Assembly (NCBI GenBank): GCA_964016885.1
Contig: OZ024760.1
Span: 31,248,001-31,312,000, forward strand
DNA length: 64,000 nucleotides
Source of the DNA: Eledone cirrhosa
Lineage: Eukaryota
Direction of reading: 5' to 3'
Both the position numbers and the translations under genes were made by a program. Within the stretch, counting starts at the first letter, position 1, and each line of letters opens with the position of its first letter. Of the stretch, positions 1 to 64,000 are shown in pieces. The notes under the pieces were generated by a model. That model worked only from the letters and a program-made list of their open reading frames with translations. It was not told the DNA's origin and searched no databases.

Positions 1-37
1 TATATATATACCATAAATATATATATATACCACCACT

Positions 38-850
38 GCCCATGTTTTCTGTGGTCTTCCTCTACTGCGTCTTCCATCTACTGGGATTTCTTGGCACTTC
101 TTTACCCAATGGTCATCTTCCATGTGTATCACATGTCCATACCAACGCAATCTTCTCTCCCACGCACTACAGTTTATCCCTCTTGTACACAGTCTCTCTC
201 TCAACTCTGCTTGGTTGTTCACGCACATTGACATTGTACAGCCATTGGAGCATGCTTGCATCATTTCTTTCCAGCTGTTGCATATCCTCCGCAGTTGCTG
301 TCCATGTCTCACTACCATGCAGCATTGTGTATTTCACACAGGCATCATACAACCGGCCTTTCGGTCGTAGGGAAAAACCCTTCATTGTCAACAGAGGAAC
401 CAACTCCATAAACTTCTTCCAACCCACTCTTATTCTAGATACTATGGCCTCGGAACACCCTCCTCTCTTGCTAATTTGATCACCTAGATATCGGAAGCTT
501 TCAACCACCTCTATAGATCCTACCTGTGTTTGAAAAACGTGCCTGTCACTGATACTTCTACTATTAATTTTCCCTGAACATCTACTACATATGAAGTTTT
601 GCTTTCCTGTTAGTTTGCCTGTTATCTCACTACATCTCTTGTGTACCCAACATCTGCATTGTGTACATTCTATAGAGTTTATGCCAACTCCTTTTCTACA
701 TATCGAACATGGCCATTTCCCTGATGGAATCAGAGTCTTGACCTCTTTGTTACTTACCAATACTTCAGTCTTTGCTAGGTTCACTCTCAGTCCTCTTGAT
801 TCCAACTGCTGTTTCCACAGCTGGAATTTATTCTCTAGCTCCTCTAATAC
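38..850 (-). mobile_element. RTE-clade LINE fragment (RT C-terminus, PHD-like Cys finger, C-terminal region)
   Basis: ORF 167..946 reads GLRVNLAKT..KWPCSICRKGVG.NSI.C..C..WVHKRCS..FRYLGD..KGRLYDACV..MLHGSETW; same family as 22752-23985. Confidence 0.9.
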
Positions 851-922
<72 letters not shown>

Positions 923-1518
923 AACTAGAAAATAAATTCTGCTCATGGAAACTGAATTTGGAACAAATTAGTTGATTCATGATGGAAGCAAATTGGTAGA
1001 CTACCATTTGCCTCCATCATGGATCAACTCAGCACTTTTGCCATAATAACACATTTTGAACTGCTTATCTTCAAGAACTATGCCTGTAAATAATATTATT
1101 TTTTCTTTCCCATTACCTTATCATGTTCCACATTACCCCCTTTTTTTCTTTTTTTCTTTTCACTTCAAAAACCTTGTTTGTAAATAATATTATTCTTTCT
1201 TTCCCATTTCCTTAACATGTTCAACATCACATTATCTTCCCTCCAACATTTTACACCAATACAAATTCCCCCCTTTGATAATGCATAAAATGCTGAAACC
1301 GGTAATAGACAATTATTAAATATATAAATAAATAAATAAATGCCATTGTTAATTAATTAATAAATTAACTAATACCTTAACACTTCACACAAAGTAAAAT
1401 ATTTTGTTTTAAACATTTTCTAACCCAGAAAAAAGAGAAAAAAATAAAAAGGAAAATAATATATTTTTCTTCCTAATAATCGTCTCTTTCTCCCTATTTT
1501 CATATATATATATATAAA

Positions 1519-2347
1519 ATGAAAGGCAGGTTGTACGATGCCTGCATACGAACAGCAATGCTGCATGGCAGTGAGACCTGGGCATTGTGTGCAGAGGATA
1601 TACGCAGACTAGAGAGGAACGAAGCTTGCATGCTCCGCTGGATGTGTAACAGTAATATACGTGAACGGCAAAGCATAAACGAACTAAGGAATAAATTAGA
1701 GATAAGAGGGATCAGATGTTGTTTACTCGAGAGAAGGCTACGTTGGTATGGACACGTGATGCGCATGAAAGTCGATAGCTGTATAACAAAGTGCAGGGCA
1801 ATAAAGATAGACGGTAGTCACGGAATAGGCAGACCTAGAAAAACCTGGGACGAGCTGATAAACTCCGACATCACACACTTACACCTCTCCAAGACAATGT
1901 CACTGGACCGAGACCTTTGGCGGTACTCAGTAACAGAGAAGACCCGCCTTACCTAAATATATAGTAAAACCTACTCCAGCCAGTAGGCATCTCTAACAAA
2001 TACACCCCGTCCCACCACCCCCACCCGATCCACACCACCCCGTTCTATGTAAAGTTATGTTGGTGCCGCGCCATCGAGGCCGAAACAAATGAGATCGTGT
2101 AGGTGTCACGACAAAAAAACACACAGTCCACGCTGTAATGTGGCCGTGTAGGCAACACGGTAAAAACCTCCCAGACCCACACTGTAAATGTGGTTGGTGT
2201 TAGGAAGGGCATCCAACTGTAGAAAACCTGCCAGACAGTCCTATGCGAGCAAGACAATCACTCTTGCCTCAAGTGGGACCACCCCCGTCCAAACCCATGC
2301 AAGCGTGGAACACGGACGTTAAACGCTGATGATGATGATGATGATGA
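1519..2347 (+). mobile_element. 5'-truncated RTE LINE: ORF end, 3' UTR and (GAT)n tail
   Basis: KGRLYDAC..LHGSETW..RRLRWYGHV..GRPRKTW to 1956; ends aacccatgcaagcgtggaacacggacgttaaacg(c/a)tgatgat. Confidence 0.85.
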
Positions 2348-2397
2348 TTCCAACTTGTGTGCTCCTTCTTCACATTTTATTATTATATATATATGCA

Positions 2398-2499
<102 letters not shown>

Positions 2500-2861
2500 C
2501 ACACATATATATATATATATAATCATCATCATCTTCGTTTAACGTCCATTTTCCACGCTAGCATGGGTTATACATACATACATATTACATATATATATAT
2601 ATATATACATACGTACATATATATATATATACATATATATATACATATATATATATATATACATGTACATATATATATAAATATATATATATATGCATAT
2701 ATATATATATATATAGATGTTGAGAGTGAGAGTGGAAAGTGGGGGTGGGGGAGACCAATGCCATCCAATAGAATGACACCAGAAGTGGAACTAATCTAAC
2801 TTTAGAAGAAATATCAATGAAACACACACACACACACATATATATATATATGTAAGTATTC

Positions 2862-2900
<39 letters not shown>

Positions 2901-2940
2901 GATATTAAACAAATGGAAACTATATTTATAAAACCATATT

Positions 2941-3006
2941 TATTTCATTATACATATTTCAGGGATACCATATTAAAAATATGGCATGCCTTCTTCAGAT
3001 AAAATA
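2941..3006 (-). ncRNA. Type I hammerhead ribozyme motif (mirror copy of 3158-3223)
   Basis: Exact reverse complement within the palindrome. Confidence 0.78.
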
Positions 3007-3157
3007 CAATATATAAGCAGTTTTATAAATAAATTTGACGTACCATAAAATATTGATCAACTTCCATTTAAAAAACTACCAAACCAACTTTTTTAAATGG
3101 AAGTTGATCAATATTTTATGGTACGTCAAATTTATTTATAAAACTGCTTATATATTG

Positions 3158-3223
3158 TATTTTATCTGAAGAAGGCATGCCATATTTTTAATATGGTATC
3201 CCTGAAATATGTATAATGAAATA
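3158..3223 (+). ncRNA. Type I hammerhead ribozyme motif (family A)
   Basis: tattttat-CTGAAGA-stem II aggcatgccatatt/aatatggtatccct-GAAA-tatgt-ATA-atgaaata; 8-bp stem I; predicted cleavage after 3215. Confidence 0.8.
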
Positions 3224-3350
3224 AATATGGTTTTATAAATATAGTTTCCATTTGTTTAATATCGTATATCTACTCCAAAACTTGTTGAGTGCTTTATATC
3301 AGTTATAAAAATATTTGCTTGTTGTATCCCAATAATTTAAATAGAACTTC

Positions 3351-3742
<392 letters not shown>

Positions 3743-4087
3743 TCATCATCATCATCATCATCATCGTTTAACGTCCACCTTCCACGCTTGCATGGGTTTG
3801 GGCGGGAGTTTTCCCACTTGAGGCAAGATTGGTTGTCCTGCTCGCATAGGACTGTCTGGCGGGTTTTCTATGGCTGGATGCCCTTCCTAACACCATCCAC
3901 ATTTACAGTGTGTACTGGGAGGTTTTTACCGTGTTACCTACACGGCCACATTACAGCGTGGACTGTGTGTTTTTTTGTCGTGACACCTACACGACCTCAT
4001 TTGTTTAGGACTGGATGTTGTGGTACCAACATAACTTTACATTGAAAGGTGTGGTGTGGATGGGGTGGGGGTAGTGGTACGGGGGTG
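3743..4087 (-). mobile_element. RTE 3' UTR fragment with (GAT)n tail
   Basis: Same family as 1960-2347 and 27750-28360. Confidence 0.8.
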
Positions 4088-4131
4088 TATATATATATAT
4101 ATATATATATACAGTATATATATATATACTG

Positions 4132-4185
<54 letters not shown>

Positions 4186-4204
4186 TATATATATGTATGT
4201 GTAT

Positions 4205-4345
4205 ATAGTCCAGAAATAGCCGTCGAAACGGCTTGAGCTCTGCCGTCGGGGTCATACTTTTTCCTATTTCCCACTCTACTACCCTAAGTATTGAGTACTC
4301 TGGTGCGTTATGGTCCATCTGGTTCCTTACCACAATTCCTTTTTT
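4205..4345 (+). mobile_element. Short dispersed element (family C), single arm
   Basis: agaaatagccgtcGAAACGGCttgagctctGCCGTCgggg...ggttccttaccacaattcc; four more copies in the window. Confidence 0.7.
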
Positions 4346-4350
4346 ATATG

Positions 4351-4422
<72 letters not shown>

Positions 4423-5241
4423 CAGTGAGGTAGAGAGAGAGGGAGAAAGAGACAGAGATTTCCAACAGCTGTTACTTGGTTATTTGTTGAAATGATCAAC
4501 TCAGGTATTGGGTCAAAGTCAAACATGTAGTAGTAGTGGTGGTGGTTTGGGGGGGGGGGTGACGGTGTGGTGGTGGTGGTGTAGTGGTGGTGGTGATGGT
4601 GTAGTGGTGGTGGTTGGGGGGAGGTGACGGTGTGGTGTTGTGTGGTGGTGGTGATGGTGTAGTGGTGGTGGTTGGGGGGAGGTGACAGTGTGGTGTTGTG
4701 TGGTGGTGGTGGTCGTAGGCAGTATGGCAGTGGTGGTGATGGTGGTGGTGGAGGCTATTTCACCAACACCACAGAACACAAGCAACACTACCAAAACAGT
4801 CACCTCCACCCAACCACCACCACCACCACACCATCACCTCCCCCCAACCACTACCATCACTACACTGACCCCACCACCACCACCACCATCACCACCACCA
4901 CCACAACACCACACCATCACCTCCCCCAACCACCACCACCACCACCACCACCACACCGTCACCTCCCCCAACCACCACCACCACCACGACCATCAGATTG
5001 TTGATTGTCATAGACAGACACATCATAACCACCTGCGACCACAGATTATTCCTTTCCTTTTGATCTTTCTTACCTGTCTCAGGTTTACCCTCCATACATA
5101 GGTAGCTACAGTAAAGAACTCTGCACACTTACAACGCTCAAAGAAACTCCATGCAACCATTTTCCTTCTTCACATTTAATTTTCTCCTTTATCTATCTAT
5201 CTATATATCTGGCTACCTATCTATCTATCTATCTATCTATC

Positions 5242-7220
5242 ACCTCGAGTGCCTACAGGCGCTAACAGCCCTCTACCAAGCGGAAATGGCAATCAGCAGA
5301 GACTCCACTTCGACATTCTATAGGGAATTAGTGGAGGATAAGTGCGACAACGTTCTCGGGGAAACTCTAGGCATCGAGGAGGACGAACTGACCAGTCTGT
5401 TTGGGAGGATTTTCCATCCAGGGCCTATGGATAACTTCCAGAGGTCTCTGGCCTGGCAGTGCTACCGAGGAGCTCTACCAGTTCAAGACAAAATCTACAG
5501 GCATGGATGCCCTGGCAGAGATCCTGCCAAAAGGACCTGTCCAAGATGCGAGCAGGACATCAAAACCGTTCTGCACGCAATTGTTCAGTGCCCAGAGGTG
5601 ACCGACCTGTGGAATTATGTCGAACAGCTGCTGTCACGTGTGGGACGCATCCTGTTGTCAGCCGAGTCCATTGTGAGGATCACCCTGCCGCCTTCATTTA
5701 AGAACGAAGGAGAGGCGGTTTTCCTCTGTCTGGTGGCTATGGCGAAAGAGGTAATATGGTGGACGAGGTTAAAAGGACTGAGGGCAAACACCTTTGCCTC
5801 CGGACAACAACTTATCCCCTTCTTTAAGTATCACTTCAGAAGGAAGGTGAAAGTAGAGAGAGAGGTGCTACACCCCAGTAAATTCGCTGAAAGGTGGGCG
5901 AATGTGACGAAAATGGCCCGGGTGAATGGGCCTTCTCTGTATATAAACCTGTAAGTTGAGGAAGACAAAGGAGGGAAGACAGGAACACCTACACAACGTG
6001 TTCCTGGTGTTGAGGGTTGTTCTATCCATGGGGTGTAAAACAACCCTGCAGTAACGTTCCCCCCTATTGGGGATTTCAATTGTTATTTTATTATATACTA
6101 GCAGCAGTACCCAGCGTTGCCTGGGTAGGTAAAATAATCTCTGCTTTGATGAAAAGGTGTTGATCTTAGTGACTGCTTCTCAATGACTCATCTATGGCCA
6201 CACACAGGCCATGCTGGGGAGGGTGGTGATGACCTCTATCACTGAGAAATGCGGGTGACTGACGAAGGGGCATACTGGGGGAGGGAGGTAATGACCTCTA
6301 ACACTAAGCCAAATTTCCTCACGCTACTTGATTGGAAACCGATGAATTCTCAAATACACAACTAAAAGCTCAGACAACGTCAGTGGCCATCGTTTCGCCT
6401 TTGACCATCTATAAGATGTGCAATGATAGGTTCTATTGTAGTATAAAAGTTGAACCAAATAAATTGATTTATGTGTGAGGTGGAGCCGAAGTTTCGAATT
6501 TGAACGAAATCGGTTGAAAAATGTGGGAGCTAGAGCCGAAAAGGAGGAAATTTGAGTGAAAAGGTGGTATTTTCGAATATTTACGCAGCTGCCACGCCAT
6601 TCCTGAACAAAAAATCCAAAATGTAAAGCCACTTTAAGACGTGAAATAATCAGATCTAACGTAGTGTAAAATTTGAACAAAGTAGGTTGATTAATGTGGG
6701 AGCTAGAGCCGAAAAAGTGGAAATTTGAGTCTAAAAGTGGTATTTTTGAATATTTAAGCGGCTGCCATGCCGTCCCTGAACAACAAATGCAAAATATAAA
6801 GCCATTACAGGATGTGCAATGATAAATTCTATTTTGCTTTAAAATTTGAACGAAATCGGTGGCAAAATGTGGGAGCTAGAGCCAAAAATCTTATTTTTTG
6901 ATACCTAAAAAAAGGTGACCCCCCCCCCCCCCCCCCTATCGATTTTTATCTGCAGAATGACCCCGGAATAAAAAAAACGATACGCTGATATATAGAAAAC
7001 ACTCTCCAATGAGTGTAATGAGCCTGTAAAGTTTCATGAAAATCGGTCGTAAGATGTAGGCTCCTATAGGTAACACACAGACACACACATACTTAATTTT
7101 ATATATATACAGATAGTTTATTGTTATTTATTAATGTTAAAGTTATTTTTATGTAAAACCCCCGCCGTCATGTCTTGTAATGTCCCATTTTTGTACGCCC
7201 CTGTGGCAAATAAAGAAAGA
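5242..7220 (+). mobile_element. Tx1/L1-like LINE 3' fragment inside (CTAT)n, split by a Helitron-type insertion
   Basis: ORF to 5954 with CPRC..TVLHAIVQC knuckle; 3' UTR resumes at 7114 and ends aataaagaaaga(tatc)n; homologous to 15900-16745 and 18049-18540. Confidence 0.75.
6097..7113 (-). mobile_element. Non-autonomous Helitron-type element
   Basis: CTAG terminus at 6098 with adjacent hairpin acccag..ctgggt; other end (AC)n-tatatacagat giving TC on -; internal duplicated blocks; same architecture at 51103-51970. Confidence 0.65.
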
Positions 7221-8413
7221 TATCTATCTATCTATCTACCTATCTATCTATCTATCTATCTGTCTGTCTGTTTGTCGCACCTAGAGAAAACATCAATTTC
7301 AATTTAACTGAAATGTCCTTCAGCTTAGTTGCAGTGAAAACTAGTCAGGTCCACCATTAGTTTAACGCTTGATATAATGGAAAAACAGATATATTTATTA
7401 CACTAACTATACTATCGATGTAGGTGCAATTGTTTCTATGATTGTGAAATTCAGAGGTCAGGTCCCAAATCTTCAGCCTTATATTGACACAATAATGGGT
7501 TTGGTCTGTGATAACATGCCCAAGCCTTGCTAGAAGGGAAAGCAGACATTACAATTTGGAGGGTGAGTATGGTTTGGTTTGGCAGGAGTCATATGGGTAT
7601 TTTCAGTGTGTTTGTGGACTCATTGGAGCAGTAATGGTCATCATCATCATCATCATTTTACGTCCGCTTTTCCCTGCTTGCAAGGGTGGGACGGGTCCTA
7701 TTCAGCACAGCATCTCTCCACTTGTCACGGTCCTTCGTCATCTCCTCCATGATCTTCAGCGATCTGAGATCGCTCCACCACCTCCGCCCATGAGTTACGT
7801 GGTCTTATACACTGTAAATGTGGTTGGTGTTAGGAAGGGCATCCAGCCATAGAAAACCTGCCAGATAGTCCTATACGAGCGAGACACGGTCACCCGACCT
7901 ACCTTGCCTCAAGTGAGATAATTCCTGTCTAACCCATGCTAGCATGGAAGATGGACGTTAAACGATGATGATGTTGATGATGATGATGATATATATATTT
8001 GAGTACGTGACATCACATAAAATTCTTTTTTGAAGCTTAATTGCTTTAAATTAATGTTTTGTCTCTCATCTCTTACTCCACTGGACAGCGTTTGGCTTGT
8101 GTTAGATGATGTGACCCTGGGTGGACCAGCAGTACCGTTGGTAGGGGTCGAAACTACCAAAGTCCACCTCAACGCCCGATGACCCTGGAGTTCTGTGTCC
8201 TTTGTTTGGATTTTAATTTTAAAAAAAAAAATTTTAAAGTTTTCCCTTTAAAAAATTGTTTTTAGTTTTGCCTTGGTTCCGTTCATTGTTTTGTCCTCTG
8301 TTAATTCTATCACATCACCCCCCACCCAACATCCCACCCCTTCCCACCATCACCCCACCCCACACTCCACATCACCCCACCTCACCCCACCCAACTGTTG
8401 TTCCTCTGTGCAG

Positions 8414-10501
8414 ATCAAAAGTTATTTTACTGATGTCTTCCAGGACTTGCTCTGTTTACAGTTGGTGTTCACACCCACAGTGCAGTTAAAGAGTGCAGCA
8501 CCCCAGAGACAACACCATGCAACTACAGTGCAGTTAAAGAGTGCAGCACCCCAGAGACAACACCATGCACCCACAGTGCAATTAAAGAGTGCACCACCCC
8601 AGAGACAATACCATCTACCCACAGTGCAGTTAAAGAGTGCAGCACCCCAGAGACAACACCATGCACCCACAGTGCAGTTAAAGAGTGCACCACCCCAGAG
8701 ACAACACCATGCACCCACAGTGCAGTTAAAGAGTGCACCATCCCAGAGACAATACCATGCACCCACAGTGCAGTTAAAGAGTGCAGCACACCAGAGACAA
8801 TACCATGCACCCACAGTGCAATTAAAGAGTGCACCACTCCAGAGACAACACCATGCACCCACAGTGCAGTTAGACAGTGGACCTCCCCAGAGACAATACC
8901 ATGCACCCACAGTGCAGTTAAAGAGTGCAGCACCCCAGAGACAATACCATGCACCCACAGTGCAGTTAAAGAGTGCACCACCCCAGAGACAACACCATGC
9001 ACCCACAGTGCAATTAAAGAGTGCACCACCCCAGAGACAACACCATGCACCCACAGTGCAGTTAAAGAGTGCAGCACCCCAGAGACAACACCATGCACCC
9101 ACAGTGCAATTAAAGAGTGCACCACCCCAGAGACAATACCATGCACCCACAGTGCAGTTAGACAGTGGACCTCCCCAGAGACAATACCATGCACCCACAG
9201 TGCAGTTAAAGAGTGCACCACCCCAGAGACAATACCATGCACCCACAGTGCAGTTAAAAAGTGCACCACCCCAGAGACAATACCATGCACCCACAGTGCA
9301 GTTAAAGAGTGCAGCACCCCAGAGACAACACCATGCACCCACAGTGCAATTAAAGAGTGCACCACCCCAGAGACAATACCATCTACCCACAGTGCAGTTA
9401 AAGAGTGCAGCACCCCAGAGACAATACCATGCACCCACAGTGCAGTTAAAGAGTGCACCACCCCAGAGACAATACCATGCACCCACAGTGCAGTTAAAGA
9501 GTGCACCACCCCAGAGACAATACCATGCACCCACAGTGCAGTTAAAGAGTGCAGCACCCCAGAGACAACACCATGCACCCACAGTGCAGTTAAAGAGTGC
9601 AGCACCCCAGAGACAACACCATGCACCCACAGTGCAGTTAAAGAGTGCACCACCCCAGAGACAATACCATGCACCTACAGTACAGTTAAAAAGTGCACCA
9701 CCCCAGAGACAATACCATGCACCCACAGTGCAGTTAAAGAGTGCAGCACCCCAGAGACAACACCATGCACCCACAGTGCAGTTAGACAGTGCACCTCCCC
9801 AGAGACAATACCATGCACCCACAGTGCAGTTAAAGAGTGCACCACCCCAGAGACAATACCATGCACCTACAGTACAGTTAAAAAGTGCACCACCCCAGAG
9901 ACAATACCATGCACCCACAGTGCAGTTAAAGAGTGCAGCACCCCAGAGACAACACCATGCACCCACAGTGCAGTTAGACAGTGCACCTCCCCAGAGACAA
10001 TACCATGCACCCACAGTGCAGTTAAAGAGTGCACCACCCCAGAGACATCACCATGCACCCACAGTGCAGTTAGACAGTGCACCTCCCCAGAGACAATACC
10101 ATGCACCCACAGTGCAGCTAAAGAGTGCAGCACCCCAGAGACAACACCATGCACCCACAGTGCAGTTAGACAGTGCACCTCCCCAGAGACAATACCATGC
10201 ACCCACAGTGCAGTTAAAGAGTGCACCACCCCAGAGACAACACCATGCACCCACAGTGCAGTTAGACAGTGCACCCCCCCAGAGACAATACCATGCACCC
10301 ACAGTGCAGTTAAAGAGTGCACCACCCCAGATACAACACCATGCAACCACAGTGCAGTTAAAGAGTGCACCACCCCAGAGACAACATGCAACCACAGTGC
10401 AGTTAAAGAGTGCATCACCCCAGAGACAACACCATGCACAAACTTATTGCCAGAGTCAGTTCCTATGGTTGGTTGATTTCTTATTGAGCATGGCTGACTA
10501 G
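8414..10501 (+). CDS. Candidate coding exon for a 16-aa repeat protein (TVQLKSAPPQRQYHAP)n
   Basis: Frame open throughout; acceptor-like ttcctctgtgcag at 8413; many unit variants are synonymous; the single indel noticed is 3 nt. Confidence 0.4.
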   Translation: MKSYFTDVFQDLLCLQLVFTPTVQLKSAAPQRQHHATTVQLKSAAPQRQHHAPTVQLKSAPPQRQYHLPTVQLKSAAPQRQHHAPTVQLKSAPPQRQHHAPTVQLKSAPSQRQYHAPTVQLKSAAHQRQYHAPTVQLKSAPLQRQHHAPTVQLDSGPPQRQYHAPTVQLKSAAPQRQYHAPTVQLKSAPPQRQHHAPTVQLKSAPPQRQHHAPTVQLKSAAPQRQHHAPTVQLKSAPPQRQYHAPTVQLDSGPPQRQYHAPTVQLKSAPPQRQYHAPTVQLKSAPPQRQYHAPTVQLKSAAPQRQHHAPTVQLKSAPPQRQYHLPTVQLKSAAPQRQYHAPTVQLKSAPPQRQYHAPTVQLKSAPPQRQYHAPTVQLKSAAPQRQHHAPTVQLKSAAPQRQHHAPTVQLKSAPPQRQYHAPTVQLKSAPPQRQYHAPTVQLKSAAPQRQHHAPTVQLDSAPPQRQYHAPTVQLKSAPPQRQYHAPTVQLKSAPPQRQYHAPTVQLKSAAPQRQHHAPTVQLDSAPPQRQYHAPTVQLKSAPPQRHHHAPTVQLDSAPPQRQYHAPTVQLKSAAPQRQHHAPTVQLDSAPPQRQYHAPTVQLKSAPPQRQHHAPTVQLDSAPPQRQYHAPTVQLKSAPPQIQHHATTVQLKSAPPQRQHATTVQLKSASPQRQHHAQTYCQSQFLWLVDFLLSMAD
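8473..10440. repeat. 48-bp minisatellite, about 41 copies
   Basis: Unit acccacagtgcagttaaagagtgcaccaccccagagacaa(c/t)accatgc. Confidence 0.95.
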
Positions 10502-10507
10502 GTACTG

Positions 10508-10740
10508 TTTGTTGTGGTTGTTGTTGTTGTTGTAGTGGCTGCAGTTGTAGTGGTTGTTGTTGTTGTAGTGGTTGTTGTTGTTGTTGTAGTTGTTGTAGTA
10601 GTTGTTGTTGTAGTGGTTGTTGTTGTTGTAGTAGTTGTTGTAGTAGTTGTTGTTGTAGTGGTTGTTGTTGTTGTTGTTGTTGTAGTTGTTGTTGTAGCAG
10701 TTGTAGTAGTTGTTGTTGTTGTAGTAGTTGTAGTAGCTGT
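10508..10740. repeat. (GTT/GTA)n microsatellite
   Basis: Direct reading. Confidence 0.95.
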
Positions 10741-10872
10741 ATTAATAGTGTAGTAGTTGTTGTTATGATATTCCAACCGTGACCATCCAGTCTAATTGTT
10801 AAACCAGCCACTACACCATCTGTTGGCTGCACCATGGTTAAATGTTTCAACGGTTCACATAATGGTGTGCTC

Positions 10873-12670
10873 CAAACAGAGATTTGGCTCAAATACTGGC
10901 TATAAAACAGAAATTTGGTTCAAATATTGGCTATAAAACAGATTTGACTCAAATACTGGCTATAAACAGAGATTGAGCTCAAATATTGGTTATAAACAGA
11001 GATTGGGCTCAAATATTGGCTATAAACAGAGATTTGGCTCAAATACTGGCAATAAACAGAGATTGAGCTCAAATATTGGTTATAAACAGAGATTGGGCTC
11101 AAATATTGGCTATAAACAGAGATTTGGCTCAAATACTGGCTATAAACAGAGATTGAGCTCAAATATTGGTTATAAGCAGAGATTGGGCTCAAATATTGGC
11201 TATAAACAGAGATTTGGCTCAAATATTGGCTATAAACAGAGATTTGGCTCAAATACTGGCAATAAAACAGAGATTGGGCTCAAATATTGACTATAAACAG
11301 AGATTTGGCTCAAATACTAGCAATAAAACAGAGATTTGAATCAAATATTGGCTATAAAACAGAGATTTGGCTCAAATATTGGCTATAAAACAAAGATTGG
11401 GCTCAAATATTGGCTATAAACAGAGATTGGGCTCAAATATTGGCTATAAACAGATATTTGGCTCAAATACTGGCAATAAAACAGATTTGGCTCAAATATT
11501 GGCTATAAAACAGAGATTTGGCTCAAATATTGGCAATAAAACAAAGATTGGCTCAAATATTGGCTCAAATATTGGCTATAAAACAGAGATTTGGCTCAAA
11601 TACTAGCAATAAAACAGAGATTTGAATCAAATATTGACTATAAAACAGAGATTTGGCTCAAATATTGGCTATAAAACAGAGATTGGGCTCAAATATTGGC
11701 TATAAACAGAGATTGGGCTGAAATATTGGCTATAAACAGATATTTGGCTCAAATACTGGCAATAAAACAGATTTGGCTCAAATATTGGCTATAAAACAGA
11801 TTTGGCTCAAATATTGGCAATAAAACAGAGATTTGGCTCAAATATTGGCTATAAAACAGAGATTTGGCTCAAATACTGGAAATAAAACAGATTTTGCTTA
11901 AATATTGGCTATAAAACAGAGATTTGGCACAAATATTGGCTATAAAACAGAGGTTTGGCTCAAATATTGACCTTAAAACAGAGATTTGGCTCAAATAGTG
12001 GCTATAAAACAGAGATTTCGCTCAATTATTGGTTATAAAAAAGAGATTGGGCTCAAATATTGGCTATAAATAAAGATTGGGCTCAAATATTGGCTATAAA
12101 CAGAGATTTGGCTCAAATATTGGCTATAAACAGAGATTTGGCTCAAATACTGGCAATAAACAGAAGTTTGGCTCAAATAGTGGCTATAAAACAGAGATTT
12201 CGCTCAATTATTGGCTATAAAACAGAGATTGGGCTCAAATATTGGCTATAAATAGAGATTGGGCTCAAATACTGGCAATAAAACAGATTTGGCCCAAATA
12301 TTGGCTATAAACAGAGATTTAGCTCAAATACTAGCTATAAAATAGAGATTGGGCTGAAATATTGGCTATAAAACAGATTTGGCTCAAATATTGGCAATAA
12401 AACAGAGATTTGGCTCAAATACTGGCTATAAAACAGAGATTGGGCTGAAATATTGGCTATAAAACAGAGATTTGGCTCAAATACTGGCTATAAAACAGAG
12501 ATTTGGCTCAAATATTGGCAATAAAACAGAGATTTGGCTCAAATACTGGCTATAAAACAGAGGTCAGGTCCAAATACTGGCTATAAAACAGAGGTCAGGT
12601 CCAAATGTTGGTTATAAAACAGAGGTCAGGTCCAAATACTGGCAATTAAACAGAGGTCAGGTCGAAATAC
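10873..12670. repeat. About 30-bp minisatellite, roughly 60 copies
   Basis: Unit aaacagagatttggctcaaatattggctat(a); last four units switch to gaggtcaggtccaaat. Confidence 0.95.
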
Positions 12671-13689
12671 AAAATATACTCTACTAAAGACACTCAAGAG
12701 TGAAGGGGGTCAGTAGTGTTCAACAGCAGTTGGATTAAGGTTTTTATATTATTTATTATCTTAATTTTTTTTGCAGCCAGTAAATAACTGTAAACCCTAT
12801 TTAGCCCCCCTCCCCCATCTTTGTTTTGATTCGAGCTGGCAGCATTCCACAACTGACAGTCAACTATGACTAAACTTATTTGACAAGAGAGAATTCGACT
12901 AAACCTGTTCATTAAAGAAAAACACTGGAAACAGTTCTGTTTACTGTTGTTGTTGTTGTCGTTGTTGTTGTTGTTGTCATTGCCGTTGCTGTTGTTGTTG
13001 TCACTGTTGTTGTTGTCATTGTTGTTGTTGTTGTTGTCACTGTTGTTGTTGTCACTGTTGTTGTTGTCATTGTTGTTGTTGTCATTGTTGTCGTTATAAA
13101 TAACTGTTAATTACATGTGTTATTAGAGAAAAGCCATTTGTTAGCTCGGCTTTTTCTCGAAAGAAAAGTCGAGCTTCTGTTATTGCCTTCACCATGTTAT
13201 GGTGTCAAGGAGCAGGGATTTTAGCGGTTCATCTCTGGCGTTCACTTTATTTAGGTTTGTACTCAATTATCTTTTGTTTCACCTCTTTCAAATAAGGAAA
13301 AAAACTTCTGCTTGCTTCATCATCATCATCATCATCATCTCCGTTTTATGACCATTTTCCCGCTCTAGCATGGGTTAGACGAGTTATCCTGTTATGGGCA
13401 ATCTCTGGGTCAAGTGCCCATGTCTTGCTCATTCAGAACTGATTTTGGTTTAGTTTCTCCAGCTAGATGCCCTTCCTAACACCAGCCTCACAGCACTGGC
13501 TGTTTTTTGTTGTGACACCTACACAACCACTTTACAGTGTAGGCTGCAAACTTATGTGTATGTATATATATATATTTGTGTGTAAGTATATATATATTTG
13601 TGTGTATGTATATACATATATATATTTGTGTGTATGTATATACATATATATATTTGTGTGTATGTATATATATATATATTTGTATATAT

Positions 13690-14030
13690 GGAGGCACATG
13701 GCTTAGTGGTTAGAGCATTGGCCTTGCAATCGAAAGGTTGTGAGTTCAGTTCTCAGACCGGGTGATGTGTTGTTTCCTTGAGCAAGACACTTTATTTCAC
13801 ATTGCTCCAGTTTACTCAGCTCTAGAATGAGATGATAGGGACTTGGGCCCCTATCATTCCACTGTAAAGTGGTCGTGGAGATGCCACGGCAAAAAAGCAC
13901 CCAGCACTCACAGTAAATGAGGTTGGTGTTAGGAAGGGCATCCAGCTGTAGAAATCAAGTCAGAATCAGTTCCCGTCCCACCCTTGCAAGCAGGGAAAAG
14001 TGGGCGTAAAATGAAATGAAATGATGAATG
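13690..14030 (+). mobile_element. tRNA-derived SINE with CORE-like centre and RTE-derived 3' tail
   Basis: A box tggcttagtgg, B box-like gagttcagttc, ccttgagcaagacactt, tail cccacccttgcaagcagggaaaag shared with the RTE at 22776-22810. Confidence 0.85.
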
Positions 14031-15244
14031 ATGATATATTTGTATATGTAAATGTTAAATGTGTGTATATATATATATTTGTATATATATATTTGTATAT
14101 GTATATGTGTGTATATATATATTTGTATATGTATATATGTATATATGTATATGTGTGTATATATATATATTTGTATATATATATGTATATGTATGTGTGT
14201 ATATATATGTACATGCCATCACCACCCCACTTGGACACAACATACCTTGACACACACACACACACACACACCACCTTTCTACATACACATACATGCCCTG
14301 TGTCGCCCCATACCACACCACACCATACCTCAAACCTGTTCATTTCAAAATCAATAAAAAAGAATCAATCAATACCTAGAATCTGTTTGGTTTGTTTTCG
14401 TGTTTTTTTTCCCCCAATTTTAAAATATTTTTCTTTCTTTTTTATTTTGTGTGATTAATTTTCTGATTTTGTTGTTTGTTTTTGTTTTTTCCCTCTCTTC
14501 CCTTTTTTCAACATATAACAAAGACTATGACACAGAGTTAAGTTTGGTATATTTTACTGGTTATCTACCATAGCTGTGGTCTTTTTTCTGTACTCAGTGT
14601 ACTCTTTACTTGTGTGTTGGTCACCGGTCATCAGACAAATGCAAGCAGTTCGGCCACAAGCTTGCTTAATGGTCTCGACATTTTTTTTTAATGTTTAATG
14701 ATTGATATCCTGTACCACATGAAACTACATTAGCAAAAGACTAGCCTTGAAAACTGAAAATATACAAAACATCACTATGACTGCGTCACATTAACAAAAA
14801 ATGAAGACTTTACTTTAATACTAACACTGCAAATTTTCACAGCAATCTGTCCCCTAGTAAAGATACTACAAACATTTGAAGATATTTTCTGCTAAACCAT
14901 TACAAGAAGTTTTGGAGATAAAACCCGGCCTAATATAATATTTCTATGATAAAGTAAGGCACAACATTTTTACAACTTAGAAAGAGTGAAAATAAAAAAA
15001 AAAAATGAAAAATAAAAACCACCCACAAAATTATAAAAGATAACATTTAAAATTTACAAAAAAAAAACAAAAAAAAAAACTAAAGTTATAAATGGATGAA
15101 AAAAGATGTTTTAACTGGAATTATATTTTACCAAACTAGGAGAATACCAGAGAAGTTGTTCATTTGCAATTCTATAGAAAAATAAGAAAATTTACTATAG
15201 ACACATATACACATACAGACATAACATACCACATATATACACAC

Positions 15245-15309
<65 letters not shown>

Positions 15310-15480
15310 CATACACACATACACACACACATATATATATAGATATATATACACACACACATATATATATATACACACTCATATATATACATATATATAT
15401 ATATATATGTACACACACATCCCCACCCTCTCCTACCACTTGTAGAGACCTATAAATACCATATTTATTTTTTGATACCC

Positions 15481-15531
15481 AGATTCCTGATGATTTCTAA
15501 TGAATGAAACAGTTCTAGTCCTGTAGAATCT
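15481..15531 (+). ncRNA. Type I hammerhead ribozyme motif (family B)
   Basis: agattc-CTGATGA-t ttc taat gaa t-GAAA-cag ttctagtc ctg-TA-gaatct; 6-bp stem I differs from the 27377 copy yet stays paired. Confidence 0.75.
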
Positions 15532-15543
15532 CATATATATTAA

Positions 15544-15588
<45 letters not shown>

Positions 15589-15749
15589 TATACACACATA
15601 TATATATATATATAAATACACAACAGGGCCAACTGGGAAAATCTGATGTCCAGTCCTCTAAAGGGACCTTTCTGACTCCCTTTTAATACAGGGTGTATAT
15701 AAGGAGGGTGTATATTTTGTATAGAGTGTGTATATAGAATACAAGAGAT

Positions 15750-15792
15750 ATGTCATCATCTGATGACTCTGATAATGACAGACCCAGCATTG
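15750..15792 (+). CDS. qtc: qtc-like coding exon 1 (MSSSDDSDNDRPSI, phase 1)
   Basis: AG at 15737, ATG at 15750, donor G/gtaaat; phase matches the next exon. Confidence 0.55.
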
Positions 15793-15899
15793 GTAAATAT
15801 ATTAAATCTCTTCCTTTCTTTTTCTCATTCTATCTGTCTGTCTGTCTGTATGTCTGTCTATCTGTCTGTATGTCTGTCTATCTGCCTGTCTGTCTATAT

Positions 15900-16745
15900 A
15901 TCAGTGGAGACTCCACTTCGACATTCTATAGAGGGTTGGTCCGCAGCAAGTGCGACGATGCGCTCGGAGAATCTCTGGCCATAGAGGAGGACGAACTGGC
16001 CAGTCTGTTCGGTAGGACGTTCTGCCCGGGACCGATTGACAAATTCCAAAAGTCCCTGGCAGTGCTACCGAGGAGCTCTACCAGTTCGAGACAAGCTCTA
16101 CTGACACGGGCACCCGGGCATGACGAGGAAACCGTCGTGCACGCATTTGTACACTGCCCGGGCGTTACCGACCTGTGGGGTTATGTAGAACGACTATTGT
16201 CGCGGGTTGGACCAATCCAGTTGACCACCGAGTCCATTGTCATGATCACCCTCCTTCAAAAACGAGGGAGAGGCGGTTTTCCTATGTGTTATGGCTATGG
16301 TGAAAGAGGTTATATGGTGGACAAGGTTAAAAGGGCTGAGGTCAGACACCTTTCTCTCCGGCGAGCAACTGATTCGTTTTTTCAAATATCATTTTGGAAG
16401 AAGAATCAGGATGGAGAGAGAGGTGCTGTACCCCAGCAAATTTTATAAAAGGTGGTTGAATGTGGCAAAGATGGCCCGAGTGGTTGGGCCTTCTCTCTAT
16501 ATAAGCCTGTAGGTTGAGGAAAAAGAGGAAGAGAGGAAGGGAGTACTCACTCTTGGTGCTACTGGAGATGAGGGTTGTACATTTTTTCGGGGTGTGTACA
16601 ACCCCTGTGTAATGCCTCCCCCCTATTGGGGATTTCAATTGTTATTTGTTATTTTATTAATAGTTTTATTTTCATATACCTGTATGTAAACTCCCCATTT
16701 GTATTTGTCCCCTTCTTTAGTGCCCTTGTGGCTAATAAAGAAATT
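15900..16745 (+). mobile_element. Tx1/L1-like LINE 3' fragment (degenerate)
   Basis: Homologous to 5290-6090; flanked by (TCTG/TCTA)n on both sides. Confidence 0.75.
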
Positions 16746-18048
16746 TATCTATCTGTCTGTCTATCTGTCCGTTTGTCTATCTTTCTATCTGTCTATCTGT
16801 CTATCTGTCTGTTTATCTATCTGTCTGTCTCTGTCTGTCTATATATCTGTCTGTCTGTTTATCTGTCTGTCTGTTTATCTGTCTGTCTGTCTCTGTCTGT
16901 CTATATATCCGTCTGTCTGTTTATCTGTCTGTCTATATATCTGTCTGTCTATCTGTCTGTCTGTCTGTTTATCTGTCTGCCTGTCTGTTTTTCTGTCTTT
17001 CTATCTGTCTATCTGTTTATCTGTCTGTTTATCTGTCTGTCTAATATCTGTCTGTCTGTTTATCTGTCTGTCTGTTTATCTGTCTGTCTGTTTATCTGTC
17101 TGTCTATATATCTGTCTGTCTGTTTATCTGTCTGTCTGTTTATCTGTCTGTCTGTTTATCTGTCTGTTTATATATCTGTCTGTCTGTTTATCTGTCTGTT
17201 TATCTGTCTGTCTGTTTATCTGTCTGTCTGTTTATCTGTCTGTTTATTTGTCTGTCTATATATCTGTCTGTCTATATATCTGTCTGTCTGTTTATTTGTC
17301 TGTCTGTTTATCTGTCTGTCTGTTTATCTGTCTGTCTGTTTATCTGTCTGTTTATATATCTGTCTGTCTGTTTATCTTTCTGTTTATCTGTCTGTCTGTT
17401 TATCTGTCTGTCTGTTTATCTGTCTGTTTATTTGTCTGTCTATATATCTGTCTGTCTATATATCTGTCTGTCTGTTTATTTGTCTGTCTGTTTATCTGTC
17501 TGTCTGTTTATCTGTCTGTCTGTTTATCTGTCTGTTTATTTGTCTGTCTATATATCTGTCTGTCTATATATCTGTCTGTCTGTTTATTTGTCTGTCTGTT
17601 TATCTGTCTGTCTGTTTATCTGTCTGTCTGTTTATCTGTCTGTTTATATATCTGTCTGTCTGTTTATCTGTCTGTCTGTTTATCTGTCTGTTTATATATC
17701 TGTCTGTCTGTTTATCTGTCTGTTTATCTGTCTGTCTGTTTATCTGTCTGTCTGTTTATCTGTCTGTTTATTTGTCTGTTTATTTGTCTGTCTATATATC
17801 TGTCTGTCTATATATCTCTCTGTCTATATATCTCTCTGTCTGTTTATCTGTCTGTCTGTTTATCTGTCTGTCTGTTTATCTGTCTGTCTGTTTATCTGTC
17901 TGTCTGTTTATCTGTCTGTCTATATATCTGTCTGTCAGTCTATCAACCTGTCTGTCTATCTGTCAGTCTATCTGTCAGTCTGTCTGTCTGTTTGTCTATC
18001 TATCTATCTGTCTGTCTGTCTGTCTGTTTGTCTATCTGTCTATTTGTC
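16746..18048. repeat. Compound tetranucleotide array (TCTG/TCTA/TTTA)n
   Basis: Direct reading. Confidence 0.95.
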
Positions 18049-18540
18049 TTGCCCAGGGGTGACCGACATGTGGCATTATGTCGAACAGCTACTGTCATGT
18101 ATGGGATAAATCCAGTTGTCAGCCGAGTCTATTGTGAAGATCACCCCGCCACCTTCATTTAAGAACGAAGGAGAAGCGGTTTTCCTCTGTCTGGTGGCTA
18201 TGGCAAAAGAAGTAATATGGTGGACGAGGTTAAAAGGACTGAGGGCAAACATCTTTCTCTCTGGACAACAACTCATCCCCTTCTTTAAGTATCACTTCAG
18301 AAGGAAGTTGAAAGTGGAGAGAGAGGTGCTACACCCCAGTAAATTCGTTGAAAGGTGGGTGAATGTGGCAAAAATGGCCCGAGTGAATGGGCCTTCTCTG
18401 TATATAAACCTGTAGGTAAGACAGGAACACCTACACAACCTGTTCCTGGTGTTGAGTGTTGTTCTATCCACGGGGTGTAAAACAACCCTGCAGTAACGTT
18501 CCCCCCCTACTGGGGATTTCAATTGTTATTTTATTTTATT
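18049..18540 (+). mobile_element. Tx1/L1-like LINE 3' fragment
   Basis: SAESIVKITPPPSFKNEGEAVFLCL..GPSLYINL is nearly identical to the 5151..5954 ORF. Confidence 0.8.
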
Positions 18541-18564
18541 TCAGCCAACTCTTGTAAAATATAA

Positions 18565-18742
18565 TATAATTGTTTCTACTTTTGACACGAGGCCAGCAAT
18601 TACCCCAGTGCATTACTGGTGCTTAATTTTATCGATCCCGTAAGGATGAAAGGCAAAGTTAACTTTGGCAGGATTTGAACTCAGATCATAAAGGGCCGCA
18701 ACTCTATGCTGCAAAGCATGGCGTCTGACCCTCTACCGATAC
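18565..18742 (-). mobile_element. Second SINE family; also at 34055-34230 +, 36905-37076 +, 57795-57980 -, 59515-59680 +
   Basis: Shared gagttcaaatccc B box, gcctttcatccttacggggtcgataaaat core and gctggccttgtgccaaaagtagaaac end. Confidence 0.8.
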
Positions 18743-18789
18743 TTGTGTAGTAACCTTTTAATTTTCGTTTTTCTTTTTTCATTCTCCAG

Positions 18790-19579
18790 AAAGTCGAGTG
18801 AGGTATATTATGGAAGATGTGATACCACGAGAAGGAGATGTCGATATAATGAGATTGGCTGAAGAGACTGTCTTGAATGACAGGCGCAAGTCTTATCCAA
18901 AAACAGAATCTGTCAACACTGCAAACAAAATGAAAAACCTCACGAGTTCTCCTCATCAGCTTCGGAGGCAATGTTCCTCCTCCTCTGACAGCGCGACCCC
19001 TGGAAGACGCAACAAAAAGGAGATCCCAGATTTATGTGAGTCGTTACCACCAGCGTCACGACAGCCATCGACATCACCATCGTCACCGCCACCAACATCA
19101 CCACCAACATCAACATCACCTCAATCATCATCATCACCACCACCACTAACAACAATGCCATCTCAGTCTCCCCCACCACTGGCACCGGTAGACGAGGAAG
19201 AAAACCTGACATCAGTATCAACCCAATCTAATCAGTCGGAGACAACAGCTACAAACCATTCAACGTCGAGCATTGCCGACAGCTTAGACTCTGTTTGTCA
19301 GTCTGCGAGCTGTTGTAAGACTGAGCATGAGTCGACTACTGCAGCCACAGCTACTGCAGCAGCTCAGAAGACTGAGAAGCCATCATCAAAGACTTGCCTG
19401 AGAAACCCTTCATTGAGGAAAAGCTTGTCAACACAATGTTCCCTAAAGACACACTGCAAAACATCAAAATCTTTGCAGAGGAACCAAACTATGGATTCTT
19501 GTTTAAGTTCTAGCGACTGTCTCAACATAGCTAACGTCGTCTCACCAATGCCAAAATACAACATCTCTAGCAGGAAAAG
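18790..19579 (+). CDS. qtc: qtc-like coding exon 2 (Ser/Pro/Thr-rich)
   Basis: Long pyrimidine tract plus cag acceptor; open frame; donor AAG/gtaagg, phase 2, matches exon 3. Confidence 0.75.
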
Positions 19580-19623
19580 GTAAGGAAGTGGGGGGGGGGG
19601 ATGAGAGAGGAGGAGGAAGGGAA

Positions 19624-19703
19624 GACTACTACTGCTGCTACTGCTACTACTGCTGCGGCTACTACTACTACTACTGCTACTATTACTACTACTGTTGCTG
19701 CTG

Positions 19704-19735
<32 letters not shown>

Positions 19736-19847
19736 GCTACTAATACTGCAACTACTACTACTACTGCTACTATTATTACTACTACTACTACTACTGCTAC
19801 TGCTACTACTACTACTACTGCTATTACTACTACTGTTGCTGCTGCTG

Positions 19848-19891
<44 letters not shown>

Positions 19892-19915
19892 GCTACTACT
19901 GCTACTAATACTGCA

Positions 19916-19948
<33 letters not shown>

Positions 19949-20078
19949 GCTACTATTACTACTACTACTACTACTGTTGCTACTACTACTACTACTGCTA
20001 CTACTACTACTACTACTACTGCTACTATTACTACTACTACTACTACTGTTGCTACTACTACTACTACTGCTACTACTA

Positions 20079-20113
<35 letters not shown>

Positions 20114-20174
20114 ACTACTACTACTGCTGCTGCTGCTACTACTACTACTACTACTACTACTACTGCTGCTACTG

Positions 20175-20208
<34 letters not shown>

Positions 20209-20242
20209 CACTACTACTACTACCACTACTACTGCAACAACA

Positions 20243-20292
<50 letters not shown>

Positions 20293-20365
20293 CACCACCA
20301 CCACCACCACCACCACCACCACCACCACCACTACTACTACTACTACTACCACTACCACCACCACC

Positions 20366-20417
<52 letters not shown>

Positions 20418-20444
20418 GTACTACTACTACTACTGCTGCTGCTG

Positions 20445-20478
<34 letters not shown>

Positions 20479-20584
20479 AACAACAACAACAATAACAACT
20501 ACTACTACTACTGCTACTACCACTACTACCACTACTACCACCACCACCACCACCACCACCACCACCACCACCACCACCACCACC

Positions 20585-20621
<37 letters not shown>

Positions 20622-20648
20622 GTACTACTACTACTACTGCTGCTGCTG

Positions 20649-20696
<48 letters not shown>

Positions 20697-20785
20697 TTAC
20701 TACTACTACTACTTCAACAACAACAACAACTACTACTACTACTGCTACTACCACTACTACCACTACTACCACCACCACCACCACC

Positions 20786-20859
<74 letters not shown>

Positions 20860-20930
20860 GGCTACTACTACTACTATTACCACCACCACCACCACCACCA
20901 CCACCACCACCACCACTACTACTACTACTA
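19624..20930. repeat. (ACT/ACC/GCT)n trinucleotide array in qtc intron 2
   Basis: Direct reading; lies after the exon 2 donor. Confidence 0.95.
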
Positions 20931-21010
20931 CATATATCCCACACAGCCACCAACATTATCATTACTACCAATATTAATTATGTAGTGTATATATATACAC
21001 ACTATATATA

Positions 21011-21471
21011 TCATCATCATCATCATCATTTTACGTCCGCTCTTCCCTGCTTGCAAGGGTTGGACGGGTCTTATTCAGCACAGCATCTCTCCACTTGTCA
21101 TGGTCCGTCATCATCTCCACCGTGAGCTTCAGCGATCTGAGGTCTGTTCTCACCACCTCTGCCCATGTTTTTCGTGGTCTACCTCTACCACGTCTTCCTT
21201 CAACTGGTATTTCCTGGCACTTCTTCACCCATCGGTCATCCTCCATGCACATCACATGTCCATACCACCGCAGTCTCCTCTCCCATACACTACATTTTAT
21301 CCCTCTCACAGTTTCTCTCTCAACACATTCACGCTGGGTCGTTCACGCACATTGACACTGCACATCCAACGGAGCATGCTTGCCTCATTTCTCTCCAGCC
21401 GTCGCATATCTTCTGCAGTTGCTGCCCATGTCTCACTAACATGCAGCATCACACTCCTCACACAGGCATCA
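21011..21471 (-). mobile_element. 5'-truncated RTE LINE with (GAT)n tail
   Basis: [28 protein letters not shown]. Confidence 0.88.
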
Positions 21472-21495
21472 TATATCATATATCATATATATATA

Positions 21496-21529
<34 letters not shown>

Positions 21530-21531
<2 letters not shown>

Positions 21532-22200
21532 GGTGTTGGATGCTTAAAGCGTCTGTATGCGGTAGGCTGTTTGAGCACTCGATGCCCTCCTAGAGCAGAG
21601 TATGATATCACAGAAAAAAAGAGAATCAGTGTTGCGATGAATGGAATTTATTGGACATAGTACAATCGTTTCTCTGGTGACCAGCTCGAGGCACGATGGA
21701 TTTGATGATCGAACCGGACTCTGAAAATCGCAAGGTCCTCAGATACGTCTTGAGTCTATGAAGCAGATTTTCCTATGTCCTTTTACATCGATATACTTCG
21801 CTTGTCGGCTTAGATTCTGTTGTTGTCATTCTATGAGTGGTCAAGAATTGTACACACATCGATATTTCTAGCCACTCATGGTTGTCCACTATTTGGTTCT
21901 TTTCATTCTTCAACTGTCAATCAAATTTGTTTCTTAGGTCGGAATTACTACTGGTAAGGGGTTGTATGCTTGAACTGATGGCAGCACTTTGACCTCGTCA
22001 CTGTCTTTAGGCGCCCTCTTCTACACCGATCACGTACACAGCCACAACTGTATTGTATGCGACGATCACCGTAAATAATATTTGGAGGGAATTTTAAAAT
22101 CATATTAGAAAAATATTTAGCATAACGTTTCAGGGAGACAGCCTCAGAATACCGTAAAACATATTTCAAAAGGAAAAAGAAAAAACTGTACAAAGAACGT
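21530..22200 (-). mobile_element. Possible very degenerate LINE RT fragment
   Basis: Higher-complexity block with IIYGD resembling a decayed YADD context; frames broken. Confidence 0.25.
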
Positions 22201-22261
22201 TTTCAAATGAATGTTTGAAACAGTCTTTCAAAAAAAGTTATTTCGAAGGTATTTTTGGTAA

Positions 22262-22740
22262 ATATACACATATCTACACTCACACCCTGTACTCAGGGTA
22301 GTGTGTACAGTTGATATACACATATCTACACTCACACCCTGTACTCAGGGTAGTGTGTACAGTTGATATACACATATCTACACTCACACCCTGTACTCAG
22401 GGTAGTGTGTACAGTTGATATACACATATCTACACTCACACCCTGTACTCAGGGTAGTGTGTACAGTTGATATACACATATCTACACTCACACCCTGTAC
22501 TCAGGGAAGTGTGTACAGTTGATATATACATATCTACACTCACACCCTGTACTCAGGGTAGTGTGTACAGTTGATATACACATATCTACACTCACACCCT
22601 GTACTCAGGGTAGTGTGTACAGTTGATATACACATATCTACACTCACACCCTGTACTCAGGGTAGTGTGTACAGTTGATATACACATATCTACACTCACA
22701 CCCTGTACTCAGGGAAGTGTGTACAGTTGATATACACATA
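22262..22740. repeat. 52-bp tandem repeat, about 9 copies
   Basis: Unit atatacacatatctacactcacaccctgtactcagggtagtgtgtacagttg. Confidence 0.95.
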
Positions 22741-22751
22741 TATATATATAT

Positions 22752-23985
22752 ATCATCATCATCATCATCATCATTTTACGTCCGCTTTTCCCTGCTTGCA
22801 AGGGTGGGACGGGTCTTATTCAGCACAGCATCTCTCCACTCGTCACGGTCCTTCGTCATCTCCACAGTGAGCTTCAGTGATCTGAGGTCTGTTCTCACCA
22901 CCTCCGCCCATGTTTTTCGTGGTCTACCTCTACCACGTCTTCCTTCAACTGGCATTTCCTGGTACTTCTTCACCCATCGGTCATCCTCCATGCACATCAC
23001 ATGTCCATACCACCTCAGTCTCCACTCCCGTACACTACATTCTATCCCTCTCAGACACAGTTTCTCTCTCAACACATTCATGCTGGGTCGTTCACGCATG
23101 TTTACACTGCACATCCAACGGAGCATGCTTGCCTCATTTCTCTCCAGCCGTCGCATATTCTCTGCAGTTGCTGCCCATGTCTCACTACCATGCAGCATCG
23201 TGCTCCTCACACAGGCATCATACAACCGGCCTTTCGTCTGCAGGGAGAAACCCTTCTTCGTCAGCAGAGGAAGCAGCTCCCTAAACTTCTTCCAACCCGT
23301 CCTTATTCTAGATACTATGGCCTCGGAATACACTCCTCCCATGCTAATCTGATCTCTTAGGTACCGGAAGCTATTCACCACTTCTATAGCGCCCTCCTGC
23401 ATTTGAAAAATGTGTCTATCAATGCGACTTCTACTGACTAATTTCCCTGAACATCTACTGCATACATATTTCTCCCTCCCTGTTAGTTTGCCTGCTATCC
23501 CACTACATCTCTTGTGTACCCAGGATCTGCATTGTGTGCATTTTATAGAATTTATGCCAGTTCCTTTTCTGCATATCGAACATGGCTATTTCCCTGACGG
23601 AATCAGAGTTTTGTCGTCTTTTCTACTCATCAACACTTTTGTCTTAGCTAGGTTCACTCTCAGTCCTCTTGATTCCAACTGCAGTTTCCATAGCCAGAAT
23701 TTATTCTCTAGCTCCTCTACTGATTCTTCTATAAGAAGCAGATCGTCAGCATAGAGAAGTTCCCATGGACAGCCAGTCTTAAACTCCTCTGTTATGGCTT
23801 GGAGGACTATAATGAACAAGAGCAGGCAGAGGACCGAACCTTGATGTACTCCTACTTGTATCTGGAATTCCTCACTAAACTCCATTCCTATCCTGACTTT
23901 ACTGACATTACCTATGTACAAAGTTTGCACTGTCCTCACAAGCCATTCCTCCACACCTAGTTTCCTTAGGGACCACCAGATCACT
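22752..23985 (-). mobile_element. RTE LINE, 1.2 kb 3' part including the RT core
   Basis: GVHQGSVL..ELLYADDL..GLRVNLAKT, PHD-like finger, C-terminus and (GAT)n tail; internal stops. Confidence 0.92.
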
Positions 23986-24130
<145 letters not shown>

Positions 24131-24271
24131 TGTTATACTTTGGGAGGGTCATGTTGCCAATAAGAAACACACGCACCAGTTGCTTTCACTTCAATTTATT
24201 ATAATAAATTTATAAATTTATAAATTTCTGGTTGGTTGGTTGGTTCCACAACCAGATAGTTGTTTATATAT

Positions 24272-24316
24272 AGTCATAGTTCTTTCGTCACACACTCTGT
24301 GACCTCTTCAGTGACT
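24272..24316 (-). ncRNA. Minimal hammerhead ribozyme in the PLE 3' region (intact core)
   Basis: agtca-CTGAAGA-g-gtcac agagtgt gtgac-GAAA-gaa-CTA-tgact. Confidence 0.7.
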
Positions 24317-26696
24317 GGGGATTCCTTTCTTTGTTTCTGTGCCGCTCCTTTGTTCTGTCCTACGCCATTTTGTTTCTGTGTGTGTGTTGTGTGCTCAGTC
24401 TGCGCATGCGCCACATCCGGGTGTCTGTGTGTGTTTATGTTCATTTATTTATTTGTTTATTTACATGTTACTGGTTGGTTGTTTGTTCTATGTGTGTGTG
24501 TGTTTTCATTTTGTCCTTAATTGTAAGTTGTGATGTTGCTGTTCCACTCATATTTTCTATTTAATTTTGGTTGTAATTCTTTTATGTTTATTGCCTCTGT
24601 AATTTGTCTAAACATTGCGTCTTTTCTGTGTGTAGATTCTATTTTTATTTCTATGTTCTCTAATTTACCCTTGTGTTCTATTTTAGCATGTTGGTAGAGT
24701 ACAGATGATTCTTTATTATCTTGAAGGTCTCGCCAGTGTTCATTTATCCGTTCCCCTACACTACGAGCTGTCTCACCTATGTGCACTATATTTTTGTCTC
24801 TACATTGTCCTTCAGTACATCTTATGCTATACACTACATTTCTAGTTTTACAGTTAATATGGGGGCTTATTTTACAGGTTATACATTTCTTATCTATACA
24901 TGAGGGTCTTTGAAAAGGGTATGTCTTGCTAATAAGTGTTTTTACGGAGGTACCTGGTCTTTCTACTATCTTAATATTGAGTTTATGTTTATTTAGGGCC
25001 CTTCTAAATTTGTAAGCTAATTCACCTCTAGGGGTTGTATCGATGAACATTACACTCTGGTATTTATTGCTATCATACCATGAGTTTATTCTATTAGCCT
25101 TGTTCCTAGTTCTTTCTATTCTATTCCAAAATTTGCTCCTATACAAGGGGCAGGTCCCATTTATGTCATTATTTACCATTTTTTCCCATTTGGTTCTGGC
25201 TCCTCTATACACTCTGATTTTATCTCTCTGATTGTAGCCAGAGAACTGCATACGGTGGATGGAGTGTTGTATATGTCTCTCTAGTTCTTCAGGGTTGCAC
25301 ATGCGGGACACATTTCTCATCACCCGTACCAAATCCGCAATCAGTAAGTTGATTTTGGTATGGTCCGAAACGGCTGAGTTTCGGTGGATCAGATGTTTGG
25401 AAGTCATGGGTTTGGCATAATGGGAATGGAGGATTTGTTTTTTGTTGTTAATGCAGATAGCAAACTCCATCCACCAGAGCATTAGAGTTACTATAGACTA
25501 CCCAAGTAAACACCCCAACCATCGATTACCTGTACTAGACACAGAGCTCTGGTTAGATACCATTAACAACAAAAAACAAATCCTCCATTCCCATTATGCC
25601 AAACCCATGACTTCCAAACATCTGATCCACCGAAACTCGGCCGTTTCGGACCATACCAAAATCAACATACTGATTGCGGATTTGGTACGAGTGATGAGAA
25701 ATGTGTCCCGCATGTGCAACCCCGAAGAACTAGAGAGACACATACAACACTTCATCCACCGTATGCAGTTCTCTGGCTACAATCAGAGAGATAAAATCAG
25801 TGTATAGAGGAGCCAGAACCAAATGGGAAAAAATGGTAAATAATGACATAAATGGGACCTGCCCCTTGTATAGGAGCAAATTTTGGAATAGAACAGAAAG
25901 AACTAGGAACAAGGCTAATAGAATAAACTCATGGTATGATAGCAATAAATACCAGAGTGTAATGTTCATCGATACAACCTCTAGAGGTGAATTAGCTTAC
26001 AAATTTAGAAGGGCCCTAAATAAACATAAACTCAATATTAAGATAGTAGAAAGACCAGGTACCTCCGTAAAAACACTTATTAGCAAGACATACCCTTTTC
26101 AAAGACCCTCATGTATAGATAAGAAATGTATAACCTGTAAAATAAGCCCCCATATTAACTGTAAAACTAGAAATGTAGTGTATAGCATAAGATGTACTGA
26201 AGGACAATGTAGAGACAAAAAATATAGTGCACATAGGTGAGACAGCTCGTAGTGTAGGGGAACGGATAAATGAACACTGGCGAGACCTTCAAGATAATAA
26301 AGAATCATCTGTACTCTACCAACATGCTAAAATAGAACACAAGGGTAAATTAGAGAACATAGGAATAAAAATAGAATCTACACACAGAAAAGACGCAATG
26401 TTTAGACAAATTACAGAGGCAATAAACATAAAAGAATTACAACCAAAATTAAATAGAAAATATGAGTGGAACAGCAACATCACAACTTACAATTAAGGAC
26501 AAAATGAAAACACACACACACATAGAACAAACAACCAACCAGTAACATGTAAATAAACAAATAAATAAATGAACATAAACACACACAGACACCCGGATGT
26601 GGCGCATGCGCAGACTGAGCACACAACACACACACAGAAACAAAATGGCGTAGGACAGAACAAAGGAGAGGCACAGAAACAAAGACAGGAATCCCC

Positions 26697-26741
26697 AGTC
26701 ACTGAAGAGGTCACAGAGTGTGTGACGAAGGAACTATGACT
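26697..26741 (+). ncRNA. Hammerhead copy with GAAA>GAAG core mutation
   Basis: Mirror of 24272-24316 except at 26730. Confidence 0.55.
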
Positions 26742-26949
26742 ATATATAAACAACTATCTGGTTGTGGAACCAACCAACCAACCAGAAATTTATAAATTTA
26801 TAAATTTATTATAAATTTATTATAATAAATTGAAGTGAAAGCAACTGGTGCGTGTGTTTCTTATTGGCAACATGACCCTCCCAAAGTATAACAATATCGG
26901 TTTCAACACACGATTTCAGATAAAGAATCTTGCTAAACAAATTCAGAAA

Positions 26950-26988
<39 letters not shown>

Positions 26989-27336
26989 GAGGTTATATTT
27001 AATTTGTTGGGATTCAACAAGCTTAACAATTTTATAACTGATATAAAGCACTCAACAGATAACTGGAGTAAATATATATATATATATATAATTATTTTGT
27101 GAGGTTTTTGAAATGAAATCATGTGGCGAAACAAATATTGTTATACTTGGGGAGGGTCATATTGTTGTAATAATATTGCCAGAAATAATAACAGAACACA
27201 CTCACTGTTTGGTTGGTTTTCGCTTGTGTATCTTTTATATCTCCACAGTTAATTCATTCGGTACTTTCAGTCGCTTCACGCCATGAAACCGAGATAAGCA
27301 CCGGCCAAATGAGCCTTCTGGCTTAAGACATACTTT

Positions 27337-27368
<32 letters not shown>

Positions 27369-27375
<7 letters not shown>

Positions 27376-27561
27376 GGAGCTTCTACAGGATTAGTACTGT
27401 TTCATTCAGATGAAATCTTCAGGAAGCTCTGAAGATTTCATCTGAATGAAACAGTACTAGTCCTGTAGAAGCTCCTTCTATAAAATAAAAAAAATTTTAC
27501 TCTGCCATGTATTGAGTACCTTACTTACTGTGGTTATCCCCGACTCAACCCGGGACCTACG
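27369..27561 (+). mobile_element. PLE-derived fold-back insertion (family B) with about 80-nt tail
   Basis: Arms 27369-27422 and 27429-27482; tail atgtattgagtaccttacttactgtggtta shared with 29021-29090. Confidence 0.75.
27377..27429 (-). ncRNA. Type I hammerhead ribozyme motif (family B, complete)
   Basis: gagcttc-CTGAAGA-t ttca tc tgaa t-GAAA-cag tactaatc ctg-TA-gaagctc; perfect 7-bp stem I. Confidence 0.8.
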
Positions 27562-27671
<110 letters not shown>

Positions 27672-27749
27672 TATACATATATATTCCCACTGCATTTTAA
27701 GTTACCTTAAATAGCAACTACACAGCCATTTCTATTCTCCAGATATATA

Positions 27750-28360
27750 TCATCATCATCATCATCATCATCATCGTTTAACATCCGTGTTCCACGCTTG
27801 CATGGGTTTGGACGGGGGTTTTCCCACTTGAGGCAAGAGTGATTGTCTTGCTCGCATAGGACTGTCTGGCGGGTTTTCTACAGCTGGATGCCCTTCCTAA
27901 CACCAACCACATTTACAGTGTGGGGCTGGGAGGTTTTTACCGTGTTGCCTACACGCCCACATTACAGCGTGGACTGTCTGGCGGGTTTTCTACAGTTGGA
28001 TGCCCTTCCTAACACCAACCACATTTACAGTGTGGGGCTGGGAGGTTTTTACCGTGTTGCCTACACGCCCACATTACAGTGTGGACTGTCTGGCAGGTTT
28101 TCTACAGTTGGATGCCCTTCCTAACACCAACCACATTTACAGTGTGGGGCTGGGAGGTTTTTACCGTGTTGCCTACACGCCCACATTACAGTGTAGACTG
28201 TGTTTTTTTGTCGTGACACCTACACGATCTCATTTGTTTCGGCCTGGATGTTGTGGCACCAACATAACTTTACATTGAAAGGGGCGGTGTGGATGGGGTG
28301 GGGGTAGTGGGACGGGGGTGTATTTTGTTAGAGATGCCTACTGACTGTAGTAGGTTTTAC
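27750..28360 (-). mobile_element. RTE 3' UTR with internal 112-bp triplication
   Basis: ggactgtctggc recurs at 27859, 27971, 28083. Confidence 0.85.
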
Positions 28361-28362
28361 TT

Positions 28363-28412
<50 letters not shown>

Positions 28413-28535
28413 GGTCCAGGTTTTAGGTCCAGTCTCTTTGCATAGAAATTATATAGGTTGGATACATTTTGTTCACAGTGTAAGGGTGGTGTGGACGGGA
28501 GTGGGTGTGTGGAAGTATAGTGGTTAAGAGGTGCC

Positions 28536-28596
<61 letters not shown>

Positions 28597-28599
<3 letters not shown>

Positions 28600-28783
28600 G
28601 GAAAAGGTATGACCCCGACGGCAGAGCTCAAGCCGTTTCGACTCAATCCAGAAATAGCCGTCGAAACGGCTTGAGCTCTGCCCTCAGGGACATACCTTTT
28701 CCTATTACCCACTCTACTACCCTAAGTATTGAGTACTCTGGTGCGTTATGGTCCATCTGGTTCCTTACCACAATTCTTTCGTT
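28597..28783 (+). mobile_element. Family C fold-back insertion
   Basis: Arms 28597-28642 and 28660-28705 plus about 78-nt tail. Confidence 0.75.
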
Positions 28784-28792
28784 ATATATATT

Positions 28793-29143
<351 letters not shown>

Positions 29144-29314
29144 TATATATATATATATACATTAGGTAGTATAAATATGTGTATGTGTGTGTATATGTGT
29201 GTATTATATATATATATATATATATACATACATATTTATTCATATATATTCTCTTTTATTTCATCCCTCCTCCTCCCTCCCTACCTCCCTCCCTCCCCAT
29301 ACACCTGTGGTCAG

Positions 29315-29645
29315 GTTTGAGGTAGGGCATGCAGGCCACGACAGCCCCTGTGATATCTATTCCTACCTGACACCAACACAGCGCAAGGATCAACATATTA
29401 AAGAACTGAAGAACCAAATCCGAGTTATGGGTAAACAAATGGAGGACAAAGAACGAGACATTGAACTGCTGAAGAGCGAACGTGGCGTAGAGACAGCGAA
29501 GGTGTTTGAAGAGAGAACGGAAGAGATTGATAAACTGAGAGAGGAAATGATTGAACTCCAGGTGAAGAATGAACAGTTGGTTATGGACCATTCCGATGCA
29601 CAGGAGTGTATCAAAGAACTCCAACTGGAGGTTAATGAGCTGAAG
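29315..29645 (+). CDS. qtc: qtc-like coding exon 3 (coiled coil)
   Basis: SYLTPTQRKDQHIKELKNQIR resembles the quick-to-court motif as I recall it; cag acceptor, AAG/gttcgt donor, phase 0. Confidence 0.85.
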
Positions 29646-29697
29646 GTTCGTATCATCATATATATATATATATTTATATATATATATATACACACAC

Positions 29698-30000
29698 ATC
29701 ATCATCATCATCATTTTACGTCCGCTTCTCCCTGCTTGCAAGGGTGGGACGGGAACCGATTCTGGCTTCATTTCTACAGCTGGATGCCCTTCCTAACACC
29801 AACCTCATTTACAGTGAGTGCTGGCTGATTTTTTGCCATGGCACCTACAGGACCCTATCATCTCATTTCTACAGCTGAATAAACTGGAGCAATGTGAAAT
29901 AAAGTGTCTTGCTCAAGGACACAACACATCACCCGGTCTGAGAATTGAACTCACAACTTTCGATTGCAAGGCCAATGCTCTAACCGCTAAGCCATGTGCC
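29698..30000 (-). mobile_element. tRNA/CORE-like SINE (family of 13690)
   Basis: Reverse complement of 13690-14030 with an internal deletion. Confidence 0.85.
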
Positions 30001-30102
30001 TATATATATATATATATATTTATGCATATATACACACACATATATATTTATACATACACACACACACACATATATATATGTGTGTGTGTATATATATATA
30101 AA

Positions 30103-31290
30103 TCATCATCATCATCATCATTTAACGTCCATCTTCCACGCTAGCATGGGTTAGACGGTTTTGTTCCATTTCATGCGAAGATCAGGTCTTGCTCGCACGG
30201 AAGCATCTCTGGCAGGTTATTTTTACACCTGGATGCCCTTCCTAACACCAATCACATTTACAGTGTGGACTGGGAGCCTTTTCACCGTGTCTCCAATATG
30301 GCCACCTTACAGTGTGGACTGTTGTGTCATCAACACAGTGGATGGAACAGAAGAAGGAGTGTGGGGTGTGGCGGTGGGGTGTACATTGAGTTAACGGGTG
30401 CCTACTGCCTGTAGGTTTGAATGCAATGGTAGTTGGGTCTTCTGTACAACTACATGGCACCAAAGGTCTTGATCCAGTGACATTGTCTTAGAGAGGTGTA
30501 GGTGAGCAAGGTCAGTTTTTATCACCTCATCCCAAGTTTTTCTTGGTCTACCCACTCCGCAGCTTCCATCAATTTTCATTGCCCTGCACTTTTTATACAC
30601 CTGTCGTCCTTCATATGCATCACATGTCCATACCAACGCAATCTCCTCTCCAGAACACAAGATTTGATACCTTATTGTTAGTTTCCTTCTTAGTTTGTTT
30701 ATGCTTCGCTTTTCGCGCACGTTACTATTACACATCCATCGGAGCATGCAAGCTTCATTTCTTTCTAATCTATGCAGGTCTTCAGCACACAATGCCCAGG
30801 TCTCACTACCATGTAATATCGCTGTTTGTATACAAGCATCATACAATCTGCCTTTCATTTTCAGAGAGAAACCCCTTGTGGCCAACAGCGGTATTAGCAC
30901 TCTGAACTTTTTCCATCCCGTTCTAACTCTGACTACTACACTTTCAGAGCACCCTCTTCCACTGCTGATTTTGTCACCCAGGTAATGGAAGGTGTCTACT
31001 ATTTCTACAGAACCATCTGGGCAGTTGAAGGAGATATCATCCAGTGGGTCCTTGCTACTTACTGCACCTGAGCATCAGCCACATATAAAATATACATTCT
31101 TAGATAGCTTACCTCTGATCCAACTACATCTTTTATGTACCCATATTTTGCATTTGGGACATAGAATGGAGTTTCTGCCTACTCCTTTCTTACACACTGA
31201 GCATGGCCATTTCCCAGAGGATACCTGTGCCCTATTCTCCTTTCTGCATACTAGAACCTTAATCTTAGACAAGTTGCCATAGGCAAGCTT
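30103..31290 (-). mobile_element. RTE LINE fragment (second subfamily) with 3' UTR
   Basis: GKWPCSVCKKGVGRNSILC..KGRLYDACI..GRPRKTW; (GAT)n tail. Confidence 0.88.
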
Positions 31291-31338
31291 ATACAATTAA
31301 GTCTATGCTAAGGTATGTCAATATATTAACACCAAATA

Positions 31339-31398
31339 TATTTTATCTGATGAAAGCACACTAATATTTTGTGTCCTTGAAAAACGTATAATAAAATA
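31339..31398 (+). ncRNA. Hammerhead motif (family A), stem III weakened
   Basis: tattttat-CTGATGA-aagcacac..gtgtcctt-GAAA-aacgt-ATA-ataaaata. Confidence 0.7.
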
Positions 31399-31548
31399 AA
31401 TATGGTATTATATACTTTCATTTATTAATATTGTTAATATTAATAATACTCCAGATAAATACTGCAGAGTGCTTCATATCTGTTATAAAATTAACTTTGT
31501 TGAATGATAATCAACAAACCATATAACTCATTGTTTATATATATATAT

Positions 31549-31741
31549 AACGAAGGAGTTGTGGTAAGAAACCAGATGGACCATAACGCACCAGAGTACT
31601 CAATACTTAGGGTAGTAGATGGGTAATAGGAAAATGTATGACCCCGACAGCAGAGCTCAAGCCGTTTCGACGGCTATTTCTCGACAGAAATAGCCGTCGA
31701 AACGGCTTGAGCTCCGCCAACGGGGTCATACATTTTCCTAT
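31549..31741 (-). mobile_element. Family C fold-back insertion
   Basis: Arms 31626-31681 and 31686-31741, tail on the left. Confidence 0.75.
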
Positions 31742-32164
31742 ATAAATATATATACATAAATATATATATATATACAAGGGTCAGTCTGTAAACTTTTCAG
31801 CCAACCCTCATATATATGCAAACAGCCCATTTTTACCAGAAACACGTCTGGAAAAGCCCAGTTTTCACATATAAACATTTAGTTATGGCATATTCTTCCT
31901 CACCGCCTCTGTACCTGTGCTACCTCACCCCCTACTACGCCCCCCCCTGTGTACCTGTACTACCTCCACCACCCATGTACTATGCCCCACCCCTATACTA
32001 CCACCACTGCCCCTCTACCTGTACCCCCCACCGCCCCTGTACCTGTACTACCCCCCCCCCAATTAAAACAAACAAAGAAAAAACTGAAAAAACTGAAGAG
32101 TAGGGTAGTTTTGGGGTGAGTCCCTCAGTCCTTTCTGAGCTCCTGTTGGTCCCTTATTTTCCAG

Positions 32165-32260
32165 GACAGTATGAAGAAGCGTGAAGATGACCAGGAGAAG
32201 ATGTATCTGGAGATGTACAAGAAAGGACAGCAGTCAGCACAGTTTGAAAGGGAGGAGGAC
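32165..32260 (+). CDS. qtc: qtc-like coding exon 4
   Basis: DSMKKREDDQEKMYLEMYKKGQQSAQFEREED; ttttccag acceptor and gtaagt donor, phase 0/0. Confidence 0.88.
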
Positions 32261-32304
32261 GTAAGTTTTCTTTCAGGGGGTGGGGACAGGGCTCTGTTTA
32301 CTAT

Positions 32305-33672
32305 CACCCACACTCATCACCTCCACCCACCTCATCACCTCCGCCCACACTCATCACTTCCATCTACACTCATCACCTCCACCCACACCCATCACCTCCT
32401 CCCACACTCATCACCTCCACCCCCACTCATCACCTCTACCCACACTCATCACCTCCGCCCACACTCATTACCTCCACCCACACTCATTACCTCCACCCAC
32501 ACTCATCACCTCCACCCATCATCATCACCTCCACCCACACTCATCACCTCCGCCCACACTCATCACCTCTGCCCACACTCATTACCTCCACCGACACTCA
32601 TCACCTCCACCCACACTCATCACCTCCGCCCACACTCATCACCTCCGCCCACACTCATCACCTCCACCCACACTCATCACCTCCACCCACACTCATCACC
32701 TCCATCCACACTCATCACCTCCACCCACACTCATCACCTCCACCCACACTCATCACCTCCACCCATACTCATCACCTCCACCCACACTCATCACCTCCAC
32801 CCACGTTCATCACCTCCACCCACACTCATCACCTCCACCCATATTCATCACCTGCACCCACACTCATCACCTCCACCTACCTCATCAACTCCACCCACCT
32901 CATCACCTCCACCCACACTCATCACCTCCACCCACACTCATCACCTCCATCCACACTCATCACCTCCACCCACACTCATCACCTCCACCCACACTCAGAA
33001 CCTCCGCCCACACTCAGCACCTCCACCCACACTCATCACCTCCACCCACACTCATCACCTCCACCCACACTCATCACCTCCACCCACACTCATCACCTCC
33101 ATCCACACTCATCACCTCCACCCACACTCATCACCTCCACCCACACTCATCACCTCCACCCACACTCATCACCTCCATCCACACTCATCACCTCCACCCA
33201 CACTCATCACCTCCACCCACACTCATCACCTCCGCCCACACTCATCACCTCCACCCACACTCATCACCTCCACCCACATTCATCACCTCCACCCACACTC
33301 ATCACTTCCACCCACACTCATCACCTCCACCCACACTCATCACCTCCACCCACACTCATCACCTCCACCCACACTCATCACCTCCACCCACACTCATCAC
33401 CTCCACCCACACTCAGAACCTCCGCCCACACTCAACACCTCCGCCCACACTCATCACCTCCACCCACACTCAACACCTCCACCCACATTCATCACCTCCA
33501 CCCACACTCATCACCTCCACCCACACTCATCACCTCCACCCACACTCATCACCTCCACCTACCTCATCAACTCCACCCACCTCATCACCTCCACCAACAC
33601 TCATCACCTCCACCCAAACTCATCACCTCCGCCCACACTCATCAACTCCACCCACACTCATCACCTCCACCC
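32305..33672. repeat. 19-bp minisatellite, about 70 copies, in qtc intron 4
   Basis: Unit cactcatcacctccaccca. Confidence 0.95.
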
Positions 33673-34299
33673 ATCATCATTATCATCATCTCCAACTGAT
33701 CCGACTGGATCCCCAAGCGAGGCTAACCAAGCTCATGGATGTTATCCAACCATCTTACTCGTGATCCACTCCTCGGTCTCCCGTCGGTTGGTTTTGCCCT
33801 TTAAATTGATATATAATTATTTTTTATATCATTTAAACTTGTTTAATTAATGCTTTGAACTAATGTCATGAAACATAATCAATATGTGTATTGATTGAAC
33901 CTATATAGTATATATAATTAGACCAGCCAAACTCATGGATGTTATCCAGCCATCTTGCTCAGGGTCTACCTGGAGACATGTGGCCTAGTGGTAAGGGTGT
34001 TGGACATACGATCATAATGTTTAGTTTAAAAAAAAAAAAATTCCCTTTTGCAGTATCAGTAGAGGGTCGGACGCCATGCTTTGCAGCAAAGAGTTACGGC
34101 CCTTTATGGTCTGAGTTCAAATCCCACTGAGGTTAACTTTGCCTTTCATTCTTACGGGGTCGATAAAATAAAGTAGCAGTAATACACTAGGGTAATTGCT
34201 GGCCTTGTGCCAAAAGTAGAAACAATTATTCTATACATACGTTTTTGGTGTTTCTTTTCCATATTTTTTTCAACATTTCTCCTCAATGTTTCATTACAG

Positions 34300-34614
34300 T
34301 TGCAGACTTTACTTACCCGTGGAGTGAACAACGTTGGTATACGAGAACTGGCTCGACGTCTGGCATGGACCGAGTGTGAACTGGCAAAATGGCAAACCAT
34401 TCAACGACGTGAGGTCTATGAGAGCGCAGACAAGCCAAGTACAGAGGCTGCAGCTACATTGCGCTTCCTCAAGGACTCTTTCTTTCATTACTTGACCAAC
34501 GAAAAAGATTCAGATGACCATTTGCGTGCTATGATACGCATATTTAATTACACTGAGGTACAGAAAAAGAAAGTTGCAAAGAATCTTCTGGAAGGAAAAA
34601 AACTGAGAAAATAG
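34300..34614 (+). CDS. qtc: qtc-like terminal exon with GRIP domain
   Basis: ATLRFLKDSFFHYLTNEKDSDDHLRAMIRIFNYTEVQKKKV fits the GRIP pattern; stop at 34614, AATAAA at 34633; spliced CDS 1575 nt = 524 aa. Confidence 0.88.
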   Translation: MQTLLTRGVNNVGIRELARRLAWTECELAKWQTIQRREVYESADKPSTEAAATLRFLKDSFFHYLTNEKDSDDHLRAMIRIFNYTEVQKKKVAKNLLEGKKLRK

Positions 34615-34757
34615 CAACAATTATAAGATATAAATAAATAAACTTTTATGAACATATTTATGTGTATATATGTGTGTTTATATATATATAGATGTATATA
34701 TATGTGTGTTTATATATATATATGTATGTGTGTTTATATATGTATATATATATATAA

Positions 34758-34925
34758 AACAAAGAAAGTGTGGTAAGGAACCAGATGGACCATAACGCAC
34801 CAGAGTACTTGATACTTAGGGTAGTAGAGTGGGTAATTGGGAAAGAGTCCGGACCCCGACGGCTGAGCTCCGGCCATTTCAACAGTTAGATCTGTTCGGA
34901 TCTAGCTGTTGAAAATCTTTTCCTA
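34758..34925 (-). mobile_element. Family C variant with shortened fold-back arm
   Basis: Same tail; hairpin 34877-34914; ends ttccta like the other copies. Confidence 0.65.
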
Positions 34926-34980
34926 TATATATATATATAGTCATACATATGTGTTTGTGTTATATATATATATATATATT

Positions 34981-35825
34981 CTAGGGCGGGTAACATTCCA
35001 GAGATCCATGGACGAGTTATCTCCAGCGGTCTCTGTCCCTCATTATCGCTGTCATGTCCCTCATTATCGCTGTCATTATCGCTGTCATGTCTCCAACAGA
35101 CCAGTGTCTGTCCTTAGGGCATCAACATACGTTAACCTTGGTCTTCCTCTTCTAGTGTGTCCATGTAGGGGCTCCCACAGGAGCACTGAGTGCAATGTCA
35201 ACTCTGGATGTCGATGAGCATGTCCAGCTAACCTCAGTCTCCTCTGTGTCACTTTTGAGCTGACTTTTGGGAGGCTCCCATACAGCTTCAGAGAGGGAAG
35301 ATCAACCACCAGTCACATCCTGATGCTGAGGAGGATATTAGAGGGAGCTAGAGCAAAGTGCCTTCCTGTGGTCATGGTTTTCATTGACTTTAAGAAGGCC
35401 TTTGATTCTGGTGACCGTCACTGCCTGATGAAGATCATACAGGCTTATGGAATCCCCAAGAAGATAGTGGACCTGATATCACTGCTCTACACCAACACCA
35501 AAGCCCAAGTCATTACACCTGATGGGATGACAGAGTTCTTTGAGATACTGGCTGGAGTGCTCCAGGGAGGTACATTGGCTCCCTACCTTTTTATCATCGT
35601 AGTGGACTATTGTATGCGCCTTGCACTGGAGAAACACCAGGACTCTGGCTTTACTGTAGCACCGGCTCAGAGCAGGAGAGTTAAGGTGAAAAAGATATCA
35701 GATGCTGAATTTGCTGACGACATAGTTTTGGTGACAAATACAGTGAAGGAGGCAGAGGATTTGATGTAGGAGGTTGAGACTGTGTCGATGAGTGTGGGGC
35801 TGAGAATGAATGAGACTAAAACAAA
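34981..35825. mobile_element. RTE-like LINE with 5' inversion (3' end on -, RT core on +)
   Basis: - strand RRLRLAGH..LLWEP..GRPRLTYVD; + strand FIDFKKAFDS..GVLQGGTLAPYLF..FADDI; junction near 35285. Confidence 0.85.
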
Positions 35826-35927
35826 AATATATATATATATATACATACCGATATGTATACATATGTGCAATCATTTATACATATACACATACACTCGCAC
35901 ACAAATTATTACACATACATACATGTA

Positions 35928-36003
<76 letters not shown>

Positions 36004-36271
36004 GTATATATAAGTGTGAGTGTGTATCATTAGTTCATACCTATTTTTAAATGGACATTAAATGATAATTAAATAATTTCAATTAGAAATTTTGCAGATT
36101 AAAAAAAAGCTGACAAAGATTTTCGTTGCTTTAAATAAAATATTATTGTTTGTTTGTTTTTTATCTGTAAATTCTAGGAAAGTTAAGCAGAGGGTATATT
36201 CTGATAGCCAGGAATTATCCATTGTTATCTATCATGTTCTGATGTATATCAAACACTGTTTATTTTGTTCC

Positions 36272-36700
36272 ACATACTAGCAATTGGTAACACACCTACT
36301 AGCAATTGGCAATACACCTACTAGCAATTGGCAATACACATACTAGCAATTGGTAATACACCTACTAGCAATTGGCAATACACATACTAGCAATTGGCAA
36401 TACACATACTAGCAATTGGCAATACATATAGTAGCAATTGGCAATACACATACTAGCAATTGGCAATACACATACTAGCAATTGGTAATACACATACTAG
36501 CAATTGGCAATACATATACTAGCAATTGGCAATACATATACTAGCAATTGGCAATACATATAGTAGCAATTGGTAATACATATAGTAGCAATTGGCAATA
36601 CATATACTAGCAACTGGCAATACATATACTAGCAATTGGCAATACATATAGTAGCAATTGGTAATACATATAGTAGCAATTGGCAATACATATACTAGCA
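36272..36700. repeat. 22-bp minisatellite, about 19 copies
   Basis: Unit tactagcaattggcaatacaca. Confidence 0.95.
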
Positions 36701-37211
36701 AAAAGTTATGACATGACAAAATACTAGGAAGGTTAACATAATATATTACACTGTTATCAAATATCAACCAACATAAAACTTTGATATGTTATAGACAAAA
36801 CATGTACATAAATTGTAGTGTATATACAAATAGATGTTTTGGTAGTTTGGAGAGAAAAATATAATTATTATGTATTATATATACACCCACCGGTGGATTG
36901 GCAGTATTGGTGGAGGGTCAGACGCCATGCTTTCCAGCATAGTTACGTCCCTTTACGATCTGAATTCAAATCTCGCCGAGGTTGACTTTGCCTTTCATCC
37001 TTACGGGGTCGATAAAATAAAGTACCAGTAATGCACTGGGTAATTGCTGGCCTTGTGCCTAAAGTAGAAACAATTATATATACACCCACACATACACTTT
37101 AAATATCTGCTGTATGTGTGTACAAAATACTATGTATGTCTTAAATAATATATGACTCTTCCTCTCTCTCTCTCTCTATATATATCTTTTAATTTGAATT
37201 ATATTTATAAA

Positions 37212-37739
37212 CAGTTGTCCCCAGGTATTCATGGGGTTTATGTTTCTAGATCACCCACGAAGAGCGAAAAACCACGAATATTTGATGTGGTCCATAAAAA
37301 TGCCTATAAACGTCAAAATATAAAGTAAAATTCTTTCTACTTTTGGCACAAGGCCAGCAATTATCCAGTGTATTACTGCTACTTTATTTTATCGACCCTC
37401 TAAAATAAAGTACCAGTAATGCACTGGGTAATTGCTGGCCTTGTGCCAAAAGTAGAAACAATTTTACTTTATATTTTGACGTTTATAGGCATTTTTATGG
37501 ACCACATCAAATATTCGCGGTTTTTCGCTCTTCGTGGGTGATCTAGAAACATATAAGTAAAATATAGGCCGGCAAATACAGTAAATTGTTATTAATAATT
37601 TAGCATTAAAAGATATTTATTGCCACAAAAACAGCCATAAAAAAATTGCAAATATGCAGTGGTTCCATGAACAATTATTAGTTAGGTTCTAAGGAAATTT
37701 CCACAAATCACCGGGACTCCAAATGCTGGGAGCATATTG
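37212..37739. mobile_element. Tigger/pogo-like MITE containing a SINE-centred palindrome
   Basis: Imperfect TIRs cagttgtccccaggtatt / aatgctgggagcatattg-ta; palindrome 37239-37553. Confidence 0.5.
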
Positions 37740-38002
37740 TATATATATATGATATTTTACATCTCTCTCTCTTAGAATGGTGAGACTAACCTCTGATGAG
37801 TATCTGAGTCTCCTGTGGTTTAATTATAATCAATAGTTTGTCTATGAGGATCAAGTATATTGATTGAATTTTTTGATGATCGATTACATAGATTGATTTT
37901 AAGCTACACTTTTCGTGATATGAAATAGCACTATAAGGTTTCTCTTAAGATTCCATCAATGTACATATTCTCTCTATATATATACATATATCTTTTTCAT
38001 TT

Positions 38003-38038
<36 letters not shown>

Positions 38039-38356
38039 TGGCGGACTGGCCAGGTTGCCCAATGGCATGTGGTATTGCAGGGCCCACTGTAGAAATTTAG
38101 GGGTCAATGCTTTGCTTTAAAAAATACCTGAAGTCTAAGAGAAAGAATAAATTAATAGAAACCAAAATATATGATAGTGCAAATAGCTGGAATCAGTGGT
38201 TGTACATTCTACTAAATGTAAAGCTTAATGTATTCATTCATGCATGCAAACATACATACATAGACACACACACACACAAAATAATGTTTGGTACCAATCA
38301 GTTAAAGACATCTGTCAAATCAATTAGTGGTGAAGGTGGTGTATATATATATATAT

Positions 38357-38546
38357 GAAAAAGTATGACCCCGATGGCAGAGCTCAAACCGTTTCGACGG
38401 CTATTTCTATACAGAAATAGCCGTCGACACGGCTTGAGCTCTGCCGTCAGGGTCATACTTTTTCCTATTTCCCACTCTACTACCCTAATTATTGAGTACT
38501 CTGGTGCGTTTTGGTCCATCTGGTTCCTTACCACAATTCCTTTGTT
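38357..38546 (+). mobile_element. Family C fold-back insertion
   Basis: Arms 38357-38408 and 38413-38464 plus tail. Confidence 0.75.
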
Positions 38547-38562
38547 ATATATATATATATAT

Positions 38563-39184
38563 ATATGAAAAAAGTTTGTCCTTCATCAGTGATCTTCCAA
38601 CTATCATAGGCATTTCATCGCTTTAAAGACCATATACCTCCGGTTGGTGCGAGCAACGGCTAAAAAAAGTCGTTGGGACACGTAAATAAAGGGGACGCGA
38701 GGGTAAACAAACAAAATGGTGAAGCAACAGAGAGTGAGGAAGAAGGAGACAAGTCCCAGATTTCTATGAATTTAAGTTCGGTGAAATCGTGAACGAGAGA
38801 ATAAAGACCATCAAACCTGGTTGAAATGTGAGCAAGGAAGGAATTTCACTCCCGTTAGACCTGTGCGAAATTCCTTCCTTGCTCACATTTCAACCAGGTT
38901 TGATGGTCTTTATTCTCTCGTTCACGATTTCATCGAACTTAAATTCATTGAAATCTGGGACTTGTCTCCTTCTTCCTCACTCTCTGTTGCTTCACCATTT
39001 TGTTTGTTTGCCCTCGCATCCCCTTTATTTACGTGTCCCAACGACTTTTTTTAGCCGTTGCTCGCACCAACCGGAGGTATATGGTCTTTAAAGCGATGAA
39101 ATGCCTATGATAGTTGGAAGATCACTGATGAAGGACAAACTTTTTTCATATGTAACCCATTTGCAACTCCACAGCGCCCTTATT

Positions 39185-39188
<4 letters not shown>
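38563..39188 (+). mobile_element. 285-bp-arm palindrome with 37-nt tail in (TA)n, probably PLE-derived
   Basis: Arms 38563-38847 and 38867-39151; half core CTGATGA-aggac near the arm end. Confidence 0.6.
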
Positions 39189-39221
<33 letters not shown>

Positions 39222-39827
39222 AAAATTAAATTAAGGGTGTCATGTCAGAGAGACATGTACCATATCCACTGTAAAATATGTTCCAAGATTCCAATGAATA
39301 GATCCGAGCATTTTATATCAACTAGAAATTGATTGACATATATATATATCTAAAATAAACATATTAAACAATCACAGGGAATAATTTGTAAAAGTGTGTA
39401 ATCACACATAGCTATGTAGGTAACTAATTAAAGTTTAACTAGAACTTTAAAAATAGATATCTTATAAATTGATTAATCTTCCTTGTATATATTTCATTAA
39501 AGAAATATATTTCACTATCAATCGATCGGTAAATCACAGTAGCCAAATCCCGGATTTTCAACAAGGGAGAAGATCTAAATATCTGTGTTTACACAGCAAA
39601 TTCAAATCTGTGAATGACTAGCAACACGTGTTGCATTTTTTAAAAATACACACATCGTACCAGCTTCATCCCAGGGTCGGAATAGGGTTATTGACAACTA
39701 GAAATAGCAGCCGAGTCCTTTCAACTGAGTTAGCTCTACAGTTAAGGGGCCGTGTATATATCCAGAATGTGTCAGCCGCATGCGTAGAGAACCAGTCTAT
39801 TTCACAACTTAATATATATATATATGT

Positions 39828-40215
39828 GGAGGCACATGGCTTAGTGGTTAGAGCATTGGCCTTGCAATCGAAAGGTTGTGAGTTCAATTCTCAGACCGGG
39901 TGATGTGTTGTTTCCTTGAGCAAGAGACTTTATTTCACATTGTTCCAGTATACTCAGCTGTAGAAATGAGATGATAGGGAGCCCAGTCTCTATCATTCCA
40001 CTGCAAAGTGGTCGTGGAGGCGCCACAGCAAAAAAGTACCTAGCCCACACTGTAAAGTGGACGTGTAGGCGCCATGGAAAAAAAGCACCCAGCCCACACT
40101 GTAAATGAGGTTGGTGTTAGGAAGGGCATCCAGTTGTAGAAATCAAGCCAGAATCAGTTCCCGTCCCACTCTTGCAAGCAGAGAAAAGCGGACGTAAAAT
40201 GATGATGATGATGAT
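39828..40215 (+). mobile_element. tRNA/CORE-like SINE with RTE tail
   Basis: Near-identical to 13690-14030. Confidence 0.88.
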
Positions 40216-40242
40216 ATATGTGTGTGTGTGCTTGTATATATA

Positions 40243-41107
40243 CAGTGTGCGGACGATATTTGTTCGTAAGATTACTGTCTAGGAAAAAATAACACTAGTT
40301 TTATTTTTTAAGATATATTTATCAAACTTGGGTCAGTTTGTCTTCACAGCTTGTTCTTTCGATCTCATTCGATAAACCCACCATTGGCTTTGATGAAGGT
40401 CTCAAGGCGGCCTTGGAACCGGCTACAAGCCTTCGTCATTGTCCCCCGACTTAGGCCACTAAAGGCACTTGTGATCCTAGCCTTCAGATCGTCTTTCGTA
40501 TTGCAGCTAGATCTGTTGGTGTCTCGTTCCACTGCGCCCCACACAAAGAAGTCGAGGGGGTTGCAGTCAGGTGAAGTATGGTCGACAAAGTTCTCTGACA
40601 GCCAGGCTTGGGTCTTTCGGCTGGTATGGCAGGGCGCTGAGTCTTGCTGCCACACGTACGGCCTACCTGCAGCTAGCTGGTCGATCCAGGGCTTTACTAC
40701 CTCGCTCAGAACGTGGTTGTAGCCATCGGTGTTTAGCTTGAGGCCCTCACGGAAGAAGTGAGGTGGCATGACGTCATCTTGACTGCTGACGACACCTAAG
40801 ACCAATGTTGTCGCTGGAAACTTTGTCTGCATGACTCTGGGCACGTCATTGGATGAGACACCATTCTCCTGCTGAGGCTGAGAAAGTCTGAAATTTCCTT
40901 ATTTGTCCTCCCGGCACGGATTCCAAGAAGAACTCCGTGTCTCTTCCACAAATTTAGAGGTTCAAAATTATTCATAATCAATTATTCTGAAAATAAATAA
41001 TGGAAATATAGTCACTGTTTTTATGAAGACAAGAGTGACAACGGAAGTAAAAAAATTTGCATAAAATTAGCAGTTGACAATTGCGAACAAATATCGTCCT
41101 CACCCTG
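40243..41107 (-). mobile_element. Internally deleted Tc1/mariner (maT-like) transposon
   Basis: TA-flanked TIRs cagtgtgcggacgatatttgttcg / cgaacaaatatcgtcctcaccctg; WQQDSAPCH..SPDCNPLDFFVWG. Confidence 0.9.
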
Positions 41108-41269
41108 TATGTATATACTCAGACCTGGAGAGGGATGGGCTCTGCCAGGTTTTAAATGTCCAAGAAACGGCGTATGTCACGTCTCAGGCGTCACAGGACC
41201 ATATATATATAGTAGTACACTATATATATATATAGTAGTACAGTAGTACACTGTATATATATATATATA

Positions 41270-41820
41270 TGTAGCGAGATATGTCCACGCCTTGAACCTT
41301 GGGTGACACCTAAAGGTCAAATTCTAGGTCACCACCCTTTTGGTGTGAACAGGTTGATGCGTTGGCTATCCCCTCAGGGTGGGTGGGAGACAGGAAGCGA
41401 CAGGTATATAAAGCCTGTAGTGACCTACATTCCGCGGGCTCACATACATTCTCCATGTGTTATTTGGCTCAGCCCAGCCAATGACTGCCAGTGGAGGAGA
41501 ATGTATCTCTACGTGCCCTGAGAGAAAAATTCCCGCGTTGATTTGAAAAATCTCTCTCTTGCATACTGACCGCGAAAAGGTAAACAACTAACTTTCTTTC
41601 GTCGTGAAATCACTAGCCAATATGTAACACAAAAACTTAACCACGGCCTGGCAACAGTTCAGCCAGTGGACCGTGCCTTCTGAAATTCTTAATTCGTTTG
41701 TTTTATTACTCTTGGCATGCCAGCTCTACTCAGCTCAACCTTGTTAATAAATAATGTAAAACAAACCAAAGACGTTGTCGATGTTCTTACCATATCTTAC
41801 TACCAAACTAATTACTTGTG
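41270..41820 (+). mobile_element. Possible LTR
   Basis: Starts TGTAGC after (TA)n; TATA box gtatataaag at 41404; AATAAA at 41746; tgg near 41819; no second LTR seen. Confidence 0.35.
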
Positions 41821-42536
41821 GTGCAACTAGAGTCTTGTGATGCTTTTACCGTAGCAATGCCTTTAAATGTGATATGGAAGGATTCCTTCCTATCACAGTA
41901 GCAACAGAACCTGAGACTTACAGCCTAACCTCAATTCTTCATGGTGATACATCTACTCTTAAAACCATCCTGTTAAAACTGGTGACTTTTGACGCAGGAG
42001 TATTTAGGCATGAAATGCTCCTTCACAATATATATATATACATCAATTCTGTTAAAAGCCTTTATCATTCCACGTTTACACAGAGACATCGGAGCACCCC
42101 ACTACAGAACAAGCTATGTGAAAGATTCACCACTATCAACAGACCCCAGTGGTCTACAGAAAGACAGATAGATCGGAGCTCTACGATACATAACAAGCTA
42201 TGTAAAGATTCACCGCTATCAACAGACCCTAGAGGTCTACAGAGATACAGAGAGATCGGAGCCCTACTACTACAGACCCGCTATGTGAAAGATATTCCGC
42301 TATCTACAAGCCACAGTGGTCTACAATCAATTACAGACCATTACTATCCCTCACTCACTATGGTCTCAGACTCACGATGAAAACTACTATGTCGACTGCA
42401 ACAAACTTTAACCACCAACAAACTTTATCTCGTCGCTCGCTGTTTTCATATCAACAACAAAAACATTGTCAACCTTTGCAACTCTTGGTAACTGTTTTAT
42501 TGTACTTTTTGATTGAAGTGAAGTAAATCATTATAT

Positions 42537-43629
42537 ACCAGATAGAAAAATGCGTACAGCAAAAAAAAGTAATATTGTTGGAATATAAACCTTTAAAAAT
42601 ACAGGACAAGAAACTAAAATAAAACTTTAAAAGAATAGGACAAGAAACTAAGATAAAACTTTAAAAGAATAGGACAAGAAACTAAGATAAAACTTTAAAG
42701 AATTGGACAAGAAATAAAAAATTTTACAATAATATTAGTGGCAAAATTTTTATTGGTAAAAAATCGAGTTCCACATTCATAGGCTCTGGGTTCCACATTC
42801 AGAGGTCGTCGTCAGACCGGGGGGATCATTTGATCCTGGTTTGAACACCAATTGGGCCATAACCATACCCCTATTTCATCATTCGGCGACATGCCTCATG
42901 TGTCATGCATAATGGGAATGGACCCATGGGCCCATGAGCACAGATCTTGAGCAGCAGCGGACGGTCTTGTCGTCCCGCTCATCCTTGATCTTGACCAACC
43001 CGTCCATCTTCTCCTTGCATCTTGTCCTTGAGTTCAAGTCCGGCAGTCCAGATGAATGCGTGCCACATCTTTCTGGTACAGGAAGGGGGAGCAGGAGGAC
43101 TGGAGGGATGACGGGACAGAGGGAGGGAGGACCGGTGGTTGAGGGAGATGCCGTAGTCGGTGGTCAGAGTCGACATCTTGTCCCGGTCGTTTTCTCCATC
43201 TTCGTCTGGTGTTGCGGGACCAGAAGTGCATTCTTGGAGGAGATCTGCAGCTGCATCGGCCAAGTCTTCTTGCAATGGTCATTCTGACGGAGCAGAACTG
43301 CTCAGCCAACCAACCCCAACCAGAACCAACCGCTCAGGGGCAACGCACAATGAGAGCATGACAATTATTATGCACTAATCAAGAAGATACTGGGGCATAG
43401 CACAGGAAACGAATAAAAAAATTTTGCCACTAATATTATTGTAAAATTTTTTATTTCTTGTCCAATTCTTTAAAGTTTTATCTTAGTTTCTTGTCCTATT
43501 CTTTTAAAGTTTTATCTTAGTTTCTTGTCCTATTCTTTTAAAGTTTTATTTTAGTTTCTTGTCCTGTATTTTTAAAGGTTTATATTCCAACAATATTACT
43601 TTTTTGCTGTACGCATTTTTCTATCTGGT
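42537..43629. repeat. About 216-bp inverted repeats (42537-42754 and 43412-43629) enclosing a GC-rich 650-bp segment
   Basis: Near-identical reverse complements, each with short ggacaagaaactaagataaaactttaaaagaata subrepeats. Confidence 0.9.
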
Positions 43630-43902
43630 CTACTATTTTTTAAGGCAATGCAATCAACAACTATTTAATAATTAAATGATCATAGGGAATTACTGACAAG
43701 TGATTGACACTTTAAAGTTCTTTTGAGTATAATTGCTATCTAGTTGAGGCAACTGGCTTAATGACAAAGCTAGTAAATCATGAATGCATTTGAGATGATT
43801 AGTGCATAATAGTGAATTGGTGAAACTTGTGCATTTCAATGGTGTTACAACAATAGATGTAAGTTATATAGTAGTAATACTTTATCCTTTTAACTTTTTA
43901 GA

Positions 43903-44262
43903 ATGGACAAAAACCCATGCAAAGAAATGACTTTGACTGTAGTGATTCTCTCCAATTTACTTACAAAGCAAAACGTGGTCAAATACCTTATCATCTCTGA
44001 TAAAATGCCCATTGAATCACTGAAAATCGGATGCATGGAATTCCTCATAAAATGCACCTATGAATCGGAAGCCATCACATATATCAATGGATATAGGGAG
44101 TTGTTCACACTGGAAGACCATCACTTCATTTGTGACTTCATCAGTTATCTCCACGATTATCTCAGACACCCAATGCCATTGATGAGAGGTGATCCAATGT
44201 GTGAGCATGTAACTAATCTTATAGAAGTTGTTATCGACCACCTGGCTTTTAGTGACATTTGA
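43903..44262 (+). CDS. BACK-like (BTB-associated helical) ORF, 119 aa
   Basis: LTKQNVVKYLIISDK..ESLKIGCMEFL resembles the SPOP/Kelch BACK helix pattern; preceded by a 43-nt GT-AG intron (43859-43901). Confidence 0.5.
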   Translation: MDKNPCKEMTLTVVILSNLLTKQNVVKYLIISDKMPIESLKIGCMEFLIKCTYESEAITYINGYRELFTLEDHHFICDFISYLHDYLRHPMPLMRGDPMCEHVTNLIEVVIDHLAFSDI

Positions 44263-44442
44263 CTGATTTGACTGATAATGATGTATTTTTAAAAAGTATG
44301 TGTACATTCTTGTTACTATTTTAAGACAATGCAAGCAACAACTATTTAATAAAATTTAAATTTAAAAATGACCATTGTGCATTACTAGTATGATGACATT
44401 TTATTAAGTCACAAAATTATTCAGTCAGCCATAGAACAAGGA

Positions 44443-45083
44443 TCAGGTGGCAAAAACATTGGCAAAAATTTGTGTCAATTTAAGATTTCCAACATTGTTC
44501 AAATGAATCATATCTGGTTTGAAGTCAGATTTGTCAAATTTTGACCAATTTTCAATGTTGTGAAGATTGGGCAAGTTCAATTTTTGAATCATTTCTTTCA
44601 TGCAGTAATTAAACTTTTCCAAACGAGAATTTCTCTTGCCCAAGTCATTTTTATTTTCAATTACACTTTGTGGACGTGGAATGACACCACTGTAGAAAAT
44701 GGGTGTACAGTGGTGCAGCCTTGCAAAGAGACTCTTCCCTTGTTTTTCCGATTTTGTGTCTCGAATGGGCACTTTGTCCTTAATTTACAAATAAATGATT
44801 AATAAAAAATACTTGGGCAAAAATTATTGTATTACTTTGCACAGCTTTGTAGTGCCAACGGTGCGACGAGGATTCAGATCATTAGAGCCAATACTTTCAC
44901 AAAAGGACAACAGATAACAATGTTGGCGATTAACATTACCTGGCCCTGATGGGCCCCAGGTATACAAAATATCTAAGTATTTTTGTTGGTATGATAAGTA
45001 AATACATTTAAATTAATATTTTTATACCTTCTGGTCATTCGATTTCGCCACATTTCTAATTATGGATTTGTAAAAACTGGCAT
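44443..45083 (-). pseudogene. Three-exon SGNH/GDSL hydrolase, frameshifted
   Basis: Block I-like VFT(N/D)SIIRNV, II IPGA, III IGSND, V PDMIHLNNVG; GT-AG introns 44973-45027 and 44779-44835. Confidence 0.7.
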
Positions 45084-45735
45084 GAATGTGTATTTGATCA
45101 GTCCAATTGCCCGATTTTAGTGAAAAGTTTTGATTCGAAATGGAAATACTCCATTTCCGTGCCATGGAAAAAATGAATAAGCCGATCAAAAAGCCGCGAA
45201 ACATCATTTTTAATTAAGCGAAATTAGTGGATGCAAATCTCAGAAAATATTGTACACTATTCGCACCTATCGCACCATTCGCACCTATCGGTACAAAAAA
45301 TCGCACGACTGTTAATAATACTAGAAGTGCAAACTATCTGTTGAATACCTGGTATATGAAGAGCAACCGATACGATCGGTCTTGAAGAAGAATGAAGAAT
45401 GAAGTGAAATTTTGGTCTGGTTGTTGTCATCGGTGTTTCGCAGAGATGCCGGCATGAACAAAGGTGTCAGTGACACAAAGTTGTCCGCTTGAACAAAGGT
45501 GTCGGTCCGACAAAGGTGTCAGTCAGACAGACAGTCAGACAGTGTCACAGTCGGTGCGACAAAGCGATCGATGCGATTAAAAAAAATTTAACTCACATGT
45601 TTACCTATATTTTCGCAAACTATTGATATATTGGTACAAAAAATAGCTTTGATAATAAACATAAATTTTTAACGAAGTGTTTAAAAAGCATTTTAGCAGT
45701 GAAAAGTGAAGTAATGTTTCACACTGACGCAAGTA

Positions 45736-45863
45736 GGGCCGTTCAGAAATGACGTAGTCAATTAGGAGAAAGGGATTCGGCGATTTGACTACATTTGACT
45801 AACGTAATCACAATCACAAGAGTTCCGCCGAAAAAAATTCGTCATTTCTGGATTACCTCCCCT
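45736..45863. mobile_element. Short PIF/Harbinger-like MITE
   Basis: gggccgttcagaaatgacg ... cgtcatttctggattacctccc. Confidence 0.45.
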
Positions 45864-45899
45864 AGCGTCATGCTTACTACTTACTCACTTGAACACAAG

Positions 45900-46122
45900 A
45901 TTTATTAGCAAACTTTGATTATAAACTTTTTCCCGCTGGACCCAATTTCTAGATTTTTAAGCCAAAAGATGCGTAATGATCTACTGTTCATGCTCATATA
46001 AGTTTTATCTCAGTTAAATAAAGTAGAGCCGCGCTGTACTGTCGTAAACAGACGATTGCCAACGAAAACACGACCACAACAATATTACTAAACGGACTAC
46101 CGTCCGTTTAGGATAAACTAAA
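45900..46122 (-). mobile_element. Helentron/HINE-like terminus
   Basis: Perfect hairpin ctaaacggac-tacc-gtccgtttag (46087-46111) next to a T-rich end on -. Confidence 0.35.
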
Positions 46123-46374
46123 ATCATTTAATCTTATTATTCATGTTATTACATCTAACTATCATGTTAAATCATTCTAACTACTTCTTACTTATACCCT
46201 TTGTTAAACATATATAGTGTACTACTATATATATATATATAGTATATAGTAGTACACTATATATATATACAGTGTACTACTATATATATATAGTGTACTA
46301 CTATATATAGTAGTACACTGTATATATATATAGTGTACTACTATATACTATATATATATATATAGTAGTACACT

Positions 46375-49330
46375 GTTGCCAGCCCATCACCTGATTGCGC
46401 TCTATTCCCCGCACTAGCCGGTACTTAAAAACAATTAAATGTCACCTATGCCTCGCAAGCTACCACAGAAGCTGTCGGCATCACCAAAGCTCAAGCCGAA
46501 AGGCTTCAACACTGGACCTGTAATCGGTGCCACTTCAGCTCTGACGTATTCCGTGAGGATGCCCCACACTTTGATGACCAACTCTCTACCGACGACTTTG
46601 CCACATCCATCCAGGGCTTCTCCAAATCAAAGCTCGGTAACCGGATCCCTAAGGGAGCTCGGAATAGCTTTGCACGTGCCCTCTCTAATTTACTGAAAAA
46701 CGTTTGCTTGTCCAACAATAGGTCTGACTGGCAGAAATTGTTTTTGTTTCCCCTCATCTCTCTTCACGTGCACAATGTGAACTCGGGTTCCCTCACGTCC
46801 TCTCTCAAGCGGCAGCTCCAGCTGTTTGAGTCCACCCCAACCACGTCTCATCTCAGTTCGACACCGAGCTCGGTGTCCACCAACAGACAACCGGTAGACC
46901 TCAAGCGAGCGGTCAATGCCAAATTCAGCGAATTTGACATTAAAGGGGCTGTCTGTCTCCTCTCTTCTCTGTCCTCCCTTGCTCCGTGCAACTCTGATTC
47001 TCTTGAGCGTCTGAACGAGAAGCACCCATCGGCACCCCCAGATGATCAGCTACACTGGCCCGAACCACCAGAATACTTGAGACCGGTTTACACCACCGAT
47101 ATCATCAGAAAGGCGATTTCATCCTTCCCCGCTGGGTCAGGCGCAGGAATTGACGGCCTTCGTCCTAAACACCTCAAGGATGATATCTCCTTATCGGCCG
47201 GTGACGCCGGACTAGAGCTCTTGGAGAGTCTAACTCAGTTTGTGAATCAGTTCTCTTCAGTGAACGTTCTCCCGTCCATCCGCCCACTGTTCTTCGATGC
47301 GAAGCTATTTGGTCTCACCAAACCCAACAGGGACCTGCGCCCCATTGCGGTTGGCTGCACTCTTCGCCGCCTCACTGCAAAGGCGTGTTTGCTGTTGGTC
47401 TCCGACTCACTGGCGGAGGAATTTTCCCCCATCCAGCTGGGGGTGGGTACCAGGTTGGGATGTGAGGCTGCTGTCCACGCTGCCAGAGCATTTGCCAACT
47501 TGCCCTCCTCGTCCCCCAAGGTCATCCTCAAACTTGACCTCAGGAATGCCTTCAACTCCGTCAGCCGCGACATCGTCCTCGGCTCAGTAAGAGCGAGGGT
47601 TCCACAACTCTACCACTTTGCTTGGCAGGCTTATCGGGAGCCCTCCTTTTTCTCTTTCGGTGACCAGATCATCACCTCAGCCTCAGGAGTCCAACAGAGT
47701 GGCCCACTCGGGCCCGCACTGTTTGCACGGGGCATTGATGACGTCACCAAGATGGGGGTTGAGTTGGACCTCAATGTCTGGTACCTCGACGACGCCTGTT
47801 TGGGGGGAACTTCGGATATGGTTCTCGCCACTGCCAACAGGATGGTGGAGGAGCTTGGCCGCCGGGGTCTCCAGATCAATAGCCCCAAATGTGAGCTCTG
47901 GATCCTCAACCACCCAGCTTCTCAACACCAACAGCTGATCGACATGTTCGCAGAGTCCTTCCCTTCCATCGCGGTCCCTCCCCCGTCGGCTTGGTGCTCC
48001 TTAGGAGCCCCAATCACAGACCTGGCCTTCGAGTCAATCTTCCAATTGAAGATGGTTGGCCTTGAGCAGCTGCTGAGGAATATCGAAGTTATCGAACCCC
48101 ATCAAGGTTTCTTCATACTCAGGAACTACCTGTCTATTCCTAAGCTTCTGTATCTGCCCAGGGTCAGCCCTTTCACAGATTTCCGTCTTGCCTCTAACGC
48201 TTCGACGACCTAATCTTCGAGAGACTCGAGTGTCTAGTCAATGTTAGACTCTCTCCAGAGTCCCGCGATCAGGCTGCATTGCCCAAGCGATTTGGGGGTC
48301 TTGGTCTCCGTAAGTGTTTATCCCTCTCTCTCCCCTGCTTCCTTTCCTCTACCCACGCTTGCTCCACCCTGGTGAGCAGCATCCTCTCCTCTCCAACATG
48401 GACTAGTTCCAACAGGGAGTTGGGTGAAGCTCTCCAGCAATGGAGTGAGCTGGGCTTGTCTCTTCCTGAGAAGGTGGGGGACAGTCGATGTCAGAGAGCT
48501 TGGGGCAGCATAAGTTCGAAGGCCACCTTCGACTCTCTTTTCGTCCAGTCAGATCAGTTTGCAAGGTGCCAGCGCCAAATACTCAGGGGACTGGGTCGAA
48601 CCCGTAGCCAACGTTGGTGGCCTACTCAGCCTGGACGAACTTTGTGTCTCCATCGCCCTTAGAGTGGGAGCCGACGTCTGCATGGGTTTAAGGTGCCGAT
48701 GCGGCAAACTCCTCGACTCTGCCGCCCGCTTTGCGCGTCACACGGAGCTAAACCTCATTCTGAAGAGAGCTTTGGCCCAGGCGAATATCCCCTCAGTCTT
48801 GGAACCATCTGGGATGTCCAGAAGTGACGGCAAAAGACCTGACGGTCTTACCCTGTGCCTCTGGTCGAGAGGCAGGTGCCTTGTCTGGGACGTCACTGTT
48901 AGTGACTACTTTGCTCATTCCCACAGCCTGGATGCTGCGGTTAGGACGAGAGCCACAGCTTCTGCAGCCGAGCGGAGTAAGACCCTCAACTACTCCGATC
49001 TGTCGGCCAGCTACATTTTTTAGCCTGTGGCTTTCGAGACGTTTGGGGGAGTCGAGCGGCTGAAATCATTAGAGAGGTTGCCCAGTACTTGCGACGTTGC
49101 TTGTCTTTTGCTCTGGTGTTGGCTCCGTTGTTCACCCCTTCTTTTACATTTTCTTTGTAATGTTATTTATGTATTTATTTAAAACATATTTGTTATGTTA
49201 TTCTACTGTGAATTTATTTATATGCTCTGTTTATTTATTTCTGAAAGAATTGCAAACGATTTGTAATGTTGTTTGTGAAACTACGAAGTATTTATTGTAT
49301 TATATGTGTTTATATTTTCACACTTTCTTA
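46375..49330 (+). mobile_element. CRE-clade non-LTR retrotransposon (RT plus restriction-like endonuclease), frameshifted
   Basis: RPIAVG..RRL.AK..QLGVG..GCEAAVHA..KLDLRNAFNS..GVQQ..WYLDD; CRCG..RH..KRPDG..LVWDVT; AT-rich 3' UTR. Confidence 0.88.
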
Positions 49331-49524
49331 TAATATACGAAAACAACATACATGAAAATTAACTTTCAGAAAAGAATAAAGGACGTTTTGAAAAAAGCAG
49401 CATACTGTTACGAAAAACAATACATTCTACCAACACAACTTTCTTTAACGAACAGATTTTTCGAACACACAAATGAACATCAAAATTATTTAAATATTCA
49501 GCAAGTATGTACGAGATACAAGAT

Positions 49525-49785
49525 TAAACAGAGCATATAAATAAATTTACAGTAGAATAACATAACAAATATGTGTTAAATATATACATAAATAACATTA
49601 TAAATACTTCGGTAACACTATAAAGGATGAGACAATGAAAGATATATTCTTTTAATGTTACAATATTAAAGAAAATGTAAAGGAAGGGATGAACAACGGA
49701 GCCAACACCAGAGCAAAAGACAGCAACGAGGGGACACTGGGCAACCTCTCTAATGATGTTTGAGGCAAGCCAGCACACTTGCTGT
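49525..49785 (-). mobile_element. 5'-truncated CRE 3' end (same family); another at 59085-59420 with tandem duplication
   Basis: Reverse complement of 49066-49230. Confidence 0.8.
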
Positions 49786-49866
49786 AATACACTATATATA
49801 TATAGTAGTACACTATATATATATATATATAGTAGTACACTATATATATATATATATATAGTATTA

Positions 49867-49903
<37 letters not shown>

Positions 49904-49905
<2 letters not shown>

Positions 49906-50744
49906 TTCCTTACTATTAGCGGTGTCAAGAATGAAGTAAATTTATTTTCACTTTCGAACATCGTGAAAATGAAAATAAATTTATTTTCATTTTCGATTGT
50001 TTATCTCATAACAAAAATGTCTGGACGAGTATATGGTCGCACTACGTTAGCTGATGATATTTTGGATGCCAATGACAAATTCAGTCAATCGGTGCGACGG
50101 AATTCTTTTTTTGAACGATGCCATGTGCGACTGGATCACCTTATTGGTATTATATACATGTGGTGCTATGATCACACAAGTTGAGATGATTAGAGAAACG
50201 GAGTCTCCGAACGGACAGTTATAGACTGGTGTAATTTCATTAAAGAAATTTGTGAGCAGTATTTGGAGGAAAATCCTCAAGAACTTGGAGGATTCGATGA
50301 CAATGGTGAGTCCATTATTGTCGAGATAGACGAATCGAAATACTTCCATAGAAAGTATCATCGTGGCCTGTGGAGACAAGGCCACTGGTTCTTCGGCGCT
50401 GTTAAACGCCATTCTGGACGCTGCTGCCTTGTAGAAGTCCCAAATCGAAGCCGTGACACTCTCGTCCCCATCATTCAGCAGTGGATTTTGCCAGGCAGCC
50501 GCATCATCTCCGATTTTCTTTCAACACACACAACATGAAAAACAATCAAGTTATTTTGGGGTTTAATGAAAATAAATAATCGAAATGAAAATAAATTTAC
50601 TTTCATTATCCACGACGTTAAATAAATTTACTTTCATTATCCGCGACGTTTCGTTTAAACACACACACACAAAATGTAAATAAACTATCGAAAATGAAAA
50701 TAAATTTACTTTCATTTTTGATATCGCTAATAGTAAGAAACGCC
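49904..50744 (+). mobile_element. Merlin (IS1595/ISXO2-like) DNA transposon, internally deleted
   Basis: IVEIDESK..RKYHRG..WFFG..VPNRSRDTL..ILPGS.IISD; TIRs cttactattagcg / cgctaatagtaagaaacgcc. Confidence 0.88.
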
Positions 50745-51102
50745 AAAATATATATAGTGGAAGAACACTGGAAGGTAATATCTGTAGTGGTAGAACACTC
50801 AGTCCATGGGACGAGTTAGGTAGAAGTGGTTATACAACAGTTAGTTCACCATACCGAGAACATATCTGTTCCATATAACCATGTCCATTATGAGCTGAGA
50901 ATGCGCTAAGGTGAAACAATTGTTCTCGGTATGGTGAATTAACTGTTGTGTAACCACTTCTCTATATATATATATAGTGTGTGTGTGTATGGTGCCTTAA
51001 CTCCTGATAGAATTGTAGGGACGCTGTAGTGACATACGCCATTTCTTGGTCATTTTAAGCCTGGCAGAGCCCATCCCTCTCCAGGTCTGAGTATATATAT
51101 AT

Positions 51103-51967
51103 ACTAGCAGTAAAGCCCGGCGTTGCTCGGGGTCGCTCAGTAGCTGTGTTAAAGTTACAATGTTAAGTTTCTTTCTTGGCTTAAAAACTGTAGTGTCTAC
51201 TGTGCAGACTTGCATGTGGTGTTTTTGATTAATATTCCCTCAACCAACAATATGCCTTATGAAGTTAAGAAAACATAACGATAACCCGAATGTTATAACA
51301 AAAGAGGATGCTGGGGATAGAAACTGCACTGGTTATTTATTAACAAAGATCGAAAATGTAAACACTGCAACGCAGAGAAAAACATTAGCGTAACCAAATT
51401 ATCAGTTATGTCTGTCTGCACGCCTATATCACCTCTCTGCACGACTATCTGTCTGCACGCCTATATCACCTCTCTGCACGACTATCTGTCTGCACGCCTA
51501 TATCACCTCTCTGCACGACTATCTGTCTGCACGCCTATATCACCTCTCTGCACGACTGTCTGTCTGCACGCCTAACGACGAAATATTTGCTTGTTTTACG
51601 TAGTCTTTAAATAGACTTGTTTTCAAGTAAAAATATTGTTTTAAAATGCTTTTAAATGGAAATGAAGCAAAACGGAAGCTTAGTGTTCGAACTGATGAAT
51701 TTTGCAGGTCAATATTTTGCTGGCTCGTAATTTTTTACGCAAGACGCTCAATGTAAACAGAACAAAGGGAAATAACTGATAACTTACGCTCAAAAATCGA
51801 TACATTATATTCGATTTCGTCACATAGGGTGGGTCAATTTGAAATTTTTTTTTTTCCGATGTCTTCGCTAGGGCTCAATGTAGAAGTATAGCAATTTCGG
51901 TGCAATTCCGTGAGAGATTCTAAGAGGAGATGTGTGCCAAAAATCGATAGACAGACAGACAACCACA

Positions 51968-51970
<3 letters not shown>
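51103..51970 (-). mobile_element. Non-autonomous Helitron-type element with 37-bp x4 internal repeat (51410-51573)
   Basis: actag plus cccggcgttgctcggg hairpin; (GACA)n near the other end; parallels 6097-7113. Confidence 0.65.
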
Positions 51971-52031
<61 letters not shown>

Positions 52032-52074
52032 ATAACAGGAGGCTGGACTGATGTAAATCCTTGAAAGGTTTATT

Positions 52075-52132
52075 ATACTATGATCATTTCAATGACCAGG
52101 TTCCATATGAATCCGGTGATATCATCAGGTAT
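52075..52132 (-). ncRNA. Type I hammerhead ribozyme motif
   Basis: atac-CTGATGA-long stem II-GAAA-tgatc-ATA-gtat; stem III is the palindrome atgatcat; AATAAA follows directly. Confidence 0.7.
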
Positions 52133-52857
52133 TCGAAATATAACAAAGGAATATGTAAAAAACCATGGGTCCGAAAAATCAGAGAGGACGACTGACCAAC
52201 TATCTGCTTTCACCTCGGCCAGTCGCCCTCAAAGTGATGGCCACTCAGTCTACTAATGACCATCTGGTGAGGGGGCGAAGGCTTATAATGCACTACCACC
52301 TCTCCGTCAAAGAATAAAAAAGGGGAGGAAAGAAAGGAAGAAAGAAAAAAAAGAAAGAAGTCAGCGTAAGGGTCACACCACAGTCATGCTAGAAAACGCC
52401 GCGAAAAATGTTATTCCAAAGAATCTATATTTTAACAAAGGCATATATAATGGTCTAATGTGTGAACAGAAAATTGGAACGTTAAACTTATGTTACGAGT
52501 TATAGGATAAAATTAAATTAAAAAATAATAAATTTAAAAATAAATTTAAAAAATTAAAAAATTATTAGAAAATTAAAGGTTAAGGTAGCGAAATTTATTT
52601 AATGAACTTACAGAGAGAGTCTTATATGAAAAAGTTAATCTCGATAAGATATCAGGGTGGGATATAGAGTAAAGATTAAAGCCTTCGATTGTGAATCCCA
52701 GCCAGCACCTCCTAACCACGTGTCAGCCAGTTTCGAGTGGTAGCGTCCAGCGAAAGAAATGGAAATTAATTTTTCCGAGTACTCTAGGAACGTAGCTACC
52801 TTAGGCTCCGGGTGTGCTAGCGGGAAGTCTACAATTTCTACAGGCCATCGTCTATAC

Positions 52858-55257
52858 CACAGGTTCTCAACCCATTTAGGCCAAACGCCCCCTTTTGTCC
52901 CTTGAAATCACGAAACGCCCCCCCCCCCCCCCCCCACCCTATTTTTCCATTTTTCAATATACTACTGATTTTGATATCAGTAGATTACTAAAAAATTGAT
53001 TAACTATATTCAGGCAGCTGAGAGTATAAATACATTCCTTGAAAGAAAATATATAAATTTCAAAAAAAGGAACATAAATGTTCTTTTTATGAATAAGGAC
53101 CAGTTGAATTTGTTATATTCCCACCAGGCGATACCAGCTATTTTGAACATTTATATAAGAGCAACTCTGTCTATCCCAAGAGTGCTCTTATCTGGAAGAA
53201 AGTGGCAATTATATCATTTCAAAGCTTTCCAATTTTCCCTTTAATGAAACAAATGTTGATATCAAACTTGATGTCCCCCTGCTTTGTGAGCTTAGAGACC
53301 ATGGAAGAGGGTTTCATGACCACGCGGGAGGGTATATTTATTAATAAATGGTAAAATATATACAACAAATGAGTAATTGAATTGTAGTAGATGGTTTCCA
53401 GTCCAGTCAGACTGCAACTACAAATAAAAAAATTGTTAGTTTGCTTTGTAACAATAGCATATCCAAGTTTTCGTATAAATCAACTTAATTTAACTTTGAC
53501 TCATTTCAATTGGACCCTTGAGCTTCATGGAGTCTAGCTAACTCTTTGACGTGAGGCTGAATTTTCTTAAGATGTAGCCAGAGATCTCCACGTGTAATTA
53601 CATTGTAGCGGTTGCGAGCCTTACTGTGTAGTCTGGAATCAACACAAAACCTCCTCTCGACTAAGTATGAGCTTGGAAAAGGCAGAGCAAATCTCTTAGT
53701 CTCTGCATGTAGGTGTGGAAATCAACGCTGAATTTCCTCTTGCATCCCAAAAAGGGGTTCACCTATTTTGGGAAATCTAATTTTGATCATGTCATCTGCT
53801 TGAAGTTCAATGAATTCTTCCTGAAATTTAACGTCCAAATCGTCGACGTTAACTATGAAAGCATCTGCTATCCACATTGGGATGTCCATCGGCAAAAGGT
53901 CGACAAACCGTTCTCTCATGTTGTCTTGTAGCGCACGGAGCTGAGTGGTATAAATTTGGAGTTGGTCATCGCTTACAATGTTTTGAACATTGGCGACACT
54001 AGGAAAATTATAGAATTCCCGTCAACAAAGATTCCTTTCGATGACATTCAATTTGGCCAGGAATGTTTTCACAGCATTCCTTGCTTTAAGCAAGGTGATC
54101 CCCTGCAAAGCCAAAATGACGCTATTGCATTTGTCGAAGATGTTGGTGAGGTAGGCGCAGTCTTGCCTCACATCGAGGGTTTTCTTGTACAGTTCTGTGT
54201 TGCGTCCTCGCAGAAATTCAACGATAGAATCGAAGAGTTCAAAGAAGTGAGTAAAGCACTTGCCCTTTGAAAGCCACCTCACTTCAGTATGAAGGAGCAA
54301 CTTGATGAATTCTTCGTCATTATCTTGGCACAGTTGCTGTAAAATTCGTTCATTGAGGGAATCAGTTTGATAAAATTAATGATATCAATGGCCACCTGCA
54401 AGGACTTGTTCATAGGCTTGCTGCATTTCTTCGCAGCCAAGTGTTGTCGATGAATGACACAATGAACAGCAAATACAGGTAGATTTTCTCTCTTCAGAAG
54501 AGTGACGAAGCCCTTATGTTGGCCGGCCATTGCTCCTGCGTTGTCCGTAGCACATGAAACAATGTGTGTTGTATATGGTCCTAGATGTATGTATTACCTG
54601 CCGGTGTGTTGTATGTAGTCCTAGATGTATGTATTACCTGCTTATGTATTGCATGTGGTCCCAGCTGTATGTATTACCTGCTTGTGTGTTGTATGTCGTC
54701 CTAGATGTGTGTATTACCTCCTTATGTGTTGTATATGGTCCTAGATGTATGTATTACCTGATTGTGTTGTATGTGGTCCTAGATGTTTGTATTACCTGCT
54801 TATGTGTTGTATGTGGTCCTAGATGTGTGTGCTACCCGCTTCTGTGTTTTCTTTTTTTTATTTTTATTTGTAATATTATTTATACAATAGGGAATAAAAT
54901 AGATCTACATAGTGTTAACTCGTTACGGTTGAGTCAATAATTTCAGACATGAAATACATTGTTATCGGTGAAGGAAAGATAAGATTCTAACTGGCTGCGC
55001 CCAAAGTGCCCTTTGACCCAGATGACTGAGTTTTTCATTTTTAGGATCTCAATTACCGGTTAATGTCTAGACACGCCTGCACACCTGCGGTCAGACTATA
55101 GTTATGCAGTCTGCAAGCTCATTCAAATGCACTCACACTGGCTGTCTCAAAGAATACAAATATGGCTTATAATACTTACCAAAGTAAAGTGTCTTCCAGC
55201 GCCCCCTAGCCTCAAACGCCCCCTGGGGGTGCATATGCCCCCCATTGAGAACCTTTG
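52858..55257 (-). mobile_element. hAT (Buster/Charlie-type) transposon, degenerate, with internal minisatellite of about 41 bp (54560-54835)
   Basis: 8-bp TSD gtctatac (52850-52857, 55258-55265); TIRs cacaggttctcaa / ttgagaacctttg; VHCVIHRQHL and LLHTEVRWLSKG. Confidence 0.92.
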
Positions 55258-55613
55258 GTCTATACCAAACGAATACTATTAATTCACACATGAGGGGTTT
55301 ATTTACGTGCCAGTAGGGGCATGATACAGCTAACAGTTATGCCTAAGCCTGGAGTTTATAGGTATAAGTATAATATGGCGGTCCAAACAGGCGGCGCGGC
55401 GGGCCCGGGGCAAAGCAAGCCGTTCCGAGTAATTTCGTTTACCGAAAGAGGGGAAATTTATTTTTCCAAGCACATAATTAACTCCGTATTCGCACCACCA
55501 ACTACACAAACGAAGACGGGTGAACTGCACTACGTTGAGTACTCTCCACAATATTACACCAAGATTGACCATACGGAATGACCAATTCTATCCAGTGGTG
55601 AACCAACCTAAAG

Positions 55614-55688
<75 letters not shown>

Positions 55689-55693
<5 letters not shown>

Positions 55694-56075
55694 AAGTTCT
55701 ATTTAATTTGTTGGGATACAAGCAAATATTTTTATAACTGATATAAAGCACTCAACAAATAATTGGAGTAAAAATACGATATTAACAAATGGAAACTATA
55801 TTTATAAAACCATATTTATTTCATTATACATATTTCAAGGACACCAAGTTAAATTATGGTGTGCTTTCATCAGATAAAATATAATATAGCTCCCGGGAGC
55901 TTCCAACAGTAATGGTCGCATTCTTTAAGGGTATGTCAATATTTATTTATAAAACTGATCTATATTATATTTTATCTGATGAAAGCACACCATAATTTAA
56001 CTTGGTGTCCTTGAAATATGTATAATGAAATAAATATGGTTTTATAAATATAGTTTCCATTTGTTAATATCGTAT
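55689..56075 (-). mobile_element. Family A fold-back insertion
   Basis: Arms 55774-55889 and 55960-56075; tail 55689-55773 homologous to 3270-3353. Confidence 0.78.
55968..56032 (+). ncRNA. Type I hammerhead motif (family A); mirror copy at 55817-55881 on -
   Basis: tattttat-CTGATGA-aagcacacca..tggtgtcctt-GAAA-tatgt-ATA-atgaaata. Confidence 0.8.
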
Positions 56076-56478
56076 ATATATAGTGTACTACGTAGAGAGA
56101 GAATGAAAATCTATTAGGAAGGGAATTTTCAACTTTCATTTTCTCTTTACTGTATATATGTCAATAGGAAGACGACAAGACACACATTCGGGAAGTGAAA
56201 CTTCAAAAATAGAAAATGACGAATCGAACTGAGAAACAGGAAATACTTTCTATTGACGGCTAAGGAATGGGAGTGGTAGTGGGAGAGAGAGGGCGCGGGA
56301 CAGGGAGAGAGAGAGAGGGCGCAGGAAGATAGAGGGGGGGGGGCAGGGAGAAAGAAACAGAACGAATGTAATACATGACAGGAGAGAGGGAGAGAGAGGA
56401 TGGGGGAGAAGAGAGAGAGACTGAGACAGAGAGAGAGAGACCCCTAAATGTTGAGAATTATTCAGTAAAACCCCAAAA

Positions 56479-56682
56479 GGGTAATTTACTATTTTACGTT
56501 CGTAAACTAAACGATTCCCGAATGTCAATAAAAAAAAAACTTTATTAAAATTAATACAAATTACTGATAACTTGCAGCATTTTCAATTGTTATCAGTAAT
56601 TTGTATTAATTTTAATAAAGTTTTGTTTTTTATTGACATTCGGGAATCATTTAGTTTACGAACGTAAAATAGTAAATTACCC
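56479..56682. repeat. Palindrome with arms of about 97 bp
   Basis: gggtaatttactattttacgttcg... / ...cgaacgtaaaatagtaaattaccc. Confidence 0.9.
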
Positions 56683-56787
56683 CCCAAAAGATAGTTTATT
56701 ACCAACCACGTCCGAATGTCTCTCAAAACGAAAAAAATTCGAAGACGTAAACAAACTTTACACGTCATCATCAATAGCCCCTTTCGA

Positions 56788-57112
56788 CCTTACCGAGGTG
56801 TCGGTGTTCCTGGTTGTTGGTTGTTCCAGCTCCTTAGCTTCGCCATCACCCGGCCTTACCGAGGTGTCGGTGTTCCTGGTTGTTGGTTGTTCCAGCTCCT
56901 TAGCTTCGCCATCACCCGGCCTTACCGAGGTGTCGGTGTTCCTGGATGTTGGTTGTTTCAGGTCCTTAGCCTCGCCATCACCCGGCCTTACCGAGGTGTC
57001 GGTGTTCCTGGATGTTGGTTGTTTCAGGTCCTTAGCCTCGCCATCACCCGGCCTTACCGAGGTGTCGGTGTTCCTGGATGTTGGTTGTTCCAGTTCCTTA
57101 GCCTCGCCATCA
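56788..57112. repeat. 66-bp GC-rich tandem repeat x5
   Basis: Unit starts ccttaccgaggtgtcggtgttcctgg. Confidence 0.95.
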
Positions 57113-57164
57113 CGCGTGGTAATGCTGCGAGGGTGTTGGCTTGCCTCAAAGTGTTTAGTTAACC

Positions 57165-57509
57165 CAGAAGTTCTCAAACCTTTGGGGACATCGCCCCCTT
57201 ACGGCCACATAATACCCTCAGTACCCCCAACCCTATTTCCAGAGAGATCTGTCTACACGCAAAATGTATATATAAAAGATATATATATATAAATATAAAT
57301 ATATATATAATAAATAAATTCATTAATTTATATATAATAAATAATATAATATATACTATGTATAAACAAATATATATTTTATATTTTACTACATTTATAT
57401 ATAATATGTAACATTTGATATTTAATATACTATTATATCATCTCTACTGCCCCCTTAGGCAACCCTGGCCCTTCTCAATGTCCCTTAGCGTCCACTTAGA
57501 GAACCTTTG
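57165..57509. mobile_element. hAT-family MITE
   Basis: 8-bp TSD agttaacc; TIRs cagaagttctc / gagaacctttg match the hAT at 52858. Confidence 0.8.
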
Positions 57510-58359
57510 AGTTAACCCCTACGACGTAAGGAAAACACCAAATGGTCGTTAAAATAAAATGCAAGTAACTCAATGTGAATCGATTAAATCGACTAAGGTG
57601 TGGCCGATTGTCGCACTTGGTGGTGAATTGCACACCTGTTCAATGAGTTATATATAAAAAATGATATCCTTGTTATATACTCAATATATATTTTATTCTA
57701 TGCTAAATAAAAATACGTCAGAAAAATATTAAAAATTATGGAAGATTAAACACACCAATTAAAATTTATCATTATAGCTGTGAAGGGTGATATTATAATA
57801 TTGTTTTTATATGGGCACAAGGCCAGCAATTTTGGGGGAGAGGAAAGTCGATTAAATCGACTCCAGTGGGTGACTGGTACTTTATTTTACCGACCCCGTA
57901 AGGATGAAAGGCAAAGTTAACCTCGGCGGGATTTGAACTCAGATCATAAAGGGCCATAACTCTATGCTGCAAAGCATGGTACCCGAGGGTGGTGTTATAA
58001 ATATTGCCAGAAAATATATAGTAAAACACACAGACTAGCAATATAGGTGAGGGGCGGTCGAGCGTTTCTGGGGTGATGGTCCAGATTTGGTCAATTTAGT
58101 TGTAGTGATTAGTTTAGCTGTTATCAAATATCAACCAAGATATTAAAACACTTTGATATATTATAAACATAACATGTACATAAATGTACACATATGTGTT
58201 TGTGTATGGGTGTTTGTATATGTATGTGTATGTTTGTATCTGTTTATATATATGTGTGTGTGTATGTATATGTGTGTATATGTATGTATATATAAAACCA
58301 TATGTTGATTTAAAACTTCACTATTCTCAAGTGTTTTTAAGCTTCATATCATGTATCCC

Positions 58360-58430
58360 TATTTTATCTGATGAAAACGCAGATATCATCCCAGGATGAT
58401 ATTTGTTTTTGAAATGCGCATAATAAAATA
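58360..58430 (+). ncRNA. Type I hammerhead motif (family A-related)
   Basis: tattttat-CTGATGA-about 16-bp stem II-GAAA-tgcgc-ATA-ataaaata; stem III is the palindrome atgcgcat. Confidence 0.82.
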
Positions 58431-58460
58431 CTTGGAACTCTTTTAACCATCTTTTGATCT

Positions 58461-58527
<67 letters not shown>

Positions 58528-58591
58528 CACATACATATATATATATCATCATCATCATCATTTTACGTCCACTTTTCCCTGCTTGCAAGGG

Positions 58592-58632
<41 letters not shown>

Positions 58633-58711
58633 CCTTGCAGAACAAAAGATGGTTAAAAGAGTTCACAGTATTATGATGATGATGATATATATATATATGT
58701 ATGTGTGTGTG

Positions 58712-58745
<34 letters not shown>

Positions 58746-59914
58746 TACACACACACAAATACACATATACAAACACACATACACATATACAAACACACAC
58801 ACACATATATATACACACACACACATATATACAAACACAGATACACCCATACACACACATATTTATTTGTATTATCAACTAAACAGAAATTGAAAGTGAA
58901 AACTATATTTCATAGAATTTCGTCAGATTTATTCGCAGTAACATTTTCAACTACGGTTTCTCTATATAAAGAATTTGCCATATAAAACCATTTATAAGTG
59001 AGTTGCTGACATATTAGACGGTCATATCTTCTCGCCGTTCCCTTTTTGGTAAGTATTAAACTTTTATTAACAGTTGTATAAATGACATTACAAATCGTTT
59101 GTCATTCTTTCAGAATGAAAATATAAACAAGGCATATAAATAAATTCACAGTAGAATAACATAACAAATATGTTTTAAATATATACATAAATAACATTAC
59201 AAATGCTTAGACAACATTATAAATGAACCTAATACTTTATTTCATAAATATATCCTTCATAGTTGCACAAACAACATTACAAATCGTTTGCAATTCCTTC
59301 AGAATGAAAATATAAACAGAGCATATAAATAAATTTACAGTAGAATAACATAACAAATATGTTTTAAATATATATTACTCGCGATTCTTTCAGAAAGATA
59401 TATTCTTTTAATGTTACAATATTGTTACTTTTTGATCTACCCTATCTTATATTCTACTTTTACTTTTTACATCTGTAACTTCTCTACCTATTTACCATAC
59501 ATGTATTATTATTGTCGGACGCCATTCTTTGGCGCATAGAGTTACGGCCCTTGCCATTCTGGTTCAAATCCCGTCGAGGTTAACTTTGCCTTTCATCCTT
59601 ACGGGGTCGATAAAATAAAGTACCAGTAATACACTGGTTAATTGCTGGCCTTGTGCCAAAAGTAGAAACAATTATTATTGATGTCATTGTTTTAATTATA
59701 CGCTATTTCTCTATATAAGTCTTGCCTCGAGTGAATTATTTTCATATCTACATGGTCTGATGTGTTGACGATAGGTGAATAATGTATTGGAGATCAAATA
59801 ACGCAACATCAAGCGATTAGCGAACTCTAGACCCACATGATCAACGAAACAATTGTCAGTACTTTAAATAAAGCCCTTATTGTACAGCCAACCATGTTAA
59901 TCTTCATTCTTTAA

Positions 59915-59964
<50 letters not shown>

Positions 59965-59994
59965 AGATCAAAAGATGGTTAAAGGAGTTCCATA

Positions 59995-60065
59995 TATTTT
60001 ATTATGCGCATTTCAAAAACAAACATCATCAAACAATAATATTTGTGTTTTCATCAGATAAAACA
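59995..60065 (-). ncRNA. Type I hammerhead motif (same family as 58360)
   Basis: tgttttat-CTGATGA-aaacacaaatattatt..gatgatgtttgttttt-GAAA-tgcgc-ATA-ataaaata; upstream region 60160-60575 is duplicated in tandem (about 200 bp). Confidence 0.8.
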
Positions 60066-61039
60066 GGAGAACATGATATGAAGGCTAAAAAAACACTTGT
60101 TGATAGTGCAGTTTTAAATCAACATATGAAAAGTGGTTTTAGATTGATGTGTGATATTGGGAAAAATATTTTATTTAGAGAGGGGGGGGGGAGAAAAGGA
60201 TGAAAAGGGAAGGAGATGAGAGGGAGAGATGGGTGATAGAGAGAAAGAGATAGTTTTTATAACTGAGAGGAGATATATTTTATATAGAGGGGTTGAAAAC
60301 CGTTGGAAGATACTGTATAAATTAAAAATTTTGAAAATTAACGAAGGGAGGATATGTGCGAGGAAAAAATATTTTATTTAGGGAGGGGGGGGGGGGGAAA
60401 GGATGAAAAAAAGGGGAGGAGATGAGAGTGAAGGTGGAAAGGGAGAGATGGGTGATAGAGAGAAAGAGATAGTTTTTATAACTGAGAAAAAGATATAATG
60501 TTTTAATATAGAGAGGTTGGGAACCGTTGGAAGATAATGTATAAATTAAAGGAATTTGAAAATTAACGAAGGGAAATTATGTATGAAGATAGAGAGAAAA
60601 AAATAATAATTGTGGGTGAATATTCTAACGTCAATTTAGAATATATATATATATATATATATATATATCGTCTAACCCATGCTAGCGTGGAAGATGGACG
60701 TTAAACGAAGATGATGATATATGTCTCTGTGTGTGCGTTTGTATGTATATAAAAATATAGTAATAATAATAAATGTGAAGACTAAAATCCAAAGAGGGCT
60801 CGATAAGGATATATATATATATCAAATATATAAGAACTCTAGAGCAAATATTTATTAAAATAACAGATTGTTTCAGAAGATCCCGTTAAGGGTGAAAGCA
60901 ACGATTCTTTGCTTAAACTTTAATCTGTTATTTTAATAAATAAATATATACATACATACATTTAAAAAAATATATATATATATATTAAAAAAAAGTCTAA
61001 AGTCTGTCTTAAGCCAGAAGGCTCATTTGGCGCGGTGAA

Positions 61040-64000
61040 AACAATTACACGCAAAGACAAAACTACATTTATGGTATAAATGAAGTATTCTTTTCTAAAG
61101 ACAATAAATATGTAAATACAAATATCATATAGCGATATATCAGATGAAAGAATGGTATTTAACTAATGTATTGGTACGCGATGGGGCCCACCCACAGCCC
61201 CGGCGGACAGAATGGAGAAGGCGTTTCCCCGGGGGACGGCAAGGGAGGCGCGCTCGAAAAGCCACTCCAACTCGCGGGGCTCACACCTGCGGCTAGCCAG
61301 CTCAGTGCCTATGGTGGTGAGTAAGGAGGTAGCCCTGGGGCCGAGGACACCAGAAGTCTCCACTGCCAGGGGAACGACTGCAAACCTGTCGGAGAGCGAC
61401 CAGTATTTGAGGAGTTTGGCCTCCTCAGCCCGACGTGCAGCAGAACCTGGGTCAGTCACAGACTGCACCAGGTTGCGGCTGCAGAAAGTGTCGGTGCAAG
61501 TGGCATCCCAGACGAGGGGTTTGCCACCGCTGAACGGGAAGATGGTCATGCCATCTGGCCTTTTGCCGTCCCCTCGATCCAGCCCCACCGGCTCGAGCTG
61601 GGAAGGGAAGCCTGCAGCGTCCAAGCCATGCTTGATGACCTCGTTGAGGGCAGCATGGCGTGGAATGTGGCTGGCACTGTGGCGACAGGAAAGCGGGTGG
61701 AGGCCGAAAGAGTCCACGGTGGAACCACAGTGACATTGGTGTGGCTGGCAGATCCGGAGGCCGAGCCTCAGGGAAACGCCGATTCGCAGGCTATGGTTGT
61801 CTAGCTGCGTGCCAGTGGAGAAGGAGGGCAGGGCATGGAGCCAGGCACCACTGTGGGGTTTGGAGGCTGCACAAAAATAAGCAAGGCGGTGCTGGTCGAG
61901 CTGGCGCGTGAGCCTGTCTGAAGCCAGGCTGCACCGGATGGCATCCCAAGTGCGTTGTGGGGACTTGACGTCAACAGGGGGAGATGGAGGAGGGACGTCT
62001 ACTGGGCTAAGTCCCAGCCGGTCCCACGTCTCACAGGCGGCTTCACGTTCTCTGAACACAGAGGGTTCTGTTGTGTTTTGAAGAACCCTGCTGCCGAGGA
62101 CACAGCACGAGGTTACTGACAAAAGATACACCAGCAAAACTAGTGAGATCGGGGACCGGAGGCCAAGGCTGCCATACCTGACCGGTAAAGTGGCCTGTTG
62201 CCACCCTATGTTGTCAAACTTGACGTGCATATCCCCTCGGCTGCTGCTCGGATACAAGTATCGAGGTCAGTGAGGAGAGATGTCTGGGTGTAGCATGGAG
62301 CACTGCGGAGTGTATAGAGGTGCTTCGGCATGGCGAAGCAGTTCCTCCGCAGAAAGAGAGCTGGGTGGCCGTCAATCAAGCCCAGTCGGCTCGTGAGAGT
62401 CTGGAGCTGTTGAAGCCTGGACCTGATGGTGGAGCGGATGGCCGGCGGTTGGATCAGTGACCCAAGGATGAGGACATCCTCTTTGGGGGTCACCTGAACC
62501 TGGCGGAGAATGGACCGCACATCCAAGACGGAGGCTGCAAAGCTCGCAGCATCGAGGCTGATGTTCACCACCTCCGACTTGGCCGAGTTGACCTGGAGGC
62601 TGATTCCCGCCAGGGCAGGAATTATCGATTGAAGGTCATGGCAGACCGCCCAACGTAGCATCATCCAGATACCAAACGTTGAGACGGGCCGTGATACTCC
62701 GGGCGATGTGGTCAATACCAAGGGCGAACAGGAGGGGTCCGAAAGGGTCGCCCTGATGGAGCCCAGTAGCCGAGGGTATGACCGTATCAGCAGCTAGGAG
62801 CATGCTCAGGGCTCCATATGACAGGTAGGCCAGCGGGTAATCAGAGGGGGCTCGGTTGAGGCAGGCATCGAGCAGATGATCTCGGCGTAAGGAGTTAAAG
62901 GCATTCCTCATGTCAAGCTTGACAATGAGGTGCCTGGAGTCCCTGGATGCCGGTACCGATGGGCAGCTGCTGAAGTACTGCCTGATTGCATGAGCGTCTC
63001 CCTCACAGCCACCGGACACACTGACACCCAGTTGCACCGGACTAAACTCCTCACCCAGTTCGTCTGTGACGGACTTGCAGATCACCTTGGCAGCCAGCCT
63101 CCGGAAGACATTGCACACAGTAATGGGGCGTATGCCACCCTCTTTCTTCCTGAGACCGGTGAGGCTGGCTGAAAAAAAAAGGGCTTGGGCGTAAGGGTCG
63201 AGGGCACCATGAATGAGCCTATTGGTGAGCGCCACAATTGCACTCAGAAAGTGGCGCCCGGCCTCAGCGGAGAGGGGGGATGTCAACTCCTTGAGGTGGC
63301 CTGGTCGGAGACCATCAACACCTCCGCAGCTGCTAGCTGGGAAGGACCTGATGGCGGACATGATATCTGCATCAGTAGTCACAAGGAGCAAGTGGGGGTA
63401 TGGGTCTGAGATCAGTGGGTGGCTCAGGGTGTTTGAGCTGCAGAGCAGCCAGGACCGCCTCGGTAGGTTGGAGGACAGTGTCCTCTGTGGCAACAACTCT
63501 GACTGCGGCCGAGACATCACCCATGATAAACTTTGCGTTTACCTGGTCACGCAAACGCTTGAGGCTGGCCTCGGGGGTGGAGGATAGGGGGTACCTGAGG
63601 GTGGGGTGTGTGGCGTCCCAGGGCACGTTTGGAATGGGCGCTCGCCCAAATGACGAGACATTGACCTTGACGAAGGCTGCTGTTGACCGGCCGCCCCGGT
63701 CAGCGGCAGAACTGGGGAGGCCGAGGGCGAGTGGGGCGAAATAGAACAGCTGCTCCCAGTCCCTAGCTCGATTGGAGTCCAGGGCGCTCTCAATCGAGGA
63801 AGCAAGGGCATCCCGTGCCACTTTCAGGATCCTGAGTGGGATCTTCCAGAACCGCCTGAGCCGAGCGATATTGACCAGCGAGGCTCGGGCGTCAGGCAAG
63901 CTCGCTGTCACATCTGCTGGTGTGCCAGACGGCCGTGGCTGGGAAGATGTGGGGAAGAGTCAACTCCTGCGCCTCCATGCTGCGAGGGCATTGGAAGCTC
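61040..64000 (-). mobile_element. Second CRE-clade retrotransposon family, frameshifted, runs off the window end
   Basis: GIRPI..FRRLAAK..KLDMRNAFNS..GLHQGDPFGP..WYLDD; CHCG..HPLSC..RH..KRPDG..LVWDAT. Confidence 0.9.

What the first reader, a model, noticed from the sequence alone, without database searches (positions are those of the whole stretch)
42537..46122. Compact-intron multigene cassette: SGNH hydrolase, BACK-like gene and unknown ORF beside a Helentron-like end
Seen: a three-exon SGNH hydrolase with all four catalytic blocks recognisable (45083-44443, introns of 55 and 57 nt) converges on a BACK-like ORF (43903-44262, 43-nt intron). There is also a GC-rich Cys/Trp-containing ORF remnant (about 43300-42790, -), a direct repeat of about 45 bp flanking the BACK gene (43632, 44314), a CpG-rich repeat region at 45260-45575, and a terminal hairpin at 46087. 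These introns are far shorter than the 2-10 kb qtc introns. Inference: cargo of a large rolling-circle transposon or virus-like element with its own small spliced genes. SGNH esterases are known in CR1/L2 ORF1 but are intronless there.
Basis: partly seen in the sequence, partly recalled or inferred. Interest (0 to 1): 0.7.

Follow-up and report, generated by a model that had tools for sequence, protein, structure and literature searches.

The report
Rolling-circle transposon carrying spliced esterase gene
A 3.7-kb stretch that recurs in near-identical full-length and internally shortened copies in three related animals carries a broken, intron-containing gene that likely encoded an esterase, plus two smaller gene remnants; it is likely a rolling-circle transposon moved by another element's enzyme, much like a case already known in fish.

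Summary
Mostly real, and one mobile unit. Contigs from three organisms match the stretch at about 99%, and in one the depth implies tens to hundreds of copies (inferred). Two internal deletions keep both ends; one is seen in all 4 runs laid. The right end is a 13-bp inverted repeat abutting a 10-bp hairpin, the layout of Helitron2/Helentron (HLE2) ends. The SGNH gene has both introns and the S, G, N and H motifs, but this copy is frameshifted near 44887, block I reads YKS rather than GDS, and no library profile recognises it; support is a language-model lead and a home-made profile. The BACK label is only a lead, and its 43-nt intron lies upstream of the ORF. No Rep/helicase, transposase or viral gene was found. 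Best reading: a non-autonomous, HLE2-like composite element with decaying cargo. Membership is unproven, because the left 13-mer is not terminal and the target site is unknown. A spliced SGNH gene carried by Helitrons is already known in fish (texim).

The parts
42400..42536 (.). Left margin of the family; the true left end is not fixed
   Evidence: position 42528 is covered by 10 contigs of X1 and 134 reads of X12, while 42392 has 1 contig and 4 reads; X12 depth is 3.4 in bin 42225-42399 and 124 in bin 42400-42574
42537..42751 (+). Left arm of the long inverted repeat (215 bp), with 3.9 copies of a 34-bp unit at 42585-42714
42568..42580 (+). 13-mer, inverted partner of the hairpin-adjacent 13-mer (candidate left subterminal repeat); it lies 31 bp inside the arm
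42871..43359 (-). GC-rich ORF remnant, 162 codons with 2 internal TGA stops; no homologue found; coding status uncertain
   Evidence: searches negative; codon bias weak
43417..43629 (-). Right arm of the long inverted repeat (213 bp); holds a third copy of the 13-mer at 43588-43600; continuous with 43630-43772 in contigs of organisms B and C
   Evidence: records 11 and 20
43631..43677 (+). Direct repeat, copy 1 (second copy at 44314-44361 lies in the 3' region of the BACK-like ORF and holds an AATAAA)
43796..43811 (+). 16-mer with an inverted twin at 43366-43381; each lies upstream of one of the two divergent ORFs (candidate shared promoter element, inferred)
   Evidence: 0 of 1000 shuffles reach 16
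43859..43901 (+). 43-nt intron-like segment (GTAAGT...TTTTAG) just upstream of the ATG; would be a 5' untranslated intron
43903..44262 (+). 119-aa ORF, BTB/BACK-like by language-model features only
   Evidence: first hit 0.92, BTB in 27% of that cluster; 9 of 10 best family hits share a clan; negative
44314..44361 (+). Direct repeat, copy 2
44443..44778 (-). SGNH-like exon 3 with D-x-x-H block; this copy is 18 nt shorter at 44716 than the X1 contig
44779..44835 (-). Predicted intron 2, 57 nt, phase 0
44836..44972 (-). SGNH-like exon 2 (G and N blocks), frameshifted near 44887 in this copy
   Evidence: (X1 record 5 begins with unaligned letters at 44888; X5 record 13 has 13 gap letters in 44754-45149)
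44973..45027 (-). Predicted intron 1, 55 nt, phase 0
45028..45165 (-). SGNH-like exon 1 with the serine block at 45066, read as YKS; start codon uncertain (45165 in frame, 45083 out of frame)
45260..45575 (.). Short imperfect tandem repeats (9, 17 and 35 bp), CpG-undepleted
45744..45850 (.). 11-bp inverted repeat (45744-45754 / 45840-45850); its right arm begins at the right breakpoint shared by both deletions
45840..46115 (+). Right-end module kept in all size classes; contigs of organisms B and C both stop matching at 46115
   Evidence: joints 43772>45840 and 44625>45839; records 11 and 23
46077..46111 (+). 13-mer (46077-46089) directly followed by a 10-bp-stem hairpin (46088-46111): HLE2-type right terminal structure

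Best explanation
The stretch from about 42.4 kb to 46.1 kb recurs in near-identical full-length and internally deleted copies and is likely a non-autonomous rolling-circle transposon of Helitron2/Helentron (HLE2) type that carries decaying cargo genes. SHOWN: the repetition, two deletion classes that keep both ends, a 13-bp inverted repeat with a hairpin after its right copy, a long internal inverted repeat, broken cargo in this copy, and no transposase inside. INFERRED: a RepHel enzyme from an autonomous HLE2 elsewhere in the genome would recognise the 13-mer and hairpin, displace one strand, circularise it and insert it without a target duplication. The long inverted repeat would be a second, inverted copy of the left-end region, left by self-insertion in opposite orientation as proposed for Fusarium elements. 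The SGNH-like and BACK-like genes would have been captured as DNA, with their introns, or inherited from a larger parent whose RepHel was deleted. The cargo is likely not needed for movement, since classes that lack part or all of it are about as abundant as the full-length class.
For: (4 runs: organisms A, B, C as contigs, A again as raw reads): all 30 bins are covered in X1 and X12; the listed contigs differ from the window by 18 of 1836 (X1), 25 of 2603 (X5) and 16 of 1387 (X6) letters. X1 contig depth is 582 (SGNH 5' half), 1262 (BACK), about 2050 (middle ORF) and 2324 (right end), against 10-33 for 9 of the 12 X1 joint rows shown. The joint 43772>45840 occurs in 4 of 4 runs and 44625>45839 in 2 of 4. 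The depths add up: full-length plus the shorter deletion is 1204 against 1262 seen over BACK; all three classes give 1847 against 2324 at the right end. The 13-mer match between the last 60 bp and the arm is reached by 5 of 5000 shuffles and by none of about 1000 other 60-bp windows. Hairpin: 0 of 200 shuffles. The canonical HLE2 end is a 12-16-nt inverted repeat with a stem-loop after the right copy (PMC11417382, passages). Duplicated 5' termini and self-insertion in opposite orientation are described in PMC5148889 (passages). HLE2 is listed for Octopus sinensis (5 insertions; supplement row). Introns argue against an RNA intermediate (established knowledge, Penelope-like elements excepted). 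SGNH: Atlas first hit 0.95 to an unnamed eukaryotic cluster, and 10 of 10 best family-bearing hits share the GDSL family or clan; a profile built from 27 bacterial GDSL domains scores the spliced reading at 7.1 bits, above 1999 of 2000 shuffles and all 1338 window chunks, with the D-x-x-H block in register.
Against: The left 13-mer is not 2-4 nt from the end as in described HINEs (PMC4067079): it lies 31 bp inside the arm, and family sequence continues at least to 42528. The flanks are A-rich on +, whereas Helentrons insert at TT; they are T-rich only on the minus strand, which would need the 'reverse' layout. No empty site or second locus could be read, because no genome is held. No RepHel is linked: Pfam on six frames of 36-64 kb found only reverse transcriptase and an ISXO2-like domain, and that scan is insensitive, since it missed the mariner-like and hAT-like remnants. 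Depth of summed contigs is not a copy number (tool caveat), and the single-locus baseline is my assumption. X5 shows 3 contigs that leave the arm at 43622 and far higher depth on the arms (165-283) than on the interior (about 2-15), so the arms may also belong to a separate family. Profile, homologue and fold searches for the cargo were all empty. The home-made profile aligns only the C-terminal half, and splicing raises the score only from 6.3 to 7.1 bits.
Confidence: 0.58

Rival explanations
1. Nested pile: a foldback or MITE-type cut-and-paste element (42537-43629, long arms with internal tandem units, Mutator- or Tc1-like) inserted into another non-autonomous element that carries the BACK-like and SGNH-like genes, and the composite then amplified.
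For: Long arms with 34-bp tandem units around a GC-rich foreign piece look like a foldback or Pack-type element (recalled resemblance). A joint that drops the middle piece exists (42761>43420, depth 279). Arm depth exceeds interior depth, and 3 X5 contigs leave the arm at 43622.
Against: No target duplication flanks the arms. The arms share a 13-mer with the hairpin end 2.5 kb away (5 of 5000 shuffles). Tandem units and overlapping contigs inflate arm depth. This reading still leaves the outer element with an HLE2-like right end.
Confidence: 0.2
2. Canonical Helitron (HLE1): starts at a TC near 42428 and ends at CTAA 46118-46121, ten bases after the hairpin; the 13-mer matches are by-products.
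For: Hairpin-to-CTRR spacing of 10 nt fits the canonical rule (PMC4067079; sequence). An A|TC lies inside the interval where depth starts. HLE1 far outnumbers HLE2 in Octopus sinensis (55,718 against 5).
Against: The base after CTAA is A, not T. Contigs of organisms B and C stop matching at 46115, before the CTAA. The stem-loop is 24 nt rather than 16-20. The 13-mer pair is unexplained. TC dinucleotides are common.
Confidence: 0.12
3. Remnant of an intron-retaining retroelement (Penelope-like or Terminon-like, which can carry GDSL esterases) or of an endogenous DNA virus or Polinton.
For: Terminons carry GDSL esterases (PMC6431247, passages). Compact, densely packed genes with 43-57-nt introns. 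A Penelope-like ORF lies elsewhere in the window (24517-26496; label recalled).
Against: Derivatives are internal deletions that keep both ends, not 5' truncations. The ORFs point in both directions. No hammerhead or other RNA family reached significance inside the element. No reverse transcriptase, polymerase, integrase or capsid inside. No relatives in viral contigs or PHROGs.
Confidence: 0.06
4. A host gene cluster multiplied by segmental or tandem duplication (macrosatellite), with no transposition of its own.
For: Dispersal of the copies was not shown directly; only one locus could be read.
Against: Sharp family limits with a terminal structure. The flank 41525-42224 has no X5 contigs although the cassette has them. 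No head-to-tail joint among the 15 joint rows shown (9 more were not shown).
Confidence: 0.04

Closest known systems
texim genes of teleost fish, carried by Helitrons (PMC4021074)
   Same: Multi-copy, intron-containing SGNH hydrolase gene with no reverse transcriptase, tied to a rolling-circle element; truncated and dead copies occur.
   Different: texim has up to 15 exons and lies next to a Helitron coding region; the paper found the association only in fish. Here there are 3 exons with 55-57-nt introns, no RepHel, two further cargo ORFs, and a probable cephalopod host. Homology to texim was not tested.
HINE / DINE-1 non-autonomous Helentrons, including oyster Cg_HINE (PMC4067079, PMC7492417)
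   Same: 11-15-bp subterminal inverted repeat followed by a 3' palindrome, internal tandem repeats, deletion derivatives that keep both ends.
   Different: The left repeat is not 2-4 nt from the end and has no adjacent short inverted partner; it sits in a 213-215-bp inverted duplication. The element is 3.7 kb with spliced cargo, whereas gene capture was rare in the Helentrons surveyed. Flanks are A-rich on the hairpin-last strand.
FoHeli3-5 / 'HLE2-reverse' and proto-Helentron (PMC5148889, PMC11417382)
   Same: Stem-loop outside a 12-16-bp inverted repeat; one repeat may lie far inside the true end; duplicated termini from self-insertion.
   Different: Those elements are fungal or oomycete and autonomous; duplicated termini there are mostly direct and under 200 bp.
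SGNH esterases of CR1/L2 ORF1 and GDSL esterases of Terminons
   Same: Same enzyme class as accessory cargo of a mobile element.
   Different: Those are retroelements. Here there is no reverse transcriptase, and the derivative pattern is that of a DNA element.

Membership tests
HLE2 / Helentron / HINE | Short (11-18 nt) inverted repeat pair near the ends | tested here: met
   13-mer at 42568-42580 and 46077-46089; 5 of 5000 shuffles reach this length
HLE2 / Helentron / HINE | Stem-loop directly after the right repeat, close to the end | tested here: met
   46088-46111, z -4.4; family match stops at 46115 in 2 of 2 listed contigs that reach it
HINE (PMC4067079 definition) | Left repeat 2-4 nt from the 5' terminus, palindromic or paired with a nearby short inverted repeat | tested here: not met
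   31 bp inside the long arm; family sequence extends at least to 42528; no stable local hairpin, z -0.4
HLE2 / Helentron / HINE | Insertion at TT without target-site duplication | tested here: inconclusive
   One locus only; flanks A-rich on +, T-rich on -; left end unfixed
HLE2 / Helentron / HINE | Autonomous RepHel partner with the same ends | not testable with these tools
   No genome held; none seen in 36-64 kb by an insensitive scan
Non-autonomous DNA transposon family | Many near-identical copies and deletion derivatives that keep both ends | tested here: met
   (copy number inferred from depth; dispersal not shown)
Canonical Helitron (HLE1) | 5' TC, 3' CTRR about 11 nt after the hairpin, inserted between A and T | tested here: inconclusive
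   CTAA lies 10 nt after the hairpin but is followed by A, and lies beyond the point where other copies stop matching
SGNH hydrolase | S, G, N, H residues in four ordered blocks | tested here: met
   Motifs in order at 45066, 44963, 44889, 44514, picked by eye; block I context is YKS
SGNH hydrolase | Match to a curated profile or to the fold | tested here: inconclusive
   Pfam, NCBIfam and PHROGs negative on unspliced pieces; model pLDDT 35.6 from an intron-containing read-through, no Foldseek hit; home-made profile beats 1999 of 2000 shuffles; Atlas lead
SGNH hydrolase | Intact reading frame in this copy | tested here: not met
   Exon 2 length is not a multiple of three between the G and N blocks
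texim clade | Groups with Texim proteins in a tree of SGNH domains | not tested
BTB/BACK domain | Profile or fold match | tested here: inconclusive
   Pfam none; single-sequence model pLDDT 39, all helical, no Foldseek hit; Atlas lead only, recognition 2520
Foldback / Pack-MULE / MITE | Long terminal inverted repeats flanked by a target-site duplication | tested here: not met
   Arms present, no duplication outside them; the right arm is internal to the family in organisms B and C
Polinton / endogenous virus / Terminon | Polymerase, integrase, capsid, or reverse transcriptase with hammerhead motifs | tested here: not met

The most novel reading that the evidence does not exclude
The spliced SGNH esterase is a long-standing accessory gene of HLE2 elements across animals rather than a one-off capture in bony fish. 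On this reading an autonomous cephalopod Helentron lineage carries its own compact, spliced gene set (esterase, BTB/BACK-like adaptor, unknown protein) under shared promoter elements, and builds inverted-end composites that delete to a fixed point at 45839/45840. The 13-mer also contains a nine-base word resembling the nick-site consensus of circular Rep-encoding ssDNA viruses (recalled, not from a call; it is not at a loop apex here), which could mark the nicking site.
Probability: 0.2. Interest if true: 0.68.

Novelty: new variant of a known kind. Interest (0 to 1): 0.45.

Why it matters
If right, it extends the pairing of a spliced SGNH esterase with rolling-circle transposons from teleost fish to a probable cephalopod. 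That bears on the open question in the texim paper: does the esterase help the element move, or is it a host gene taken along? The family is young (about 1% from other copies), differs strongly in depth between three organisms, and has defined deletion classes with a shared breakpoint, so the ends needed for movement could be mapped from genome data alone. For the host, this copy is likely a dead insertion between genes.

Tried and rejected
No genome was held, so copies could not be aligned. Word-based homologue searches for SGNH exon 3, the BACK-like ORF and the middle ORF found nothing; all three were near-length searches, so longer or fused forms were not examined. The full HMMER scan with the SGNH read-through gave 1 hit at E 4.5e-4, a tandem-repeat protein that I rejected as spurious. 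PDB sequence searches gave only weak unrelated hits. Single-sequence folds were too poor to use. Viral, genome, phage and plasmid collections gave no relative; L001 is a 9-residue chance match. Pattern scans of metagenome and genome contigs gave 0, 8 and 3 loci; the 8 metagenome loci match over only 21-25 bases, and the 3 genome loci are bacterial and were used only as entry points to fetch GDSL proteins. No RNA holder was listed, which says nothing on expression; splicing is untested. Rfam hits are microRNA models below their gathering scores on the AT-palindromic minisatellite outside the element, plus one snoRNA hit at E 0.81. The idea that the hairpin is a 5' repeat-plus-partner was tested: no partner above chance, 12 matches against 13.8 expected. 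An intron starting at 44939 was rejected because removing it leaves a stop and brings the G and N blocks too close. The deletion joints are not splice junctions (ends GT..TT and AG..AT). Three look-ups of earlier findings returned nothing. Literature: no report of this element or of an SGNH-Helitron link in molluscs turned up in 9 searches. The HELIANO main text and its one held supplement file have 0 hits for GDSL, SGNH, lipase or BTB. Repbase and Dfam were not available and may already hold this family.
Full report
Setting. The window is a repeat-rich animal sequence, probably octopus; that rests on recalled SINE motifs and was not tested by any search. No whole genome is held. Exon-like ORFs of a host gene end near 34614, so the finding is intergenic. 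It lies between a mariner-like remnant (about 40245-41124) and a reverse-transcriptase element starting near 46375.

Observation. The two SGNH introns are real GT-AG segments of 55 and 57 nt, 82-84% AT against 56-64% in the exons. The S, G, N and H motifs are in order, but exon 2 is 137 nt long, so this copy is frameshifted between the G and N blocks. The 119-aa ORF at 43903-44262 is open, and its 43-nt intron lies just upstream of the ATG. The direct repeat (0 of 2000 shuffles) and the hairpin (0 of 200) exceed chance. The CpG richness does not stand out (14 of 202 windows).

One repeated unit. Ten of 14 listed runs hold part of the stretch. I laid 4 of them: contigs of organisms A, B and C, and raw reads of A. 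The listed contigs differ from the window by about 1% in each organism. In A, contig depth is 582 over the 5' half of the SGNH gene, 1262 over the BACK-like ORF, about 2050 over the middle ORF and 2324 over the right end. Nine of the 12 X1 joint rows shown have depth 10-33. If those are single loci, which I assume, A has roughly 20-55 full-length and 70-220 total copies; the tool warns that depth is no copy number. Two deletions keep both ends: 43772 to 45840 (4 of 4 runs) and 44625 to 45839 (2 of 4). A third drops the middle piece (1 of 4). The depths add up: 582 + 622 = 1204 against 1262 over BACK, and 1847 against 2324 at the right end. Depth in B and C is about a hundredfold lower. The flank 41525-42224 has no contigs in B and next to none in C, so it is a different repeat. 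Other copies hold more letters at 44716 (18 nt) and 45372 (11 nt), and a contig of B holds 13 gap letters in 44754-45149, so the window's copy has decayed. That the frameshift near 44887 is private to this copy is an inference from where X1 record 5 starts; whether other copies are in frame was not seen. That X1 record shows no gap across exon 1, so the odd block I is probably family-wide.

Ends. A 13-mer at 46077-46089 runs straight into the hairpin. Its inverted copy is at 42568-42580 and a direct copy at 43588-43600. Five of 5000 shuffles and none of about 1000 other 60-bp windows give such a match. Contigs of B and C both stop matching at 46115. This is the HLE2 layout of a 12-16-nt repeat with a stem-loop after the right copy (PMC11417382, passages). 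Against strict HINE membership, the left 13-mer is not 2-4 nt from the end (PMC4067079, passages and Table S2): family sequence reaches at least 42528 and fades between about 42400 and 42500. Flanks are T-rich only on the minus strand, which would fit the 'reverse' layout. The 13-mer resembles none of the 15 repeats listed in Table S2 (by eye).

Cargo identity. No curated profile, homologue search or fold search recognised any of the three ORFs. For SGNH there are two weak but concordant supports. The Atlas places exon 3 next to unnamed eukaryotic clusters and GDSL clusters. A profile from 27 of 29 bacterial GDSL domains (2 dropped for lacking the block I motif near the start) scores the spliced reading above 1999 of 2000 shuffles and all 1338 window chunks, and aligns the D-x-x-H block and final helix; it does not align the N-terminal blocks. 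BACK rests on the Atlas lead alone. The middle ORF is unidentified and may not be coding.

Mechanism. Most likely (0.58) the unit is moved in trans by the RepHel protein of an autonomous HLE2, through strand displacement and a circular intermediate. The repetition, the derivatives, the end structure and the absence of a transposase are shown; the enzyme, the nick sites and the target are inferred. The long arms would be a second, inverted left end from self-insertion, as modelled for Fusarium elements (PMC5148889, passages). Classes without the esterase are about as deep as the full-length class, so the cargo is likely dispensable for movement. Rivals: a foldback element nested in another element (0.2), a canonical Helitron (0.12), a retroelement or viral remnant (0.06), segmental duplication (0.04).

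Unexplained. Both deletions end at 45839/45840, the first base of the right arm of an 11-bp inverted repeat. A 16-mer lies upstream of both divergent ORFs (0 of 1000 shuffles). The arms show no substitution although the copy is 1% diverged elsewhere.

Comparison and novelty. The closest case is texim: spliced SGNH genes carried by Helitrons in fish, with the association reported only in fish (PMC4021074, parts 1-3 of 5 read). Oyster HINEs share the right-end layout (PMC7492417, passages). HELIANO lists HLE1 and HLE2 for Octopus sinensis (supplement rows); its section on captured domains names no esterase or BTB, and its text and held supplement have no hit for those terms. A 2026 Octopus vulgaris annotation lists 8 recently active Helitron families and does not mention esterases (PMC13282606, part 1 of 3 and passages). 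Terminons carry GDSL esterases (PMC6431247, passages). Nine searches found no report of this element, but repeat libraries were not available. Verdict: it works like a non-autonomous HLE2 with gene cargo and is not filed as a proven member. New variant of a known kind; interest 0.45.

Noticed in passing
window 46375-49100 (+): Decayed non-LTR retroelement with a reverse transcriptase (Pfam RVT_1, E 3e-14) and a C-terminal nuclease-like part (CRE-like, label recalled), lying between two arrays of the same AT-rich palindromic minisatellite (46210-46374 and 49793-49904); a third array is at 41203-41259.
   Followed up: partly
window 61163-64000 (-): Second, related reverse-transcriptase element (RVT_1, E 3e-10), broken by frameshifts.
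   Followed up: no
window 40226-41124: Mariner-like transposase remnant (40365-40898, -; label recalled, no Pfam hit) between 44-bp inverted repeats.
   Followed up: no
window 49890-50756: Merlin/ISXO2-like transposase fragment (PF12762, E 3.5e-7) with inverted repeats at both sides.
   Followed up: no
window 41108-41180 and 51029-51101: Two inverted 73-bp copies, 93% alike, of a very high-depth repeat (about 60,000-84,000 in X1) bracketing 10 kb that includes the finding; probably two separate insertions.
   Followed up: partly
window 41280-42400: Older, more diverged repeat with an 83-bp tandem unit (42080-42325) and a 179-aa ORF (41841-42380) without a Pfam hit; deep in organism A, mostly without contigs in B and C.
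   Followed up: partly
window 49065-49757: Nested inverted repeats (92 bp at 90%, 80 bp at 95%) at the 3' end of the retroelement; part recurs at 59072-59423.
   Followed up: no
window 53506-54593 (-): hAT-like transposase remnant in several frames (label recalled, no Pfam hit).
   Followed up: no
window 24517-26496: Two inverted, partly duplicated copies of a Penelope-like C-terminal ORF (label recalled, no Pfam hit).
   Followed up: no
window 27392-27459, 28890-29020, 31653-31714: Long perfect hairpins with stems of 30, 62 and 27 bp, likely small foldback repeats.
   Followed up: no
window 38582-39091: A segment of about 250 bp and its inverted copy lie back to back (same peptide read on both strands).
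   Followed up: no
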